From the IMG/VR virus record IMGVR_UViG_3300023181_000025, positions 1-64,000 of that record: a DNA stretch of 64,000 bases. One strand, 5' to 3'. The notes beneath the pieces were generated by a model. It made no database searches, was not told the DNA's origin, and saw only the letters and a program-made list of their open reading frames with translations. The position numbers and the translations under genes were made by a program. Every line of letters starts with the position of its first letter. The stretch's first letter is position 1. Below are positions 1 through 64,000 of the stretch, one piece after another.

Positions 1-47
1 GTATTTCGGGCCGGACCAATAAAAACTAAACAAATCTAAACAAAGTT

Positions 48-75
48 GAGCGGCTCGCCCCCGCTCTTTTTTTTG
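48..75 (+). terminator. Rho-independent terminator
   Basis: GAGCGG-ctcgccc-CCGCTC hairpin followed by T9. Confidence 0.75.
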
Positions 76-180
76 TGCCTGTATCAAAAAATTGCATGCA
101 ATATTAATGATTGGGGAAATTGATAGTGTAAGCTATTTGTAAACGTATGTTAGATTTAAACAAACATAAGATATTCAAAC

Positions 181-272
181 TTAGCCTAACCTAAGAATTT
201 AAAAAGTATCTAAAAATTCTAATTAAATGAAACAATGATAGGCGCGGGTAAATAAGTTAGCCTTACCTAAGA
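181..272 (+). repeat. Imperfect 16-bp direct repeat TTAGCCT(A/T)ACCTAAGA in an AT-rich non-coding tract
   Basis: Copies at 181-196 and 257-272, one mismatch. Confidence 0.7.
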
Positions 273-373
273 TTTTTTTTGTTTATCTAATTTTTATTGT
301 TCTTTTGAACACTGTTCTGCAAGAGAGTAATCATTTGAACACCTATTGTTTATTTTTTGAGTTTTATTTAAGA

Positions 374-408
374 TTGGCATATCTATTGCGGCGCATGCCG
401 CATGCCAA
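374..408. promoter_or_regulatory. Head-to-head pair of sigma54-type -24/-12 boxes
   Basis: + strand TTGGCATATCTATTGC (GG376-377, N10, GC388-389); - strand TTGGCATGCGGCATGC (GG-N10-GC over 406-393). Confidence 0.6.
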
Positions 409-702
409 CGTTTTCTGTTAGACTGAAATTCGTTTAAAATCTTCAGTGGATAGACTATACCTAAAACGCCCCCGGCGCGTCCTAGGGCTATTTCCGGCGA
501 TTCTAGCGCGATGTTCATTTGAACACCCATAAAAAATGACATTTTGCACTATTAAGGGTATTATTTATGCGGAATTTCTTTTTCTGTTTTAGTTAAAAAG
601 GTATTGCGGGAATCAATTCAATATGGTTTCCTTTTGTTGTCGGGAGGCACTAAGGCCTTCCCGCCTCGCTAGAAAAAAATAGTCTCAAAAATTATTACCA
701 CT

Positions 703-1686
703 ATGAATGCTGCACAAGTTGCCAATCAAGCCCTGCTTACCCGCTTCAATACCCGCAATGCAATCGGGTTTTCCGAAATGAAACCGGAAAAAATCGAAAC
801 CCTTCCTTGGGACGCGCCTGTGCGTGTTGAGCGTCTGGTGTCCGCATCCGGTATTGCCTCTAATCTCTTCGGGATTATTGCCGAGCCCGAGGGGATGGAA
901 GCTCGCGTGGTGGGACAATACTCCAAAGAAAACACCCTTCTTAAGAACGTGGATGTTATCGCTCAGACTGAGGCGGCGCTTGCCTCGCTTGGCATGACCT
1001 ATGATCGCAAAATGCGCGTGGTCCGGGAGGGTGGCGGTCTGGAAGTCACCTATACCATCCAAAACTATGACCTTGGCCAGATTGGCCACTCCAAGGCACT
1101 CCCGCAGATTGTTATCCGCAATTCATATGATGGCAAATGGAAGCTTTCCGGTGAATTCCGCGTGGTCATGCTGGTTTGCTTGAATGGTCTGGAAGGTATG
1201 GCATCGGTCGCCAGCCTTACTCAGAAGCACAGTGCCAAGCTCAACCTTGCGGCCTTGTCGGAATCCATCGCCGGGATCGTGCAAGAAGGTGCCACACACG
1301 CGCAATCTCTTCAGAATCTGACTGAGGTGCCGTTCAAGGATGATATTATGGCCTTTAACTTCTTTTCCAACGTGGCACGCTATTCCAAGGGTGCTATCAG
1401 CAAGCGCAATGCCGCTCAGATGTTCGACTACTATCTTGCACCGGATGAGAATGAAGCGGCACTTGCGCCTAGCATGTGGAGGGGATACATGGCTGGCACC
1501 CGTGCTATGCGCGACTATGCGGAAGTGAGGCCTACCGCCGCACAAGCTGCTAACACTGCGTTCGGTAAGATTGCCTACCTCGCCGCAAACCCTACGTGCT
1601 CCGCATGGGCCGGTAAGGCGCGCAAAGAGCTGCTTGCCAAGCCTCCCGCTGACGCTCTGCTCGTGGAGGCGGAAGTGCTGGCCTAA
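703..1686 (+). CDS. DUF932 (DUF945)-family phage/plasmid protein
   Basis: Motif IVIRNSYDG...FRVVMLVCLNG typical of DUF932; codon usage GC-richer than the rest of the window. Confidence 0.75.
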   Translation: MNAAQVANQALLTRFNTRNAIGFSEMKPEKIETLPWDAPVRVERLVSASGIASNLFGIIAEPEGMEARVVGQYSKENTLLKNVDVIAQTEAALASLGMTYDRKMRVVREGGGLEVTYTIQNYDLGQIGHSKALPQIVIRNSYDGKWKLSGEFRVVMLVCLNGLEGMASVASLTQKHSAKLNLAALSESIAGIVQEGATHAQSLQNLTEVPFKDDIMAFNFFSNVARYSKGAISKRNAAQMFDYYLAPDENEAALAPSMWRGYMAGTRAMRDYAEVRPTAAQAANTAFGKIAYLAANPTCSAWAGKARKELLAKPPADALLVEAEVLA

Positions 1687-1705
1687 CCCCTAGCATCCAT
1701 CCATG

Positions 1706-1741
1706 ACCCGCGCGTCTAACCGGCGCGCGGGTTTCTTTTTT
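1706..1741 (+). terminator. Rho-independent terminator
   Basis: ACCCGCGCGTC-taacc-GGCGCGCGGGT hairpin plus T-rich tail directly after the DUF932 stop. Confidence 0.85.
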
Positions 1742-1764
1742 ATTTAATTATTAGGTGTTGACTC

Positions 1765-1780
1765 TGGCACGGTGCGAGCT
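1765..1780 (+). promoter_or_regulatory. sigma54-type box placed for a near-leaderless transcript of the ORF at 1792
   Basis: TGGCACGGTGCGAGCT (GG-N10-GC); predicted +1 about 1791, ATG at 1792; TTGACT at 1758-1763 abuts it. Confidence 0.5.
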
Positions 1781-1791
1781 ATTACTTGGGC

Positions 1792-2001
1792 ATGTCTGAC
1801 CAATCTATCTCCCGATCCATCCGTCGAATGTTCGCCACGCAAGAGGCGGACAGAAAACTATTCGCCGAATTGGATGCAATAGACCGTCACAATGCCGAAA
1901 TTGATGCCCGGCGGGAATTGCATGCCATGAGCTACCCACACGCTTGCTATGGCGGGGATTATGGCCCTATCAGGTATGATGAAGAAGGGAACTCAGTCTA
2001 A
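1792..2001 (+). CDS. Hypothetical small early protein
   Basis: ORF with ATG at 1792 just downstream of a promoter-like element. Confidence 0.6.
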   Translation: MSDQSISRSIRRMFATQEADRKLFAELDAIDRHNAEIDARRELHAMSYPHACYGGDYGPIRYDEEGNSV

Positions 2002-2025
2002 AGCCGCGATCATTTTTATTTATTT

Positions 2026-2087
2026 TTGGCACGCTTTATGACCCCGCATAGGGCGTGCCAACACCGCATGTTTCTTTCCCGTGCCAA
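2026..2087. promoter_or_regulatory. Second head-to-head TTGGCAC inverted pair plus an extra -24 half-site
   Basis: + TTGGCACGCTTTATGA (GG-N10-GA); - TTGGCACGCCCTATGC (GG-N10-GC, 2059-2046); - TTGGCACGG at 2087-2079. Confidence 0.55.
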
Positions 2088-2195
2088 GTTAAGGGTGAAA
2101 GACCCCCACCCCATTCCTTGATATTTCGGAAATGTTAAATAAAAAATACGGGCCGGGGGAGGCGACGAATATAACCGCAATCTCTCAAAATCCAA

Positions 2196-2515
2196 ATTAT
2201 TCAGAAACACAAAAAGCGGTCGCATCAAAATTGATTGACATTATTCAGAAACCATGATAAAACAACCCCATGAAAACTAAACTACATTTATTCTGCAAAC
2301 CACTAGGATGCACTCTTCAAGAATACCGAACTCATATTGAATCCCAATTTACTCCACTTATGGACTGGTCAAACTATAACGTATATTGGGCAATCTACCA
2401 TATCGACGGCGACCTCATCCATAACAACCACAAAAAACTCAAACCAATTCCCATACCCGCGCCCGGTGCCGCCATTATTAAACGACTAAAAGATTCTGCG
2501 GAATTATTCAGAAAC
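2196..2515 (+). repeat. Three identical 13-bp direct repeats ATTATTCAGAAAC
   Basis: Copies at 2196-2208, 2240-2252 (inside a promoter spacer) and 2503-2515. Confidence 0.8.
2235..2263 (+). promoter_or_regulatory. sigma70-type leaderless promoter
   Basis: TTGACA-N17-TAAAAC with TG extension; ATG 2270 lies 6 nt downstream. Confidence 0.7.
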
Positions 2516-2542
2516 CGTGTAAATACTAATGCCACTAACTAA
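2270..2542 (+). CDS. Degenerate HNH-endonuclease-like fragment
   Basis: LGCTLQEYRTHIESQFTPLMDWSNY..WAIYHI resembles the LGCS..L..HLE.QF...M.W.NY..WHIDHI block of viral HNH proteins; catalytic residues look eroded. Confidence 0.5.
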   Translation: MKTKLHLFCKPLGCTLQEYRTHIESQFTPLMDWSNYNVYWAIYHIDGDLIHNNHKKLKPIPIPAPGAAIIKRLKDSAELFRNRVNTNATN

Positions 2543-2551
2543 TTAATTTAT

Positions 2552-2746
2552 ATGAAAATTGATAAACTATGTAAAAAATGTAATACCGTCCAACCCATTA
2601 CTGATTTCCCGCCAATGGCCAAATCAAAGGATGGGCACGGTCCTTGGTGTCGCAAGTGTAAGCGAATTGACAGTCGAAATAAATATAAACAAAACAAAGA
2701 ATACTATATTAAGAAAGCCGCCGAATGGAAAGCCAAACAAAAATGA
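2552..2746 (+). CDS. Small Zn-finger protein (HNH/EndoVII N-terminal type)
   Basis: CKKC...F...KSKDG....CRKC. Confidence 0.6.
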   Translation: MKIDKLCKKCNTVQPITDFPPMAKSKDGHGPWCRKCKRIDSRNKYKQNKEYYIKKAAEWKAKQK

Positions 2747-2979
2747 TTGCCGCCGCCCCTTTACCTCCCAATGATGCGGCTAGAATTCCTCAGCCTGATT
2801 ATGGAGATTTATGGGAGGCCTTTGTCGCTGGTGTAAAATCTGGACAAAAACACCCCAGTGCAACCGAATATCAAATCAACCGTAGCGCGGATGCATATTG
2901 TAAGTTTTTTCATTTAACCAAGGATTCTGAGAGTTTTTACGCACTTGGCACGACAAGTGCTTATTCATGTTCATCATGA
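2743..2979 (+). CDS. Hypothetical protein
   Basis: ATG 2743 overlaps the upstream TGA (ATGA coupling). Confidence 0.5.
   Translation: MIAAAPLPPNDAARIPQPDYGDLWEAFVAGVKSGQKHPSATEYQINRSADAYCKFFHLTKDSESFYALGTTSAYSCSS
2945..2962 (+). promoter_or_regulatory. sigma54-type box
   Basis: TTGGCACGACAAGTGCTT (GG2947-48, N10, GC2959-60). Confidence 0.55.
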
Positions 2980-3050
2980 ATTTACAAAATCACGCACTAA
3001 TAGTTATCGCCTCTTTGTTCTTTCTTTTTGCGCTCGCTCTGTTTCTATAA
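2976..3050 (+). CDS. 24-aa hydrophobic membrane peptide (not in ORF track)
   Basis: Hand translation MNLQNHALIVIASLFFLFALALFL*; ATGA overlap with the upstream stop; terminator follows. Confidence 0.5.
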   Translation: MNLQNHALIVIASLFFLFALALFL

Positions 3051-3054
3051 AAAG

Positions 3055-3081
3055 AAAAGCCCCGGATTTCCGGGGCTTTTT
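3055..3081. terminator. Bidirectional Rho-independent terminator
   Basis: AAAAGCCCCGG-attt-CCGGGGCTTTT between convergent gene blocks. Confidence 0.85.
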
Positions 3082-3104
3082 GTTAAACGGGTATTAGTAG
3101 TATA

Positions 3105-3491
3105 TTATTCTTCGTTGCTGCTTTCTGATTGTTCTTCAACAACAAATAATCCTAATTCACTGTTATATACAATGTCCGCGCGTCCTTGTGTAACAGGGGC
3201 GCGTAATTTATAGATTGTTTTACTTGCATCTACCAAGTCTAAGCTTTCGTTTACGGCTCCGCCTAATACGGTATTGGCGGAAAATATGTTTTCTATTCTT
3301 TGCACTCCAATGTGGTTCATTAAAGCAAGTAATCTTTCTGTGGGCAAGCCCCATAAACGAACATTTACATCAATAAGGGTTGAGGCCAAAAGGTTGGTGG
3401 CGGAAGCAACCGTAGAGATAGACCTTTTATAAAAATTCACATCTTCTTCAAGCTGCGTTGTTTCTGGGGCGATTACATTAGGGAGGTTCAT
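3105..3491 (-). CDS. Hypothetical protein
   Basis: 128-aa ORF, last gene of the minus-strand block. Confidence 0.65.
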   Translation of the reverse strand: MNLPNVIAPETTQLEEDVNFYKRSISTVASATNLLASTLIDVNVRLWGLPTERLLALMNHIGVQRIENIFSANTVLGGAVNESLDLVDASKTIYKLRAPVTQGRADIVYNSELGLFVVEEQSESSNEE

Positions 3492-3516
3492 ATATATTTT
3501 TTGTATTGTTTTAATA

Positions 3517-4890
3517 TTACTTTTTAAGCGGTTCTTCTTGTAAGGTTACACCTAAATCTTTTAACCAAGTGTCATACATTGATTCATTTTTATGGTATGC
3601 GCATTTTATTAAAGTGATTTTTCGGCCATATATTAAGCCTGCAATTGCAAAGTGCAACCTATCTGTTTCTATCTCTGTATGTTGGCTAGCCAACTTAAGA
3701 TAATCATTTGGAGTGGGACATATAAACACAGGATCCCCCAAATCATTTTCTATATCTACAAAATAGGATTCTATATCTTTTCTAATATATTTCCCCGCCC
3801 CCTTCGTCGGTTCAGGCGAAGTTAATTTAGGAATAGCTAAAGCTAAGTCCGGCATAAGTAATAGATTTGGATGGTTTCCTTTTGCTATTTCAAAAGATTT
3901 TTTTTCACGAACGATTAAAAGACTGGCTAAATTTAAATGATCTCCATACTCCTCAATGGATTGTGGCATTACAATAAAAGGCTTGTTTGCTGCTTTGAGG
4001 AACTTTCCTATTTTTGAGAACAATTCATTATGCTTCCACCTCCCAGAGACGCCGCCGCCGCCCGCCCAACAATAAATATCACAATCTTCTGAGGGGATCA
4101 TCGTTTCTATTGGGTAGAACTCGTGCTCTATTCCATGTCTGTTCAACAACATTCGGGTTCCTTGATAAATAAGGCCATCCCCCACATTACATTTTGGAAC
4201 CAAAATGGCCACTTTTTTATTTCTAAGTATTTTTAATAAGTCCTCCCATTTGCTGTCAGAAATCAGACCTTCTTTTCCGGATTGTAGCCGAGGCATCATC
4301 TCCTTGCCGGTTCTATCTGATATTCCTCCAATCGTTCCAAACAACATCTTATCCAAACACAAAAGTTTTAGCTCCGACTTTTCCAACGCCAAATGTAACA
4401 GGGATTCATAGCAAAACCCTTGGTCAGAAAGGTCAACAAGTGCCGCAAGTCTATAAGCTATTTCTAAAAAACCCTTTTCTTTCAAAAGTTTTGTGTTGTA
4501 TAGCACTGCGTGAGAACCATAATAAGGTAAGAGAACTTCTTTTGTCTCTCCGTCTCCTGTAGGGATTATTTTTGTTATCTCTGCTCCCAACAATATCGCT
4601 CCGCAATCTTCTGGAAATTCAGGTAAATCTATATTAATATCCACCCCTTCAAAAACTGTTACGTCATCTTCAAGAACCAATACTGGACCTTTGGATTTTT
4701 TTATAATCTCCAAATGACTTAAAGAACAACCTCTGATAGCCCTAGAGTCTCTTTTAGTCTCCCAGATAGGGCAAATAGCTCTAAATATTTTGGTCTTCCT
4801 TAAAGATTTACGGATATTTCCAATACAGTCTTCTCTATCTATACGTTTGTCGTCGTGGATTATTTGGCATTCGAAATCTTTTAAAAACAT
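3517..4890 (-). CDS. Fusion of a GT25-like glycosyltransferase (N-term) and a polysaccharide pyruvyltransferase (C-term)
   Basis: GCSLSH...VLVLEDD...GSHAVLY (GT25-type); NVGDGLI...GGGG...PQSI...VREKKS...PDLA...TDRLHFAI (PS_pyruv_trans-type). Confidence 0.8.
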   Translation of the reverse strand: MFLKDFECQIIHDDKRIDREDCIGNIRKSLRKTKIFRAICPIWETKRDSRAIRGCSLSHLEIIKKSKGPVLVLEDDVTVFEGVDINIDLPEFPEDCGAILLGAEITKIIPTGDGETKEVLLPYYGSHAVLYNTKLLKEKGFLEIAYRLAALVDLSDQGFCYESLLHLALEKSELKLLCLDKMLFGTIGGISDRTGKEMMPRLQSGKEGLISDSKWEDLLKILRNKKVAILVPKCNVGDGLIYQGTRMLLNRHGIEHEFYPIETMIPSEDCDIYCWAGGGGVSGRWKHNELFSKIGKFLKAANKPFIVMPQSIEEYGDHLNLASLLIVREKKSFEIAKGNHPNLLLMPDLALAIPKLTSPEPTKGAGKYIRKDIESYFVDIENDLGDPVFICPTPNDYLKLASQHTEIETDRLHFAIAGLIYGRKITLIKCAYHKNESMYDTWLKDLGVTLQEEPLKK

Positions 4891-4899
4891 AATTCACAA

Positions 4900-4928
4900 T
4901 TAATAATACATTTTCCCGGTTTTGTCAA
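4900..4928 (-). promoter_or_regulatory. sigma70-type promoter of the GT25-pyruvyltransferase gene
   Basis: TTGACA-N17-TATTAA, ATG 9 nt downstream. Confidence 0.55.
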
Positions 4929-7462
4929 GAAATTACGTCCCAAACATTTGAACCGACATATATTAAAGTGAATGTTCCTAATGATGGAATAGTAGTAGTT
5001 CCATTTAGCGTAAGTCCCGTAGGGGATAGGGTAATATCGTAAAGACTTGCATTCCTAATAATAATCCTTGATCCTGTAGGAATTGTCATTACCCCCATTT
5101 CAATAGTTGATGCTGATGTATGTGTATGGCGCAGATATTTTCCTATATAATCAGAAGTTAACGATAATGTTGCGCCAGATCTTTCTTCAATTATTTCCGC
5201 TTCTATAGATAAGGCTTTTCTCCATTTTGCAGCCCAATTAGATCCTAGTGTTACATTTTCATACCCGCCCGCATCAGGCAAGTAAAAATTACCATTATTT
5301 ATTTGAAGCGCAAGCTGGTTAAAGCTTTTATCCCATACGCCATCTGTCGCTACGTCTTCTGCGCTATTAAAAAAATGAACTCTTGAATATAGGTATTGAA
5401 ATTCTTCCCTAAATTGAGCTACAACCGTTTGAGATGGTGGGATAGTCGTCGAAAGTTGAGAAGCAAGAGTATTTATAACAGACGTAAGGATATTATCGGG
5501 GATATCAAGCGCGGTTTTCCACGCTTCTTGCCAGTCGCCTTCCAATGTTACAGTTGCTTCGCTTTCGCCAGTGTCCTTTAGAGTGAGTTCACCATCTACA
5601 ATGGACATCCCATTTTGGGATAAGCTCGTGTCCCAAACCCCATCGGCATATGTTTCTGTGTCTTCTCTGTGGAGATTTTCTATTTTTTGATACCCTTCGG
5701 GAGAAAGAAAACCTGCGTCATCTTCAGAAGCTAAGCCATGAGAACCCCCTACAGAGCCAACGTGTGCGTCGAAATCTACTTTATCCGCCTTTTCGTTAAG
5801 ATCCGAAATTGGTAAAAATTCAATATAATAATTTAATTCTCCAAGTTTTCTTACCCAAAACCTTGTTCTTTCAACTATTTCTGAAGTATCTAAATCAGTT
5901 TCTTCATATGTGTAATAAAAGAATTGTCCTGGTTTACCAATAGTCCCTCCTCCATATTCGAAATCTAATTCAAGTTGACCTTCTGCGTCATCACCAGGTT
6001 CCCAAATTTCAACCTCATCAATTTCGTTTCCCTCTCCAAACCAAAATTGATCAATACCCGTTCTTCTAATTTCCCATCTGGACTCATCGGAAGACCAAGA
6101 GGCGGTTACTCCATTGCCGTCATCATAATATGGTTTTCCATTTATAGTATCTTCGGGAACCTCTTCAAAATAAGTTTCGAATATAGAATCTGCACCGGAA
6201 CCCGTAAAAGATAATACCCTGTCCTCAACTATAGGTGCATTTAATTCAATGGGATCAGGAATAGAGCCTAAATTATTTTTTGCTTGGGCTTGCTCTTCGC
6301 TCGTTAAAATTTGATAGTCATCAAACCTTAAGGCGGAATTATTAATAAATCCGCCCAATATAAAATTGTTAGGAACTAACTGCCAGTAAACCGGACTTTC
6401 CTTCAGACAGATAAATAGTTCGTTTTTATAGACGATAACATCCCCTAATTTGCCCGCAGTTCCTACTTCGTTATAGGGTGTTAGTTCTACATTAATCGGC
6501 TGCAAATTAGACATATTAATCCATCCAGGATCTTCGTCATAAAAATCATCTGTTGTCGTTTGATATAAAAACGAGGTATCACCAAGAAAAAAATTAATTT
6601 GCCATACTTGAAGATCCAAACTGTAAGCTAAAGATATATTGTAGTAAGTTCCTAGCCCATACTCTCCTGTATCGCTATAATTTATTTTGCCATCACTATC
6701 AGGTATATCGCTAGTTCCTGCGTTTAAAAGAACAACTTTCGCAAAATATGGCACATCGCCGCCCAAAACGAATCCTTGTCCGCCGTTTACAGGCTCGGAA
6801 TCCGCTAAAACAGGTTTATTGGTTTTTATATCAAATAAATTTTTTCCCTGCTTTGCAGATAAAGGTCTCGTGGCGGAACTAGAGTCTAGCGCGTCTACGG
6901 GAACTATATCAAGAGTATTTCTCCAAGCTGATATCCAAGAAGAAGCCATTGTGACCGTTATCCCTTCTCCGTAAAGGTGAAAATCGCCTCCGACAACCTT
7001 TAAAGAGGGCGAGCTTGTTACAGTGTTCCATAATCCTATTGAATAGGACTCAGAAGATGACACATATATAGAATTTATTTTAATTTTATCAGAAGAAGAT
7101 AAAAATCCATTTTGAGTGGTAGTCGCGGCTGCGTGAGCCGCCCCCCCAGACCCAACGTGTGTCGTATAAACCGATGTATTTAATTTCTGTGCCAATTCTT
7201 CTTCAAGGCCGTCAATTGAACTCAAAGATAAGCTCCCTATGGTTTCTTCGACAATTGCTGGCAACTGTTCTTCTATTTCCTCTATGATAGATTCTACAAT
7301 GGCGCTATCGCTAAAATCTTTTATAGCTTTTGCAAATGTGGGGTAAACCCCGGAATCGGTCGTTACCGTTTCCGTGTCTCCACCATCGGTGAATTTATAG
7401 GCTTTGTCCGAAGAACGTATAAACTTTGCGATGCTTTCTGATAATTGACTGATGCTTGGCAT
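4925..7462 (-). CDS. Tail fibre/appendage-like structural protein with internal repeats
   Basis: N-terminal TVTTDSGVYPTFAKAIK; two HVGS.G..H..A.....GFLS units; three GxW...W...W(R/K)xxLxI units; C-terminal beta-rich domain ending WDVI. Confidence 0.6.
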   Translation of the reverse strand: MPSISQLSESIAKFIRSSDKAYKFTDGGDTETVTTDSGVYPTFAKAIKDFSDSAIVESIIEEIEEQLPAIVEETIGSLSLSSIDGLEEELAQKLNTSVYTTHVGSGGAAHAAATTTQNGFLSSSDKIKINSIYVSSSESYSIGLWNTVTSSPSLKVVGGDFHLYGEGITVTMASSWISAWRNTLDIVPVDALDSSSATRPLSAKQGKNLFDIKTNKPVLADSEPVNGGQGFVLGGDVPYFAKVVLLNAGTSDIPDSDGKINYSDTGEYGLGTYYNISLAYSLDLQVWQINFFLGDTSFLYQTTTDDFYDEDPGWINMSNLQPINVELTPYNEVGTAGKLGDVIVYKNELFICLKESPVYWQLVPNNFILGGFINNSALRFDDYQILTSEEQAQAKNNLGSIPDPIELNAPIVEDRVLSFTGSGADSIFETYFEEVPEDTINGKPYYDDGNGVTASWSSDESRWEIRRTGIDQFWFGEGNEIDEVEIWEPGDDAEGQLELDFEYGGGTIGKPGQFFYYTYEETDLDTSEIVERTRFWVRKLGELNYYIEFLPISDLNEKADKVDFDAHVGSVGGSHGLASEDDAGFLSPEGYQKIENLHREDTETYADGVWDTSLSQNGMSIVDGELTLKDTGESEATVTLEGDWQEAWKTALDIPDNILTSVINTLASQLSTTIPPSQTVVAQFREEFQYLYSRVHFFNSAEDVATDGVWDKSFNQLALQINNGNFYLPDAGGYENVTLGSNWAAKWRKALSIEAEIIEERSGATLSLTSDYIGKYLRHTHTSASTIEMGVMTIPTGSRIIIRNASLYDITLSPTGLTLNGTTTIPSLGTFTLIYVGSNVWDVIS

Positions 7463-7468
7463 ATTAAA

Positions 7469-7657
7469 TTATGATAAGAATGATTGGATTTCCGGAGAAT
7501 CCTCTGAATGGCCGTAAAAATCTTCAATATAAAGCTCTAAAATATCAAAAGCTTCATCCCATTGTTCTGAAAATTTGTGTTGAAAGACAAACCCAATAAT
7601 ATCTAGATCACTATTGGGGATTCCTTGCGGGAAAGATATTATTTCTGACTTAGCCAT
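7469..7657 (-). CDS. Hypothetical protein
   Basis: 62-aa ORF preceded by AGTGTAAA late-type core. Confidence 0.55.
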   Translation of the reverse strand: MAKSEIISFPQGIPNSDLDIIGFVFQHKFSEQWDEAFDILELYIEDFYGHSEDSPEIQSFLS

Positions 7658-7709
7658 TTCTATATGCCCTTATTTACACTATTTTTAAAAACGCGCATTA
7701 AAAATTAAC

Positions 7710-7735
7710 TTCTCTTTTTAATAAATTGTATGTAA
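7710..7735 (+). promoter_or_regulatory. Putative late promoter
   Basis: TTCTCT-N15-TGTAA, ATG at 7747. Confidence 0.55.
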
Positions 7736-7746
7736 TATCTTAATAT

Positions 7747-7944
7747 ATGAAGAGTGACACTATTTTGGCAAGTCCCGACGAATCGGGTTGGTATTGGTTT
7801 AAAAAGAACAAGAAGTCTGACGTAGTTATTGTTTTTGTAAATGATGACGGAGAGGCAACAGCGACGACAGAAGATGGCTTTTCTTATATTTTAGATGATT
7901 TAATTGGTCTATGGAGTCTAATTAACCTCCCGGACGATTTTTAA
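7747..7944 (+). CDS. Hypothetical small protein
   Basis: P.ESGWYW motif seen in small phage proteins. Confidence 0.6.
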   Translation: MKSDTILASPDESGWYWFKKNKKSDVVIVFVNDDGEATATTEDGFSYILDDLIGLWSLINLPDDF

Positions 7945-7961
7945 TAAAATAAATTAATAAT

Positions 7962-8639
7962 ATGAAAAAAATAATTTTAGCCGCATTTTTCTGCGTATGC
8001 ACTTTTTCTTGCTCCCAAAAGGTTTCCCCTATTATTGGAATTCCTCCGGCCCCAGCTCAATCTCAGAGTGCCAGACCTAACGTGGAGAAAACCCAAGAGA
8101 GAATTGACAAGAGCCTTAATAATAATACCTCTATACAAAAAAATCTAAAGGAGCAAAATGACGCTCTCTTACAACAAAAAATTAATATTTCTGCGGCCCT
8201 TGCTCAAGCTGAAAAAATGAAGGAAAGGGCGCTTGCAAAACAAGCCATAACTGAATTAGAGGCCGAAAAGCACATTACGGAAATTAAAGCTATGGAAAGT
8301 CGCAATCTTTTTCTTGAGGGTATAAATAAAACAATGGCTGATACAGTTGTAGAACAAGCGTCTGAGTTACAGTCCGCCAAACAGGAGAACTCAAAAGCTC
8401 GGGAGCTTTTAATTTTAAGCGATAATGAAAAACTCGCACTTCGAGAACAAAATCTATTTTTATCTAAGTCTTTAGAGTTAAAGAATAAAGAAGTCGTGGA
8501 CCTTTCAGAAGAAAACAATAAAATTAACCAAAAATTAGCCAATGCAAAGGTATATAAAGGGTGGATTATTGGCGGAGCTTCATTGCTTTTAGTTGGAGGC
8601 GTGGTATTTGTCCTTTTAAAGATTTATAGACCTTTTTAA
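7962..8639 (+). CDS. Putative unimolecular spanin-like lipoprotein
   Basis: Signal peptide MKKIILAAFFCVCTFS-C (lipobox-like), long coiled coil, C-terminal TM helix WIIGGASLLLVGGVVFVLL. Confidence 0.55.
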   Translation: MKKIILAAFFCVCTFSCSQKVSPIIGIPPAPAQSQSARPNVEKTQERIDKSLNNNTSIQKNLKEQNDALLQQKINISAALAQAEKMKERALAKQAITELEAEKHITEIKAMESRNLFLEGINKTMADTVVEQASELQSAKQENSKARELLILSDNEKLALREQNLFLSKSLELKNKEVVDLSEENNKINQKLANAKVYKGWIIGGASLLLVGGVVFVLLKIYRPF

Positions 8640-8688
8640 TTATTATTTTGCATAAAAATACAAATTAAAGGTATTATTAAATAAGTAA

Positions 8689-9396
8689 ATGTTATTTGAC
8701 TTCCTTAAAGAACAGTCTGCAAATTTTAATTGGCTTCCCGAAGCTCTGGGCGTTCTCGCCGCAGTTTCTTTGGTGTTTAAGACGGTTAGAAAGTGGATTT
8801 TTGCAGCCTTTCGAGCCATATGCTCCTTTTTTACTTCCCCCTCAAAGACATATAAACTGGTCAATGATTTAACAACTAAATTGGCCAATGTTGAAGCAGT
8901 TTCAAATAATTCAGCAGGCAAAATACAAAATCTAGAAGATTTAATTGGTTATAATGGTGGGTCCGGCCTAATGGATAAGGTTGGTTATTTGCTAGGATAT
9001 CAGGCAAATGACTTTTGGTTTCGCGACCAACCCGGATTTATTTGTTCAGAACTAGGGGAAAACTTAGATACAACTCATTGCTATTGTAAGCTTTTAGGGG
9101 TTACTAATAGAACCGATTTAAATAATCGTAATTGGCAGGGCTTTGTAGATAAAGATCAGAACAAAGGCTATTACGAAGAATTTTTGGAAGTCGCCAAAAG
9201 ACGGGAAACATTTCGGCGCACTATTGGGTTTAAAGACTCAAATGGTAATGATACTGGAGTTTGGTTGGTTGTCGCTAATCCGATATCCTCAGATAAGGCA
9301 AAAGTGGCAAGATATATTGGATTATTGTATCCCTTTGACCCCACTTCAAAGCAAATAGCGGAAAAATATAAATGGCCGCTTATGCCTCCCTTATAA
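8689..9396 (+). CDS. Membrane protein with C-terminal PAS-like domain (holin candidate)
   Basis: N-terminal hydrophobic helix, coiled coil with NGGSGLMDKV, then PAS/PAC pattern (YCKLLG...W..FV...F.DSNG...WLVVANPI...YIG). Confidence 0.55.
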   Translation: MLFDFLKEQSANFNWLPEALGVLAAVSLVFKTVRKWIFAAFRAICSFFTSPSKTYKLVNDLTTKLANVEAVSNNSAGKIQNLEDLIGYNGGSGLMDKVGYLLGYQANDFWFRDQPGFICSELGENLDTTHCYCKLLGVTNRTDLNNRNWQGFVDKDQNKGYYEEFLEVAKRRETFRRTIGFKDSNGNDTGVWLVVANPISSDKAKVARYIGLLYPFDPTSKQIAEKYKWPLMPPL

Positions 9397-9404
9397 AAAT
9401 TCAT

Positions 9405-10142
9405 ATGAATAAAAAACAAGCTCGAAAACAGTCTAGTAATAAGGAAGATAAAAGTCCCTACGCTTTTCAGGGTAAAAAGCAAGATTTTAATATACCAATT
9501 ACAGAAAAAATACCTTGGACTGAAAAACAGTTGAGGTTTAATGAATTAGCTCAAAGTAAAGAATGCAAAATATTATTTGTGTCTGGTGTAGCGGGAACTG
9601 GAAAGTCGCTTTTAAGTGTCTATGCTGCCCTTAATGCAATTAATGCAAAGAAGGTCTCAGACTTGGTCTATCTTAGGTCCGCTGTAGAAAGCTCATCAAG
9701 TAAGCTTGGTTTTCTTCCCGGAACGGCGGAAGATAAGCTTTCTCCTTATCTTGAGCCCCTTATGGATAAACTTTCTGAGTTAATTGGCGAAGGGAATACA
9801 CAAGAAATCATAAAAAGACAATTAGTTTCCGCCCGGCCCATTAACTACTTAAGAGGTTGCCAATTTTCTGGTAAGTATGTTATTCTCGATGAAGCGCAAA
9901 ACCTCACTTTTACTGAAATGCAAACTTTTCTTACGAGGGTTGGCGAATTTAGTAAAGTTATTATTGCTGGTGACCCTATGCAAAGCGATATTGGAAACAG
10001 AAGCTGCTTTACAAAGGTTTTTGACTCGTTTGATAATGAAACTGCGCAAGAAAACGGAATCTATACCTTTAAATTTGGTAAAGAAGACATTGTTCGTTCT
10101 AAAATATTAAAATTTATTGTAGAAGTATTAGAAAATATTTAA
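9405..10142 (+). CDS. phoH: PhoH-family ATPase
   Basis: GVAGTGKS, LGFLPG, YLRG, ILDEAQN, GDPMQSD, DIVRS; probable start ATG 9405. Confidence 0.95.
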   Translation: MNKKQARKQSSNKEDKSPYAFQGKKQDFNIPITEKIPWTEKQLRFNELAQSKECKILFVSGVAGTGKSLLSVYAALNAINAKKVSDLVYLRSAVESSSSKLGFLPGTAEDKLSPYLEPLMDKLSELIGEGNTQEIIKRQLVSARPINYLRGCQFSGKYVILDEAQNLTFTEMQTFLTRVGEFSKVIIAGDPMQSDIGNRSCFTKVFDSFDNETAQENGIYTFKFGKEDIVRSKILKFIVEVLENI

Positions 10143-10151
10143 TAAAAATCA

Positions 10152-10177
10152 TTCTCATTAGTATTATTATAGTGTAT
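10152..10177 (+). promoter_or_regulatory. Putative late promoter
   Basis: TTCTCA-N15-TGTAT, ATG at 10188. Confidence 0.6.
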
Positions 10178-10187
10178 AGAAAACATT

Positions 10188-10595
10188 ATGAAAGTATTAG
10201 AGAAGATAAGATTTCAAAAGGAATATGTCGAAAAGCGTATCAAGCCCAAGTGTTTTTTTAATCCAGATGGGTCTGTTGCGGTTTTCGCAATTACTCAAGA
10301 AGATCAGTTGGTTCAAAAGTGGGTTTATGAAAAGGGCGCTGCCTTGAAAAACGAAGGTTTTTCTTTAAATAGCGAGACATACGATCAAATTCTGAAATTT
10401 ATAATGGAAGGCGGCTCCTTTAACGAGGCTCCGCCTGAAATTATTTTAGAACCTGAGGAACAAAAGCCTATCGTTCAAGAAGGCGTTAAAACGCCTTCTC
10501 AAGGCAATCGCTCCGAGATTATTGAGTTGTTAAAATCTAAAAAACTTAAAGTGGCAGAACTTCAAGAGATTTTGATTAAAATTTTAGAATTATGA
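10188..10595 (+). CDS. Hypothetical protein
   Basis: 135-aa ORF coupled to the next gene. Confidence 0.65.
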   Translation: MKVLEKIRFQKEYVEKRIKPKCFFNPDGSVAVFAITQEDQLVQKWVYEKGAALKNEGFSLNSETYDQILKFIMEGGSFNEAPPEIILEPEEQKPIVQEGVKTPSQGNRSEIIELLKSKKLKVAELQEILIKILEL

Positions 10596-10855
10596 ACCTT
10601 TATTGTCAAGAATGCGGTTCCAAAAACGTTTATTGTGGAGCGGAAAATAAGCCTATTGAATGTGAAGGTTGCGGAAACTTTTTTGTTACGGTAAAAGTCT
10701 CTATTGGGAAAAAAAATAAAAAAGAGGTCGTGGCAAACACTGAATTGGATATTTTTAGCGTTAGTGATCTTGTTGATCTTGTTGAAATTTCAAATATCGA
10801 AGAACCTAACCAACCTCGTTCCAGAAAACGTGCGCCAAGACAAAAAAAGAAATAA
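10592..10855 (+). CDS. Zn-ribbon protein
   Basis: CQECG...CEGCG, basic C-terminal tail. Confidence 0.7.
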   Translation: MNLYCQECGSKNVYCGAENKPIECEGCGNFFVTVKVSIGKKNKKEVVANTELDIFSVSDLVDLVEISNIEEPNQPRSRKRAPRQKKK

Positions 10856-10856
10856 T

Positions 10857-11543
10857 ATGTTTTCATTCGAAGAGAAAATTGAAGAAATTAACTTAGAAAT
10901 CTCCAAGAGGAAAAATAAGTGGAGACTTAATGCTTTGTCTTATATAGATTTTGAGGACGTTTCTCAGATCTTAAGAATTCATATATTCAATCAGTGGTCT
11001 AAATGGGATCAGGCTCGACCTCTGGCTCAGTGGCTTAATAAATTGATATCTAATCAAATAATTAATCTAATTAGAAATAATTATAGCAAGGTTGCTCCTC
11101 CTTGTAATAGTTGCGCTTATAATATGGGCGGAAATTCCTGTTCTTATACCCCTAGCGGCGAGAGGTGTAACGATTGTCCGTTGTATAAGGCTTGGTCTAA
11201 GAAAAAGAAATCCGCTTACAACCTAAAGCTGGCTGTCTCTTCTGACGCCGAAGATTATATTGAACCAAAGTCTTCTTCTTCCCAATTTGGCGATCAAATT
11301 GATTATGACGCATGTATGGAAAAAATTCATCTTTATATGAAACCAAAACTTACTTCCGCTCAATGGCGAATTTATGAGATGCTCATTATTAAGGGCATGG
11401 CGGACGAAGAAGTCGCCACGATTCTAAAGCTTAAAACAGTTGAAGAAAAAAGGGGGGCAGGCTATAGGCATTTTGCCAAGATGAGGGAGATTTTTTCTGT
11501 TTTTGCGAAGCAAATCATGGAAGAACAAGATATTTTGTATTAA
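10857..11543 (+). CDS. Phage-encoded ECF-like RNA polymerase sigma factor with Cys-rich insert
   Basis: Region-2-like DFEDVSQILRIHIF...LAQWLNKLISNQIINLIR; region-4-like LTSAQWRIYEMLIIKGMADEEVATIL; CxxC-x8-C-x8-CxxC between them; probable start ATG 10857. Confidence 0.7.
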   Translation: MFSFEEKIEEINLEISKRKNKWRLNALSYIDFEDVSQILRIHIFNQWSKWDQARPLAQWLNKLISNQIINLIRNNYSKVAPPCNSCAYNMGGNSCSYTPSGERCNDCPLYKAWSKKKKSAYNLKLAVSSDAEDYIEPKSSSSQFGDQIDYDACMEKIHLYMKPKLTSAQWRIYEMLIIKGMADEEVATILKLKTVEEKRGAGYRHFAKMREIFSVFAKQIMEEQDILY

Positions 11544-11552
11544 TTGTAAAAT

Positions 11553-12638
11553 ATGAAGAGGGACGAAAAGGATGAAGTTTATTTTTATGGGACAATTGAT
11601 CAGTCGAAATATGACCTGACTTTTGTTCAGCAAGATTTTATTAAGAAGAACATAGATAAGTTAGGCTTGGTAGATTTAATGCGAGCCACTTTTAAAGAGG
11701 ACTCCCTTACAGAGAGAAGTATAGAATACGACCAAATTCGTAAATACGTTGCAAAAATTAAGCGCGGCGTCCCTTCTCCGAAAATATCTCCCGAGCAAAT
11801 ATTGTTTATTGAGAATAATGCTCATGCAATGAAGCCTTTTGAGTTGGCTAAAACTCTTTTCCCCGACAAAGAAGTTAAGCCATTGTCGGCAGAAACTCAA
11901 ATTATAAGCGATTATTTAAAAGCCGTAGGTATTTCCACAAATGGAGATTCACAAGGGGACGAATATCGTGCTCCAAAAGCCGCCGCATCCTTATGTAAAA
12001 AGATAAATTCAGCGGATCAATTAGCTAATTTTGATGCCAACGATTTGTCTCCGATTCAAAGAAAGTGTGTTGATTCTCTTCGTCATTATATGTCATCGGC
12101 TAGATTTTCTAGATTTATTACTACTTATGACAAAGAATTAAGAGAACTTTTTGAAGAAGAGTTTATTAAGGCAACCTATAGCAAACACGATTTAAATACT
12201 GAAGAACTTAATGCCTATATTAATTTGTGCGCGGAATATGTTCATATGCACCAAATTGTAGAGAGCAAATATATTCTTGACGCTAAAATAAATACTTGTT
12301 TGGGGGACACGGAAGACTCTTCAAAGCTATATATGACATATGTTGACTTGGCCCAGAGCAAAGAAAACCAACTAAACAATTGCAAAACCCGCGTTCAAAA
12401 GCTTCAAGAATCTTTGAGTTCCACTAGGGCCAAGCGTTTAAAAGACCAATCGGAAGTAAATGACTCGCTTACTAAGTTTGTGGAAGAATGGAAGTCAAAA
12501 GAGGGACGGGATCGCGCTCTTGCAATGGCCGAAAGACAAAAGTTATTAGTTATTGAAGAAGTTAAGCGAATTGAGGACGCGGACGAATATATCGCGAATG
12601 TAATGGGAATTAGCATGGATGAACTTACCAGAAATTAA
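11553..12638 (+). CDS. Hypothetical helical protein (possible small terminase or regulator)
   Basis: 361-aa ORF upstream of the terminase, coiled-coil C-terminus; function by position only. Confidence 0.45.
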   Translation: MKRDEKDEVYFYGTIDQSKYDLTFVQQDFIKKNIDKLGLVDLMRATFKEDSLTERSIEYDQIRKYVAKIKRGVPSPKISPEQILFIENNAHAMKPFELAKTLFPDKEVKPLSAETQIISDYLKAVGISTNGDSQGDEYRAPKAAASLCKKINSADQLANFDANDLSPIQRKCVDSLRHYMSSARFSRFITTYDKELRELFEEEFIKATYSKHDLNTEELNAYINLCAEYVHMHQIVESKYILDAKINTCLGDTEDSSKLYMTYVDLAQSKENQLNNCKTRVQKLQESLSSTRAKRLKDQSEVNDSLTKFVEEWKSKEGRDRALAMAERQKLLVIEEVKRIEDADEYIANVMGISMDELTRN

Positions 12639-13557
12639 ATGTCAGTTATGCGGAAAGGAATTTTCGTCTTATGCGGGATTACATGGTCATTTGAGCAAGG
12701 CTGAGAAGCTTTCTCAAGAGGACTATTACATAAAGTTTTTTCCGCGTTTCGATTTAAGGAGTGGGAAGCCCATCCCTTTTAAAAACTTCGACGACTATGT
12801 AAACCGTAAGTTCGTTGATAAGAGAAGCGAATTTAGTTATATTAAGGAAAATGGTTTCGTCGGGGAATCACGCGAAATCCTTTTAAAGCAATTAAAAGTA
12901 ATTAAAACTAAAACAAATTACTTCCCCGGCTATGTAGAATGGCGCTCATCTAAGAACATTAGATATGATTGGATGTATAAAGGGGGATTCTTCTATGAGT
13001 TTGAAAACGCCGCTCTTACAGACCCTTCAATTGCATTACTTCATAAAGAATCTTTTAATATAGAAGGGGCGCGAAAATTAATTGTAGGTGACTTAGATTG
13101 TGATATTCTTGTAGACACAAGGGAGCAAAAGCCTTTGTTCGACGGAAAAAAAACTTCAATTAACGTTGGGGACTATACATTTTCCGCAAAAGGTTATAAT
13201 TCTATTCATGTGGATCGCAAATCGCAGGCAGATTTTATATCCACTTTCACCAGTGGTCTAGAAAGATTTAAAAAAGAGTGCAAAAAGGCCCAAAAGCTGG
13301 GAATAACTTTGGTAGTTTTGATAGAATCTTCTTTTTCTGATTGTTTTAATTATAAACCATTAAGGTTTACCGGCCAAAGAGTGACGGGAGACAGTGCATT
13401 TAATGGGGTGCGGCGCATTATTAGAGAATATGGTGTTGACTTTCTTTTTGTTAATGATAGAATTGAGGCTAAACAGTATGTCAAGAAAATACTTTCTAAT
13501 AAAGATTTAGTTTTAAACTATGATTTACAGTTTTTATATGAGTTGGGAGAATTTTAA
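12619..13557 (+). CDS. C2H2 Zn-finger plus ERCC4/XPF-family nuclease
   Basis: CQLC...HGH; ILVDTREQKP, GDY, VDRKS, VLIE. Confidence 0.8.
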   Translation: MNLPEIKCQLCGKEFSSYAGLHGHLSKAEKLSQEDYYIKFFPRFDLRSGKPIPFKNFDDYVNRKFVDKRSEFSYIKENGFVGESREILLKQLKVIKTKTNYFPGYVEWRSSKNIRYDWMYKGGFFYEFENAALTDPSIALLHKESFNIEGARKLIVGDLDCDILVDTREQKPLFDGKKTSINVGDYTFSAKGYNSIHVDRKSQADFISTFTSGLERFKKECKKAQKLGITLVVLIESSFSDCFNYKPLRFTGQRVTGDSAFNGVRRIIREYGVDFLFVNDRIEAKQYVKKILSNKDLVLNYDLQFLYELGEF

Positions 13558-13559
13558 TT

Positions 13560-16298
13560 ATGTGGACACCGGGATATCATTGTAGGACAGATAAGTTTAT
13601 CGACACAAATACTAAGTTGTCGGAGATTGAGGGGGACATAACTACAAAAGAGGCTCAGGTTGCTTTTGCGAAATTTTGTTGCGCGAACCCTCATTGGGCC
13701 GCAAAGATTTTAATGGGAATTGACTTATATCCTATTCAGGATGTCATGATTAGGGCGATGATGCAAAAGGATTTCTTTTTAGGTGTTTGTGGGCGGGGAT
13801 TCGGCAAATCTACAATTGCAGGGGTATTCTTGCCCTTATATGCTATATTTAATCCCGGAGTTAAGATAGGAATAACATCACAGACATTCCGTCAGTCGAG
13901 AAATATCTTCGAAAAAATCGAAGAAGCCATTGCCTCCCCCAAAGGAAAATTCCTAAAACAATGCCTGAATGGCCCCCCAAAGCACAACAATGATGCTTGG
14001 AGCATGAAATTTGGCACATCTGAAATTGTCGCCCTACCGTTAGGCTGTGTAACTGGAAATACCCTTATTCGAACTTCAAATGGTCTCAAACGCATCTCCG
14101 CGCTCGAACCAGAAATGCATACATATGAATACGGTGTAACTTATAAACCTTGGAAAAGGGGCTTATGTTGGGCCAATATAGATGAGCAGGTTGATACACT
14201 TGACGGTGTCTCACGATGCACAAATGTGCTATATAAAAGAGAAGAGGAGTGCCTTGAGCTTGTCTTGCGCGGGGGATTTGGCCTTCAGGGATCTAAAAAA
14301 CACAAGGTGTTGGTTTATTCTAAGGATGGAGAGCATCTATGGAAAGAATTATCACGAATTACACTAAAGGATTACGTCGCAATTGATGTCCGCGAAAGAT
14401 TCTCAAAACAACCAGAATTTAATTTAACTTCCGAAATTGGATATAAATACGGGTGCCAACAAGTATTTTCTAAAGCTACTGATGAAAGAATTTTAAACTG
14501 TTCTGAAAATTTCGGGCGTGGGTTCTTTGCGGGCATTTTCGAATCTGCCGGAGAATATTCGAGCAATGGATATGGTAATAAACCCTGTATTTCCGTAGCC
14601 ATGAAGAGTGAAGATATAGCTAAGGACGTTCAAATTGCGTGCCTGTCTTATGGTTTTGTAATTAAAAGAATGAAAAATAAACTATTTATTACTAAATTTA
14701 AACTTAGAAGTTTTCTTGAAAAGTTTCCCACTGTAAAGAAGAATTTAAAAAGTATACTCCCGGATATTCCCACGCCTTCTTATGGAGCCATTAGCTCTTC
14801 GGAAGCAGAAAAATATGACAAGGGGTTTATGTTTTGCAAAATCATTAGCAAAAAGAAGCTGGGGAAAGTTCCAGTATATGATTTGCGCGTCCCTGCTTAT
14901 AATAACTATATCTCGAATGGCTTCGTCTCCCATAATTCCGGGGATAAAATTCGGGGCTATCGTTTTAATTTGCTTGTTATTGACGAACTTTTGCTTCTTT
15001 CCGAGAAGGTTATTAATGAAGTTTTAATGCCTTTCATGGCTATTCAGGCTAACCCCCGCGAAAGGCAAAAAATAAGGGATGAAGAAACGGCTATGATTAA
15101 TGCGGGGGTCATGACTGAAGACGAACGCACAGTATTTTCTAGCAATAAACTTATAGGTCTTACTTCCGCGAGCTATCAATTTGAATATCTATACAAGATG
15201 TTCCAAGATTACAAAGACCAAATTTGTGACAAAGAAGCCAAGAATGTTTCACATGCCGTAATGCAACTGTCTTGCGAAATAGCTCCAATTGGTCTTTATG
15301 ACGAAAAGAATATTGAAATGGCTAAAAAAACCTTTAGTCAGTCGCAATACGACCGAGAGTATATGGCGCATTTTACCGGAGATAGCTCTGGATTCTTTTC
15401 CGCCAAGTCTTTACACGCTGTATCCTTAGAAAAGGGAGAGTTTCCAACTGTTTTGGTTAAAGGGGATAGAGTAAAAGACTATATATTGGCTATTGACCCT
15501 AACTATGACTCATCAGAAACCTCTGACGATTTCGCTATGTGCCTAGTAGAATTGGATCATGACGCTAGAACCGCAGTGATGGTTCACGGCTATGCGCTTG
15601 CAAGCTGCACCCTTCAAGAACGCATGGGATATGTAAAATATCTATTTGATAATTTTAATATTATATATATGATTGTAGATAGAGCGGCGGGAGCTAAATT
15701 TATTAAGGATATTAATGATTTAGAAGTTCTTGATTTCAAACTTGGCATCTTTGAGGCCGATTTTGATACCTTCAGTGAGGAAGAGTTGTTTGAAGCTCGA
15801 AAAAGCTATTCTAATGACACAAAAGTGAAAAATATAGTTCACGCGCAAAACTTCTCAGCCCAATGGATTAGATACGCTAACGAAACTCTGCAAGGGGCTA
15901 TAGAAAATAGAACAATCATGTTTGGTTCGCCTGTGGACGCCGAAGAAATATCTGTTGATTCATTGGCCCCGATAATTAAAGAGCTTAAATTTGACGATAC
16001 CGAATATAAGAATGATAGGGACAGTCTGAAAATGAAATTGGGCGATTTCGTAGATAGGCAAGCTATAATTATTGGAAAAACAAAACGCCAATGCGCTTTA
16101 ATTGAGGCGAGTAGTGGGGGCGGGGCAATGAAATTTGACTTGCCCCAATCCCTTAAAAAGCAAACTGGTCCCGATAAGGCCCGTAAAGATAGCTATTCTG
16201 CCTTATTGTTGGCCAACTGGGGTAAAGAATGCTATTTTAATATGATGAGCGCGCCTGTTAAGAAAAAAAATAGGATTTTACCTAGATTTTTGGTGTAA
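13560..16298 (+). CDS. terL: Terminase large subunit, intein-containing
   Basis: Walker A GRGFGKS, IRGYR..LVIDE Walker B, C-terminal RNase H-like nuclease (AIDP, SDD, KDSYSA). Confidence 0.9.
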   Translation: MWTPGYHCRTDKFIDTNTKLSEIEGDITTKEAQVAFAKFCCANPHWAAKILMGIDLYPIQDVMIRAMMQKDFFLGVCGRGFGKSTIAGVFLPLYAIFNPGVKIGITSQTFRQSRNIFEKIEEAIASPKGKFLKQCLNGPPKHNNDAWSMKFGTSEIVALPLGCVTGNTLIRTSNGLKRISALEPEMHTYEYGVTYKPWKRGLCWANIDEQVDTLDGVSRCTNVLYKREEECLELVLRGGFGLQGSKKHKVLVYSKDGEHLWKELSRITLKDYVAIDVRERFSKQPEFNLTSEIGYKYGCQQVFSKATDERILNCSENFGRGFFAGIFESAGEYSSNGYGNKPCISVAMKSEDIAKDVQIACLSYGFVIKRMKNKLFITKFKLRSFLEKFPTVKKNLKSILPDIPTPSYGAISSSEAEKYDKGFMFCKIISKKKLGKVPVYDLRVPAYNNYISNGFVSHNSGDKIRGYRFNLLVIDELLLLSEKVINEVLMPFMAIQANPRERQKIRDEETAMINAGVMTEDERTVFSSNKLIGLTSASYQFEYLYKMFQDYKDQICDKEAKNVSHAVMQLSCEIAPIGLYDEKNIEMAKKTFSQSQYDREYMAHFTGDSSGFFSAKSLHAVSLEKGEFPTVLVKGDRVKDYILAIDPNYDSSETSDDFAMCLVELDHDARTAVMVHGYALASCTLQERMGYVKYLFDNFNIIYMIVDRAAGAKFIKDINDLEVLDFKLGIFEADFDTFSEEELFEARKSYSNDTKVKNIVHAQNFSAQWIRYANETLQGAIENRTIMFGSPVDAEEISVDSLAPIIKELKFDDTEYKNDRDSLKMKLGDFVDRQAIIIGKTKRQCALIEASSGGGAMKFDLPQSLKKQTGPDKARKDSYSALLLANWGKECYFNMMSAPVKKKNRILPRFLV
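14046..14936 (+). mobile_element. Intein (297 aa) in TerL with degenerate LAGLIDADG-like region
   Basis: PLG|CVTGNTLI...GSKKHKV...VYDLRV..NNYISNGFVSHN|S; internal FFAGIFESAG. Confidence 0.9.
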
Positions 16299-16307
16299 AC
16301 AAGCCTT

Positions 16308-18137
16308 ATGAAGGTTACAGAAGAAGTTTCTACAGCAATTAAGGTAAAACCTAAGATGGTATATGCCTCGGGAGAAAAGCCCTCCAGAGGTCGTGGCGGT
16401 CATTCATCCTCTTCAGGTGGAGATATAAGCGGCCTTTTATGCAACATTAAAGACGGTGTGTCGCCTTTTCGTCACCAATCAGGTGACGTAGATGTAAAAG
16501 AAGCTATAGAATTGTGCCAAAAAGCTTACTGGAACGTATCTATTTTTAAGTTGACTATAGATATCATGTCTGAGTTTGCCAATTCCAACATTCATTTTAA
16601 AGGGAAAAACAAGTCCACCGTTAAGTTTTTTGAGAATTGGGACAAAAAAATAAATGGATCTAATCTAAGGGATCAGTTTTTTCGCGAACTCTTCAGAAGT
16701 AGTAATATATTCCTATATAGATTGAAGGGTCAAATTTCTAGAGTCGGGAAAGGTGCATTTGTTGACATTCCTTTAAAATACATTGTATTGAATCCTGCGG
16801 ATATGCGGGCCGTTTCTTCTGCTTCTTTTAGCGAAGGGGCTAACTATAGCAAGGTTCTAAATCCTTATGAAGTTACTGTTTTGAGGGAGAGCACAGACAT
16901 TAAGAACATAGAATTAAAAAAATCTTTACCGCTAAAAACACAAAAAGAAATAGAAGATGGAATTTCTGAAGTTTCCATACCAATTCCTACTGATGATTTA
17001 GTATCTATATTCTTTAAGAAACAAGATTACGAAGCTCTTGCGGTTCCTTTGTATTTTCCTGTATTATTTGATATAAATTTAAAATTAGAATTCAAAAAAG
17101 CAGAACAAATTATTGCCCGCGCATGTGAATATATGATCCTGTTGATTAATGTGGGGGACAAAGATGATGGGACAGATCAGGCTGTTGTGGAGAGTATTGA
17201 GCAACTCTTTTCTACCGAGAGTGTGGGTCGTGTCATGATTACGGACTGGTCAACTAAAATGTCCTTTGTCATGCCTGAGCTTGATAAAATCTTAGGGCCT
17301 GAAAAATACGTGGCCGTAAACCAAGATATTGCGAACGGTTTAATGAATATCTTCTTTGGAGATTCTAAATATGCCGACTCCATGGTTAAGATAAAAGTTT
17401 TCTTAGAAAGATTGAAAGAAGCCAGAAAAATTTATTTAAGTCAGTTTTTAATCCCAGAAATGGACGCTATTTGTGAAAAAATGGGGTTTAGGGAGTGCCC
17501 TGAGCCATTCTTTGAGGAAATTAATTTAAATGATGAATTGGAATATAAAAAGATTTACAACCGTTTGTCGGAACTTGGAATTCTTACCCCAGAAGAGGTT
17601 CTTAAAGCTTATGATACGGGAGTCTTGCCGGAGCCATATGATAGCGTCATATCTCAAGAGGCTTTCAAGAAACAGAAGGACGATGGTTTATATATACCTG
17701 TTTCTTTGGCTCAAGTTGAAGACCCCAATGCAACAATTCCCGGACAATCTGGCAGACCTACGGGCACACCTCAAAAACAAAAACAAAAAAAGGTTACTCC
17801 CGTTGGAGCTTCTGCTACATTCTCTGCCGAAAAACTTGCCGAGGTATCAAAAACAGCAAATCTATTGATCGCAGCCGCCACCGTAGAGGTTAAATCTAAA
17901 TTCAAAGTCGAACGAATTAGTAAAAAGAATAAGGACTTTGCAAAAAATATAGCGTTTACAATTATGCAAAACGAAGAAATCGACAATTGGTTTGTAAAAC
18001 TTCGTGATTATTTGGACAATCCTACTCAATTGGGGCCTATTTATAATGAGGTTGCTGATTTGGCTGGTTATCATCAAATTGATTTTAATAGTGCCGCACT
18101 TCTTTATCAGGCTAGAATAACTTCTCAAAGTGAATAA
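16308..18137 (+). CDS. Portal protein
   Basis: Directly follows TerL; size; AYWNVSIFKLTIDIMSEF N-terminal helix and LNPADM pattern. Confidence 0.75.
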   Translation: MKVTEEVSTAIKVKPKMVYASGEKPSRGRGGHSSSSGGDISGLLCNIKDGVSPFRHQSGDVDVKEAIELCQKAYWNVSIFKLTIDIMSEFANSNIHFKGKNKSTVKFFENWDKKINGSNLRDQFFRELFRSSNIFLYRLKGQISRVGKGAFVDIPLKYIVLNPADMRAVSSASFSEGANYSKVLNPYEVTVLRESTDIKNIELKKSLPLKTQKEIEDGISEVSIPIPTDDLVSIFFKKQDYEALAVPLYFPVLFDINLKLEFKKAEQIIARACEYMILLINVGDKDDGTDQAVVESIEQLFSTESVGRVMITDWSTKMSFVMPELDKILGPEKYVAVNQDIANGLMNIFFGDSKYADSMVKIKVFLERLKEARKIYLSQFLIPEMDAICEKMGFRECPEPFFEEINLNDELEYKKIYNRLSELGILTPEEVLKAYDTGVLPEPYDSVISQEAFKKQKDDGLYIPVSLAQVEDPNATIPGQSGRPTGTPQKQKQKKVTPVGASATFSAEKLAEVSKTANLLIAAATVEVKSKFKVERISKKNKDFAKNIAFTIMQNEEIDNWFVKLRDYLDNPTQLGPIYNEVADLAGYHQIDFNSAALLYQARITSQSE

Positions 18138-18146
18138 AAAGTGTAA
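18122..18146 (+). promoter_or_regulatory. Putative late promoter
   Basis: TTCTCA-N14-TGTAA, ATG at 18159. Confidence 0.65.
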
Positions 18147-18158
18147 ATAAAAATTATT

Positions 18159-19631
18159 ATGGCACATAGAGATTTTAAATATACGAGACGGTTTGAGTCA
18201 AAGGCTAGATTTGACTTGGGAACTTGGAGGGAGGCTTCGGCTAGCAAGTCAATTATTGCTAAAGCTAGCTTAGAGGATTTGAGATCCTTACTTCCGGCTA
18301 ATGAGGTTATTGAAGACGACAACGATCTTCTTTATACCGCTTTTAATGCCGCTGTTGTAAACCTTATCAATGCAAACGATCATGGTATTGGGACCGAAAC
18401 CGCTCTTGCCGTATCAAAATACTTTGTAAAAAGGCACTTAAATCTTGAACACGACCGCAATAGTGTGGTTGGCCATATTATTACACAGGGGTTTAGTTCT
18501 TTCGGAGATAATAAAATCCTTCAGGCCGAAGAGATTTCGGGGAATGACCCTTTTAATATTTGCTTGGGAGGGATTGTTTATAGATATGTGCGAGACTATG
18601 TTGCCCAATTTATTGAAGAGGCCGCTGACGAAAAAAGCCCTTGGTATCAAGAGGTAGCGTCGTCTTGGGAAATTGGATTTAATGATTTTGATATTGTTCT
18701 TGGCTCTAAAAGGGTAAAGGACGCAGAGATAATTTCAAATCCAGAACAAGTTAAAGAATTTACTCCGCTATTGGCTTCTGAGGGCGGAGAAGGCTTTACT
18801 AAAGACGGGGTTCCAGTTTATATGCTAATTAAAGGTGATGATGCAAGGCCTGTTGGTTGCGCCTTTACTACAACTCCTGCTGCTGCGGTTAAAGGAGTCT
18901 TAGTTGCATCGTCTAAACTAGAAAGTCTTGAAAATAAAAATTCTCAAGAAATTATAACTCTTTCCAGCTCAATTTTGGAGAAATTGGCAGAAACGAATAA
19001 AACAATTGAAAAACTAAGCATTTCTACTTCACAAAATAAAATAATTAATGTAACTAAAAATAGCATGAAAATTAAATCTATTGACCAAATTACTCCAGAC
19101 TTCTTGAAAGAAGCTGAAGCAAGCGACGTTAGAGATTTCATTACTCAAACACTTGCAGATAAAGCTTCCGAATTTTCTACTCAAGTTTCCGAAAAGGAAA
19201 CCGAGAAGAAAGGCATTCAGTCCGAATTGGAAGAAGCTAAAGCAAAGGTCACTGAATTGGAATCTAAAGTTGCTTCTCTTAATGATATCATCTCCGCTAA
19301 GGAAAAGGAAGAAGCTTTCAATGTCCGTATGGATGAGATTGATTCTACCTTTAAGCTTACTGAAGAACAAAAAAAATCAGTTGCCTCAAAAATCAAAACT
19401 CTCGACAGCGATGAGTCCTATAAGACTTGGAAGAAAGAATTCTCTCTTTTCGCTACCTTTAAGGGCGACGAAGTTGATGAAACTGAAAGTGACGACGAAG
19501 AAGACGAGGTCAAGAACCTAAAAGAAGCCAAGGCTTCCAAAGGAAAACTTCCTAATGCCGCTGATTCGAAAGCAAATAGTGATATTGACGAATTGGCAAG
19601 TGGATTAGAAATCCTTTCTTTCAGAAAATAA
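18159..19631 (+). CDS. Prohead protease with fused C-terminal scaffold domain
   Basis: NANDH, LNLEH...VVGH, ASSWE, GCAFTTTPA protease-like motifs; acidic coiled-coil C-terminus. Confidence 0.75.
   Translation: MAHRDFKYTRRFESKARFDLGTWREASASKSIIAKASLEDLRSLLPANEVIEDDNDLLYTAFNAAVVNLINANDHGIGTETALAVSKYFVKRHLNLEHDRNSVVGHIITQGFSSFGDNKILQAEEISGNDPFNICLGGIVYRYVRDYVAQFIEEAADEKSPWYQEVASSWEIGFNDFDIVLGSKRVKDAEIISNPEQVKEFTPLLASEGGEGFTKDGVPVYMLIKGDDARPVGCAFTTTPAAAVKGVLVASSKLESLENKNSQEIITLSSSILEKLAETNKTIEKLSISTSQNKIINVTKNSMKIKSIDQITPDFLKEAEASDVRDFITQTLADKASEFSTQVSEKETEKKGIQSELEEAKAKVTELESKVASLNDIISAKEKEEAFNVRMDEIDSTFKLTEEQKKSVASKIKTLDSDESYKTWKKEFSLFATFKGDEVDETESDDEEDEVKNLKEAKASKGKLPNAADSKANSDIDELASGLEILSFRK
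19028..19053 (+). promoter_or_regulatory. Internal putative late promoter for a nested scaffold gene
   Basis: TTCACA-N15-TGTAA inside the protease ORF; in-frame ATG at 19065. Confidence 0.6.
19065..19631 (+). CDS. Nested in-frame scaffolding protein (188 aa)
   Basis: In-frame ATG 11 nt after the promoter motif; coiled-coil acidic sequence. Confidence 0.55.
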   Translation: MKIKSIDQITPDFLKEAEASDVRDFITQTLADKASEFSTQVSEKETEKKGIQSELEEAKAKVTELESKVASLNDIISAKEKEEAFNVRMDEIDSTFKLTEEQKKSVASKIKTLDSDESYKTWKKEFSLFATFKGDEVDETESDDEEDEVKNLKEAKASKGKLPNAADSKANSDIDELASGLEILSFRK

Positions 19632-19653
19632 TAGATAAAGACAAGAACAAAAT

Positions 19654-20235
19654 ATGAACATTACTCAAGTTCCTAACTTAAAACCACTTCGCTCTTACGA
19701 TGAGCACGATGTTATCGAATTCTTCTCGCACCAAGATGCGAGCGCGAATAAAGGTTCCCTTGTCTCTATCGTAACCGCCAATGGTAATACAAACGTTGGC
19801 AAAAACGCCAATGTTCCGCCTACTCCACATGTTGGAGTTCAGGGTCCGATGTCCAACGTTCCTAGCCGTGCTGCTGCATTCCGCTATGAAGTTAAATGGA
19901 AAGTTAAAACGGCTACAGTTGGCGATACCCCACTCGGTTTCCTTCTATTTGACGTTCGTAACGTAAACCAATACGGCGAACAATATATTTTCCGCCCTCA
20001 CCAAGAAAGAATCGACAAGAATCTTGTAGTTTCTGGTGAAGCTGTGCCAATCGTTACCAAAGGTCTGTTTAAGATCAACGGTATTGTTGGAACTCCTGGT
20101 CCTAACTCTGGTGCCATTCCTGCTTCTGGCGGATATGTCCAAGTTGTGGCCAATGTAACCGGAGCCAACAACGTAGGTAAATTCCTCACAACAAAAGATG
20201 CGGACGGTTACGCATTATTCAAACTTGAACTGTAA
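19654..20235 (+). CDS. Head decoration/cement-like protein
   Basis: Lies between scaffold and MCP; Gly/Val-rich beta sequence. Confidence 0.55.
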   Translation: MNITQVPNLKPLRSYDEHDVIEFFSHQDASANKGSLVSIVTANGNTNVGKNANVPPTPHVGVQGPMSNVPSRAAAFRYEVKWKVKTATVGDTPLGFLLFDVRNVNQYGEQYIFRPHQERIDKNLVVSGEAVPIVTKGLFKINGIVGTPGPNSGAIPASGGYVQVVANVTGANNVGKFLTTKDADGYALFKLEL

Positions 20236-20243
20236 TCCTATAT

Positions 20244-21368
20244 ATGATTAAATTAGAAATTAAAAACGATCCTGCAAAGGTTCAAAAGTTAGCAAGTTTG
20301 CTTAAATTGGCTGCGGGTAGTGAGGGTGATAACAAGGCTGGTAAAGCTCGCGAGGCGATTGCTAAGTTTGTTGGACCTACGATTACTCAAGTTCTTAATC
20401 AGCAAGCAACTCACCGCGCATTATTTACCAAATATGTTTATGATTTCGGGTCCGCCCCAGAAATCCCTATAGACTACTTTGACGGTAATGATGAAGGTCT
20501 ATTGGATGTTTGGTCTACCTCCGTTCCCGGTGGTCTTGCTACCAACCAAGTTGTTGGTGGGGAGTTCTACCGTATGTCAACATTTCGTCTTGATTCGGCT
20601 CTCGCTATGTATAAGAGCCAAGCTCTTCAAGGCAGATTCGAAGCTCTTACCAAGGCAATCGAACGTATGGCTCAAGAGGTCATGCTTAAGGAACAATATC
20701 AAGCATGGGCAACTATTCTTGGTGCATTAGGCGGAGCAAGAACTAACGGTTCTGCACAGCTTATTGACTCCAAAGTTGAAGGAGTTATTCAAGTCGATGA
20801 CTTCAATACTCTTAGAACAAAGGTTTCTCGTTTCAGAAACTCTTGGACAGGTGGAACTCCAACCTCTTCGGTTGGTCGTGGGATTACTCACTTTATCATC
20901 AGCCCTGAGATTCGCGGACAAATTAACTCTTGGGCTTACGAGCCTCAGAACACACGTCCCGGTTCTATAACAACTTCAGGAGCAACAGCAATTCCTCTTC
21001 CGGATCAAATCCGTATGAACATCTTCAATCAATCTGGTCTTCCTGAGATTCCGGGCATTGGAGCCTTCATTGAGCTAAGAGAATTTGGTGTAGGCCAAGC
21101 GTATAACGCAATGTTTGATGATGCTTATACTCCAGGTGGAGGCGACCCAGCGTTCAACGCTGCTAGCGATGAAATCGTAATCGGTATTGACCTTAGTGTC
21201 GATGGTGGTGTTCAAGCGGTTGCATCTGACAGCGACAGAACAACTGAATTGGTTCTTGAAGAAGACGACCAATGGGTTAAGCGTTCCGGTAAATTTGGAT
21301 GGTTTGGTGGTCTTGAAACCGGCTTCGGCTGGACTGACACCAAGACTCTTTCGGGTATCATTATCTAA
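20244..21368 (+). CDS. Major capsid protein
   Basis: Position and size; HK97-like P-domain pattern (THFIISPE); strong terminator downstream. Confidence 0.75.
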   Translation: MIKLEIKNDPAKVQKLASLLKLAAGSEGDNKAGKAREAIAKFVGPTITQVLNQQATHRALFTKYVYDFGSAPEIPIDYFDGNDEGLLDVWSTSVPGGLATNQVVGGEFYRMSTFRLDSALAMYKSQALQGRFEALTKAIERMAQEVMLKEQYQAWATILGALGGARTNGSAQLIDSKVEGVIQVDDFNTLRTKVSRFRNSWTGGTPTSSVGRGITHFIISPEIRGQINSWAYEPQNTRPGSITTSGATAIPLPDQIRMNIFNQSGLPEIPGIGAFIELREFGVGQAYNAMFDDAYTPGGGDPAFNAASDEIVIGIDLSVDGGVQAVASDSDRTTELVLEEDDQWVKRSGKFGWFGGLETGFGWTDTKTLSGIII

Positions 21369-21396
21369 ACACAAGAAATAAAAACTTAAAACATTG

Positions 21397-21423
21397 ATGG
21401 GGAGCTTTTCGCTCCCCATTTTT
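21397..21423 (+). terminator. Rho-independent terminator after MCP
   Basis: ATGGGGAGC-ttttc-GCTCCCCAT plus T-run. Confidence 0.85.
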
Positions 21424-21424
21424 G

Positions 21425-21450
21425 TTCTCATAATTATAATTAAAGTGTAA
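21425..21450 (+). promoter_or_regulatory. Putative late promoter
   Basis: TTCTCA-N15-TGTAA immediately after the terminator, ATG at 21459. Confidence 0.65.
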
Positions 21451-21458
21451 AGGCTAAT

Positions 21459-21776
21459 ATGAAATTTAAATATGTAAGAGACGGTAATATAGATAACCCT
21501 AGAACTATAGATGAGGCCATGGGTTTTAGGAAGTCTCCAGTTATTGGGGGATATACTTCTGTTGCGGAGTTGCAAAACGCTTTAAAGACCATGAATTTAG
21601 TTGATATGCAAGACTTGGCAATTAAACTTGGAATTAAGCCGGTAGGCGAAAGACAGCGCATGATTCGCTCTATGTGTGACCAATTTAAAAGACTTACGAG
21701 AACCTATGGAAATGCCATTAACGCGCCCGTTAACGAAGAAAAAGAAAGCCAAGATTTCGACCCTTCTAAATTCTAA
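21459..21776 (+). CDS. Hypothetical protein
   Basis: 105-aa ORF after MCP. Confidence 0.65.
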   Translation: MKFKYVRDGNIDNPRTIDEAMGFRKSPVIGGYTSVAELQNALKTMNLVDMQDLAIKLGIKPVGERQRMIRSMCDQFKRLTRTYGNAINAPVNEEKESQDFDPSKF

Positions 21777-22315
21777 TGAGCAGAATAACTCCGGCGATGC
21801 AATCCGGTTGGGCCGGAGACATAATTGAATCCTTGCAAGACACGGCATTATCGACCGGGTCTGTTGTCGGCTGGTTAAGAAGTAATTTAGGCCATTTAAA
21901 TTTGTTAATCAGAAGTTCGTATATCTTGGAAGAGGAAGATATTGTTCCCGAAATGACGGACATTCAAAGCGGTATTTACAATGAATTGTATTGGTGTTTT
22001 TGGCTTAAAAGAAAAGCGAAAAACACTTTAGGGGCAGCAAATTATGATTGGATTGAAATCTCTGGAGCAGAACAAGGAACTGTGAGGAAGGTAAGTGATA
22101 CTCAAAAAGCCGTAACGTTTCAAAGTATGGCCCGCGACTGTGATGAAAATTTAAAAAATCTTATTAAACAATATAAAGGTGGAGAATTCTCTTCACCCAG
22201 ACAAATAACCTTTAATAATCGCCGCTCTGTTCCTGATAATATTTATTGTGTGAGTGATTATTGCTGGACAAACCCAATGACCATTGTTTATGAGGAGCAA
22301 ACCGAAGAATTATAA
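21776..22315 (+). CDS. Putative head-tail adaptor
   Basis: Synteny and size only. Confidence 0.45.
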   Translation: MSRITPAMQSGWAGDIIESLQDTALSTGSVVGWLRSNLGHLNLLIRSSYILEEEDIVPEMTDIQSGIYNELYWCFWLKRKAKNTLGAANYDWIEISGAEQGTVRKVSDTQKAVTFQSMARDCDENLKNLIKQYKGGEFSSPRQITFNNRRSVPDNIYCVSDYCWTNPMTIVYEEQTEEL

Positions 22316-22765
22316 ATGATCCCTCCCGACTTAAAAGCGCAAGGAATGGCGGCAATGGATTTTATCTTTGATTTTTTTAAAAGAGAAAACAAGGTTACTT
22401 TCTACAAATCGGCAAGTGAGGTTATTATCTCTAATGACCCTGAATGGAATTCAGATTTCGGCGATAGTTATAGTAATAATATTGTAAAAACCGTTGAGAA
22501 AGCAGAATTTGAATGTCGTATCTGGTATGTAAAAAACGCTCCTGAACTTAAATTTGTGGACGGAACCGAAAATGTTTCATTAGCGGTAGCATATCCAAAA
22601 GGAAAAGTAAAAATACAAATGAGAAGAGACGCTTTTGATTGGCTAAATGAGGTTAAAAGCTTTTGGGTTGAGGGGGAAAAGTATGACAACGTGACCGATA
22701 AAAGAAGAATCGGAATTTTTGGCGAATACCAATTCTATGAGATAACCTTAGAAAAAAATCAATAA
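22316..22765 (+). CDS. Putative head-closure/stopper protein
   Basis: Synteny; beta-rich, ends YEITLEK. Confidence 0.45.
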   Translation: MIPPDLKAQGMAAMDFIFDFFKRENKVTFYKSASEVIISNDPEWNSDFGDSYSNNIVKTVEKAEFECRIWYVKNAPELKFVDGTENVSLAVAYPKGKVKIQMRRDAFDWLNEVKSFWVEGEKYDNVTDKRRIGIFGEYQFYEITLEKNQ

Positions 22766-23349
22766 TGGCTTCGAAAAGTCCTAGAAATACGTTATTTGAG
22801 ATTCTTTCTCGCAGAGTTAGGAAAAAATTTGTTGACCTTACTGAGCAAAAGTATCACGAAGCCTTGGATTGGCTTATTGGGGCTGTTCAATCGCACCCCT
22901 TTTCAATTGATCTACTTTCGCATTCACCCTCTTCTAGGCTGGGTGGATCTAAATCGGGAACATTATTTGGATTTATGGGTTTTCAGAGCGGTAGTAATCC
23001 TATTGACGAACTCACAAAAACTTTAAAATCCAATATAAAATATAGTGTATTAAAGGGAAGAAAGAAGAATGAACTGGCATCAGTTACAATTTCTATTCCT
23101 ACTAAATCAGCATTTTCCTCACTTCAAAGGCTTCCTTGGACTCAAGAATCTTGGCCGTTTTTAGTTGAAAAGGGGATTTCTGGACTTCAATTTTATATTA
23201 ATGATGGAAAATTCCCAGATAGCAGCCGTTCTGGAGAGGGAAATCAAGTTAATCGTGTAATAAGGAATGCGGATTTTGCGAGAGAGGATTATTTAACACC
23301 TTTATTCTCAGAATTTAGAAAAAGACTCTTATTGGGGAGACGAAGATAA
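22765..23349 (+). CDS. Putative neck/tail-completion protein
   Basis: Synteny; basic protein. Confidence 0.4.
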   Translation: MASKSPRNTLFEILSRRVRKKFVDLTEQKYHEALDWLIGAVQSHPFSIDLLSHSPSSRLGGSKSGTLFGFMGFQSGSNPIDELTKTLKSNIKYSVLKGRKKNELASVTISIPTKSAFSSLQRLPWTQESWPFLVEKGISGLQFYINDGKFPDSSRSGEGNQVNRVIRNADFAREDYLTPLFSEFRKRLLLGRRR

Positions 23350-23350
23350 A

Positions 23351-24172
23351 ATGACTTTTGACCATTACTTATTTAGCAGTTTTAAGGAGTATTTAGATCG
23401 TAAGGTAACTGAAAAGTTAGCTGCTTGGAGAACTGCGACAATCCCCTTGTTTGCGCAAAATGATAATAGAAAAAAAGAATATAAAATCGTTGGGGCCGGG
23501 CCAAAACAATGGGTCTTTGATTCTGGAATTACTTCGGATATAGTAAAAAACAATGGCCTTAATGGGGACTGGGCAAACGCCAAGGTCGATTATAGGAATG
23601 CTAGGTTAATCATCCCTAAAAACGGGATAGGAACCGCTCCAGCATCTATTGTAGGCTCCTATAAACTATTTAATTCATATATATCAACAAGTTCAGATGA
23701 GGATCTATTTCTTAATACAAATTGGGACGAAGCTCCTGAAATTATTTCACCTAATAATTCCTCAAAGCCATATAGTTATCATGCTCCATGTTATTTTATT
23801 AAATTGGGTGCGACATATAATAGGGGTCTAGAATTGGGGGGGAGAGATAAAACAACCTATGATATTAAGGTTCCGGTTTTCTGTAAGTCAGAAGGGGATT
23901 TGTATGCGATTGCTGGGGTTTTCCGCGACCTGCAAAATACCGTAGCGTATGTGTTGGATTCTACTCCTTTAGATGAGTTTAATGACTTAAAAGAAGAGGG
24001 CTGGACTTTTTACGATAAAATGGCTGAGATGAAAGAGTTAGGTTCACCTAAAATCTATATCGAAAAAGTATTGTTTACCCCAATTCAAGGGGTTGCGATT
24101 AAACAAGATTTTCCACAAGCTGCAATTGGAATAGCTACCTTTACAATTTTTGTTGGAAGAATGTCACACTAA
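23351..24172 (+). CDS. Putative tail terminator protein
   Basis: Synteny, directly upstream of the tail tube gene. Confidence 0.45.
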   Translation: MTFDHYLFSSFKEYLDRKVTEKLAAWRTATIPLFAQNDNRKKEYKIVGAGPKQWVFDSGITSDIVKNNGLNGDWANAKVDYRNARLIIPKNGIGTAPASIVGSYKLFNSYISTSSDEDLFLNTNWDEAPEIISPNNSSKPYSYHAPCYFIKLGATYNRGLELGGRDKTTYDIKVPVFCKSEGDLYAIAGVFRDLQNTVAYVLDSTPLDEFNDLKEEGWTFYDKMAEMKELGSPKIYIEKVLFTPIQGVAIKQDFPQAAIGIATFTIFVGRMSH

Positions 24173-24183
24173 TTCTTATCAAC

Positions 24184-24208
24184 TTCACAAAATAACAAAT
24201 AAGTGTAA
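24184..24208 (+). promoter_or_regulatory. Putative late promoter
   Basis: TTCACA-N14-TGTAA upstream of the tail tube gene. Confidence 0.65.
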
Positions 24209-24235
24209 TTATTGCTAACAGAACAATTTTAAAAA

Positions 24236-25354
24236 ATGGCTAGAATCAGAACAATTTATGGCAACGAAGCCCTGTTAGTTGGCCCTTCGCCTGCTACGGG
24301 GGCACAACCAGCTACAGGCATCAAAAGAATTCACAGGGTTCAGACTTTGGGGAATACATTTGATTATGGCCTTGAAACTGTAAACGAATACGGCAAAGCT
24401 AACGCCATCGACCGTATTAACCTTGAAGGAACAACCAATACTGTTGAATTCAGTTATTTGGCTGTTGACTTTGAAAATGAAAAAAACCTTGGCTTTACTA
24501 TTGGGAGTAATACTTCTGCAATTGCTGATATTTTAAATAAATCTCAAGACGATAGAAACTACTATCGTTTTGTTGCCCCTGAAGGCCTTGACGCCGAGGG
24601 TCTCGCTGCTTCTGCGGGTGCAGTTATGGCTGTTGGTAATGGCTTCCTTTCTAGCTATTCTTTCGAAGCTGCTGTTGGGGCCTTCCCAACCGCAACTATT
24701 TCAGTTTCCGGCCTTAATACTGCAACTTATCTTAATGGTGTCGCCCAAGATACTCCTGCTGTTGATCCTACCACAGGTCGTAAGGCTGCTGGAGCATTTA
24801 CGCTCCCTACAATTGCTGCCCCTAGCGATTCCAAACCTACGGTGATCCAACCGGGTGGAGTTAAAGTCGTATTCTCTAATCCTGATGCAGGAGTTTTCCA
24901 AAGCTTGGCTCCTAACGATCTTATCGTTCAAAGCGCCAGTGTAAGCTTCGACCTTAATTTAGAAGAAATTAGAGGACTAGGAAGCAGACTTGTTGTTTCT
25001 AGAGAAGTTGAATTTCCTGTTGACGTAACGGTTACTATTGAGGCTCTTATGAGCGATCTTCAAGAAGCCAATCTTGTTAACTTGCTTTGCGAAGAGGAAC
25101 CTACAGACATTACCATTAACCTTTACACAAGTGATTGTGATGAAGACGGCCCGGTTCTTGACGATATCTATGCAAAAATTATTGTAAAGAATACAAAGAT
25201 TACCAATCAAGACCTTTCTGGAACAATCGGTCCTAGCCACACAGTTAGCATGACTTTCCTTGGGCAAATTGGTGCCGCTAACGATAGCGGAAATGGAGTT
25301 TCTTTCAGCGGCGTTTATGGATATTCTGGATCTACGCCTTTGTTTAGCGCATAA
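24236..25354 (+). CDS. Major tail tube protein
   Basis: HRVQ.....F......VNEYG, VQSASVSFDL....IRGLG...R.V.FPV.VTVTIE tube-like pattern; own promoter and terminator. Confidence 0.7.
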   Translation: MARIRTIYGNEALLVGPSPATGAQPATGIKRIHRVQTLGNTFDYGLETVNEYGKANAIDRINLEGTTNTVEFSYLAVDFENEKNLGFTIGSNTSAIADILNKSQDDRNYYRFVAPEGLDAEGLAASAGAVMAVGNGFLSSYSFEAAVGAFPTATISVSGLNTATYLNGVAQDTPAVDPTTGRKAAGAFTLPTIAAPSDSKPTVIQPGGVKVVFSNPDAGVFQSLAPNDLIVQSASVSFDLNLEEIRGLGSRLVVSREVEFPVDVTVTIEALMSDLQEANLVNLLCEEEPTDITINLYTSDCDEDGPVLDDIYAKIIVKNTKITNQDLSGTIGPSHTVSMTFLGQIGAANDSGNGVSFSGVYGYSGSTPLFSA

Positions 25355-25378
25355 TAAATAATTATAAATATTTCAGAC

Positions 25379-25404
25379 GAGCCCGCAAGAAATTGCGGCT
25401 TTTC
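25379..25404 (+). terminator. Rho-independent terminator after tail tube
   Basis: CCGCAA-gaaa-TTGCGG hairpin plus CTTTT. Confidence 0.7.
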
Positions 25405-25416
25405 TGTTTGGCGGGG

Positions 25417-25441
25417 TTCACATTTTTGTTAATTCGTGTAA
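25417..25441 (+). promoter_or_regulatory. Putative late promoter
   Basis: TTCACA-N14-TGTAA, ATG at 25462. Confidence 0.65.
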
Positions 25442-25461
25442 CCATAATCAGGAATAAGGTT

Positions 25462-25731
25462 ATGAACGACTATAGAAGTATTGTCAAGGACGCGGCGAAA
25501 AGAAAATTAGTTGATCTAACTAAGGCCTTTTTAGAAATTATTGACGAATTAAAGAAAGAAGACGGCGAAAAACTTAAAAATTTTTCTTCTATTTCATCTA
25601 AATGGATGAATAGCGAGGAAGTTGAGGTTTTGATGCCGTTTTTAGCGTTAATGACAGACTGTAAAAAAGATATTCTTCGAAAAAGGATACTTGATAAAGC
25701 TGGCGAACTTAGTCGGGAATTAGATAATTAA
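25462..25731 (+). CDS. Hypothetical tail-region protein
   Basis: Probable start ATG 25462 (MNDYRS), downstream of promoter motif. Confidence 0.6.
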   Translation: MNDYRSIVKDAAKRKLVDLTKAFLEIIDELKKEDGEKLKNFSSISSKWMNSEEVEVLMPFLALMTDCKKDILRKRILDKAGELSRELDN

Positions 25732-25741
25732 AGGAACAAGG

Positions 25742-26431
25742 ATGAAAATATTATATACATTTAAACTTAAAAAGCCGTCCAATGGCGAAGAAATTGAACT
25801 GGCTATCAGAAAGCCAACTCGATCAGAAACAGATGAAGCAGACATGCTTGTGAGTGTCTTTCAATCTGAGTGTATCAGACGCGGAGTGTTAACCAAGGAA
25901 ATGATGCTTAAAGCATATAAAAACTTTGGTGGGGCAATGTCTGAAACAGAAGCAAAAAAATACAGAAAACTCAGCGATAATTATGCTGAGGTTGTATTTA
26001 AAATGCAAAAAACTCAAAATAAAAAAGAACTCGCAAAGCTTCAAAAGCAATATGACATTATTTGGGCGGCTCTTTCCGAAATAAATAATGAACACGAGCA
26101 TCTTTTCAATAGGACCGCCGACGTAATTGCGCGGAATAAGGTTATACTTCATCTCGTATTGCTTTTGGGTTTGCAAAAAAAAGACGATCAGTGGGTCAGC
26201 GTCTTTCAAGGGGTGGACTTCGAGGATAGATATGAATCATTTGCTGCTTACGAAGAGATAGAACCCGATGATGCAGAAGCTATTCTTGGCAAAATTTCTT
26301 CCTTTGTAACATTTTGGTATTATGGCGACAAATCCCTTACTGAAAACGATTTCAAAGAATGCGAAAGGTTGATTTATGGAGAAGAAGAGCAGCCTATACC
26401 TGTCGAAACTGAATCAAATCCAGAAGGGTAA
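25742..26431 (+). CDS. Putative tail assembly chaperone
   Basis: Between tube and tape measure; IRKPTR motif. Confidence 0.5.
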   Translation: MKILYTFKLKKPSNGEEIELAIRKPTRSETDEADMLVSVFQSECIRRGVLTKEMMLKAYKNFGGAMSETEAKKYRKLSDNYAEVVFKMQKTQNKKELAKLQKQYDIIWAALSEINNEHEHLFNRTADVIARNKVILHLVLLLGLQKKDDQWVSVFQGVDFEDRYESFAAYEEIEPDDAEAILGKISSFVTFWYYGDKSLTENDFKECERLIYGEEEQPIPVETESNPEG

Positions 26432-27302
26432 AAGCCCTGTCCGGGCCTATTGGATACGACACCCTCGAATTCAGGACGAAGCTATTTTAGAGGAACTTTA
26501 TGAAAAGTTCCTTAATTTAGCTATTAGTAGGAAGGTCAAAACCAATGAGCAGGTTCTTGCCGAAGCCAAGGAAAGCGGCTTGTGGACAGACAAACTAGAG
26601 GGAGAGTTGGCCCAACAAAGGGCTTATTTAAAAAAACTTCAAGAAAGTTTCGAAAAAGCTCTTACGATGCAGAAAAATTCCATCCAAGAGAGTATCGAAA
26701 AATCCTCTAAGAAAATTCAAGAACTGTCTCAAAAGAAGTCTGCCGTTTTAGGTAAAACCGCCGAAACATGGGCAGATAAAATGTCTATTGAAAAATATGT
26801 AGTTTCTCTTGTTTTTAAAGATGAAAATTTGACAGAATTAATGTGGAGCGAGGAAGAGGCGGACTATTTAGATGAGGATCAAATGAATTTTCTATATGAT
26901 TTATTTATAGAATTTAAACAAACATTTTCAGAGAAGGATGTGAAATCTTTAGCCGTTGAGCCCTTTTGTCAAAACCTATTTGATTGTTCATCAGGTTGTA
27001 TTGATTTTTACGGAACTCATGTTTTGAGCCTTACTTATTTACAACAAAGATTGTATTTTCATCTAAAAAATTATAATACAATTATTGGCATGATAGGCGG
27101 CAAAGTTTCTCCTGAAACACTATCTAACTGGGAGAAAATGGACGAATGGGCAAGAGCCTCTGAAAAGGCTCGTGAACAATTGGAAAATATGTGGACACGT
27201 AACACTAATAACTCTGTTACAATGGATTCTATAAAGAAAAGCGCCGAAAAGAAGGGTTCTCGTCTCGAAAACGCTAAAAATATTAAGAAGCTTCTAAGTT
27301 AA
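26376..27302 (+). CDS. Putative second tail assembly chaperone
   Basis: Synteny; coiled coil; IRHPR pattern similar to the upstream gene. Confidence 0.45.
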   Translation: MEKKSSLYLSKLNQIQKGKSPVRAYWIRHPRIQDEAILEELYEKFLNLAISRKVKTNEQVLAEAKESGLWTDKLEGELAQQRAYLKKLQESFEKALTMQKNSIQESIEKSSKKIQELSQKKSAVLGKTAETWADKMSIEKYVVSLVFKDENLTELMWSEEEADYLDEDQMNFLYDLFIEFKQTFSEKDVKSLAVEPFCQNLFDCSSGCIDFYGTHVLSLTYLQQRLYFHLKNYNTIIGMIGGKVSPETLSNWEKMDEWARASEKAREQLENMWTRNTNNSVTMDSIKKSAEKKGSRLENAKNIKKLLS

Positions 27303-27346
27303 TTGCTTATTTTAGTGTAAATATAGCATAGGGTCGGAAAGGAATT

Positions 27347-30300
27347 ATGGAAGACAATTTTAATGTAAATTTAGGGCTGGTTACAACCCGTGCTGAATCG
27401 GCGGCTTTTGCTGCTGCGGATAGAATTGAGAAAAGATTTTCGAACATTAAAATTGGAACTACTTCCAAGAATTCTTTTGGAGCCTTAAATAAGGACGCAG
27501 CCAACTTTAATAGGACTCTCGCGGGAGTAAATGATAGATTCATTGCTTTTGCGGCTTCAGCTAGTGTAATTTACGGGCTTTCTAACGCTTTTAAATCTTT
27601 ATATGCTAACTCTATTAAGGTTGAAATGGCTATGGCCCAAATCCAAGTCAACATCAGAGCTACAAGCAAAGAACTTGGAAGCTTGGAAAGTGGACTATTT
27701 TCTGTTGCCTCTTCTACTGGACAATCATTCTTTGCCGCTGCTGATGCCGCTGCTGAGTTCGCTCGTCAAGGTCTTAAGGCAAACAAAATTCTAGAGGCTA
27801 CTAATGCAGCCCTTGTTCTTACGCAAACTACAGGTCTTGATACCGTTAATAGTGTTAAGTCTCTCACCGCTATCGTTAACACCTTCGGTGAGGCCGCTGG
27901 CTCTTATGCAGATATTGTTAATAAGATGGCCGCTGCCGATACAAGCTTCGCTGTGTCGTCTAAAGACCTTGCTGAGGGCGTCAGTCGAGTTGGTTCAGTT
28001 GCCTTAGATGCGAATGTAAGCTTCGAAGAGCTTCTTGCCACTATCACAGCCATTCAACAAAGAACATCTCGTGGAGGTAACACTATTGGTAACTCCTTGA
28101 AGAGTATTTTTACCCGTCTTCAACGCGACGACAACTCAACCGCTATCGGAAATCTTGGAATTGAAACTAAAAACGCAGACGGTTCCTTTAAAAACCAAAT
28201 TGAGGTATTAAAACAACTATCTCTTGCTCTTAATAATGCCACGGATACGCAGGCCGCTCAAATCGCTGAAATGGTTGGTGGCGTTTATCAAATTAACATC
28301 GTTAAGTCTCTATTCCAAGATTTAGGTCAAGAGGTAAGCGTTTATTCGGAAGCACTTAATACGGTTAGAAATGCACAGAATGAAGCTTTCGTAAAAAGTA
28401 ATTTCTTAAGTGAAACGAATGTTTCTACTATTGTTAAAGCGAAAAACGCCTTTGTTGAATTGAGTTCTGCGGTTGGAAAGCTAGGCCTCAATGAGGCTTC
28501 TAAGGGTTTAGTTGGAAGCCTTACCGAGATTACTCAAGGGGCCACCAAACTACTTAAGCCAATCGAAGGAGCTAATGGCGGAGATGCCACTATAGGTGAA
28601 AAATTCAAGGATATTGAATCTGGGGTCGCAACGATTTCGCAATCAGTTGTTAAAGGATTTATTGATGCTCTTAGCGGGCCGGGTCTTGCTATTTTAATTA
28701 AAGCTTTTGCTCAAATTTCTGGAAGCGTAATCGGTAAACTCAAAACCGACTTAGGAAGTAGTATTTATTCAAATAATAGTGGATCTCAATCCAGACTTAA
28801 AGCTCTTCAAGAACAAAATGCAGCCGTTTTAAGAATTACTGAAGCCGAGTCTCGCGAAAACGTCCTTTTGCAGCAGGGAAATTCTGAATTGTTAAAAAGA
28901 CTTGTTATTGTGCGTGATATAGCTTTAGCCCAGTCCGCTATGGGGCTATCTGCTAGCTTTGCCGGACCTTATAGAAAATCTTCGCCTCCAGTAGCTCCTA
29001 GAAAAAACTTTGCCGGTGGGTTCTCGCCTTTCAGTAGGGAAGCTTATGATATAGCTAATGGTGTTGGGGGTGCAAGCAAAGGAGCAAGGCCTGTCGATGC
29101 ATACATCAAAACCTCTCCAAGAAAATCTGAAAAAGTTGTTCTTAACTCAGACGAATATATTGTAAAAGATTATATGGGGTCCGGCGCGGATGCTGTATTT
29201 AATAAAAATATGGTTCGTGACGCCGGGGGAATTAATAATGTTCGCTCTATGGGTGACGTAAGAAGGGCTTTTGCGGGAGGAAGAATTCCAACTCAAAGCC
29301 TCGCAAGAGGGAGTGTCCCTTTCGGCCAAAGAAGTGATGAAGAGTTGAGAAAAATTATTGAAAGGGGCTCTAATAAAATACAAGTTCAGGGAGCTATCCG
29401 CGAACTCCAAAAAAGAGGGGTAAATACGGCTAGTCTTCGACTGAAAGCTCCTAAGTCAGAAGTTTATCGCAGAAATCAAGATAGACCTTCAGTAAACTTG
29501 ATAAGAAGCAATAAAGATCAAGAGGCTATTCCTTTGGGATATGACCCTCTTCGGGGGGTGGCTTCACCGACAAGCCAACAATTCTTGCAAAAGCAAGCGG
29601 AAAGAGAAAGATTGATAAGAATCAACTCGGAGTATGAAAGAGCCAATAGGAAACCTTTGGAGGCTGTTCCTGCGTATGTTGCGCCTTCAAAACCATCAGA
29701 TAGACTCTCTTCGGAACAAAAAAGATTATTGCACGAAAAAATAAGCAATAAGACAAGCTATCAGGACCGCATAAACAATGCTTTCAGCGGAAATAAACCC
29801 GTAAGAGATCAGGCGTTAAAAAATGCTATAAGTGGATCGTCTTCTTCTAAAAAAATAGATTCATTAAATGCAGAGAATCAAAATGCTTTTATTCAAGCAG
29901 TTCAAAATACGCCCAATATCAACAAAGCAAAGATTGATGAGTTAGCTTCTCAGTATAACGTTCCTAAAAACAGCGGCATTGTAAAGGACGTAAAAAAAGA
30001 TATCCGCTCGCAAACTAATTCTAGAATTTCTGCAAAATTCGACAAATATGCTTTTGGCGCAGCTTTTGCGGGAAGCTCTATTGGTAATGCTGCCGGGAGT
30101 GAACGCTTAGGAACTGCGGTAAGCGATATAGCTACATTTTCGTCTTTGGGTTCGGCATTTGGACCAATAGGAATTGCGGCGGGAGCTTTAATTGGAACAT
30201 TCAAGGCTCTTGGATCGGAAATACAAAGCTCTGCAATTCCGCTTGAAAGTTTTTCGAAAGAGATAGAAAAGTTTGGAGCACAAACAGAAAAAGAAAGCAA

Positions 30301-33199
30301 TAGTATCGCTTCGTATTTCTCTTCCAGAGAGAGCCTTAAAAATTTAACAAGTGATCCAAATGCCTCTGAATCTAGTATATCTAATGCGGCTCAAGCTCGC
30401 GCAGACGCACTGATAAGTCTCCCAGATAAACTTAGGGAAGCCTTAATTGATAGTGAAAACTCAGACGATCCAAAAAGTTTTGAGAAATCAATGAAATTGG
30501 CTCAAGATTCTCTTAGAAAAACATCTCAACAGTCTAATTCTGCTACCGCTATTGGTAGTTTAATGGCTGAGGCGGAAAAAAGCAATAATGCTTTTGGGCT
30601 TCTTTACAGAAAGGTCGCCTTTTCTGGAAAAGACGACTCTACTCTTAAATTTGAAAATAAAGATAATGTAAAGGCCGCACTTTCTTCTATTATAAGTAAT
30701 ATTGATTTAGACTCGCTTCGTAAACAGTCTTCTGACTTGGGTAACCCACAAAGCGGACAGGCTCAAAGTGCGCTTAGTTCTCTTTCTAGAGGGGACATTG
30801 GGGCATTCTCTCGTCAGGTTAAAGGGCTTGGGGTTGTTGCTGAAGAATCCAGATCGGCTCTTGAAAAATTTTCCCAAAATGTTACTGGAAAAGAGCTTAT
30901 TTATTTTAACCAAGAAGTTAAAAATTCTTTTGAGTCTATTCAAAAATTAAATAAGATACGAGACATTGAAATTGAAAAATCGAAGTCCGTTGCCGCTGCT
31001 TTTTCTGATTTTAAGGTTTTTTCCGATAATGTAATTCGCAAAAACCAACTTTCTACAGCTATAGATGTCACTAAATCTGATATTCAGTCATCTAGATTGG
31101 GTTTTCTTTCGGACGTTCCCGGATTATCTGGGGGTGCTAGAAATTCTATATCCACTGCCCAATCTTTAATCGGAATAAATGAAAAAAGAAGGTCTATAGA
31201 TAATTCAGCCTTTATAGAGTCTCAAAATATTTTTAAAGACTTATTTGATAAAATAGGTGTTGGAAAGCTTAACTCTGCAAGTGGTGGTGATTTTGTTGGA
31301 AATTTTTTAAAAACATCGGAAGGTGGGGCTTCAAATGCAGACGCTCTTTTATCTCAATTAAGTGAGGTAACTAAAAAAGTTGGTCCCGGAGATAAGGCCA
31401 TTCTGGGAAAGCTTCAAGATACAATAACTGAGCATAAAATAGAAAATTTGAAATTAACCACTGAAGAAACATTGCTTCAGGAGACCCTTCAGGTATTACA
31501 AAAGCTTGAGAGAAAAACTAAATTTGACGAACTTATTAGCAATCTTATTGGGGCTGATAGCGGTAAGAATGTTGGAGAAGATATTGAATTTCAAAGGCTG
31601 AAGGAGGACTTTTCCACGGTTACTCGTGAAGAGCAAAAAAGATTAAATTCCGCTAAAAATAATTTCAAAAATACCGGAAATGCTTCGGCAGCTCTTGATT
31701 TAGTAAGTGAAAACAGACAAAGATCTCAAAGGCTTCTTGATAGTAATTCAGAAAGAGTGAAACGGGGACTTCCTTCTCTTAGCTCTAAAATAATTGCTGA
31801 GGCTCAAGAAGCGTCTATTCGAGGGGGAAATATTGAAGAGTTCTCTCTTCAGTCTGAAAGAAGAATAAGCGAAGGAAGGGGAACTAAAGGAGGGGCGTTT
31901 TCCGCAAGAGCAATGTTAGAGGCAAGAAACCAAGTTATTCTTGGTGGAGGCTCCGCAGCGTCTTTAATAGAATCTATAAAAATATTAAGAAAAGCTGCAA
32001 ATCAGCTTGACCCAGAAAATTCAAATAAAACTAGCTTGGAAAGCTTTGCCAATATTATTGAAGATAAAATTCTCTCACTTCAAAATAGTGCTCCTAACCA
32101 AAACGCGATCAATGGTGATATGATGGTAGCAAAAGAGTTGGCTAAACTTAACTCTTCGGGAAATAGCAATGACAACAAAAAGGCTGGAGAACTTATAAAG
32201 GCACAGGATTTGATTGCAAAGGGGCAAATTAACGAAGGTAAAAGGGTTCTTCTTGGACTCGGCTATGGGGATATAGCTAATCAATACAATAATTCTGGTC
32301 TTGATAAAAATATAAAAAACGGGCTAAATGGCTCTTCTGGTGTTGAATTTGGAAATATTTTAAATGGCGACGCTTCTGGAGCTGGAGGCCCAATTGTAGA
32401 GTCGCAAGAAAGGCTAAAAACCTCTCTTGATGTTTTAAATTCTTCCATTGTTTTACTTAACGCAAGAAATTCTGTAGAGGGGGGTATCTCTTCAAAAAGT
32501 TCTGAAGCTTCTCTTATTGCTGAAGAGAAAAAAAATAAGTCAATCGAATTAAATAGATTAGAAATAGAAAGGGATAAAAAAATAGCAATTTCTGGGGAAG
32601 AAAAGTCTAACGCTTCAAAATCTTTGCCGGGCGTTTTAAACAATTTAAATGGACTTAAAAGCTCTCCCCTGGAATCTGTAAGAAATTCTGCGGACATTTT
32701 GGGTAGATCATTCAAAAATAATGAAAAAGTAGTTTCAAAAGATAAAGAAGACTCTGCAATAGAAAGCATTCGCTCGATACTGGATGCTAGAACGCGCTTA
32801 GGGAGACCAAACGCAGTCAAAGAAAAACAAGAATTTGAAAATGCCGTGTCTATAAGAAAGAAGACATTTCAAGAAAATGATAATGTTCCTGAATTAAACG
32901 CTAAAATAGAAGAGCTGTCAAAAGTAATTTCTCAATTATCTGAAAAGATAAACAATGCTAACCAGGGGGTTGGCGATGCACGAAAGCAGGGTGAACAAGA
33001 TATAAAAAATCTTGAAGATCTAAATCCATCTAATACTAATTTTAAAAATATTTTTGATATTAATCTCAATGGTGTTGATGAAAGCCTTGGAGATAAATTA
33101 AAACCTGTTTTTATGGACTGGATTTTCCAAAAAATTCAAGAAAATAAAACTAACCCTGCCGCATTTGACGCCTTTGGCAAGAATACCGGAATAGCATAA
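27347..33199 (+). CDS. Tail tape measure protein
   Basis: 1950 aa, Ala/Ser-rich helical; TP901-type core (EFARQGL, AVSSKDLAEGVSRVGS, IGNSLKSIFTRL). Confidence 0.92.
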   Translation: MEDNFNVNLGLVTTRAESAAFAAADRIEKRFSNIKIGTTSKNSFGALNKDAANFNRTLAGVNDRFIAFAASASVIYGLSNAFKSLYANSIKVEMAMAQIQVNIRATSKELGSLESGLFSVASSTGQSFFAAADAAAEFARQGLKANKILEATNAALVLTQTTGLDTVNSVKSLTAIVNTFGEAAGSYADIVNKMAAADTSFAVSSKDLAEGVSRVGSVALDANVSFEELLATITAIQQRTSRGGNTIGNSLKSIFTRLQRDDNSTAIGNLGIETKNADGSFKNQIEVLKQLSLALNNATDTQAAQIAEMVGGVYQINIVKSLFQDLGQEVSVYSEALNTVRNAQNEAFVKSNFLSETNVSTIVKAKNAFVELSSAVGKLGLNEASKGLVGSLTEITQGATKLLKPIEGANGGDATIGEKFKDIESGVATISQSVVKGFIDALSGPGLAILIKAFAQISGSVIGKLKTDLGSSIYSNNSGSQSRLKALQEQNAAVLRITEAESRENVLLQQGNSELLKRLVIVRDIALAQSAMGLSASFAGPYRKSSPPVAPRKNFAGGFSPFSREAYDIANGVGGASKGARPVDAYIKTSPRKSEKVVLNSDEYIVKDYMGSGADAVFNKNMVRDAGGINNVRSMGDVRRAFAGGRIPTQSLARGSVPFGQRSDEELRKIIERGSNKIQVQGAIRELQKRGVNTASLRLKAPKSEVYRRNQDRPSVNLIRSNKDQEAIPLGYDPLRGVASPTSQQFLQKQAERERLIRINSEYERANRKPLEAVPAYVAPSKPSDRLSSEQKRLLHEKISNKTSYQDRINNAFSGNKPVRDQALKNAISGSSSSKKIDSLNAENQNAFIQAVQNTPNINKAKIDELASQYNVPKNSGIVKDVKKDIRSQTNSRISAKFDKYAFGAAFAGSSIGNAAGSERLGTAVSDIATFSSLGSAFGPIGIAAGALIGTFKALGSEIQSSAIPLESFSKEIEKFGAQTEKESNSIASYFSSRESLKNLTSDPNASESSISNAAQARADALISLPDKLREALIDSENSDDPKSFEKSMKLAQDSLRKTSQQSNSATAIGSLMAEAEKSNNAFGLLYRKVAFSGKDDSTLKFENKDNVKAALSSIISNIDLDSLRKQSSDLGNPQSGQAQSALSSLSRGDIGAFSRQVKGLGVVAEESRSALEKFSQNVTGKELIYFNQEVKNSFESIQKLNKIRDIEIEKSKSVAAAFSDFKVFSDNVIRKNQLSTAIDVTKSDIQSSRLGFLSDVPGLSGGARNSISTAQSLIGINEKRRSIDNSAFIESQNIFKDLFDKIGVGKLNSASGGDFVGNFLKTSEGGASNADALLSQLSEVTKKVGPGDKAILGKLQDTITEHKIENLKLTTEETLLQETLQVLQKLERKTKFDELISNLIGADSGKNVGEDIEFQRLKEDFSTVTREEQKRLNSAKNNFKNTGNASAALDLVSENRQRSQRLLDSNSERVKRGLPSLSSKIIAEAQEASIRGGNIEEFSLQSERRISEGRGTKGGAFSARAMLEARNQVILGGGSAASLIESIKILRKAANQLDPENSNKTSLESFANIIEDKILSLQNSAPNQNAINGDMMVAKELAKLNSSGNSNDNKKAGELIKAQDLIAKGQINEGKRVLLGLGYGDIANQYNNSGLDKNIKNGLNGSSGVEFGNILNGDASGAGGPIVESQERLKTSLDVLNSSIVLLNARNSVEGGISSKSSEASLIAEEKKNKSIELNRLEIERDKKIAISGEEKSNASKSLPGVLNNLNGLKSSPLESVRNSADILGRSFKNNEKVVSKDKEDSAIESIRSILDARTRLGRPNAVKEKQEFENAVSIRKKTFQENDNVPELNAKIEELSKVISQLSEKINNANQGVGDARKQGEQDIKNLEDLNPSNTNFKNIFDINLNGVDESLGDKLKPVFMDWIFQKIQENKTNPAAFDAFGKNTGIA

Positions 33200-33204
33200 A
33201 ATAT

Positions 33205-35076
33205 ATGTTGGCTTTTAAACACGCTCAAACTCTTTCTTTGTCCCATAAATTGGAATATTTGGGGGACGCTTTTGCCTATAGGGCGGTTCAGGATATTGTT
33301 ATTCGGGGCAAAATGATTAGTGACCGGGCTTATGATAATTCATTGGGGAGTTATTTTTCTATTGTATATACTGACCAATCCGGGGACAATCAATTTGTGG
33401 CTGTGGAAGGAGAAGATTATGATTTTGTAGATGATGATTGGATAGTTGAGAATAAATGGTTTCCTATTGAGAGTGCCCAAAACATTGAGACTCCAGAGCA
33501 GAATTCATTTTTTGATATTACACCTTTTGCATCTACAGTTTCTGAAGGTGGAACTATTTCGGGGGCAGACCATTATTCTCCACTTTACGATATTTGGGAT
33601 GGGGCTAATAAAATAAAGAAAGCCTTTGGAGAATTTCAAGAAATAATTTTAAATGGTGTTTCTTTGGGGTCTGGTAGAGTTGTGTCTGCAAGTTTTCCAG
33701 AGTCTAGAGACTTTCGAAAAGGCGAATATGAAATAACTTTAGAAATTTATAAACCAGTCGATCTATATAATTGGGAAGGAACTGGTTATTTTGATAAGCC
33801 AGACCCCGAGCTAATGAAGCTTGTTCAAAATCTTGATAGCACTTTTTCCTTCGACAAAGATAAAAACAATGTAATTTCTTATTCTAAAAATTTAGGGTTT
33901 AGTTTGATTAACTCAGGATTAAGCGAAGAGAGCTACTTAAATACTGCAAAGACCATTGCCTCGGGACTCTTTTATAAAGACCCAAATTTTAATAATTTTA
34001 TATCTCAGTATCCTGATTTTTATGAAAATAATGGAAATCGGGTGTTTAACGAAAGTTATAATCCATTAGAGGGTTCATTTTCCTTTTCGGAAATTTTCCA
34101 AGGTCCAACTAGTGGAAAAAAATATTTTTGGGACGTATCTTACTCGCTCACAACTCAACAAAATGGCGCAACTAGGGCTACTGAGAACGGAACTATTCGT
34201 GGCGTTTCGAAGAATAGTTTTGAAGTCGCTAATTCTGGTTACAATTCAATAAAGGGTTCGCGGGAACAAAGAATTAAAGATTTTTATGGATCTTACAAGG
34301 ATTCTTTGTGTGAAGATACTCTTATATTTAAAGCAGCTTCAAAAGCTAGCGATATTCCCGCAGGAATTATTACATATTCATTTAATTATGAAGAAGATCC
34401 TTTTGGCGAACTATGCTATGATATTGTGAGGGCTTCCGATATTCAAAAAGATGCAGACGGTGAATACACACTAACAGAAAATGGTTCTGTTAGAAATACT
34501 TGTGAATTAACTACTTCTGGAAAGTTACAAAAAGCTGTAGATTATTTTAAAAATAATATAGAAACTGGAATTAAAAGTAGGTTATACTCTGACTATGAGG
34601 CGGCCTCTTTTGGTTGTGGATGTAGCGGGGCCGCAAATATAGCAGATTTATCCCTAATTTCCACCGAAGAGGAGTATTCTAGCTTTCGAGGCGCATTTGA
34701 CTATGCGTATACATACAAAACGAGTTGCGGATTTGCTATTAATGATTATTTTTTAACGTCAAAAGAAAGGCAGGTCAAAGACACTCTTCATAATGTTGGG
34801 TTGCAAATAACCCCCTACAGCGGAGAGATAGCACAAAAACAAAATACTTCCTCTTTGATAGAGGAGACTCAGACAATTTCTGTAATTGGGAGAGAAGAAA
34901 ATATAGAAATAGAGCAATATCTGGAAGAGTGTATATCTAATATTACTCCGCCGGTTTCCTCTACATTTTTTATGAATAATGCTAGTTATTTTTTTGATCC
35001 TGATAACTCAAAAATGGAAATGAGTGTAATTTACCAATACACCGGATTTAGAAACTTCCTAGATATTAATGTTTAA
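33205..35076 (+). CDS. Tail-tip/distal tail protein
   Basis: First gene after TMP; repeated beta modules (TENG.IRG). Confidence 0.55.
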   Translation: MLAFKHAQTLSLSHKLEYLGDAFAYRAVQDIVIRGKMISDRAYDNSLGSYFSIVYTDQSGDNQFVAVEGEDYDFVDDDWIVENKWFPIESAQNIETPEQNSFFDITPFASTVSEGGTISGADHYSPLYDIWDGANKIKKAFGEFQEIILNGVSLGSGRVVSASFPESRDFRKGEYEITLEIYKPVDLYNWEGTGYFDKPDPELMKLVQNLDSTFSFDKDKNNVISYSKNLGFSLINSGLSEESYLNTAKTIASGLFYKDPNFNNFISQYPDFYENNGNRVFNESYNPLEGSFSFSEIFQGPTSGKKYFWDVSYSLTTQQNGATRATENGTIRGVSKNSFEVANSGYNSIKGSREQRIKDFYGSYKDSLCEDTLIFKAASKASDIPAGIITYSFNYEEDPFGELCYDIVRASDIQKDADGEYTLTENGSVRNTCELTTSGKLQKAVDYFKNNIETGIKSRLYSDYEAASFGCGCSGAANIADLSLISTEEEYSSFRGAFDYAYTYKTSCGFAINDYFLTSKERQVKDTLHNVGLQITPYSGEIAQKQNTSSLIEETQTISVIGREENIEIEQYLEECISNITPPVSSTFFMNNASYFFDPDNSKMEMSVIYQYTGFRNFLDINV

Positions 35077-36700
35077 AATTCTTTATAATGGCGACGAGGT
35101 TTTCGACGGTTTATCCCCTACGCCTTTCGTCGAAAGGAACTCAGAAAGCATATACAACTCTAAAAAGTATATGGAGATGGATTCTATTACCCTTAATGGG
35201 GTAATTACGGGAGAATGCGTGCAAAATGATAATGAATTTGAGGGATTTTACAATAAAGCCAGCCTTTTAATAGATAGGTTTTCAAAATCTTTTGGAGACC
35301 TTGCGATTCTTGAGGAGCTACCGGACCATTTATCTTATCTATATTCAGGGCGAGCTATTGTGCGAGCTATTGATTTCCCAGAAAGTTATTTTGCAGGATT
35401 ATTGCCTTATTCTATAACTTTTGACCTCTACAAAGAAGAGGATTTTATAAATTATGGAATTTTAGATCCAAGCCAAGAAATTCAATTTCAACAAAATGAT
35501 AATGGCACCGTTACGATTAATAAATCTACATCCGCTAGGGGCTTAAATACAGATTTAAAGGCGTTAGATAACGCACGTAGTTTTGTCCAGCAATTGAAAG
35601 GTTGGAACTCTTCTTTGTCTCCACTATTCATTGACTCCACCAACGTTTCCGAGGCTCTTTTAATTAAAGAGGATGAAGAAGTTGACCGTGCCAACTGTGT
35701 TTATAGCCTTAACGAAACTTGGTTATATGACCCATACGGTCAACAAACTGAAAATTCTTTCTATCGAGTTACAACAACAATAAACTCGGGGGCAGAGGGA
35801 AATGCTATTTCCCTAGAGGGAACCCTAGAAGGCCGAGCTATGTCTTCGTGGTTAGACTTAAGACAGGAATTTACTGAAATAAATTTTTTGCAGATTGCTG
35901 AAGAAGCTTATTTTGATGCGGGTTTTGAAGGCGAGCTTTTTATAAGACCTATAGGCAAAAGCATATCGGAAAATGCCAACGAGAAAAGCATATCTTTTTC
36001 TATGGAATATTCTGATACTATACTAGAAGATCCTTATATAACAGATAATTTTAGGGTTACTTGGGACATACAAAATAATAAAAAATGCGCATCAGCACAA
36101 GTTTTAATTTCTTCTATTGATGAGTGTTATTCTGCTAGATGGAATAAAGTCAATGATTTTTACGAGACTTTTCAATTAAAAGATTGGATTGATCAAAGAT
36201 GGCAAGACTACGGATATGAGGGAAATCTTTCCAATTCTTTCCAATCTAAGTCTGTTTCATTTGATCAAAAATCTTCCACCATTAGTATTTCTGCGACCTT
36301 GTGTGAAAAAAAGATTGTAATCCCTGCACATTTAGACGACATAAATTATAATGTGCAAATTATTCCCTCTATGCCTACTTATATTCCTTTTCAGGGTTTA
36401 GATTGTGGGGGGGCATTCACAGTTCAAAAGCTCAAGGGCCTGAAAAGACAATCTATTACAATTCAAGGAGACGCCCTGATATCTGACTGTTCTACCAAAG
36501 AGCAGGCTTTAGAGAGTTTAAAACTATATATAAACTCATTAAAATTTCAATATTTAAATGGGGGAGATGCTTTTATGAGTGGAAACGATATACGTTACGG
36601 GTCTGGTGCGGCTTCTAAAAAGATATATTTTAGTTTTTCTTGGAATGAAAAAAAATCCACAAGTTTATTTGGAGAAGAGCTTCTAAATTCCCCTATTTAA
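35069..36700 (+). CDS. Tail-tip protein, apparent paralogue of the upstream gene
   Basis: Shared patterns (GR.V.S/I.FPES, Q..NG.VTI...ARG). Confidence 0.5.
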   Translation: MFKILYNGDEVFDGLSPTPFVERNSESIYNSKKYMEMDSITLNGVITGECVQNDNEFEGFYNKASLLIDRFSKSFGDLAILEELPDHLSYLYSGRAIVRAIDFPESYFAGLLPYSITFDLYKEEDFINYGILDPSQEIQFQQNDNGTVTINKSTSARGLNTDLKALDNARSFVQQLKGWNSSLSPLFIDSTNVSEALLIKEDEEVDRANCVYSLNETWLYDPYGQQTENSFYRVTTTINSGAEGNAISLEGTLEGRAMSSWLDLRQEFTEINFLQIAEEAYFDAGFEGELFIRPIGKSISENANEKSISFSMEYSDTILEDPYITDNFRVTWDIQNNKKCASAQVLISSIDECYSARWNKVNDFYETFQLKDWIDQRWQDYGYEGNLSNSFQSKSVSFDQKSSTISISATLCEKKIVIPAHLDDINYNVQIIPSMPTYIPFQGLDCGGAFTVQKLKGLKRQSITIQGDALISDCSTKEQALESLKLYINSLKFQYLNGGDAFMSGNDIRYGSGAASKKIYFSFSWNEKKSTSLFGEELLNSPI

Positions 36701-36703
36701 AAG

Positions 36704-36729
36704 TTCACAAAATACCTTATTTGCTGTAA
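36704..36729 (+). promoter_or_regulatory. Putative late promoter
   Basis: TTCACA-N15-TGTAA. Confidence 0.65.
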
Positions 36730-36755
36730 TAAGATGCAGGAAAGGTAAGGGTTAG

Positions 36756-37454
36756 GTGGATTTTCGTCAAAAATATTTAGATTTTAAAATACCAGAGGAG
36801 TATCTTCTTTCTTTTTTAGATTTTAGTAAAAAGAACTCCCTCCAAACTGTTGTTCATTTTCCCTTTTCTAAAAACTTTTTAAATGAGGGTTGCGCACATT
36901 TTGTAAACGATAAAATTACCCTAGCTACAGAAGCCAATTTGGATAGTTTTTCTGTATTTTTCGATTTTGAAAAGGAAAATATTAATGAGACGCAGATTGT
37001 ATTTTCCAATATAGCTGATGAAGGGGGTTTCTTTTTTGGAAATGCGGTTGCGGGTCGGTTTTTTGTGGGGTATGAATTAAATGGAGAGGATTTTATTTGC
37101 TTTTTTGATGAAATCAAAGTTCCAAAACGAGCCATTTTAATATTCAAAAAATGTTTTAATTTTTATTCTTTGGGTTATTTTGATCAGAGTGACGATACTT
37201 TAATTTTTCAATCGTTCGCTCTCCCTAAGGATTTTTCAAACAAATTCGTTTGTATCGGGGGAGATATGAATGACAATTTGTCTCCTGTCCAAAATTTTAA
37301 ATTATATAGCGCCGCAATTATTAAAGATTCTTTGCCGGGATTCATGGAAAAGGATCTTTGCAAAACATTAATTAGAAGCGAGGGCGACTACCCTAAAGAG
37401 GTTTATAGATTAAGTGAAAGTCTCATTGCATCTAGAAACTTAAAAGATTTATAA
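36756..37454 (+). CDS. Hypothetical tail-region protein (possible LamG-like beta-sandwich)
   Basis: FSVFFDF..IVFSN...FFFG...IGG pattern. Confidence 0.4.
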   Translation: MDFRQKYLDFKIPEEYLLSFLDFSKKNSLQTVVHFPFSKNFLNEGCAHFVNDKITLATEANLDSFSVFFDFEKENINETQIVFSNIADEGGFFFGNAVAGRFFVGYELNGEDFICFFDEIKVPKRAILIFKKCFNFYSLGYFDQSDDTLIFQSFALPKDFSNKFVCIGGDMNDNLSPVQNFKLYSAAIIKDSLPGFMEKDLCKTLIRSEGDYPKEVYRLSESLIASRNLKDL

Positions 37455-37455
37455 T

Positions 37456-39966
37456 ATGGCTGTTAAAAATATAAATGAAATTTCGATTACTGGGTTTTCC
37501 CATTTAATTCTTTATGCGTTTTCTTATCAGCCGGGGTTCGCAGATTCATACGGAACCGTGGAGGCTCAATTTATCTCTGAAAACGGTGTTTTTCCTTCAG
37601 TAAATGTAATGGATCATAGTTATTTTCCTATATATTTTAAAAATGATGCGGGAACACAACAGCTCTTGGGAAATTTTACTGTAATTACTTCTACGGAATC
37701 TGCTGATGGAAAACTTAAAACATTGTCTGTGAAATTTGCGGATAGATCTGTTGAATTAGATAGATACATTGTTGCTCTACGGGGAGAGACGGGTTATGAT
37801 TCATTAGAATATAACTCATTGTCGGCAAAAGAAAAGACACGGATTATAGGCGCAATTTCTCCCGGAGGAAGGGTTTTATGGGTTGGAGAAAGCGACGAAA
37901 ACTGTAAAGAAGAAATCTCCGGTGGAGATGGAACGGATTTATGTGATCCATGTCCAGAGAAATTAACTCATGCCATGTATAGGCAACTTGATTGCGAGCA
38001 ATATTATCTTAACAATAGAAGAATATACAAATACAATTCTACTGATTTAGCTACAGCGGCGGCGGCAACTGGATTAGCGTTTGTTGGCTTTCCTTCTTCT
38101 GGTTTATATAAATTTCAATATTCAGGAACACTTAGACAAGTATTAAATAATATATGCTCTGAATTAGGCTATAGTTTTTGCTATAATCCTTCTACTAACC
38201 AGCTAAATTTTTTAAGAACTAGTGCGGGTATTTCTATAAATATAAAAAATCTTGAAAGCCCTGAAAATAAATGTAAAATACTTTCAAAACAAGTAACTAA
38301 ATCTCGTGAATCCTCAAAAAGCGTTTGGGGGGTTGCTGGTTTCAGTAGAGATTCGGAGGAAAAGAGATATACCTGTGGTCTTAATACGTGCCGCAAAATT
38401 CAATTAATGCCATTTACTCTGACGGATATCCTACCCAATGCTGCGCATTTTTCGGGCTCTGCAAATGGATTTTCACGATTGGAATTTTACTCTATGCTCA
38501 ATCATAGACTGGGAAAAGGTATTAGAGATCTAATGGTTTGGGCACAAGAGTATCAAATAAGGACTGATGTTACGACAGAAGCAAAAATTGGACAAAAATT
38601 AAACTACTTAAATGGTATGACCATTAAAAAGGTTTTTAGCGTCAATTCCGCAGATGAGCAAAGTAAATATGTTTATAGGTTAATGCTAAGGATTTTATCT
38701 GCTAAGGATTTTGATGCAATGAGAAATATTTCCGCCACCAAAAAATCATTTTTCTTTGTGGCGGAAACTAATGAAAAATATGAAGAAAAGATTAATAACT
38801 TAGAAACCTCTATAGCTGGAAATTTTCTTGGGCAATATTGGATAAGAAGGTTTAAGGAGCATTGGAATAGTCTTAGTTATCAAACAGTTTCCCCCGATGG
38901 TTCTATAAACTATTATGACTTTAAAGCGCCAATTAATCTACCATTTTCTGATATAGTTTTTGAAGCTTATGAGACATTAAACGGAAGCCCATTACTTGAC
39001 TTAGCCTCGGGATCAACTCCCGATGGATTAGAGGCCAAGGATACATTTTTTCTTATGAGTAGGCCCGCTGCCGCATGGCCAGTTAATTATAGCGATGCAT
39101 TATTAGGCCAAATTGAGTCACAAGTTTCAAAATATCTATTCAAAGAGATTTCTGTTCCAAGCGGAATAAGCAACTATATTAAAGACATCGTGCCTACTTA
39201 TGATCCGACTACACATAAATTATTTATTGTGGAGTCTCCGCTTGAAGATGTTACTGTATCTTTAGCTATTGGAAACTCTGATCATCCGGGCGAAGAGGAA
39301 AATCTGAATTTACCTACAGTTGTTTGTAATAAACGAACATCTTACGGTTTAAGAAGCTCAAATACGAAAAGATTTTCAGTTACATTGGGCTCCGTAAGTT
39401 TTGAAATATATTTACCTGCTCAATCAAGTGTTGATGGCAACAAATCAGGATATAATGCAATTTTAGAAAAAACTGGAGAGGACGGAACCTATGTTATTCC
39501 AAAAATAGAGGCTTTTGCTTCTTCTCCGGTTCCTACATATTCTTCCCCAAGTTTAACGGGAGAACTTAATCTATACAATGCAACAGAAAATGATTTAAGC
39601 TTATTGTCCGTTGAATCAGGAATAGGCTATTGTGACATGGACCCCGGAAAAATACAAAACTTACTTAATCCCTTGAGGTCTTTAAACACATATACTATTG
39701 GACAAACTGAAGAGAGGCAATACACAATTGAAGGTTTCCCAAAAGATTTTTACTACCCTATTGACGGGCTTAAGTCTATAAATGTAAGCTTGGGGTCTGA
39801 AGGACTTAAGACAACTTTATCTTTTAGCAATTCTTTTCCATTTAAACTCACCTCTGAACAATATATAAAAACTCTGAACAATTTGAGACTTAGAAATCTT
39901 GAAAAAACTCCTTCCGGCTCCTATAACCACGTTATCTCTACTGATTTACCTGAGGTTGACTATTAA
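37456..39966 (+). CDS. Baseplate hub/tail-tip protein
   Basis: YSGTLRQVLNNICSELGYSF and GLKTTLSFS patterns typical of hub-like proteins; synteny. Confidence 0.55.
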   Translation: MAVKNINEISITGFSHLILYAFSYQPGFADSYGTVEAQFISENGVFPSVNVMDHSYFPIYFKNDAGTQQLLGNFTVITSTESADGKLKTLSVKFADRSVELDRYIVALRGETGYDSLEYNSLSAKEKTRIIGAISPGGRVLWVGESDENCKEEISGGDGTDLCDPCPEKLTHAMYRQLDCEQYYLNNRRIYKYNSTDLATAAAATGLAFVGFPSSGLYKFQYSGTLRQVLNNICSELGYSFCYNPSTNQLNFLRTSAGISINIKNLESPENKCKILSKQVTKSRESSKSVWGVAGFSRDSEEKRYTCGLNTCRKIQLMPFTLTDILPNAAHFSGSANGFSRLEFYSMLNHRLGKGIRDLMVWAQEYQIRTDVTTEAKIGQKLNYLNGMTIKKVFSVNSADEQSKYVYRLMLRILSAKDFDAMRNISATKKSFFFVAETNEKYEEKINNLETSIAGNFLGQYWIRRFKEHWNSLSYQTVSPDGSINYYDFKAPINLPFSDIVFEAYETLNGSPLLDLASGSTPDGLEAKDTFFLMSRPAAAWPVNYSDALLGQIESQVSKYLFKEISVPSGISNYIKDIVPTYDPTTHKLFIVESPLEDVTVSLAIGNSDHPGEEENLNLPTVVCNKRTSYGLRSSNTKRFSVTLGSVSFEIYLPAQSSVDGNKSGYNAILEKTGEDGTYVIPKIEAFASSPVPTYSSPSLTGELNLYNATENDLSLLSVESGIGYCDMDPGKIQNLLNPLRSLNTYTIGQTEERQYTIEGFPKDFYYPIDGLKSINVSLGSEGLKTTLSFSNSFPFKLTSEQYIKTLNNLRLRNLEKTPSGSYNHVISTDLPEVDY

Positions 39967-40586
39967 TGAAAACGTATTTAAGAAATTTTTACCCACAAGA
40001 TTCTTCTCTTATCGCGGAAATGAATTATATTGACTTGGGATCAAAGTTTTCGAATTTTGGGCTAATTGGAGAAGAGTATAGCATTATATTTAATTTAGTA
40101 AATAGGAATCTTTTTTTTGAAAATAGTTTTATAGGGTCTTTGGGAAATAGTAATTCAGTGCATTTAAAGGTATTATGTGAAAATTCTGTTATATACATAC
40201 TATTGAATGAAATTCCAGTTAAAAATATTAATAAGAAATTTAAATTTTACAAAGTTTTTTGTGAATCGGAAGATAATTTTAATTTCATAGAAAATATTAA
40301 AGGTATTATACCTAAAATTGAATTAAATTTTTCGGAATGGAAAAAAGATGGCAGTGGAGAGATAAGTATAAATATAGATTTGGAGCATGATCTTGAAATA
40401 TATAATCTTGGTTCGGATTCACTCTATGCAAATATATTAAACTATCCTAGAACAGTATCAAAAAAAAATCCAGGAAAAATAATAATAAATTACGAAGGTA
40501 AAAGAAAATTTTGCTCTGAAGAAACTATAGTTTTCTATACTTCTGCTGGAATCTATAAAACAAACTTAAAGATAGACTATAAATAA
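39966..40586 (+). CDS. Hypothetical AT-rich protein
   Basis: ORF abutting both neighbours. Confidence 0.55.
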   Translation: MKTYLRNFYPQDSSLIAEMNYIDLGSKFSNFGLIGEEYSIIFNLVNRNLFFENSFIGSLGNSNSVHLKVLCENSVIYILLNEIPVKNINKKFKFYKVFCESEDNFNFIENIKGIIPKIELNFSEWKKDGSGEISINIDLEHDLEIYNLGSDSLYANILNYPRTVSKKNPGKIIINYEGKRKFCSEETIVFYTSAGIYKTNLKIDYK

Positions 40587-42176
40587 ATGAGTTTAAAGAA
40601 TAGTGCATCCTTTTCTTCTAATAGGCAGTCTCTTCAGTCCGATTCTTCTTTCGGCCCTTTTGAAGTAATCGACATGGGTGGGGGAAAAGTTGGAGTTAAT
40701 CAAGGCGTTATAATAAATAAAAGTGGGACTTTTTATATTGACTCTGATGACTTTTTAAGTCCAGCGAAACCGCAAAATTTATTGAGCGGTCCTGTTGTAG
40801 GGGCACAATTGCTAACCGTTCAAAATAACGGATTTGTTTGCATATTAATTTCGCCTAAAGCAACAGAAGACCCGGCCAAGCATGAGTATGAGGCCAGACT
40901 TGTTTATAGGTCTCCTGCCGATTTGCAAGGGGAATCCGGGCAAGTAATAAAATTGGCTAAAATCAGATCAATAGATTCTAGTTCTCCTGGGCAGGCTATA
41001 GATGTTGAAAATCTTTATGTTGGAAATATAATTATAAACGAGGGATCTTATCATGCATATCAAGTCATAGTTGATTCTGGAGTTCAGAAAGTTTATGTTG
41101 CAAATGGAAGCGTGGCAGCAACGATGCTTTGTGGTGATGAGGTGGTTACCGAGCCAATGATACCATACATTGGGGATGGCGGAGAAACAGAAAGTGGCGG
41201 ATTTATGGGATCTTGGGGTTTTGGAGGTTTCGATACCTCTTCTTCTTATGGAGTTTATGTTAAATTCGACTTTAGGGGTGCGGTGGTAGAAATTGTAGAA
41301 AACGACGAGGAATTAGAGCTTAAAGACTGTGAACGGGCATTTCAAGTTGCTAGGTTTAAATTGAAGAACGCAAGCTCTGGAGGAGGTTTGGTTGCGGATT
41401 ACATCACACAATATTGGCATAGTGATGTTTACTCTATGTTTGAAAAGTTTAATGAAAGTGAGGGCGGATGTTGTAATTCGAATGATGACTCTGGGGGTTC
41501 AGACGACGGCTCAGATGATTCAAGTGGTGGTGGCGATGGAAGCTCTGGCGATTCAGATGGCGATTCGGGTGATTCAGAAGGTTCTGAGGGTTCAGAAGGT
41601 GATAGTTCAGATGACGATTCGGATGATGATTCTTCGAGAGAATGTGATGATTTACTTGTGATGTCAAATTTAAGAGTTGTTGATGAAAATTATTATGGAT
41701 TTGGATGGAGTGGAAAATGTTTTGATGATCCTAGTGCCTCAAGTGCTCAGGGATCTATTGAAGTTGTTGTTGATTATGCTCCACTATGCACAAATTGTGC
41801 CAAGCATACTTATGTAGAAATTACGTGTAGTGGATTAGGAACTAAAAGACAAGTTGTCCCAATTGGTTCTTTTGGCGGAGTTCCGGGAGGAATGACTCCG
41901 GGAGGGTTTATAAAAGTAAAATTTGATTTCAGCTTAATTTTTCCTTGCACTGATTATGTTATAAGAGCTGTATTTTACCTCGTAAATGGGCCAAACTTAG
42001 ATACTCAGTTCCCATGCGAGGCAGAAAGCCCTGATCCCGATGATTTTGTTTATGAGAGTCTTATGAAAACAATATCTTGGAAATCAAGGGGTTATTGTGG
42101 AGATGGGATTGATTGCGAGAGTGGAGTTGATTCTTTAGTTTCCGATGAAGACGAAGAAGATCTTCCGTGGGCTTAA
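40587..42176 (+). CDS. Tail-associated protein with Ser/Asp/Gly low-complexity linker and Cys-rich C-terminal domain
   Basis: Last gene of the tail block; 53-aa S/D/G/E tract. Confidence 0.55.
   Translation: MSLKNSASFSSNRQSLQSDSSFGPFEVIDMGGGKVGVNQGVIINKSGTFYIDSDDFLSPAKPQNLLSGPVVGAQLLTVQNNGFVCILISPKATEDPAKHEYEARLVYRSPADLQGESGQVIKLAKIRSIDSSSPGQAIDVENLYVGNIIINEGSYHAYQVIVDSGVQKVYVANGSVAATMLCGDEVVTEPMIPYIGDGGETESGGFMGSWGFGGFDTSSSYGVYVKFDFRGAVVEIVENDEELELKDCERAFQVARFKLKNASSGGGLVADYITQYWHSDVYSMFEKFNESEGGCCNSNDDSGGSDDGSDDSSGGGDGSSGDSDGDSGDSEGSEGSEGDSSDDDSDDDSSRECDDLLVMSNLRVVDENYYGFGWSGKCFDDPSASSAQGSIEVVVDYAPLCTNCAKHTYVEITCSGLGTKRQVVPIGSFGGVPGGMTPGGFIKVKFDFSLIFPCTDYVIRAVFYLVNGPNLDTQFPCEAESPDPDDFVYESLMKTISWKSRGYCGDGIDCESGVDSLVSDEDEEDLPWA
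41478..41636 (+). repeat. Low-complexity Ser/Asp/Gly coding tract
   Basis: SNDDSGGSDDGSDDSSGGGDGSSGDSDGDSGDSEGSEGSEGDSSDDDSDDDSS (18 Ser in 53 aa). Confidence 0.9.
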
Positions 42177-42184
42177 TAATTAAA

Positions 42185-42214
42185 CTTGACAAATTGTCAA
42201 GAATAATATAATAT
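42185..42214 (+). promoter_or_regulatory. sigma70-type near-leaderless promoter whose -35 lies in a perfect palindrome
   Basis: CTTGACAA-A-TTGTCAAG; TTGACA-N17-TAATAT; ATG 7 nt downstream. Confidence 0.7.
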
Positions 42215-42221
42215 ATTTATT

Positions 42222-43985
42222 ATGATATTTGATGAGTATTTTGATAGAGTCGTTATATTAAGTCTTAATAACGAAGAAGGAAAGAAACGTTCCGAAAGAG
42301 CTATTAGAGAGTTAAAAGATAAAAATTTAAGCCAGAATGCTATAGTTTACCGTGCGGTAGACGGTAGAATATGCCGCCCACCTGATTGGTGGCCTGCCGG
42401 TCAAGGAGCTTGGGGGTGTCTCCAAAGCCATAACAGAATGGTTCAGGATGCTCTTCAAGATCAATGTAAATCTATTCTTATAATTGAGGATGACGCTATA
42501 TGGCAATCGAATGCTTATGATTTAGCAAAACAAGTTCTAGAAGAATTGCCAGATGATTGGGGTCAACTTTATTTAGGTGGGCAGCATCGGGGAGCTTTTG
42601 GTCCAACTAAAATACCCGGAAAAGATTCTATTGTAGTCGCAAATAGTATTCATAGAACTCATTGCTATGCACTAAACGCAAAAATTATGAGAAAATTCCT
42701 TAAACATATAATGGATTTCCCTGAGTATTCGAGAGCATTTAAGGAAAGCGACCAAAGAAGACATATCGACCATCAATTAGAGGAGGCGCACAGAAATAAA
42801 CTATGGAAAACTTATGCCTCTTCATGGTGGCTTGCAGGTCAAGGAGAAAATAAGAGTCATATAAATCTTAAAGAAAATACTGATAAATGGTGGCATTTTG
42901 TATGGGAGGATAACCACAGGGGAATTCCAATAATTATTATGGATCGCACCCCGACTAACCATGAGTTAAAATATTTACATTTTGGATATAATTTAACAGA
43001 AGAAGATCAAACTATAGATATCGGTGTAAGCGGCGCGAAGGACGCCAAGGCTTTAAACAGAGCTATTGAGTTTATTGCTATAGAGGGGTATAAGTTACAA
43101 AGGTTTCCTTGTGTTAATGTAAATGATAATAAGGACAAAATTGGTTGGATAAATGGTTTTTGGAAAGCCGGGGTTATAAATCTATCTTCCGGTCCAGACT
43201 TGGAAAAAATGTCAGATTTTGTAAATTCGAAAATAATTAACCATTACTGGATTAACCCACCTAAGGTTTTATCTGATGTTTTCTACTTGGATGAAAGTGA
43301 GTTTGAAATAATACCCAACAAAACGATCCACCAAATTTCATTAGATAGCAATCATTATAGAGACGATCTTAAATTTTGTTCTGAATCCGTAAAAACATGT
43401 TTTTTTCAGAATCCTTATAAACTATGGCAAGAGCGCGATATTCTTCATGGACTTGTGGGGAAATCTATTGCTCCAGAAGTAATTATAAATAAAGACAATT
43501 ATTATAGTCCCGAAGTTAGATCGGCTTTTATAAAATTAGAAATACTAAGACAGTTTGGGGGGTTGGTGTTAGATTTGGATATAGCCATATATAAGCCTGA
43601 GATTTCTCAGATTTTTAATGGGGATAAATTTATCTATTCTGATAGCGATATAGGAAAATGCTCTAATTCAATTATGTATGCTAGAAAAAATAATTTATTA
43701 GTGGAACTGTATTTAAGGAGAATGAGTGTTCAATTGCTGGATAACGGGGATGTTGATCCTATTAAATCTATGAGAGAATCTTTAGACTTTTATGTAAATA
43801 AGTGGAATGTTGAATCCACTTTAGAAATTTCTGGACAGTTGGTTGGCAATATATACAAAAACGGAAATGTTGTATTTTTACCTCATCAATCCTTTTTTCC
43901 TTATCAAAGAAAAACAGATTCAATGGAGACGTTTAAATTAGAAAATTACACTAAGGCATTTGCTGCCAAACATTGGAGAATATAA
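42222..43985 (+). CDS. Two-domain glycosyltransferase (GT25-like plus GT32/DXD-like)
   Basis: FDRVVILSL...RAVDG...GAWGCLQSH...ILIIEDDA...LYLGG...THCYA; C-terminal IPNKTIHQI...EILRQFGGLVLDLD. Confidence 0.8.
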   Translation: MIFDEYFDRVVILSLNNEEGKKRSERAIRELKDKNLSQNAIVYRAVDGRICRPPDWWPAGQGAWGCLQSHNRMVQDALQDQCKSILIIEDDAIWQSNAYDLAKQVLEELPDDWGQLYLGGQHRGAFGPTKIPGKDSIVVANSIHRTHCYALNAKIMRKFLKHIMDFPEYSRAFKESDQRRHIDHQLEEAHRNKLWKTYASSWWLAGQGENKSHINLKENTDKWWHFVWEDNHRGIPIIIMDRTPTNHELKYLHFGYNLTEEDQTIDIGVSGAKDAKALNRAIEFIAIEGYKLQRFPCVNVNDNKDKIGWINGFWKAGVINLSSGPDLEKMSDFVNSKIINHYWINPPKVLSDVFYLDESEFEIIPNKTIHQISLDSNHYRDDLKFCSESVKTCFFQNPYKLWQERDILHGLVGKSIAPEVIINKDNYYSPEVRSAFIKLEILRQFGGLVLDLDIAIYKPEISQIFNGDKFIYSDSDIGKCSNSIMYARKNNLLVELYLRRMSVQLLDNGDVDPIKSMRESLDFYVNKWNVESTLEISGQLVGNIYKNGNVVFLPHQSFFPYQRKTDSMETFKLENYTKAFAAKHWRI

Positions 43986-43986
43986 T

Positions 43987-44622
43987 ATGATACCAATAGA
44001 CTCCATACAAGTTATTAGTTTGCCAGAAAGGCATGATAGAAGAGAGATTCTTATTCCACTAATTAAACGAGCCATTAAATTAGGAATTTTTCCTGATATT
44101 GAGATAGAAATTATTAATAGGTTCCCTGTTGATGTTACAATGGTTCCTTCTTGGTGGAAGGATACTGAGGGGTATTATAGGTCTACACGAGAGCATATAG
44201 AAATATTACAAAATCTTTATCAACGAAAATCGAGTTTGGCTATGATTTTTGAAGATGACGCTTTGATACATGAAAATTTCTATTCCGGTGTAGAAGAATT
44301 TTATCAAGATATAAATAATTTGCGTCCCGATTGGGCTGCTTTATTTTTAGGGGGAAGAGACGAGAAAATGAAAGGAAGATTTCCAATTAATGCAATATCG
44401 TCCTTAAATAGAGGTTGTCTTGGAAGTCATGCTTATATTGTAAATCCTTACGGAATAAGAACTCTCCATGACAAGGCTTCAAAATGCGAAGAAATTATTG
44501 ATTGGTCTTATATGCGTTTAATGGGATCTATGTCCTGTTTTTATTCTCCGAGAAATTACATGGTAGGAACCCAAGCAGGGTGGTCAGATAATATGAAAAA
44601 ATACGTTCAAGAAGAAAATTAA
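43987..44622 (+). CDS. GT25-like glycosyltransferase
   Basis: VISLPERHDRR, MIFEDDA, LFLGG, GSHAYIV; probable start ATG 43987. Confidence 0.8.
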   Translation: MIPIDSIQVISLPERHDRREILIPLIKRAIKLGIFPDIEIEIINRFPVDVTMVPSWWKDTEGYYRSTREHIEILQNLYQRKSSLAMIFEDDALIHENFYSGVEEFYQDINNLRPDWAALFLGGRDEKMKGRFPINAISSLNRGCLGSHAYIVNPYGIRTLHDKASKCEEIIDWSYMRLMGSMSCFYSPRNYMVGTQAGWSDNMKKYVQEEN

Positions 44623-44624
44623 AA

Positions 44625-45830
44625 ATGAGTGAAATCAATAGATTTTATGAAATTTATAAAAATAAAATTAACCAAAACGAGTCTTCAACTGCTCTAATAA
44701 ACTTTCTTGATGAAAATTTATCATATAAATGTAAAACCGTATTAGATTTAGGTTGTGGGAATTTAGAATGGATTTCCAAGTGTGAGAGCATTAAAAACGC
44801 AAATTTATATTACTTGGGTGTAGATATAATTCCCGAACTAATAAAATATAACGAAGCTTTATATCCTTGGTTTAATGGTGTATGTGAAGATTTAGAGAGT
44901 TTTATTAAATGGCCAAAAGCGGATATAGTTATATTAAGAGATGTTTTAAAATATCATTGTAATAATACCGCTCGCGATATTATAATGTATTCCCTTTATA
45001 ATAAATGGGAATATTTAATTATATCAACCACTAAAAATGATATATCTAATTTTAAAAGAAAAAAAATAAGGGGCGGGAACTCTGAAGAATTTAATATTTT
45101 AGAGAGTTTTAAGTTTTTTGAATTTCCTATAATGAGAATAGAAAGAAAAAATTGTATGGATCTGGTTATAGCAAGGGGTGAAGGGCATTTTGATTATATT
45201 GAAATTGGGATATCTCACTTTGATACCATTCTACATAAGTCAATAAGGAATCATAAATCCCATAACCCTCCTTGGAAAGGAATTAGTATGGATGGTGTTT
45301 CATTCTTTTTGGATAAACTTCCCACTCAACAGGAAAACATTAAAGTTTTAGGTTGTATGGGATTACAAGAAGGATGTGGGGAGATATATTATATAGACCC
45401 TGACCAATATAAGCCGAAAAGAATTCCGGTTTATTTAAGTGGTTACTCTAAACTTAATTCTCTACATGAAGTTTGTGTTGATAATTTAAATTCCCTATCA
45501 ATCTCCCCTGAAGAAGTTGTCTTAAAACAGGAGACCCCTATAATTTCTGCGGAATATTTAATAAAAAAATATAGCATCAAAACAATTGGTTATTTGAAGC
45601 TACAAACCAATGATAATGATTTAGAAATTTTATCTTATTTTATTGAGTGCTTCAAAGATAATTATGATTTACTTCCGGGAAAAATATCTCTCAGAATGCC
45701 AAGAAAAGACAGGTATAAACAAAGCTTATTTATACAAGTCATGAATTTTTTTAAGCTGAAGGGGTATATAATAGACGAGGCAAATAATTTAGATATTATA
45801 TTCACAAGGTATATTTCATATATACCCTGA
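44625..45830 (+). CDS. Class I SAM-dependent methyltransferase fused to an FkbM-like domain
   Basis: VLDLGCG, YLGVDI, RDVLKYH; second half DYIEIG...GISMD...IGYLKLQT (degenerate FkbM-like). Confidence 0.65.
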   Translation: MSEINRFYEIYKNKINQNESSTALINFLDENLSYKCKTVLDLGCGNLEWISKCESIKNANLYYLGVDIIPELIKYNEALYPWFNGVCEDLESFIKWPKADIVILRDVLKYHCNNTARDIIMYSLYNKWEYLIISTTKNDISNFKRKKIRGGNSEEFNILESFKFFEFPIMRIERKNCMDLVIARGEGHFDYIEIGISHFDTILHKSIRNHKSHNPPWKGISMDGVSFFLDKLPTQQENIKVLGCMGLQEGCGEIYYIDPDQYKPKRIPVYLSGYSKLNSLHEVCVDNLNSLSISPEEVVLKQETPIISAEYLIKKYSIKTIGYLKLQTNDNDLEILSYFIECFKDNYDLLPGKISLRMPRKDRYKQSLFIQVMNFFKLKGYIIDEANNLDIIFTRYISYIP

Positions 45831-46562
45831 GAACCTGTCTTTTTCAGATACATAGTCTGAAAGAATTAAATTGACTGGAGTTCCTAGTGCTATGCTTGGA
45901 AGATATACATGGAGTCTCGAAGTGTTTACTTGTGAAGCCTGAGATATAAAATTTACTCTTTTTAAAGCTAAATCTATTCTTTCTTGGAAACCTTTTCCTT
46001 TTAGGTTATTATCAATTTGCTGAATTGAACTTGAATATGTTTTATAATTTAAAAGATTATCTATATCGTAAGAGCCTTCTCTTTGTCCTGTATATTTTGG
46101 GAATGTCAAAGATATGCAGCCTCCGAATTCCGCATCGACTCCGCATTTCCTTAAAAAATCTCTGGTAGCTATATCCCGGCACATCGCGGGAAAACCTTGT
46201 TGCTTTACCATAGATTTGAACCACTCTCTTTTAGCATAGGCATTTTTTTGCCTAATGTCTCGGCAGTGATAACTTGCTATAATAACGTCTGTTTTACATG
46301 GCAGAACGTCTCTTCCTATCCATCCACACAAGAGAACAAGAGAATCTTTCGGCCAAGTAGAAAATTCGTCCCTTGAGACAAAATTATTGACGCCAAAAAA
46401 ACTTGAAGCAGCTAGTGATTGAATATCATCCCCTAAATTATTAGAACCTAATGCAATTGGAATATGGGTGACTTGATTTAAAAAAGATTCCCGCAACCAA
46501 GATAAATTCATTGGTTGCGGGAAAGTATTTTCGTTTATATCGTTTTGAAGGATCTTAATCAT
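45816..46562 (-). CDS. Polysaccharide pyruvyltransferase-family protein
   Basis: NLGDDIQS, CRD..T, TSRLHVYLP...LGTPV. Confidence 0.8.
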   Translation of the reverse strand: MIKILQNDINENTFPQPMNLSWLRESFLNQVTHIPIALGSNNLGDDIQSLAASSFFGVNNFVSRDEFSTWPKDSLVLLCGWIGRDVLPCKTDVIIASYHCRDIRQKNAYAKREWFKSMVKQQGFPAMCRDIATRDFLRKCGVDAEFGGCISLTFPKYTGQREGSYDIDNLLNYKTYSSSIQQIDNNLKGKGFQERIDLALKRVNFISQASQVNTSRLHVYLPSIALGTPVNLILSDYVSEKDRFSGYI

Positions 46563-47269
46563 TCAAATTCTTCTTTATCCGCCGCTTCGATGATGGAAAT
46601 TCTGTCTTCCTGATATTGGAAACTATGGCGGGGACCATCATAGTAAGCAAGGGGGCTTTTTAGAGAGAACTTCTGGTTCTCTATATCGAACTCTAACTCT
46701 ATAATTTCACAGTTTTTAGGGTTTCTTATAAGCTCAAACTCTTCAACAGATAAGTTCAAAAGGCTCATTAAGTGAACCCTTATGAACATACCATGACTTA
46801 CAATCCCTATATTTGGAGGGCAATCCTTTTCGTTAAGTCGATTTATTAATTCTGTTAAATTAAATAACTCCGCTCTTTCATAAACATCTGCGCAACTTTC
46901 GCCTCCCGGAAACCTATAATGGAAAACTCCCCATTTAAGCCGTTCCCTTTCGAGATCCATATTGGAGTGTGTCCCTACACTGTTAGTCCACTCTTGTTCC
47001 CTAATTAAAGGGGTTTCTTTTTTTCGTATTACTTTATTTTTTAAAGTTTTCGAAATATTGAAAAAGGTCTGTCTTGTCCTGTGGTGCGTAGAAACGAAAA
47101 AATCAAATTCGCCATCAATTTTAGATAAGATTTTTCCCGCTTTTTGAGCTTGTTCTGTTCCCCTTTTGGTAAGTTTTATGGCATAGTCAGGTGTATCGCT
47201 ATAAATATTATGATTAATATTTCCTTCGCTTTCTGCATGTCTCACCAAAAGTATTCTTTTATTCTTCAT
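46559..47269 (-). CDS. Histidine phosphatase (phosphoglycerate mutase superfamily)
   Basis: LLVRHAESEGN, IREQEW, FPGGES, IVSHG; probable start ATG 47269. Confidence 0.9.
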   Translation of the reverse strand: MKNKRILLVRHAESEGNINHNIYSDTPDYAIKLTKRGTEQAQKAGKILSKIDGEFDFFVSTHHRTRQTFFNISKTLKNKVIRKKETPLIREQEWTNSVGTHSNMDLERERLKWGVFHYRFPGGESCADVYERAELFNLTELINRLNEKDCPPNIGIVSHGMFIRVHLMSLLNLSVEEFELIRNPKNCEIIELEFDIENQKFSLKSPLAYYDGPRHSFQYQEDRISIIEAADKEEFE

Positions 47270-47270
47270 A

Positions 47271-47933
47271 TTAATGGTGGTCATAGATTTTAACTGGCTT
47301 GCTTTTCATAATTTTGTCAATTTCATCAAGCCAGAAAAAACTTCTACTCGTATGCTTAATTGCGTTTTCAACCCCACAATCCAACATTTTCCCAAAGTCC
47401 TTTTCTTCTGGGTTTAGTTGAGGGCAATTTGAGTGGCTATGCCCAAAGAGGGCCGGTAACTCGTATTTCATTTTATCCCAAATAAGTGGCGCAAAATGCG
47501 AGCAAAAATATGTCCTTTTATTGGCGACCATGAAAAACTGATCCCCTAAAATATATTTACCCTCTTCAATTTCAATTGGGAAAATGTCTTGTCTGACTCC
47601 CAGAACGTTTTGCGGGTTTTGAAACTTGACTGCTTCATCATACATTTGTTTAATACCTGATGGATGATTTCCAAAAAGAAACAATGTTCTACATGGTATT
47701 TCTCGAACTAGATTCGCTACATCTGTATTGTCGGCATTGAGAGCAAAATCCCCTAAAGAAATTAAAATGTCATCTGGCTTTAGTAGCTTCCAGTCTTCGC
47801 GAATCTTAGATAGATTTTCTTCTCTATTTTTAAAACCTCTTGGGCAATAAAGAAATTCTTTGTTGTGGTAAGCATGTTGATCCGATTGGACCGCTATACG
47901 GCCAAATTTTAAATTGTCTAGATTGATCTTCAT
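47271..47933 (-). CDS. Calcineurin-like metallophosphoesterase
   Basis: SDQH, LGD, GNH, SH, GHSH. Confidence 0.85.
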   Translation of the reverse strand: MKINLDNLKFGRIAVQSDQHAYHNKEFLYCPRGFKNREENLSKIREDWKLLKPDDILISLGDFALNADNTDVANLVREIPCRTLFLFGNHPSGIKQMYDEAVKFQNPQNVLGVRQDIFPIEIEEGKYILGDQFFMVANKRTYFCSHFAPLIWDKMKYELPALFGHSHSNCPQLNPEEKDFGKMLDCGVENAIKHTSRSFFWLDEIDKIMKSKPVKIYDHH

Positions 47934-47939
47934 GCCACG

Positions 47940-47968
47940 ATTATCGTTCGAAGATCGGCAATAGTCAA
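47940..47968 (-). promoter_or_regulatory. sigma70-type leaderless promoter
   Basis: TTGACT-N17-GATAAT, ATG 6 nt downstream. Confidence 0.7.
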
Positions 47969-48141
47969 GGATTTTTTTCTCCAGTATTGCCTGATTTCAG
48001 GCTTTCTGAATTTTGTTTAATTTCGTAAAGAAATCTGTCCGGTATGGAACCGACTTCAAAAATACTTATTGGGTATCCAAACCAATAGTAATAAGAGTTG
48101 TCCCCTTTAGGGAAGAGTGTCTTCGATGCTAGAAGTTTCAT
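47965..48141 (-). CDS. Hypothetical 58-aa protein (not in ORF track)
   Basis: Hand translation MKLLASKTLFPKGDNSYYYWFGYP...GEKNP*; fills the gap in a tightly packed operon. Confidence 0.45.
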   Translation of the reverse strand: MKLLASKTLFPKGDNSYYYWFGYPISIFEVGSIPDRFLYEIKQNSESLKSGNTGEKNP

Positions 48142-48436
48142 TATTTTTTAATTTAATGGTCATAAAATTTTTAGGTATCTCAAAAACAAGCTGTTTGTTT
48201 GTGTAAAAATCTATATGCTCCCCTATATCTGAGGAAATATCTATTTCCGAAAATTTTTCTAAAAATAAAGCAGTCTCATTAAAATAAATGGATTCTTGAT
48301 GAAAAGTTTCTTTCAAGCCTTCTAGTTTACGAGAAGCTTCGTCAATCGCACTCAAAATCCTCTTTAATCTTTTTCCTCTTTCATAAAAGTTTACAAGAGA
48401 AGATTGTAATATAAAATCAGGGATTTGCAGTGCCAT
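48107..48436 (-). CDS. Hypothetical protein
   Basis: 109-aa ORF overlapping neighbours. Confidence 0.55.
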   Translation of the reverse strand: MALQIPDFILQSSLVNFYERGKRLKRILSAIDEASRKLEGLKETFHQESIYFNETALFLEKFSEIDISSDIGEHIDFYTNKQLVFEIPKNFMTIKLKNNETSSIEDTLP

Positions 48437-49232
48437 CGGTTTTTTCTTTCTTTTTTGTTGATTTGGTTACGATTGTCTCATGAATAAGAAGACAGTCATT
48501 CGTTGGAATATCTTTAAAATCATTCCAAGCTTCGTGTCCATCCCACTCTTTTTTAAGAAGTGCGTCTTTTAGGTCGGCAAAGGTCTTCCCTTTTGCTGCA
48601 AGAACATTTTTTAAACTGTCTTGTGGGCTTTTTGGCGCTTCATCTAATAATGAGCTAGTTATTTCCTTTGGTGAACTATTAATTTCTTCCGCACCTAAGA
48701 TATTAATATTTAGACCAGACTTAACCGCCCGAATAAATGCTCTGTTTTCGGCCATACTCTCAAGGAATAACTTGAAAGGGTAAACCGTATTCTCGTCTGT
48801 AGCATTCGCTAGGCCAGAAAATGATTGTGGCCGAAAATTAACCCCATCAATTTCTACTTCATCAAAATCAATATTGCATTTTACTGCTACATAGCCCTCT
48901 TCCGTATTAAAACGATGATGTTCCACCTTTGATAACCCCCTTAGGTGGGCAATATGTTTGAATCCAGCCAATCTAATAAGAAGATTCTCGTCTCCTGCCA
49001 AACTTTTAAGAGAGTTCTTTTCTTCTTGCGGAAGATCATCATAATTAGAAATTTCGTTTTTTGCCAGCCACGATGAATTTATTTCAATATACTTATCTGG
49101 GACTTTACTTTTCCAATCGAATAAGGCTGCATTGGAATATACTTTCTTTTCAGGGACGGATTCTTGTTCAACGATTTTTTTTGTCCTTGTCTTCTTTGCG
49201 GCAATTTCTTTTGTGTTTTCTTGGTCTGACAT
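48417..49232 (-). CDS. Putative single-strand annealing protein (Rad52/Redbeta-like)
   Basis: G..A.A...N....MAENRAFIRAV...NI..LGAEEI resembles the SSAP core. Confidence 0.45.
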   Translation of the reverse strand: MSDQENTKEIAAKKTRTKKIVEQESVPEKKVYSNAALFDWKSKVPDKYIEINSSWLAKNEISNYDDLPQEEKNSLKSLAGDENLLIRLAGFKHIAHLRGLSKVEHHRFNTEEGYVAVKCNIDFDEVEIDGVNFRPQSFSGLANATDENTVYPFKLFLESMAENRAFIRAVKSGLNINILGAEEINSSPKEITSSLLDEAPKSPQDSLKNVLAAKGKTFADLKDALLKKEWDGHEAWNDFKDIPTNDCLLIHETIVTKSTKKKEKTDGTANP

Positions 49233-49235
49233 AAT

Positions 49236-50282
49236 TTATTTTTTAATGTAATATAGAAAAACTTCAGCCTCTTCCAGAAAATCTTTATCTTCCGCTCCGG
49301 CTAAAATGTTGTTTCCTCGTGGGTCGCTAGATTTTATGTTATTCTTTAAGTGGAATAAACTATTAAACGTTCCATTTTTAGAAACTATTTTTCTTTTTGA
49401 TTCTATGTAAGTATCATGCCTTAAACCAAGTAATTTGTCAACATTATTTTTCCCCCAATTTTCGCTTACTTGAATTGGTTTAAAATCAAAGAATTGGAAT
49501 TTTAGCTCTTCTACATTTTGGTCATCGTAACATACCAATATATAAGGGATTCCTAATTTTTCTATCTCTCTCACTGACTCAGGCTCTATTCCCTTACCTA
49601 GAAATATGTCTATCCTTTCGCAGCCTTTTAGAAATGGCAAAATGGACGTAGGGATTTTACTTGATATACTTATAATGGGTTTGGTCCCTGCACTTACCGC
49701 ATCCATAGCAAATTTCCAATTTTTAAATAAGTCACATCTAATCCCAATTGGGGATTTAGGCAACCGGCTAATTGTATGGAAATTAAAATCTGGAATTATT
49801 TCTATAACCTCTACCCCAAAATCTGGCCCGACTAAAACAGTTTCGATATTAACATTTATATCAATTTTACATTTATCAAAAATGTATTGGGCTACGACTT
49901 CAGGGTTTTCATCATTTATCTTTAAATGGTTTAGGTTTTTTGACAATTCTAGTATCCACTCATTATCAGAAATTAAACATATCGCATTTTTCGCAAGATA
50001 TGCGTAGTGTCTTATATTTTTTGTATTAACTGGAAATGAACCATTCAAAGGGTTTCCACCATTAAGGTTAATATTGCATATGTAAATATCTTTTTGGGCA
50101 AGAATTGGTGCCGTTATGTCAATAACTTGTTTCCAATATGGAAACCCTCCGTCATTTGAGACTATTATGTATTTTTCAAACGGGAGAGGAAAATAATTAT
50201 AATTTATTTTTTCTACCTCTTCTTGTGGGTTTCCATACAAAGAAAATTTAATATTTTCTATTTCAGTTATTGATCTCATCAA
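49236..50282 (-). CDS. Hypothetical protein with degenerate GT9-like (GT-B) N-terminal half
   Basis: PYWKQVI...NIRHYAYLAKNAICLISDN resembles the GT9 C-terminal Rossmann domain. Confidence 0.4.
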   Translation of the reverse strand: MMRSITEIENIKFSLYGNPQEEVEKINYNYFPLPFEKYIIVSNDGGFPYWKQVIDITAPILAQKDIYICNINLNGGNPLNGSFPVNTKNIRHYAYLAKNAICLISDNEWILELSKNLNHLKINDENPEVVAQYIFDKCKIDINVNIETVLVGPDFGVEVIEIIPDFNFHTISRLPKSPIGIRCDLFKNWKFAMDAVSAGTKPIISISSKIPTSILPFLKGCERIDIFLGKGIEPESVREIEKLGIPYILVCYDDQNVEELKFQFFDFKPIQVSENWGKNNVDKLLGLRHDTYIESKRKIVSKNGTFNSLFHLKNNIKSSDPRGNNILAGAEDKDFLEEAEVFLYYIKK

Positions 50283-52131
50283 ATATTTTGTTGTTTTTAA
50301 AGATTACCTTTTTAAACCTAAATTCCTCATTTTTATTTTTTACTTCAGAAAGCCAAATGGGGTCTATTGATTTACTTGATTTCGGAATAATTTTATAACT
50401 ACCGCACTCTAAATAAATTTGTTCATCTACTTCATCCGCTACAATATAAACTTTTTCATTTTCGCAAAGGTCTTTTACAAATTTAAGACAGGCTAGTCGT
50501 TGCTCAATTTTTGGAGGGGATATAAAAGCTACAAATCCTTTATCCGTATCGTTTTCGAAATAGGTGGTGATTTCTGTTTTTTTTCTATTCGTGTTATTTT
50601 TTCGGGCGAATTCAGTAGTTGTTTTATAAACATTCTCTTTTGTATCACCGAATTCTATTTTTTTAAGAAGTTTTTTAATAACTTGACTATCTTTTGTCTC
50701 GTCTTGATTCAGAACACCTTTTATTAGGTCTATACACCAGTCCGTAGTATCTTCTATATCTTGGAATGGGTAGCTTGGATTAAATTCAAATCTATTAATT
50801 GAATAATTATTATCCGGTTCTGGACAACTATCTATCCAATCTTCAATTAATCCGCAAATGCGCTTTACATTAAATCGTTCACTTGCCCAAGATGAACCAT
50901 CCTTTGATCTAGAGTCTATATTATTTGATTCACAGAAGTTTTTAATTAGCTCGGCAATATGATTTGGTGAGGGTTGGGCTTTTTTGAATTGACTTTGGCA
51001 CTCCCTGTATTCTGTATGGGTTATTGTATCAACAAATGGTTGTTCGCAGAACTCTTCTCCACAGGAATAATTAACGGTGGCTACTGGCGTTCCTGCCATT
51101 AGGCTTTCTACGATTGGCATTTCTAGGCCGCCTGATGTTACCGGATGAACATAGTAATCAATAACATTGTAGATTTCGTTCATTTGGGGGTCCGAAACGC
51201 CCTTGTAGCTCTTTACAGTATATTGGGATTTTTCGCTGCCGCAATGTTGACAGTTTTCTTTATCTGTAATAAACGGTTTTAATGAATAGCCTCCACAATT
51301 ATTACATACATAAGTGGCTAGAACATCTTCGTTGTTTATATTATATTCTTCCAGAAATGAGGGGATATCCCACTTGCCTTCTTCGACCCAATTAGTGTGA
51401 AGCAAGAGTTTTGCTTTAATATTTGGATTTGAGTTTTTAAAAATTGAAAAGGCCTCAATTAGTGTTCCTACTAATTTACGAAGCTGATTTCTAAAAACAA
51501 AACCTACAATAACAGTGTTTGAGTCAAGATTATTTTTTTTCTTAATTGCTAATTTATCCAGCGGTTTAAAATTTTCTGTATCAATTGCTCCCGGAATTGT
51601 TTTGACATGAGTGTGACCGAGTCTCTTAAATTCATTTTCCGCGAATTTACTCCAAACCCATAAATTTTTAATTTTGTGGGCGTTTTCTCTGGCCTCTTTA
51701 TATAAAGGTAAAGAGTCTGCGGTAGCCCATATAGCACAATTGACTTTGTTCCACCAAGGCTTGTCGGTATATCCATCAAATGCCCAGAAATCATTGACAC
51801 CGATATAAATATCTGGCCGTTCTTTTTCTATTATATCGTCTATATAAAGTCCACCGTATTTACTTATACTATTTAAATACTCAGATTCTTCAAGGGCATT
51901 TTTTGCCCCTCGTTCTTCCGGCATGGCCCCATAGGCCCGCCACGGAACCGCTGAAAGCCTTTTATCTTTATAGGTGAATGGGGCGCAAGCAAATTCAATT
52001 ATCTCATATTTCCCCGTAGCATATAAATACGACAAAACAGCTTTGGCGTTTTTACCAAAGCCGGATGGAGTTTTACAAAAATCACTAGCCCAAAGAATTT
52101 TTTTCTTTTTGCTGTTACTTGTTTCCATCAT
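50263..52131 (-). CDS. GT4-family (GT-B) glycosyltransferase with Zn-ribbon insert
   Basis: SGFG, RPDI, RNQLRK, MNEIYN..D, GGLEMPIVESLMAGTPV; CNNC...CQHC insert. Confidence 0.85.
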   Translation of the reverse strand: MMETSNSKKKKILWASDFCKTPSGFGKNAKAVLSYLYATGKYEIIEFACAPFTYKDKRLSAVPWRAYGAMPEERGAKNALEESEYLNSISKYGGLYIDDIIEKERPDIYIGVNDFWAFDGYTDKPWWNKVNCAIWATADSLPLYKEARENAHKIKNLWVWSKFAENEFKRLGHTHVKTIPGAIDTENFKPLDKLAIKKKNNLDSNTVIVGFVFRNQLRKLVGTLIEAFSIFKNSNPNIKAKLLLHTNWVEEGKWDIPSFLEEYNINNEDVLATYVCNNCGGYSLKPFITDKENCQHCGSEKSQYTVKSYKGVSDPQMNEIYNVIDYYVHPVTSGGLEMPIVESLMAGTPVATVNYSCGEEFCEQPFVDTITHTEYRECQSQFKKAQPSPNHIAELIKNFCESNNIDSRSKDGSSWASERFNVKRICGLIEDWIDSCPEPDNNYSINRFEFNPSYPFQDIEDTTDWCIDLIKGVLNQDETKDSQVIKKLLKKIEFGDTKENVYKTTTEFARKNNTNRKKTEITTYFENDTDKGFVAFISPPKIEQRLACLKFVKDLCENEKVYIVADEVDEQIYLECGSYKIIPKSSKSIDPIWLSEVKNKNEEFRFKKVIFKNNKIFDEINN

Positions 52132-52619
52132 TAAGAATTATCTTGTTTGTCTTTAAAAAGCTTCTTTTCTTCGGTATAGTCGGCAACAAAAATCCTATTA
52201 AGGCCAAATCTAAACCACTCACATAACAATAGAGCTTCCGCGAAAGTAAATGGAACCGAAGCCTTCTTTTCCCCTTTGGAAACCGATAAAGCTATCCCTT
52301 TTGGGGTCAGAGCCTCACCTTCCTTAAAAGGATAAACTCCAAACGTAATTTGAGAGCTAGTATCACCTGTAGTATGGAAAAACTTGGCTTGTCCCTTTTT
52401 CTTTTGGCAAATTTCCATCATACCGGCTATCTCCGTTGGAGAAAATTTTAAGTTTATCTTATTTTCAGGGTTTTTATCAAAGGAGCCTGTTTTGTTTTTA
52501 TCGTCCCATCCGGTTTGTTTAACTAGCTGAATGTAAAATCCTTGCGCTTTACCTGTTGATGTAACTGAAAAACTACATGCTGCACCGCCAACCTTTGGAT
52601 TTGGTTTATAAAATTTCAT
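52131..52619 (-). CDS. Whirly/PC4-like ssDNA-binding protein
   Basis: FYK..., FSPTEIAGM, FFH, VPFTFAEA match plant Whirly blocks (IYKGK, LSVTEIG, EFFH, IPVTKAEF). Confidence 0.55.
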   Translation of the reverse strand: MKFYKPNPKVGGAACSFSVTSTGKAQGFYIQLVKQTGWDDKNKTGSFDKNPENKINLKFSPTEIAGMMEICQKKKGQAKFFHTTGDTSSQITFGVYPFKEGEALTPKGIALSVSKGEKKASVPFTFAEALLLCEWFRFGLNRIFVADYTEEKKLFKDKQDNS

Positions 52620-52627
52620 AAGCCAGA

Positions 52628-52656
52628 ATATTAGCTTAAATCAGAATATATGTCAA
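52628..52656 (-). promoter_or_regulatory. sigma70-type promoter
   Basis: TTGACA-N17-TAATAT, ATG 8 nt downstream. Confidence 0.7.
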
Positions 52657-52690
52657 CAATAATTATTAACTTTCAATGAGAAAGTATAAT

Positions 52691-55273
52691 TTATTCTTTT
52701 ATTCCTTTTAAATCAGCTAAGGAAATGCAAATTTTGTAATTCTGAATTTTCATACTATTCACCCAAGTGATATCCCCGTTTGCACTACCTACAATAAATA
52801 AAACATCTCCCTCTTTTGGGTCTAAATGACCATCTTGAGCATAATTTTCATATTTATCGCCAAGCATCATGGCATCAAAAGAGCCAGTTTCATCAAATAA
52901 ATTCATTTTAATATATTTATTTCCGGCCTTGGATGTCCCCTTTTTAACCTCTCCAACCTGATACACGCCTTCAACTTTCCATCCCGGTTCGAAACTTTTT
53001 ACTTCTAGCGCATTTTTAAGGGTAGATTTTGAACCAATGAAAACTTTTTTAAGTGTTGTCGTGAAGCTATATCCCAATAGGGTTTTTTCGTAATACCAGC
53101 TTGCAAATAATGGATGCTTGATGTTTTGATGATAAATTTCCTTATATTTGACTGAGCCTTTGCGAATTGTTTCCAATCTAGTTTTACCGGCGACTCTTTT
53201 GCCGGTAGAGTCAACCCAAGAGTCTATGTTCTTTACCATCATAAGAAGATCGAAATCATAGGATTGGCCATTTTCCAAGCAAAAAGCTTGCTCTTTTGGC
53301 TTAAGAAGGTTCCAAATCTGACCTTCAAAGACCGTTCTTTCTCTATTTGGGGAAACAGAGTTCAACATGCCAGCTTGAATAAGCGCACAAACGACCCCTA
53401 TATTCAGTTTACTCTGTTTTGCCGCATTAAATACTTCAAATTTATTAGTTTTATTTATTGAAAGGAAATTAGTTAGCGACTCTAAGGATTTTTGGCTCAC
53501 CCCTTTAATACTACTAAAACCATAACGAATATCTGAACCCTCTAGCGAGAAATCTGGTTTGCTTTTTATTAAGTCGGGGGGCAATAGCTTAATTCCAAAG
53601 AAATTAAGTTCTTGTTGAATAAGGCTGATATGGTCTTGCGTGTCAGACTTATTTTGCGCCATTCTTAAGCATTCACAATAAAATACTTGAGGATATTTAT
53701 ACTTATAATATAAAGTTAGGGCCGATAGATAACTATATGCGGCGCTGTGAGATTTATTGAACGAATAGTTGGCGGATTCTTCAAGAAGGTTCCAATAAAA
53801 ATCTGCAATTTCTGTCGGAAGGCTTTTGGATTTTTGGGCTTCGTAAATCCTCTCTTTCCACTTTGCTACTTCTTCTGCCTTTTTTTTACCAATCGCACGC
53901 CTCAGACCTTCAGAGTCCTCAAGACTAAAGCCAAAGACCTTGTGGCCTATGCTGAGGGCTTGTTCTTGATAGATGGGGATATTATGGGTTGGCGCAAGAA
54001 TTTCTTGCATTTCTTTTGTCCCCCAATATTCTTTATATTCATTCTTTACATAGTCTCCTACATAGGCCATTGCACCCGGACGAGCAAGGGCAATAACGTC
54101 ACTTAGTTCGCTCCAATTTTTTGGCTTTACCTCTTGAAATACTCTATAGTTTGCGCTTGCTCCAATTTGGAATAGTCCATACGGCAAGTCACCAGTTTGA
54201 GAGACTTGATAGATCCAAGGATCATCAGGGCTAAAATGTTTTATATCAAATTTTACTCTTTCGTCGTCTAGTGATTTTTCATCAATGACTTTTAGTGATT
54301 TTTCGATTCTGTCAATAAGAGTTACACCATGTAGCCCAAGCAAATCTAATTTAATAGATTCTTGTTGGGCATAGTTCATATCAAATGAGCTAATTACCTC
54401 ACCTTCGCCGTCAAGTTCGCAAGGAAGAAAGTCGTCTAATGGATCATAGCTAACCAAAAAAGCTGAAGCATGAGAACCCTTTTGCCTCATTAATCCTTCA
54501 ACTTTTGAAGCAATCCTAACAACTTCAGAATGTTCCTTGGCAAACGCTGCAAAATCTTCGCTTTCTTCTTGAGATTTTTTTAAAGATAATGGTTGACCGA
54601 ACTTTGTAGGAATGCTTCTTGTCCCTTGCATAAGGGTCTCTTCTGGTAAATTTGCTACAATTTTTCCACAATCTTTTAAAGCTATTCTGGACGCCAATGT
54701 AGAAATTGTCGGCAGCTTACAGAATTTTCCCCTATATTTATTTTTTAGGTGTTCAATTACTTCAAATCTTCTGTCAGTGCATATATCAAGGTCCACATCC
54801 GGGGCAAGATTTCCGTCCAAGTAAACAACGCCATCAACTGTTTTTGATTTAGCTCTTGCCCTTGAAATGAAACGCTCAAAAATTAGACTGTTTTCTACTG
54901 GGTCGATCCCAGTTACCCCAATCAAATACATAACTAGACTGCCCGCCGCCGATCCTCTTCCGGCCCCAGTAGGGATATCCTTTTCGTGACAAAAATTAAT
55001 AACATCCCAAATTAGGAGGAAATAATCTGTGAATTTAAGCTCATCAATTACCTCTAGTTCTTGCTTTGCGCGATTTACGTAATCGACATTATTTCTTACG
55101 CCCCTTTCCTTCATTCCTTTTACACAGAGTGCTTTCAGGAACTGAATATTAGAAACTTCCGGGGAAATGTTATTATCCCGGTAGTAATGTTCATCAATTT
55201 TAATTTCTGGCAGTCTAACGCCATGAATTTTAATCTCCAAATCGGAGAACTTATTTAGAAAGGACTGTTCCAT
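52691..55273 (-). CDS. dnaE: DNA polymerase III alpha, catalytic part (no PHP domain)
   Basis: DYFL, GAGRGSAAGSLV, FERF, PDVDLD, KLDLLGL, YQEQ, YSFNKSH, C-terminal OB fold. Confidence 0.95.
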   Translation of the reverse strand: MEQSFLNKFSDLEIKIHGVRLPEIKIDEHYYRDNNISPEVSNIQFLKALCVKGMKERGVRNNVDYVNRAKQELEVIDELKFTDYFLLIWDVINFCHEKDIPTGAGRGSAAGSLVMYLIGVTGIDPVENSLIFERFISRARAKSKTVDGVVYLDGNLAPDVDLDICTDRRFEVIEHLKNKYRGKFCKLPTISTLASRIALKDCGKIVANLPEETLMQGTRSIPTKFGQPLSLKKSQEESEDFAAFAKEHSEVVRIASKVEGLMRQKGSHASAFLVSYDPLDDFLPCELDGEGEVISSFDMNYAQQESIKLDLLGLHGVTLIDRIEKSLKVIDEKSLDDERVKFDIKHFSPDDPWIYQVSQTGDLPYGLFQIGASANYRVFQEVKPKNWSELSDVIALARPGAMAYVGDYVKNEYKEYWGTKEMQEILAPTHNIPIYQEQALSIGHKVFGFSLEDSEGLRRAIGKKKAEEVAKWKERIYEAQKSKSLPTEIADFYWNLLEESANYSFNKSHSAAYSYLSALTLYYKYKYPQVFYCECLRMAQNKSDTQDHISLIQQELNFFGIKLLPPDLIKSKPDFSLEGSDIRYGFSSIKGVSQKSLESLTNFLSINKTNKFEVFNAAKQSKLNIGVVCALIQAGMLNSVSPNRERTVFEGQIWNLLKPKEQAFCLENGQSYDFDLLMMVKNIDSWVDSTGKRVAGKTRLETIRKGSVKYKEIYHQNIKHPLFASWYYEKTLLGYSFTTTLKKVFIGSKSTLKNALEVKSFEPGWKVEGVYQVGEVKKGTSKAGNKYIKMNLFDETGSFDAMMLGDKYENYAQDGHLDPKEGDVLFIVGSANGDITWVNSMKIQNYKICISLADLKGIKE

Positions 55274-55865
55274 AGGCTAAGTGTTTAAATACGTCTGCGT
55301 TAATTGTAACATCATAAAGAGCGTCATGCAACTTCTTTTCGTCAACTGGGATATTGAAGCTTTTCGCCACGTCAATTAATTTTCCCTTAAAGGCCTTGTC
55401 ATACCTACCAAGCATTTTATACATGAATGAAAGACGCTCTCGCTCATCGGCGGGTAATTGAACCTCAAAGAATCTTCCTCTCGCCATACAAAGCGTATCA
55501 ATACACCTATAGATAAAATCTCGAAAATCTAACTTGCGGCCAACATAATTATACAGATTCATAAGGATATAAATGTCATACCCCAATATATTGTGACCAA
55601 CAAGTAAATCATCAGTTTCAATAAAATCTTTTTGGATGATATCTACTACATGATCGGCTGGAAGTTTTTTCTTATTATAAATCTCCCAAGAGAATCCAGT
55701 AACCTTGGCTGCGTCTGGGTTTACCTTTAGATTGTGAATATCTATATAAAGATTTTGTCTATCTACAATTTTATTGTTTTTAAGTTTTACATAGGCTAGT
55801 TGCCATGGTCGAGTTAGACTTAAGTTAAGGGATTCCGTTTCCATGTCCCAGATAGTTGCGTTCAT
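55251..55865 (-). CDS. DEDDh 3'-5' exonuclease (DnaQ-like)
   Basis: WDMETE, VGHNILGYD, IDTL, LHDALYDV. Confidence 0.9.
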   Translation of the reverse strand: MNATIWDMETESLNLSLTRPWQLAYVKLKNNKIVDRQNLYIDIHNLKVNPDAAKVTGFSWEIYNKKKLPADHVVDIIQKDFIETDDLLVGHNILGYDIYILMNLYNYVGRKLDFRDFIYRCIDTLCMARGRFFEVQLPADERERLSFMYKMLGRYDKAFKGKLIDVAKSFNIPVDEKKLHDALYDVTINADVFKHLAYGTVLSK

Positions 55866-56596
55866 ACTTTATTTATATTTTCCTTCCAACTTTCAAAACA
55901 AAATTCTTTACTGTGGCAATGTTCAAAATTCGGTGAGTCTAAACTTCTTTTGCGTCCCTTGTAATTCAGGTTTAATGAGCATTTGTAGGTTTGCCAAACC
56001 TTAAAGTCTTCGCGGTTCTTATAATAAATGGATTTGGTCTTTACTTTATTGTTTCCAATTTTTGAGGAAACTAAATCGTCAAACGGAAGTGCATTATCCT
56101 CCCAAAAGAAGGTATGTTCAATGTCATTAAATTCCGGGAGACAATTTGTTCCATTAATGACGTTCCTAAAGATATAAGAATCATAAAAGGGAACGACAAG
56201 TTCAAGATTTCTTGTCCACAAATTCTTCAAGACATTAGTGTCCACATAAGATTCGTTATGTATATTACTAAAGTTATGAAGTTTAATAAGATCCTTGTAT
56301 CCCTCTGTGTTTTTGCAGAAAATTAGAATCTTGCTCCAGTTTGGCTTGTTTTCTTCGCTAACTTCGTTAAGAAATATTCGAGTAAGACCAAATCTAGGAT
56401 TTAACTTTGCTTCTGTGAAATTTTCATACATTTCTAGAAACCCAGTCATCTTGGACTCAATGACGAAAGGATTTTTTATATCGTTATCTAAGCAGATATC
56501 AATGATGCTATCTTTGTTGTATTTCGCTGCATCTTCTGACGTATCGAACGTAAGCACACTTTTGCCGCTATAGTGACTAGTGAAAAGTGGAATCAT
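55862..56596 (-). CDS. Stand-alone PHP domain of Pol III alpha (degenerate)
   Basis: TSHYS...MTGFLE...PRFGL...CKNTEGYKDLIKL equals the DnaE N-terminal PHP pattern. Confidence 0.8.
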   Translation of the reverse strand: MIPLFTSHYSGKSVLTFDTSEDAAKYNKDSIIDICLDNDIKNPFVIESKMTGFLEMYENFTEAKLNPRFGLTRIFLNEVSEENKPNWSKILIFCKNTEGYKDLIKLHNFSNIHNESYVDTNVLKNLWTRNLELVVPFYDSYIFRNVINGTNCLPEFNDIEHTFFWEDNALPFDDLVSSKIGNNKVKTKSIYYKNREDFKVWQTYKCSLNLNYKGRKRSLDSPNFEHCHSKEFCFESWKENINKV

Positions 56597-56598
56597 AA

Positions 56599-56850
56599 TT
56601 AAAATAAGGGTTTCTCGGTTGTCAATAGTTGAGGTTGAAGAAGGGATCTAAAAGTGTCAATTTGGTGCCAAATACATTTGGTTTTAATGACTTCCTCTAA
56701 CTCTTCGTCACTAAGCTTCCAACAACAAGTAACTCTGCCATGTTCGCTAACATGAGCGGGCAGGGGATTATATTCTGGCTGATTCTTGGCAAAGATTACT
56801 GTTTGCTCTTTAAATTCTATAGTTTCCATATTTATTTTAAATTCATCCAC
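56599..56850 (-). CDS. Hypothetical small phage protein
   Basis: FAKNQPEYNPLPAH...CCWKLS. Confidence 0.6.
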   Translation of the reverse strand: MDEFKINMETIEFKEQTVIFAKNQPEYNPLPAHVSEHGRVTCCWKLSDEELEEVIKTKCIWHQIDTFRSLLQPQLLTTEKPLF

Positions 56851-57815
56851 GCCGGACAGCCCAAATAAAGCTTTTCCTCTATTGTATCCCCTTCTTTCAT
56901 TTTGTCAACCATATCCTGTTCTATTTTGGATGTCCCAATTATCTTCCCCTCTTTATTTTTAAGCTCGTAATATACGAATGGATATTTTAATGAGCAAACC
57001 CAAGCTGGAGACCCATCTTTTTTAAGAGCACCCTTTTCTTTTCCACATAAAAAATAGCTATCATTAAATCTAGCAAAATTAGAAGTAGCCTTTTTGGTAT
57101 TAAAATCTTTTAAATATAAGTATATTTCAGAAAGATAAACCTCGAAGCCTTTGAGGTGCTTGTCGGTAAACTTAAATCTTTGCCATGGGTCTTTAGGAAA
57201 TTTAAGAAAAAGGAAATTTACATCGACTTCTTCTAAATCAAGTTCTTTCCATAAAGCTAAAGCATACATAAGACCTTGAACGTTAAAATCCTTGTCTTTC
57301 CCTGTAAATTTTGCTTTACTGGTTTTATAGTCATCAACTCGACCTTTCTTTCCGCAGCAAGAGATCGCGTTTTTATCAATAAAGCCTAAAATTTTATATT
57401 CAGGGTTTTCTGATTCAATTTGAAATTTCTTTTCCGGTTTTTGAAGTTCCCAAAACTTTTCTCCATTGTGGTTTGGATCTTGAACTTCTTGGCAGAAATA
57501 ATCTGCTTTTAAACCCGTGGAAATGAAACCCTTGATCAGTTTCAGGTTCGCATCGTCGTCAACTTGCAAAATCTTTGCATGTTTAAGAACTAAACGCCAA
57601 ACGGAAGGGATTGAGTCAGTTCCATTCGCAACAATTTCAACAATATATTTTTGATGGCGAGGGTTTAATAATACTTCTAAAATTAAATGGCAAATGGTTC
57701 CCCGTTTTGCTCCATCATTAGACCCATCAATATCTCTAAGACCAAGGTGATACTGTGCATGGTAAAGCCATGAACAGGTATTGTATGTTTTTATTCTAGA
57801 GGCGCTTAAGAACAT
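56832..57815 (-). CDS. PD-(D/E)XK exonuclease (Cas4/AddB-like)
   Basis: LSASRI..Y..C, GTICHLILE, GFID, VDDYKT, QGLMYALA, C-terminal cysteines. Confidence 0.85.
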   Translation of the reverse strand: MFLSASRIKTYNTCSWLYHAQYHLGLRDIDGSNDGAKRGTICHLILEVLLNPRHQKYIVEIVANGTDSIPSVWRLVLKHAKILQVDDDANLKLIKGFISTGLKADYFCQEVQDPNHNGEKFWELQKPEKKFQIESENPEYKILGFIDKNAISCCGKKGRVDDYKTSKAKFTGKDKDFNVQGLMYALALWKELDLEEVDVNFLFLKFPKDPWQRFKFTDKHLKGFEVYLSEIYLYLKDFNTKKATSNFARFNDSYFLCGKEKGALKKDGSPAWVCSLKYPFVYYELKNKEGKIIGTSKIEQDMVDKMKEGDTIEEKLYLGCPAWMNLK

Positions 57816-59065
57816 GCGGGGCGAGAGTATATAATAGATTCTAATCCATCTTCTTTATCGAAAATAAACCCTTGACCAACTCTAATGTTCCCAACATAGC
57901 CTCTATCATAATGATAAACATCATTCCCAGAAAGAGAAGGAACAACCCTAACTTTGACTCCATTAAACTCTTTAACAATCTCATGATGAAGGTGCCCAAC
58001 TCTAATTTCTCTATATTTTGAATTAGCCCAAAGAGCGGGCTCTTCTGTTGCTGCAATTAGAGGTAGCTTTTCCATTTTTTCTTTATCTCCATGTGTATAA
58101 AGAATTAAATTTTCTCCATAGGAATAATATTTGCGAGATTTAATTCCGTTGTCAACCGTTACATTTTCATCGTTATGATACCAACATTCCAAGGCGTCTC
58201 CGATATGGAACATTCCGTTCGAATCGTGATTACCACATACCACAACTACATCTACTGGAGCATATATTTTTAAAGTATCTATGGCTTGAATAAGTAGCTT
58301 CCGGCCTTCTCTGAAGATGAATGGGAACGTGGAGTCACAATCTTGTGGTGTTCCTGCCGTTGTCGTCCTAAATGAATTATCTACATTAAGGTAATCGTTA
58401 CCCACGGGGAAACAAATTCTGTCTATCTTGCCGCCTTTAAGTGTTTTCTGAACAATGTCAACTAAAGCTTCTAGATATAGCTTTTTTGCAATCTCAATTG
58501 AATAATTATTTCCGACTTGATCCTTAAATCCAAGCTTTCCTAAATGAAGGTCAAATAAACAAATTTCAAGTAAACGTGATCCATCGTTTTTCGCACTTAC
58601 ATGAATTCGTGGAACTTTTAGTGAGGATTTCTTTAAATCTTCTTTAAGATCGTCAATGTTTATACGGGTTTTTTTTGAGATTTTACGCTCTAAATATGCT
58701 TTTACTTGAGAAAAAATAACTACTCCATCACAAGTATTCGCAGGCCATGAATTGGGCCTGAACGACTTAACTTCCCAATCTTCTTTATTTATATTGCAGC
58801 GATCAAGAAGCTCATCCAAGGTTTTCAGGCCGTAATGCTTTGCGTTTATCTCAATGTTATCATCGTCTAGGTCTATCGCAGAAATCTCTTCTTCGCTCGT
58901 TTCTTTATAATCTAGATTTTTAATTTCATTAAAATTTTGATTAACTTGGGTTTTCCCCAGCCCCGTATTGCTACGGATGTAATTTTTAATCGTTACTGTA
59001 TTCTCTCCTATTTTCAGGAGATGTTTTACAGTTTTAATTATTATATTATCAATTTTTGGACTCAT
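57806..59065 (-). CDS. Calcineurin-like metallophosphoesterase/nuclease
   Basis: DLHLGK, GND, GNHD, THGD, GHLHHE. Confidence 0.85.
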   Translation of the reverse strand: MSPKIDNIIIKTVKHLLKIGENTVTIKNYIRSNTGLGKTQVNQNFNEIKNLDYKETSEEEISAIDLDDDNIEINAKHYGLKTLDELLDRCNINKEDWEVKSFRPNSWPANTCDGVVIFSQVKAYLERKISKKTRINIDDLKEDLKKSSLKVPRIHVSAKNDGSRLLEICLFDLHLGKLGFKDQVGNNYSIEIAKKLYLEALVDIVQKTLKGGKIDRICFPVGNDYLNVDNSFRTTTAGTPQDCDSTFPFIFREGRKLLIQAIDTLKIYAPVDVVVVCGNHDSNGMFHIGDALECWYHNDENVTVDNGIKSRKYYSYGENLILYTHGDKEKMEKLPLIAATEEPALWANSKYREIRVGHLHHEIVKEFNGVKVRVVPSLSGNDVYHYDRGYVGNIRVGQGFIFDKEDGLESIIYSRPACS

Positions 59066-59951
59066 TTAATTGTTCGATTATACTTTCTTTTGGGGTCATT
59101 CCCCAATCGTTCAATTGAGGTAGTTTGATTGATATCATATCATCATTTACAAGTAGGGTCAAGCTTTTTCGAATTTTTTCGGCTCCTTGTAGCCCCCAAT
59201 TTTGCTCTGAATCGAAATCGTTATTTGTTGATATTATTATTTCTCCGCCTAGAGCCGAAAGAAAGTTTACTAGTTTAGGACTTATGTTTGTTCCAAATGT
59301 AACAATTACATTAAAAAATCCAGCGTTTCTTAATGCAAGCATGTCTCCTATACTTTCGACCAGATAAACCCTTTTTTCCTCTAGGATATGGTCTATGGCA
59401 CAAAGAGGGTAGATCCATTCTCTGCTAAATCCTATTTTTTTCCACTTAGCCTCACGACTTAACAAGTCTCGTCCGGTCAGCCCGATAATATCATCATATT
59501 CATCCCTAATTACAAAAACAAATCGGTTATTTAGTCTTCCAGACATTTGTAAGCCACATTCTAAGCCTTTTAAAATCTTTTCGTCTATATTCCTTTTGTC
59601 ACTAGTATAAAAAGAGTAGTTAGGCAACAGATCGTAAACATCTACGGGGTTTATTTTACTTTTTGTTTTTAGCTTAGGCTTTTTATATACATATTCTACA
59701 AAAAGCTCGTTATTGTTAAGCCACTTGTCGGCTTCTTTATAAGTTTCTAAATTTAGGGTGAGTTTAACTAAATGTTTCAGCCCTCCCTTTTCTCCGCTCA
59801 CAAAGTCATTGAAATAACCTGTTTCCTTATTTATTCTGAGGGCATTATTATTATCCCCTTGCCTATAAATAGCTTGTGCCCGCCAATATTTTGAATTCTC
59901 GGTTTTGAGATTGTATCCTAATTTAGATAAAACTTCTTCTATGTTGTTCAA
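59049..59951 (-). CDS. dnaG: DNA primase (Toprim)
   Basis: RFVFVI...IIGLTGR, LVESIGD..AL, STNND; N-terminal CHC2-like region without Cys. Confidence 0.85.
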   Translation of the reverse strand: MNNIEEVLSKLGYNLKTENSKYWRAQAIYRQGDNNNALRINKETGYFNDFVSGEKGGLKHLVKLTLNLETYKEADKWLNNNELFVEYVYKKPKLKTKSKINPVDVYDLLPNYSFYTSDKRNIDEKILKGLECGLQMSGRLNNRFVFVIRDEYDDIIGLTGRDLLSREAKWKKIGFSREWIYPLCAIDHILEEKRVYLVESIGDMLALRNAGFFNVIVTFGTNISPKLVNFLSALGGEIIISTNNDFDSEQNWGLQGAEKIRKSLTLLVNDDMISIKLPQLNDWGMTPKESIIEQLNESKN

Positions 59952-61459
59952 AGTAATTCCTCTCTTTCGATTTCTTTATCTTTATCCCCATAAGAGGATT
60001 TTTTTCGACCTCTTTTTGGTTTGTCCTCGTCTGGTTCTTCTAGGTCAATTTGTTTCTTTAGATGCTCTATAACATCAGCCCTTGTTCCGGCCTCTTTCAT
60101 TGCGAAATTCTTAACAGAGATATTTAACCAATTTGGATTCCAAACCGTTCCCTTTTCCTTTTCTTGTTTAACAAACTCTTCTTCTTCCCAGTCAGCCCCT
60201 TGATTTCTCAGGGCAAACGGCTGAATCACATGGGTTCCAAATTGATCCCCGTGTTCCGCAAGCTCTTCGGACGTTTTCCGTCTAAATAGATAAATATTTG
60301 ATGCAAACCACTTAATCCGCTGAGACATTGCTACATCATTTGCTGCGTTACTTTGCACCGCTGCAACCCCGCACAATCCAAGTTCAGCCATAAGGTGCTT
60401 AAGAGTGTCGCATTTTTCCCCCATGACTTGATATTCTTTGTTGGAATCATCAATTTTTTCACCAGTTATTTTTAAGTAATCATAAATAACAACGCATTCG
60501 TCATCTGGATCTGTGTGAACAGCTTTCCATCTTTTGATAATTCTACAAACCTTATCAATCGGTATATTCGCTACGTATCTATGATAAATTTTTCCTTTAC
60601 GAGCAGAGAACTTGGGAAACTGGCTTGTAACCTTTTCTACCATTTCGGAGCTTTTGGCCCATTTACCATCTTTAATGTAGCACTCATTTACTTGGGACAT
60701 AGAAGCCACCTTCCGGGTTCTTACCCGGAAAGATTCAAGTTCAGTGTCTAAAATCAGAACTTTAATTTTTTTGTCTTTATTTGCAAGAATAAAGGGCGCG
60801 TCGGCTATCCAGTTTAAAATAGTGGACTTTCCGGTTTTCGGCGGAGCGACAATGACATGAAAATCCCCTTTAGTTAATGGTCCCCACCATCTATTCCAAG
60901 TCTTGAAAGGCAAATAAACACCCTCTGGGGTCTCTCTCTCAGCAATGTTCTCAACCATTTCATCAAGCCCCTCGTATACGTCTACAAAGGTGTCATCGTC
61001 CTCTTCAGAGGCTGTTGAAGATAGGGCCATCCCCTTCTCCATTGCTGCAATGATCGTCGAAATTGGCTGATTTAAATTACTGTGAATTTCTTTAATAGTA
61101 TTTTGACAGCTAATTACGCCCGCTCTAGCAATTTTATATTTATAGCATTCTTTAAAATAGGTGTCGATTTTATCTTCCGTAACGGAGTTCATCCTTACAA
61201 TTGTTCGAATATAGTCAGGAATATCCGTCCCGTCTTGACTGGCAAGACCAATGTTTGTTACGTGATTAGCTAAGATAGTTATATCGACAGTTTTCTTGTT
61301 CTTAAACTCGTGCCTGATTGAGCCTAATATTATTTTATGAACATCGTTATGAACAAGGTCATCTCCAAGCCGTTCTAGATAATCTGGAATAACTTGAGGA
61401 TGTTTAATTATAGATGCGAGAAAAACTCGCTCAATTTCATAGGATGCTGGTATTTTCAT
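59948..61459 (-). CDS. dnaB: Replicative helicase
   Basis: IERVFLASII N-terminus, APPKTGKS, LDTEL, IYDYLK, AVQSN. Confidence 0.9.
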   Translation of the reverse strand: MKIPASYEIERVFLASIIKHPQVIPDYLERLGDDLVHNDVHKIILGSIRHEFKNKKTVDITILANHVTNIGLASQDGTDIPDYIRTIVRMNSVTEDKIDTYFKECYKYKIARAGVISCQNTIKEIHSNLNQPISTIIAAMEKGMALSSTASEEDDDTFVDVYEGLDEMVENIAERETPEGVYLPFKTWNRWWGPLTKGDFHVIVAPPKTGKSTILNWIADAPFILANKDKKIKVLILDTELESFRVRTRKVASMSQVNECYIKDGKWAKSSEMVEKVTSQFPKFSARKGKIYHRYVANIPIDKVCRIIKRWKAVHTDPDDECVVIYDYLKITGEKIDDSNKEYQVMGEKCDTLKHLMAELGLCGVAAVQSNAANDVAMSQRIKWFASNIYLFRRKTSEELAEHGDQFGTHVIQPFALRNQGADWEEEEFVKQEKEKGTVWNPNWLNISVKNFAMKEAGTRADVIEHLKKQIDLEEPDEDKPKRGRKKSSYGDKDKEIEREELL

Positions 61460-61811
61460 TTAGTAGTCGCTCTTTAAAAGAGAGGGTGCGGGAAGTTGTT
61501 CTAGTATACTCTGGATTGTCGAAGTTAACAACAGTTTTCTTCGTTTTCGATCTTGTTAATCTTTCAAGGCTCGCGTTAATTTCTTTTATGCCGTTTTCGG
61601 TATTAAAAAAGGCCATAGAATTTAAACTATAGCCTAAAACCATAAAAACCCATATTTCTTTTGGGTATTTCATAGATAGGGCGTTTAAAATTTTTATTTC
61701 GCGCGCCCAGTTTATTTTTTCTGGTTTTACAAATTTTAATATTGCGAACTCTTTTTCTTCTTTAGTCAGGGTGCTCGTCGTCTTCTCCATCTTCTTCATT
61801 TTCGGTTTCAA
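61437..61811 (-). CDS. Hypothetical protein
   Basis: ORF in replication operon. Confidence 0.55.
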   Translation of the reverse strand: MKPKMKKMEKTTSTLTKEEKEFAILKFVKPEKINWAREIKILNALSMKYPKEIWVFMVLGYSLNSMAFFNTENGIKEINASLERLTRSKTKKTVVNFDNPEYTRTTSRTLSFKERLLNENTSIL

Positions 61812-62037
61812 ATGCTTCTGATTCGTAAAAATTCAGGCTTTCAATTTCGTCCACAGTTCTTAAAGTTTCAAGGAAATTCTCAGTTTTTTTTAGAATGGCT
61901 AAGTAAGCCATTTCATGATCAAAATCGGCATGGGTTTGAACATTGCCGTCCATATCTATTCTAACAAATAAATACCCTCCCGCTGTATGTTCCTCTAAAG
62001 CTGCTCTCATCTCACTGGGTAATTGATTTTTATTCAT
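61762..62037 (-). CDS. Hypothetical acidic protein
   Basis: ATGA-coupled ORF. Confidence 0.6.
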   Translation of the reverse strand: MNKNQLPSEMRAALEEHTAGGYLFVRIDMDGNVQTHADFDHEMAYLAILKKTENFLETLRTVDEIESLNFYESEAFETENEEDGEDDEHPD

Positions 62038-62441
62038 ATGACGCCTTGTTCCTGTAAAAATTCTTTGGTTAGTGGAAGGTCTTCAGGATAGATCTCCACC
62101 ATTGTCCAGCCATTGGCTTCGCAATATTTTTTCTTTTCCATATCTCTCTCAATCTGAGCATAGAAATTCATTTTATTTCCTTTGTGGAAATGTTTGTTTG
62201 GTGTTCTGTGTTGTTCACCCTGAATTTCTATTGCAACCTTATATGTAAGGTTTAAAAGATCAATGGTCATTCGAGTTCCGGCGACAGGAAACTCTTCATA
62301 TACAATATGGTTTTTCCAAAATGGGTATAGGAAAAATTTAACTGAATCTTGAAACTTACTGCGGGTTTTCTTATTCCATTTAATTAAATATTTTGAAACG
62401 GCCTTTTCTATTTTGTTTCCTTGGGGGGTGTAAAGGATCAC
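62034..62441 (-). CDS. DUF559/Vsr-like endonuclease
   Basis: EEFP...IDL....VAIEIQGEQH...RDMEKKKYC..NGW. Confidence 0.75.
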   Translation of the reverse strand: MILYTPQGNKIEKAVSKYLIKWNKKTRSKFQDSVKFFLYPFWKNHIVYEEFPVAGTRMTIDLLNLTYKVAIEIQGEQHRTPNKHFHKGNKMNFYAQIERDMEKKKYCEANGWTMVEIYPEDLPLTKEFLQEQGVI

Positions 62442-63631
62442 AGATTTTCCTCTTCTTGAATTTCTATTTCTTCGTCAGAAGAAAGATCTATTTCATCGTT
62501 TGAAGCAAACTCGTTTAGATATTTTTTAATAGTAGGAAAAATGTCTGGTCTTGCCAAGAATACATTGCACTTGTTTTCTCCATTAACTTTATCTGGAAAA
62601 TCAAGTCCTCTTGCTCTCATTTCTTCTACGAAATAAGGCGAAAACTCATTGGCTGCTTTCTTAACCGTTAGAAGCCCATAACTAATAAGCATTCCTCTAA
62701 CCTCTAGTTCCGACCAAATGGCAGACCCATTTTTAACTTTATACTTAACTGGATATCTAACAGTCAAGCCAGTAGATTCATTTTCGCTCTTTCTGATCGT
62801 TACTTTGCACCAATGGCCAATTGTATTATTGGTTTCAAAATCCAACTTAACTTCTTTTTCTCCATTTTTGGTAATATAGTCAGATTTATTACGAGGCCTA
62901 TATTCCATAGAGATATTAGAGAAGTGGATTTGTGCATTCCCCCCTGAACCCCCAACACTAAGCTGGTCTTTAACATCATACTTAGGGGCAATGTGAGCAC
63001 TAACTTGAGCGATTAGAACGAGAACATGGCCGAAAGTGGCAATTGGAAGGCCTACTTGTTTTAAAAGTCTCTTTGTTAAGACTTGTGGTCCGGCAACCTT
63101 AACGCTTTCGTCTCCGTCAAAAGATTTCTTTACGTCCGCCTTTAGAATAAGGCCGTCCATACTATCAATTACAATAAGAAATTTAAAATCTTCCGGATTG
63201 TCTGTAACTAAATCGAAAATTAGTTGAGCAAGACTATCAAAAATATTTGACTTTAGAACTAGGCAGGTGCCTACATCCCATTTCGAGAAGTCTTCGGTAA
63301 ACTTAATTCCACAACGAGCCTTCATCTTTTCTGACAGCCTTCCCTCGGCTTTAATATAAAGAACTTTAGAGCGAGGAACAACTTCTAAAAAGTTCGCAGC
63401 CTCCTCTAGGGTGCTGGCGGATTTGCCGCCTTCAGAACTCCCTGATTTTCTTATGATTCCCGGACCATACCCGCCATCTAACGCGGCGTCTAGCTTAATG
63501 CTTCCACTAGAATACTTATAGGTAAAATCTTGAATTCCATTGTAATGGTCCTCCTTATGCTTTTCTCCATACCTTTCGATAACAGACTTAATCTTTGGTT
63601 TGGATTCTTTTTCTTCTTTAGTTTTTGCCAT
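62438..63631 (-). CDS. recA: RecA-like recombinase
   Basis: SSGSIKLDAALDGG, GSSEGGKS, YIKAEG, IVIDS, IAQ, GGNAQIHF. Confidence 0.85.
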   Translation of the reverse strand: MAKTKEEKESKPKIKSVIERYGEKHKEDHYNGIQDFTYKYSSGSIKLDAALDGGYGPGIIRKSGSSEGGKSASTLEEAANFLEVVPRSKVLYIKAEGRLSEKMKARCGIKFTEDFSKWDVGTCLVLKSNIFDSLAQLIFDLVTDNPEDFKFLIVIDSMDGLILKADVKKSFDGDESVKVAGPQVLTKRLLKQVGLPIATFGHVLVLIAQVSAHIAPKYDVKDQLSVGGSGGNAQIHFSNISMEYRPRNKSDYITKNGEKEVKLDFETNNTIGHWCKVTIRKSENESTGLTVRYPVKYKVKNGSAIWSELEVRGMLISYGLLTVKKAANEFSPYFVEEMRARGLDFPDKVNGENKCNVFLARPDIFPTIKKYLNEFASNDEIDLSSDEEIEIQEEENL

Positions 63632-63632
63632 G

Positions 63633-63836
63633 TTATAAATTTTCTTTTCTTATTTTGTAAAACGGGCATTCCTCACAATGCTCTTCATTCAAATCCTCTA
63701 TATTCCTATAGAAGCACAAGTATGCCATATGGAGGGTATCTTTGCAACAAGAAAATTCTCCAACCTCAACTTCTTCAAAGCTCCTATATTTACAGGAATG
63801 AAACTTTTCTTTTCCAGATAATTCTTCATTAGCCAT
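63633..63836 (-). CDS. Small Cys-rich protein
   Basis: Probable start ATG 63836 (MANEEL); CKY...CC...C...CEECPFY. Confidence 0.6.
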   Translation of the reverse strand: MANEELSGKEKFHSCKYRSFEEVEVGEFSCCKDTLHMAYLCFYRNIEDLNEEHCEECPFYKIRKENL

Positions 63837-64000
63837 TTTGGGATAATGCACTTTCTACCATTTCTTTTACAAGTTTATCAAAATCATATTCGGGCTTCCA
63901 TCCCATATCTTTTCGAATAAGGTCGCTACTCCCTACGTTCTTAATCGTAGACTCGGAGGGTCGAAAAAACTTAGGATTTATTTTTACAAATATTATTTCT
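63829..64000 (-). CDS. gmd: GDP-mannose 4,6-dehydratase, 3' end only (truncated by window; not in ORF track)
   Basis: Hand translation ...VKINPKFFRPSE....VGSS..IRKDMGWKPEYDFDKLVKEMV...* matches the Gmd C-terminal FFRP.E...G......LGW.P...F..LV.EMV signature. Confidence 0.75.
   Translation of the reverse strand, partial: EIIFVKINPKFFRPSESTIKNVGSSDLIRKDMGWKPEYDFDKLVKEMVESALSQNG

What the first reader, a model, noticed from the sequence alone, without database searches (positions are those of the whole stretch)
40587..52131. Candidate phage-encoded glycan pathway with pyruvylation and methylation, probably decorating the virion
Seen: the window holds about six glycosyltransferase domains (GT25-like at 3517-4890, 42222 and 43987; GT32/DXD-like in 42222; GT4 at 50263; weak GT9-like at 49236). 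It also has two polysaccharide pyruvyltransferase domains (3517-4890, 45816), a SAM/FkbM-like methyltransferase (44625) and GDP-mannose 4,6-dehydratase (63829-64000). Both GT25 blocks sit directly downstream of a large tail fibre/tip gene, and each has its own sigma70-type promoter. Known: mycobacteriophages glycosylate capsid and tail proteins with adjacent GTs, and Mimivirus fibrils carry pyruvylated glycans. Inference: this tailed phage makes its own sugar donor and builds a pyruvylated/methylated oligosaccharide on virion proteins. Host-surface remodelling is the alternative. No flippase, Wzy or membrane-anchored GT is visible, which favours a cytoplasmic substrate.
Basis: partly seen in the sequence, partly recalled or inferred. 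Interest (0 to 1): 0.82.

Follow-up and report, generated by a model that had tools for sequence, protein, structure and literature searches.

The report
Phage tail-protein glycosylation and methylation cassette
A 211-kb phage from leaf litter carries a gene cassette that recurs in many unrelated phages: a tail protein with a serine/aspartate-rich loop, then sugar-adding enzymes and methyltransferases, which probably coat that loop with a methylated sugar chain; no experiment has yet shown this.

Summary
Most enzyme assignments hold: GT25+GT32 (42222), GT25 (43987), a dual methyltransferase (44625), pyruvyltransferases (45816, 3517), GT4-like (50263) and the Gmd end. The "GT9-like" 49236 and the "own promoters" do not hold.

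The 11.5 kb is not one pathway. It is two convergent units: the end of the tail operon (40587-45830, +) and the end of the replication-side operon (52619-45816, -).

The real finding is a mobile cassette. It consists of a tail protein with a ~55-aa Ser/Asp/Gly acidic linker (40587), then GT25(+GT32), then a SAM methyltransferase.
- In 11 of 11 instances of the 40587 family, a GT25 gene lies immediately downstream.
- 7 of 7 two-domain GT loci also carry the methyltransferase.
- No other window tail gene has a homologue in the GT25 loci first fetched.
- The GT25 family occurs in 235 viral contigs. Among cellular genomes it is almost confined to Verrucomicrobiota and Planctomycetota.

The most likely function is cytoplasmic O-glycosylation of the linker, with methyl capping, before tail assembly. 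This is inferred from gene linkage only. Comparative data do not tie pyruvylation, GT4 or Gmd to the cassette. I rate it a new variant of phage virion glycosylation.

The parts
40587..42176 (+). Tail-module protein of 529 aa and candidate glycan acceptor. It has an N-extension, a conserved beta-sandwich N-domain (aa ~91-285), an acidic Ser/Asp/Gly linker and a Cys-rich beta-sandwich domain (aa ~355-510).
   Evidence: It is translationally packed with the upstream tail genes. The AF2 model shows two beta-rich domains separated by a disordered stretch at 290-350. A profile of the N-domain finds 79 representative proteins, and 58 of them have a Ser/Asp/Gly linker right after the domain. Homologues sit directly after the tape-measure protein, with or without a ~250-aa gene between, in L002, L004, L005, L134 and L135.
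41448..41642 (+). Coding region of the Ser/Asp/Gly/Glu low-complexity linker (aa 288-352; 19 S, 18 D, 15 G of 65), the proposed O-glycosylation site.
   Evidence: Sequence and composition. It is not a DNA tandem repeat. The family-wide linker composition is S 36%, D 18%, G 14%, E 8%, with a mean length of 55 aa.
42222..43985 (+). Two-domain glycosyltransferase of 587 aa: a GT25-like GT-A domain (aa 1-230, E89-D90-D91), a conserved middle subdomain (231-350) and a GT32/Och1-like GT-A domain (aa ~360-587, D451-x-D453).
   Evidence: Pfam. 82 homologues, of which 11 are full-length with PF04488. Invariant residues. AF2 pLDDT is 91.9. Foldseek matches Mimivirus R655 at 1.6e-11, human COLGALT1 at 5e-11 and Och1 at 3.8e-7.
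43987..44622 (+). Second, single-domain GT25-like glycosyltransferase (211 aa, EDD motif).
   Evidence: Pfam PF01755, 27.9 bits. hhalign to the A1 profile gives probability 97.9% and E=3e-13. The ATG at 43987 follows the upstream stop codon directly.
44625..45830 (+). Fusion of two methyltransferase domains: class-I SAM MTase (aa ~19-158) and an FkbM/Methyltransf_21-like domain (aa ~187-387).
   Evidence: phrog_3382 at 3e-11 plus weak Methyltransf_31/25 matches. The two halves match separate genes of L004, one of which carries PF05050. N-half homologues follow the GT in L008, L088, L133, L134 and L135.
45816..46562 (-). Short polysaccharide-pyruvyltransferase-like protein (248 aa), the last gene of the minus-strand unit. 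It converges on and overlaps the end of the MTase gene. Its link to the cassette is not shown.
   Evidence: Pfam 26.7 bits against a 25.3 cut-off. Atlas feature score 0.96 and TM 0.78 to PS_pyruv_trans clusters. No homologue in the GT25 loci screened (L002-L085).
46559..47933 (-). Histidine phosphatase (46559-47284) and phosphoesterase (47271-47933). Their role in any glycan pathway is not shown.
   Evidence: His_Phos_1 at 1e-26 and phrog_547 at 3e-20. NCBIfam matches are all far below the family cut-offs.
48107..50282 (-). Three genes of unknown function (109, 271 and 348 aa). The 348-aa 'GT9-like' call is unsupported, and the 271-aa protein is phage-specific with weak recombination-protein leads.
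50263..52131 (-). GT-B, GT1/GT4-like glycosyltransferase (622 aa) with a C-terminal extension, two genes downstream of the DNA polymerase III alpha gene in the same minus-strand unit. Its substrate is unknown.
   Evidence: Glycos_transf_1 30.6 bits. phrog_2170 at 9e-28. Its only GenBank phage relatives are cyanophage 'glycosyl transferase group I' genes at 24-25% identity. No relative in IMG/VR apart from itself.
3517..4890 (-). GT25-like domain fused to a pyruvyltransferase (457 aa), directly downstream of the fibre-like gene 4925-7462.
   Evidence: Homologues sit late in the structural regions of other phages: in L090 after a 1084-aa Big-like protein, and in L091 a few genes before a holin. 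The L090 neighbours have no homologue in the window.
4925..7462 (-). Fibre-like protein of 845 aa with no Ser/Asp linker.
   Evidence: Weak Phage_fiber_rpt match (E=6e-4). Sequence.
63829..64000 (-). 3' end of a GDP-mannose 4,6-dehydratase gene (366 aa; contig 63829-64929).
   Evidence: Translation. JGI gene call with PF16363/PF01370, flanked by RNR and SSB genes.

Best explanation
Genes 40587-45830 form a self-contained cassette at the end of the tail operon. Soluble, Mn2+/DXD-type GT-A glycosyltransferases (GT25, GT32 and a second GT25) use host-made nucleotide sugars in the infected cytoplasm. They build a short O-linked glycan on the serines of the ~65-residue acidic Ser/Asp/Gly linker of tail protein 40587.

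The likely benefit is a protease-resistant, hydrophilic or shielding loop on an exposed tail part, by analogy with glycosylated Ser-Asp repeats of staphylococcal adhesins.

Shown: the domain identities, conserved catalytic motifs, soluble nature, and tight, repeated gene linkage across otherwise unrelated phages.

Inferred: the acceptor, the order of steps, the sugar identities and the benefit.

The minus-strand genes (pyruvyltransferase, phosphatases, GT4-like) and Gmd may contribute, but nothing ties them to this cassette.
For: 1. The enzymes are credible. The EDD motif and several His/Asp residues are invariant in 36-48 homologues. DxD is invariant in the GT32 half. The AF2 model has pLDDT 91.9, and its best structural matches are GT25 enzymes that act on, or are proposed to act on, proteins (human COLGALT1, Mimivirus R655), plus Och1 (PMC9546862).
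2. Linkage is strong. All 11 instances of the 40587 N-domain family have a GT25 gene immediately downstream (window, L002, L004, L005, L008, L086, L087, L088, L133, L134, L135). Three of these were sampled without reference to the GT.
3. Of the 24 window proteins tested, including all tail genes downstream of the tape measure, only three cassette genes (40587, 42222, 44625) have homologues in the GT25 loci first fetched (L002-L085); the second GT25 (43987) matches only the GT25 genes themselves, and the tape-measure protein matches two loci. So the cassette moves as a unit.
4. All 7 two-domain GT25/GT32 loci carry a homologue of the 44625 methyltransferase within two genes downstream. The GT25-only loci L002 and L005 have none.
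5. The Ser/Asp/Gly linker is a family trait: 58 of 79 representatives have it, at the same position, with composition conserved but not sequence. More widely, 54 of 70 GT25 loci have a linker protein among the three upstream genes. Linker ORFs are 70 of 209 near the GT vs 14 of 830 elsewhere.
6. No transmembrane segment, flippase or polymerase is present.
7. In Verrucomicrobiota genomes the same GT25 family lies next to giant RHS proteins with poly-Ser stretches. This is a second context that pairs it with Ser-rich extracellular proteins.
Against: - No biochemical or proteomic evidence exists: everything rests on gene neighbourhood.
- The loci are phylogenetically related, so the counts are not independent events.
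- GT25 enzymes characterised in bacteria act on LOS/LPS, and none is known to glycosylate serine.
- The linker could be only a flexible acidic spacer common in these tail proteins.
- 16 of 70 GT25 loci were not scored as having a linker protein nearby. One of them, L002, is a mis-score, because its linker ORF overlaps the extended GT ORF.
- The fibre next to the second GT25 block (4925-7462) has no such linker.
- The fold of 40587 gave only generic beta-sandwich matches, so its place in the virion is inferred from gene order alone.
Confidence: 0.5

Rival explanations
1. The cassette does glycosylate the virion, but on another acceptor, such as tail fibres, the major capsid protein or the tail tube as in mycobacteriophages. 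The Ser/Asp linker protein would then be only a co-inherited tail part, or an adaptor or scaffold for the enzymes.
For: Both GT25 blocks follow fibre- or tail-like genes. The 845-aa fibre next to the GT25-pyruvyltransferase fusion lacks a linker. GT25-pyruvyltransferase homologues also lie in the structural regions of other phages. Known phage virion glycosylation targets capsid and tail-tube C-termini (cited in PMC12619734).
Against: The only structural gene that travels with the GT25/GT32 and MTase genes is the linker protein. It is immediately adjacent in 11 of 11 cases.
Confidence: 0.17
2. The enzymes remodel a host envelope glycan (LOS/LPS core, capsule or S-layer glycan) late in infection. 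This could block superinfection or stop progeny from binding cell debris. GT25, GT4, the pyruvyltransferases and Gmd would then act as auxiliary metabolic genes.
For: Bacterial GT25 members are LOS/LPS galactosyltransferases (Pfam name). PS_pyruv_trans, GT4 and Gmd are typical polysaccharide genes. PHROGs files the GT families under moron / auxiliary metabolic gene.
Against: There is no membrane-anchored GT, flippase, polymerase or lipid-carrier enzyme. The cassette sits inside tail operons of small 50-60 kb phages and is locked to one tail protein. The polysaccharide-type genes on the minus strand are not conserved with it.
Confidence: 0.15
3. There is no joint pathway. The span is a chance juxtaposition of accessory genes at the junction of two convergent operons. 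Some of them, such as the GT4-like gene near the DNA polymerase gene, may act on DNA or nucleotides (base hypermodification).
For: The units are convergent. The minus-strand genes lie in one unit with polymerase, exonuclease, primase and helicase genes. Phage GTs that glycosylate DNA are known (reviewed in PMC12619734). The minus-strand genes have no homologues in the cassette loci screened (L002-L085).
Against: This cannot explain the conserved order of linker protein, GT25/GT32 and MTase on the + strand. No hydroxymethylase or DNA-GT family match was found in the window.
Confidence: 0.12

Closest known systems
Mycobacteriophage virion glycosylation (Che8, Corndog, Myrna type; Freeman et al. 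2023, as cited in PMC12619734 and PMC12801897; details from my own knowledge)
   Same: Phage-encoded soluble glycosyltransferases, with methyltransferases in some clusters, lie next to structural genes and O-glycosylate virion proteins in the cytoplasm.
   Different: There the acceptors are C-terminal extensions of capsid and tail-tube subunits. Here the candidate is an internal Ser/Asp/Gly linker of a tail-tip-region protein. The enzymes here are a GT25+GT32 fusion with no detectable sequence relatives among 50,697 GenBank phage records, apart from one uncultured phage. The likely hosts are Verrucomicrobiota and Planctomycetota, not Actinobacteria.
Staphylococcal SD-repeat glycosylation by SdgA/SdgB (PMC3794999, PMC8561734)
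   Same: A long Ser-Asp-rich low-complexity region of an exposed protein is O-glycosylated on serine by dedicated soluble GTs encoded next to the substrate genes. The glycan protects the region against proteolysis.
   Different: SdgA and SdgB are GT-B (GT4-type) GlcNAc transferases of a bacterium. Here the enzymes are GT-A (GT25/GT32), methylation is added, and the setting is a phage tail. This is a functional analogy only.
GT25 protein-directed enzymes: human COLGALT1 and Mimivirus R655 (PMC9546862; PDB 9evj, 9crz)
   Same: They are the best structural matches of the GT25 domain (E about 1e-11). COLGALT1 galactosylates a protein side chain (collagen hydroxylysine), and R655 is a putative homologue that has not been assayed. 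R655 is also virus-encoded.
   Different: Their acceptor is hydroxylysine in collagen repeats. No collagen repeats or lysyl hydroxylase occur here. Sequence identity is only 16-21%.
Bacterial LOS/LPS GT25 galactosyltransferases (Pfam PF01755 'LPS biosynthesis protein'; PDB 8xlz beta-1,4-galactosyltransferase)
   Same: Same Pfam family and fold, with a DXD motif.
   Different: Those enzymes sit in LOS/LPS loci and act on lipid-anchored oligosaccharide. This family sits in tail modules next to a Ser-rich protein.
Mimivirus fibril glycan cluster
   Same: A virus encodes GTs, pyruvyltransferase, methyltransferase and sugar-nucleotide enzymes to decorate virion surface proteins.
   Different: That is a giant eukaryotic virus making long polysaccharides. 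Here pyruvylation is not linked to the conserved cassette.

Membership tests
CAZy GT25 / Pfam PF01755 | Profile match above the curated cut-off | tested here: met
   42222: 34.3 bits. 43960/43987: 27.9 bits. The cut-off is 24. The N-domain of 3517 matches only by profile-profile comparison (86.9% probability, E=4e-6).
CAZy GT25 / Pfam PF01755 | GT-A fold with a conserved DXD metal/nucleotide-sugar motif | tested here: met
   E89-D90-D91 is invariant or nearly so in 36-48 homologues. The AF2 model has pLDDT 91.9 and matches COLGALT1, R655 and beta-1,4-GalT.
CAZy GT25 / Pfam PF01755 | Inverting transfer of a hexose from a UDP-sugar | not testable with these tools
   Needs an enzyme assay.
CAZy GT32 / Pfam PF04488 (Gly_transf_sug) | Profile match and DXD motif in a GT-A fold | tested here: met
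   The window protein itself gave no PF04488 hit at E<=0.01. Its full-length homologues carry PF04488. D451-x-D453 is invariant. Foldseek matches Och1 at 3.8e-7.
Polysaccharide pyruvyltransferase PF04230 | Profile match above the curated cut-off | tested here: met
   3517-4890: 75.1 bits. 45816-46562: 26.7 bits against a 25.3 cut-off, covering only the C-half of the profile, but the Atlas gives TM 0.78 and score 0.96.
Polysaccharide pyruvyltransferase PF04230 | Pyruvate-ketal transfer from PEP onto a defined sugar of the same glycan | not testable with these tools
   There is no comparative link to the cassette.
Mycobacteriophage-type virion glycosylation | GT genes embedded in or next to the structural gene module | tested here: met
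Mycobacteriophage-type virion glycosylation | Acceptor is a C-terminal extension of the capsid or tail-tube subunit | tested here: not met
   The co-inherited partner is an internal linker of a protein encoded after the tape-measure protein. Capsid and tail-tube genes could not be identified, so they were not examined.
Mycobacteriophage-type virion glycosylation | Glycans demonstrated on virions | not testable with these tools
   The phage is uncultured, from a leaf-litter metagenome.
SD-repeat glycosylation (SdgA/SdgB type) | Ser-Asp-rich low-complexity acceptor encoded next to the GT | tested here: met
   The linker is S 36%, D 18%, G 14% and is adjacent in 11 of 11 cases.
SD-repeat glycosylation (SdgA/SdgB type) | GT-B (GT4-type) enzymes | tested here: not met
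   The cassette enzymes have GT-A folds.
LPS/O-antigen modification loci | Membrane-associated steps (flippase, polymerase, lipid-carrier GT) or location in an LPS locus | tested here: not met
   No hydrophobic segment reaches a Kyte-Doolittle score of 1.6. The context is tail or replication genes.
GT9 heptosyltransferase (claimed for 49236) | Any significant sequence or structure match | tested here: not met
   No hit in Pfam, PHROGs, NCBIfam or PDB. The only lead is TM 0.33 on a model with pLDDT 0.47.

The most novel reading that the evidence does not exclude
A previously undescribed and widespread protein O-glycosylation system. A distinct GT25 clade, often fused to GT32 and followed by methyltransferases, is dedicated to Ser/Asp/Gly-rich linkers of extracellular proteins. 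It is shared between phage tail-tip proteins and giant RHS proteins of Verrucomicrobiota and Planctomycetota. It would be the first serine-directed GT25 and the first virion-glycosylation cassette outside actinobacteriophages, and it moves between unrelated phages as an acceptor-plus-enzymes unit.
Probability: 0.4. Interest if true: 0.78.

Novelty: new variant of a known kind. Interest (0 to 1): 0.64.

Why it matters
Experimental evidence for virion glycosylation in tailed phages comes, to my knowledge, essentially from mycobacteriophages, where it changes antibody recognition.

A portable cassette that carries both the acceptor loop and its enzymes would have four consequences:
- It would show that the trait is far more widespread: 235 viral contigs carry the GT family, and a different bacterial superphylum is involved.
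- It would give a defined and easily testable enzyme-substrate pair.
- It would extend GT25 chemistry to serine-rich linkers.
- It would offer a compact module for engineering glycan-shielded phage tails or glyco-tagged proteins.

It also gives a marker for predicting phages of Verrucomicrobiota and Planctomycetota, for which very few phages are known.

Tried and rejected
**Searches with no useful result**
- megablast of the region against GenBank phages found nothing. tblastn of the 20244-21368 protein, a guessed capsid candidate, also found nothing.
- tblastn of the GT25 domain found only one unannotated uncultured phage.
- phmmer against PDB for 40587 and 49236 gave nothing. For 42222 it gave only E~0.5 hits to COLGALT1, and for the GT4-like protein only chance hits.
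- The word-indexed homologue search with the 40587 N-domain found only itself. The exhaustive profile search was needed.
- IMG/VR has no relative of the GT4-like protein apart from itself.

**Ideas tested and dropped**
- Collagen-type acceptor for GT25: neither 40587 nor 4925-7462 has Gly-X-Y repeats.
- The high GC skew at 40-42 kb coincides with the Gly/Asp-rich linker codons rather than collagen repeats.
- The 212-kb contig carrying the closest GT25-pyruvyltransferase homologue (L090) is not a close relative. Only that one gene matches the window.
- An iterated N-domain HMM did not extend to the ~355-aa linker proteins of the marine siphophage loci. They share only a different C-terminal domain, which 40587 lacks.

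**Uninformative checks**
- Foldseek of the 40587 model gave only generic Ig/FN3/CBM matches, including the Wzt carbohydrate-binding domain at E=3e-3. This is too weak to use.
- The palindrome CTTGACAAATTGTCAAG in the 45-bp gap before 42222 does not recur as a motif in the window.
- The two pyruvyltransferase-like proteins show no detectable pairwise similarity.
- Per-gene GC content gave no clear signal of recent acquisition.

Full report
**Source and layout**

The window is the first 64 kb of a 211,168-bp viral contig, IMGVR_UViG_3300023181_000025 (JGI Ga0247815_10000014). Window coordinates equal contig coordinates. The source is a leaf-litter metagenome.

The contig is phage-like:
- large terminase at 13560-16298;
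- a 1950-aa tape-measure protein at 27347-33199 (PhageMin_Tail);
- a run of tightly packed + strand genes up to 45830;
- a minus-strand replication block with DNA polymerase III alpha, exonuclease, PHP, PD-(D/E)XK nuclease, primase and DnaB.

No GenBank phage is similar at the DNA level over the finding's region.

**Check of the observation**

Most domain calls are real. Scores and coordinates are given in the observation check and the parts list. In short:
- 42222-43985 is a GT25 N-domain plus a GT32/Och1-like C-half.
- 43987-44622 is a second GT25.
- 44625-45830 is a fusion of a class-I SAM methyltransferase and an FkbM-like domain. The two halves are separate genes in locus L004.
- 45816-46562(-) is a short pyruvyltransferase-like protein.
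- 3517-4890(-) is a GT25-like domain fused to a clear pyruvyltransferase.
- 50263-52131(-) is GT1/GT4-like.
- The last 172 bases of the window encode the C-terminus of a 366-aa GDP-mannose 4,6-dehydratase.
- None of these proteins has a transmembrane segment.

Two claims fail. The 'GT9-like' 49236 has no support in any library. Promoter-like sites are at chance level, 58 found against 52.7+-7.1 expected.

The 11.5 kb is also not one cluster. It is the end of the tail operon (40587-45830, +) meeting the end of the replication-side operon (52619-45816, -). The minus-strand operon also holds a histidine phosphatase, a phosphoesterase and phage-specific unknowns.

**What the comparative data show**

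The 587-aa GT has 82 homologues in the word-indexed database. Eleven are full-length GT25+GT32 proteins, and the rest are ~350-aa GT25 proteins. A profile of the family finds 235 IMG/VR contigs. Among 50,697 GenBank phage records it finds only one uncultured phage.

In relatives, the gene directly upstream of the GT is a homologue of window protein 40587. The match to L005 is E=4e-12, the match to L004 is E=2e-5, and L005 against L002 gives 1e-29.

All these proteins share one architecture:
- a beta-sandwich N-domain;
- an acidic Ser/Asp/Gly/Glu low-complexity linker of about 55 aa;
- a Cys-rich beta domain.

In the window the linker is aa 288-352. It is predicted to be disordered and lies between two well-modelled beta-rich domains.

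An exhaustive HMMER search with the N-domain profile over 1.84 billion proteins gave 79 representatives. In 58 of them the linker follows the domain at the same position. Its composition is conserved (S 36%, D 18%, G 14%, E 8%) but its sequence is not. In the window the linker is not a DNA tandem repeat.

The linkage is very tight:
- I picked three N-domain family members without reference to the GT (P0087, P0092, P0099). All three have the GT25 gene as the next gene, even where the contig breaks off after 53-65 codons.
- I picked three further two-domain GT loci via the GT (L133-L135). All have the N-domain/linker protein immediately upstream and a homologue of the 44625 methyltransferase downstream.
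- Overall, 11 of 11 N-domain instances have GT25 immediately downstream, and 7 of 7 GT25/GT32 loci carry the methyltransferase.
- The GT25-only loci L002 and L005 lack the methyltransferase.

Twenty-four window proteins were tested against the GT25 loci first fetched (L002-L085). Only three cassette genes (40587, 42222, 44625) found homologues there. The second GT25 (43987) matched only the GT25 genes themselves, and the tape-measure protein matched two loci. None of the other tail genes, minus-strand genes or pyruvyltransferases matched. So the cassette travels as a unit between otherwise unrelated phages.

In relatives the cassette sits after the tape-measure protein, usually after a conserved ~235-256-aa protein and sometimes before a tail fibre. 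In L133 and L086 the N-domain and linker form the C-terminal part of a 1179-1376-aa protein.

Among all GT25 loci with enough upstream sequence, 54 of 70 have a Ser-rich linker ORF among the three upstream genes. Linker ORFs are 70 of 209 near the GT against 14 of 830 elsewhere. These counts are not phylogenetically independent.

**Host clue and a second context**

Among one genome per species of 185,579 bacteria and archaea, the GT25 family hits 41 loci. Almost all are Verrucomicrobiota (Luteolibacter, Haloferula, Verrucomicrobium, Akkermansiaceae) or Planctomycetota.

Some of these loci look like prophage tail modules with linker proteins. In several Verrucomicrobiota loci, however, the GT25 gene lies next to a ~2000-aa RHS-repeat protein with long poly-Ser or Gly-Ser stretches. 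This is a second setting in which the family is paired with a Ser-rich extracellular protein.

**Mechanism**

The best-supported reading has four steps:
1. Soluble GT-A enzymes act in the infected cytoplasm and O-glycosylate the linker serines of 40587.
2. GT25 probably adds the first sugar.
3. GT32 and the second GT25 extend the chain.
4. The two methyltransferase domains cap it.

The pairing of GT32 with the methyltransferase (7 of 7, against 0 of 2 in GT25-only loci) suggests that the methyl group goes on the sugar added by GT32.

The closest structural relatives of the GT25 domain include a protein-directed enzyme (human COLGALT1) and a putative viral one (Mimivirus R655). So a protein acceptor is not foreign to the fold (PMC9546862).

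The nearest functional analogy is glycosylation of staphylococcal Ser-Asp repeats by SdgA and SdgB, which protects the repeats from proteolysis (PMC3794999). The nearest phage precedent is mycobacteriophage capsid and tail-tube glycosylation (cited in PMC12619734).

The acceptor, the sugars, the order of steps and the benefit are all inferences from gene linkage.

**What remains unlinked**

The comparative data do not connect the pyruvyltransferase 45816, the phosphatases, the GT4-like protein or Gmd to the cassette.

The second block, the GT25-pyruvyltransferase fusion after fibre gene 4925-7462, does recur late in the structural regions of other phages. That argues that pyruvylated glycans are also made near fibres. 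Its neighbours are not conserved, and the fibre has no Ser/Asp linker.

**Verdict**

- The virion-glycosylation reading is partly supported. It is sharpened to a specific and apparently undescribed cassette with a candidate acceptor.
- The single 'pyruvylation plus own sugar donor' pathway is not supported.
- I found no description of this cassette in the searchable literature.
- I rate it a new variant of a known kind, with moderate to high interest.

Noticed in passing
L096:9333-15587, L101:9057-15392, L114:566-6652, L124:462-6950 (Verrucomicrobiota genomes): Cellular homologues of the GT25 gene lie next to ~2000-aa RHS-repeat proteins (RHS_repeat, DUF6531; one with a Peptidase_M76 end). These proteins carry long poly-Ser or Gly-Ser stretches and may be another class of acceptors.
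   Followed up: partly
loci L092-L132: The GT25 clade is almost confined to Verrucomicrobiota and Planctomycetota among 185,579 species genomes. It could serve as a host marker for phages of the PVC superphylum. The window's 37% GC content does not obviously fit those hosts.
   Followed up: partly
window 41448-41660 and family members P0083-P0146: The acidic linker is often bracketed by cysteines (e.g. GGCC...SSREC in the window; ...CCP motifs in relatives). A Cys lies just downstream in 30 of 46 proteins (about 30% expected) and on both sides in 15 of 46. The segment may be a disulfide-stapled display loop rather than a free linker.
   Followed up: partly
L005:7615-8385, L002:7566-8333, L008:7924-8865, L087:113-829, L088:7231-7971, L134:4145-4843, L135:4081-4785: A conserved ~235-313-aa protein precedes the linker protein in most relatives. 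It has no PHROG match. No homologue was detected in the window, where a 206-aa gene of only 25% GC (39966-40586) occupies that place.
   Followed up: partly
L004 (JGI 3300062802, 66-kb contig): Here the cassette sits in a compact capsid, tape-measure and linker-protein module flanked by two integrase genes and a TrwC relaxase gene. This may be a satellite or an integrative element rather than a full phage.
   Followed up: no
window 13560-16298: The large terminase is unusually long (912 aa). Its terminase matches split into an N-terminal part (aa 30-150) and a distant C-terminal part (aa 451-783), which suggests an inserted domain or intein.
   Followed up: no
window 42185-42201: A perfect palindrome, CTTGACAAATTGTCAAG, lies in the only intergenic gap (45 bp) of the cassette. 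It does not recur in the window.
   Followed up: yes
window 48417-49232 (-): This 271-aa protein belongs to large phage-only clusters, with weak leads to single-strand annealing and recombination proteins (Sak, Rad52, ExoX_C). It is therefore probably replication-related rather than glycan-related.
   Followed up: partly
L003:564-1647 (contig ~71.9-73.1 kb, beyond the window): Just beyond the window lie a P-mevalo_kinase-like (dNMP-kinase-type) gene and a faint nucleoside deoxyribosyltransferase-like gene, next to RNR and SSB genes. These are worth checking for nucleotide or base modification.
   Followed up: no
window 9372-11543: A PhoH-like ATPase (9372-10142) and a protein with a sigma-70 region-2-like segment (10704-11543) lie upstream of the packaging genes.
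   Followed up: no
L133:10308-10994: One relative carries an extra stand-alone GT32 (PF04488) gene downstream of the cassette. In the window the extra enzyme is a GT25. The glycan therefore probably differs between phages.
   Followed up: no
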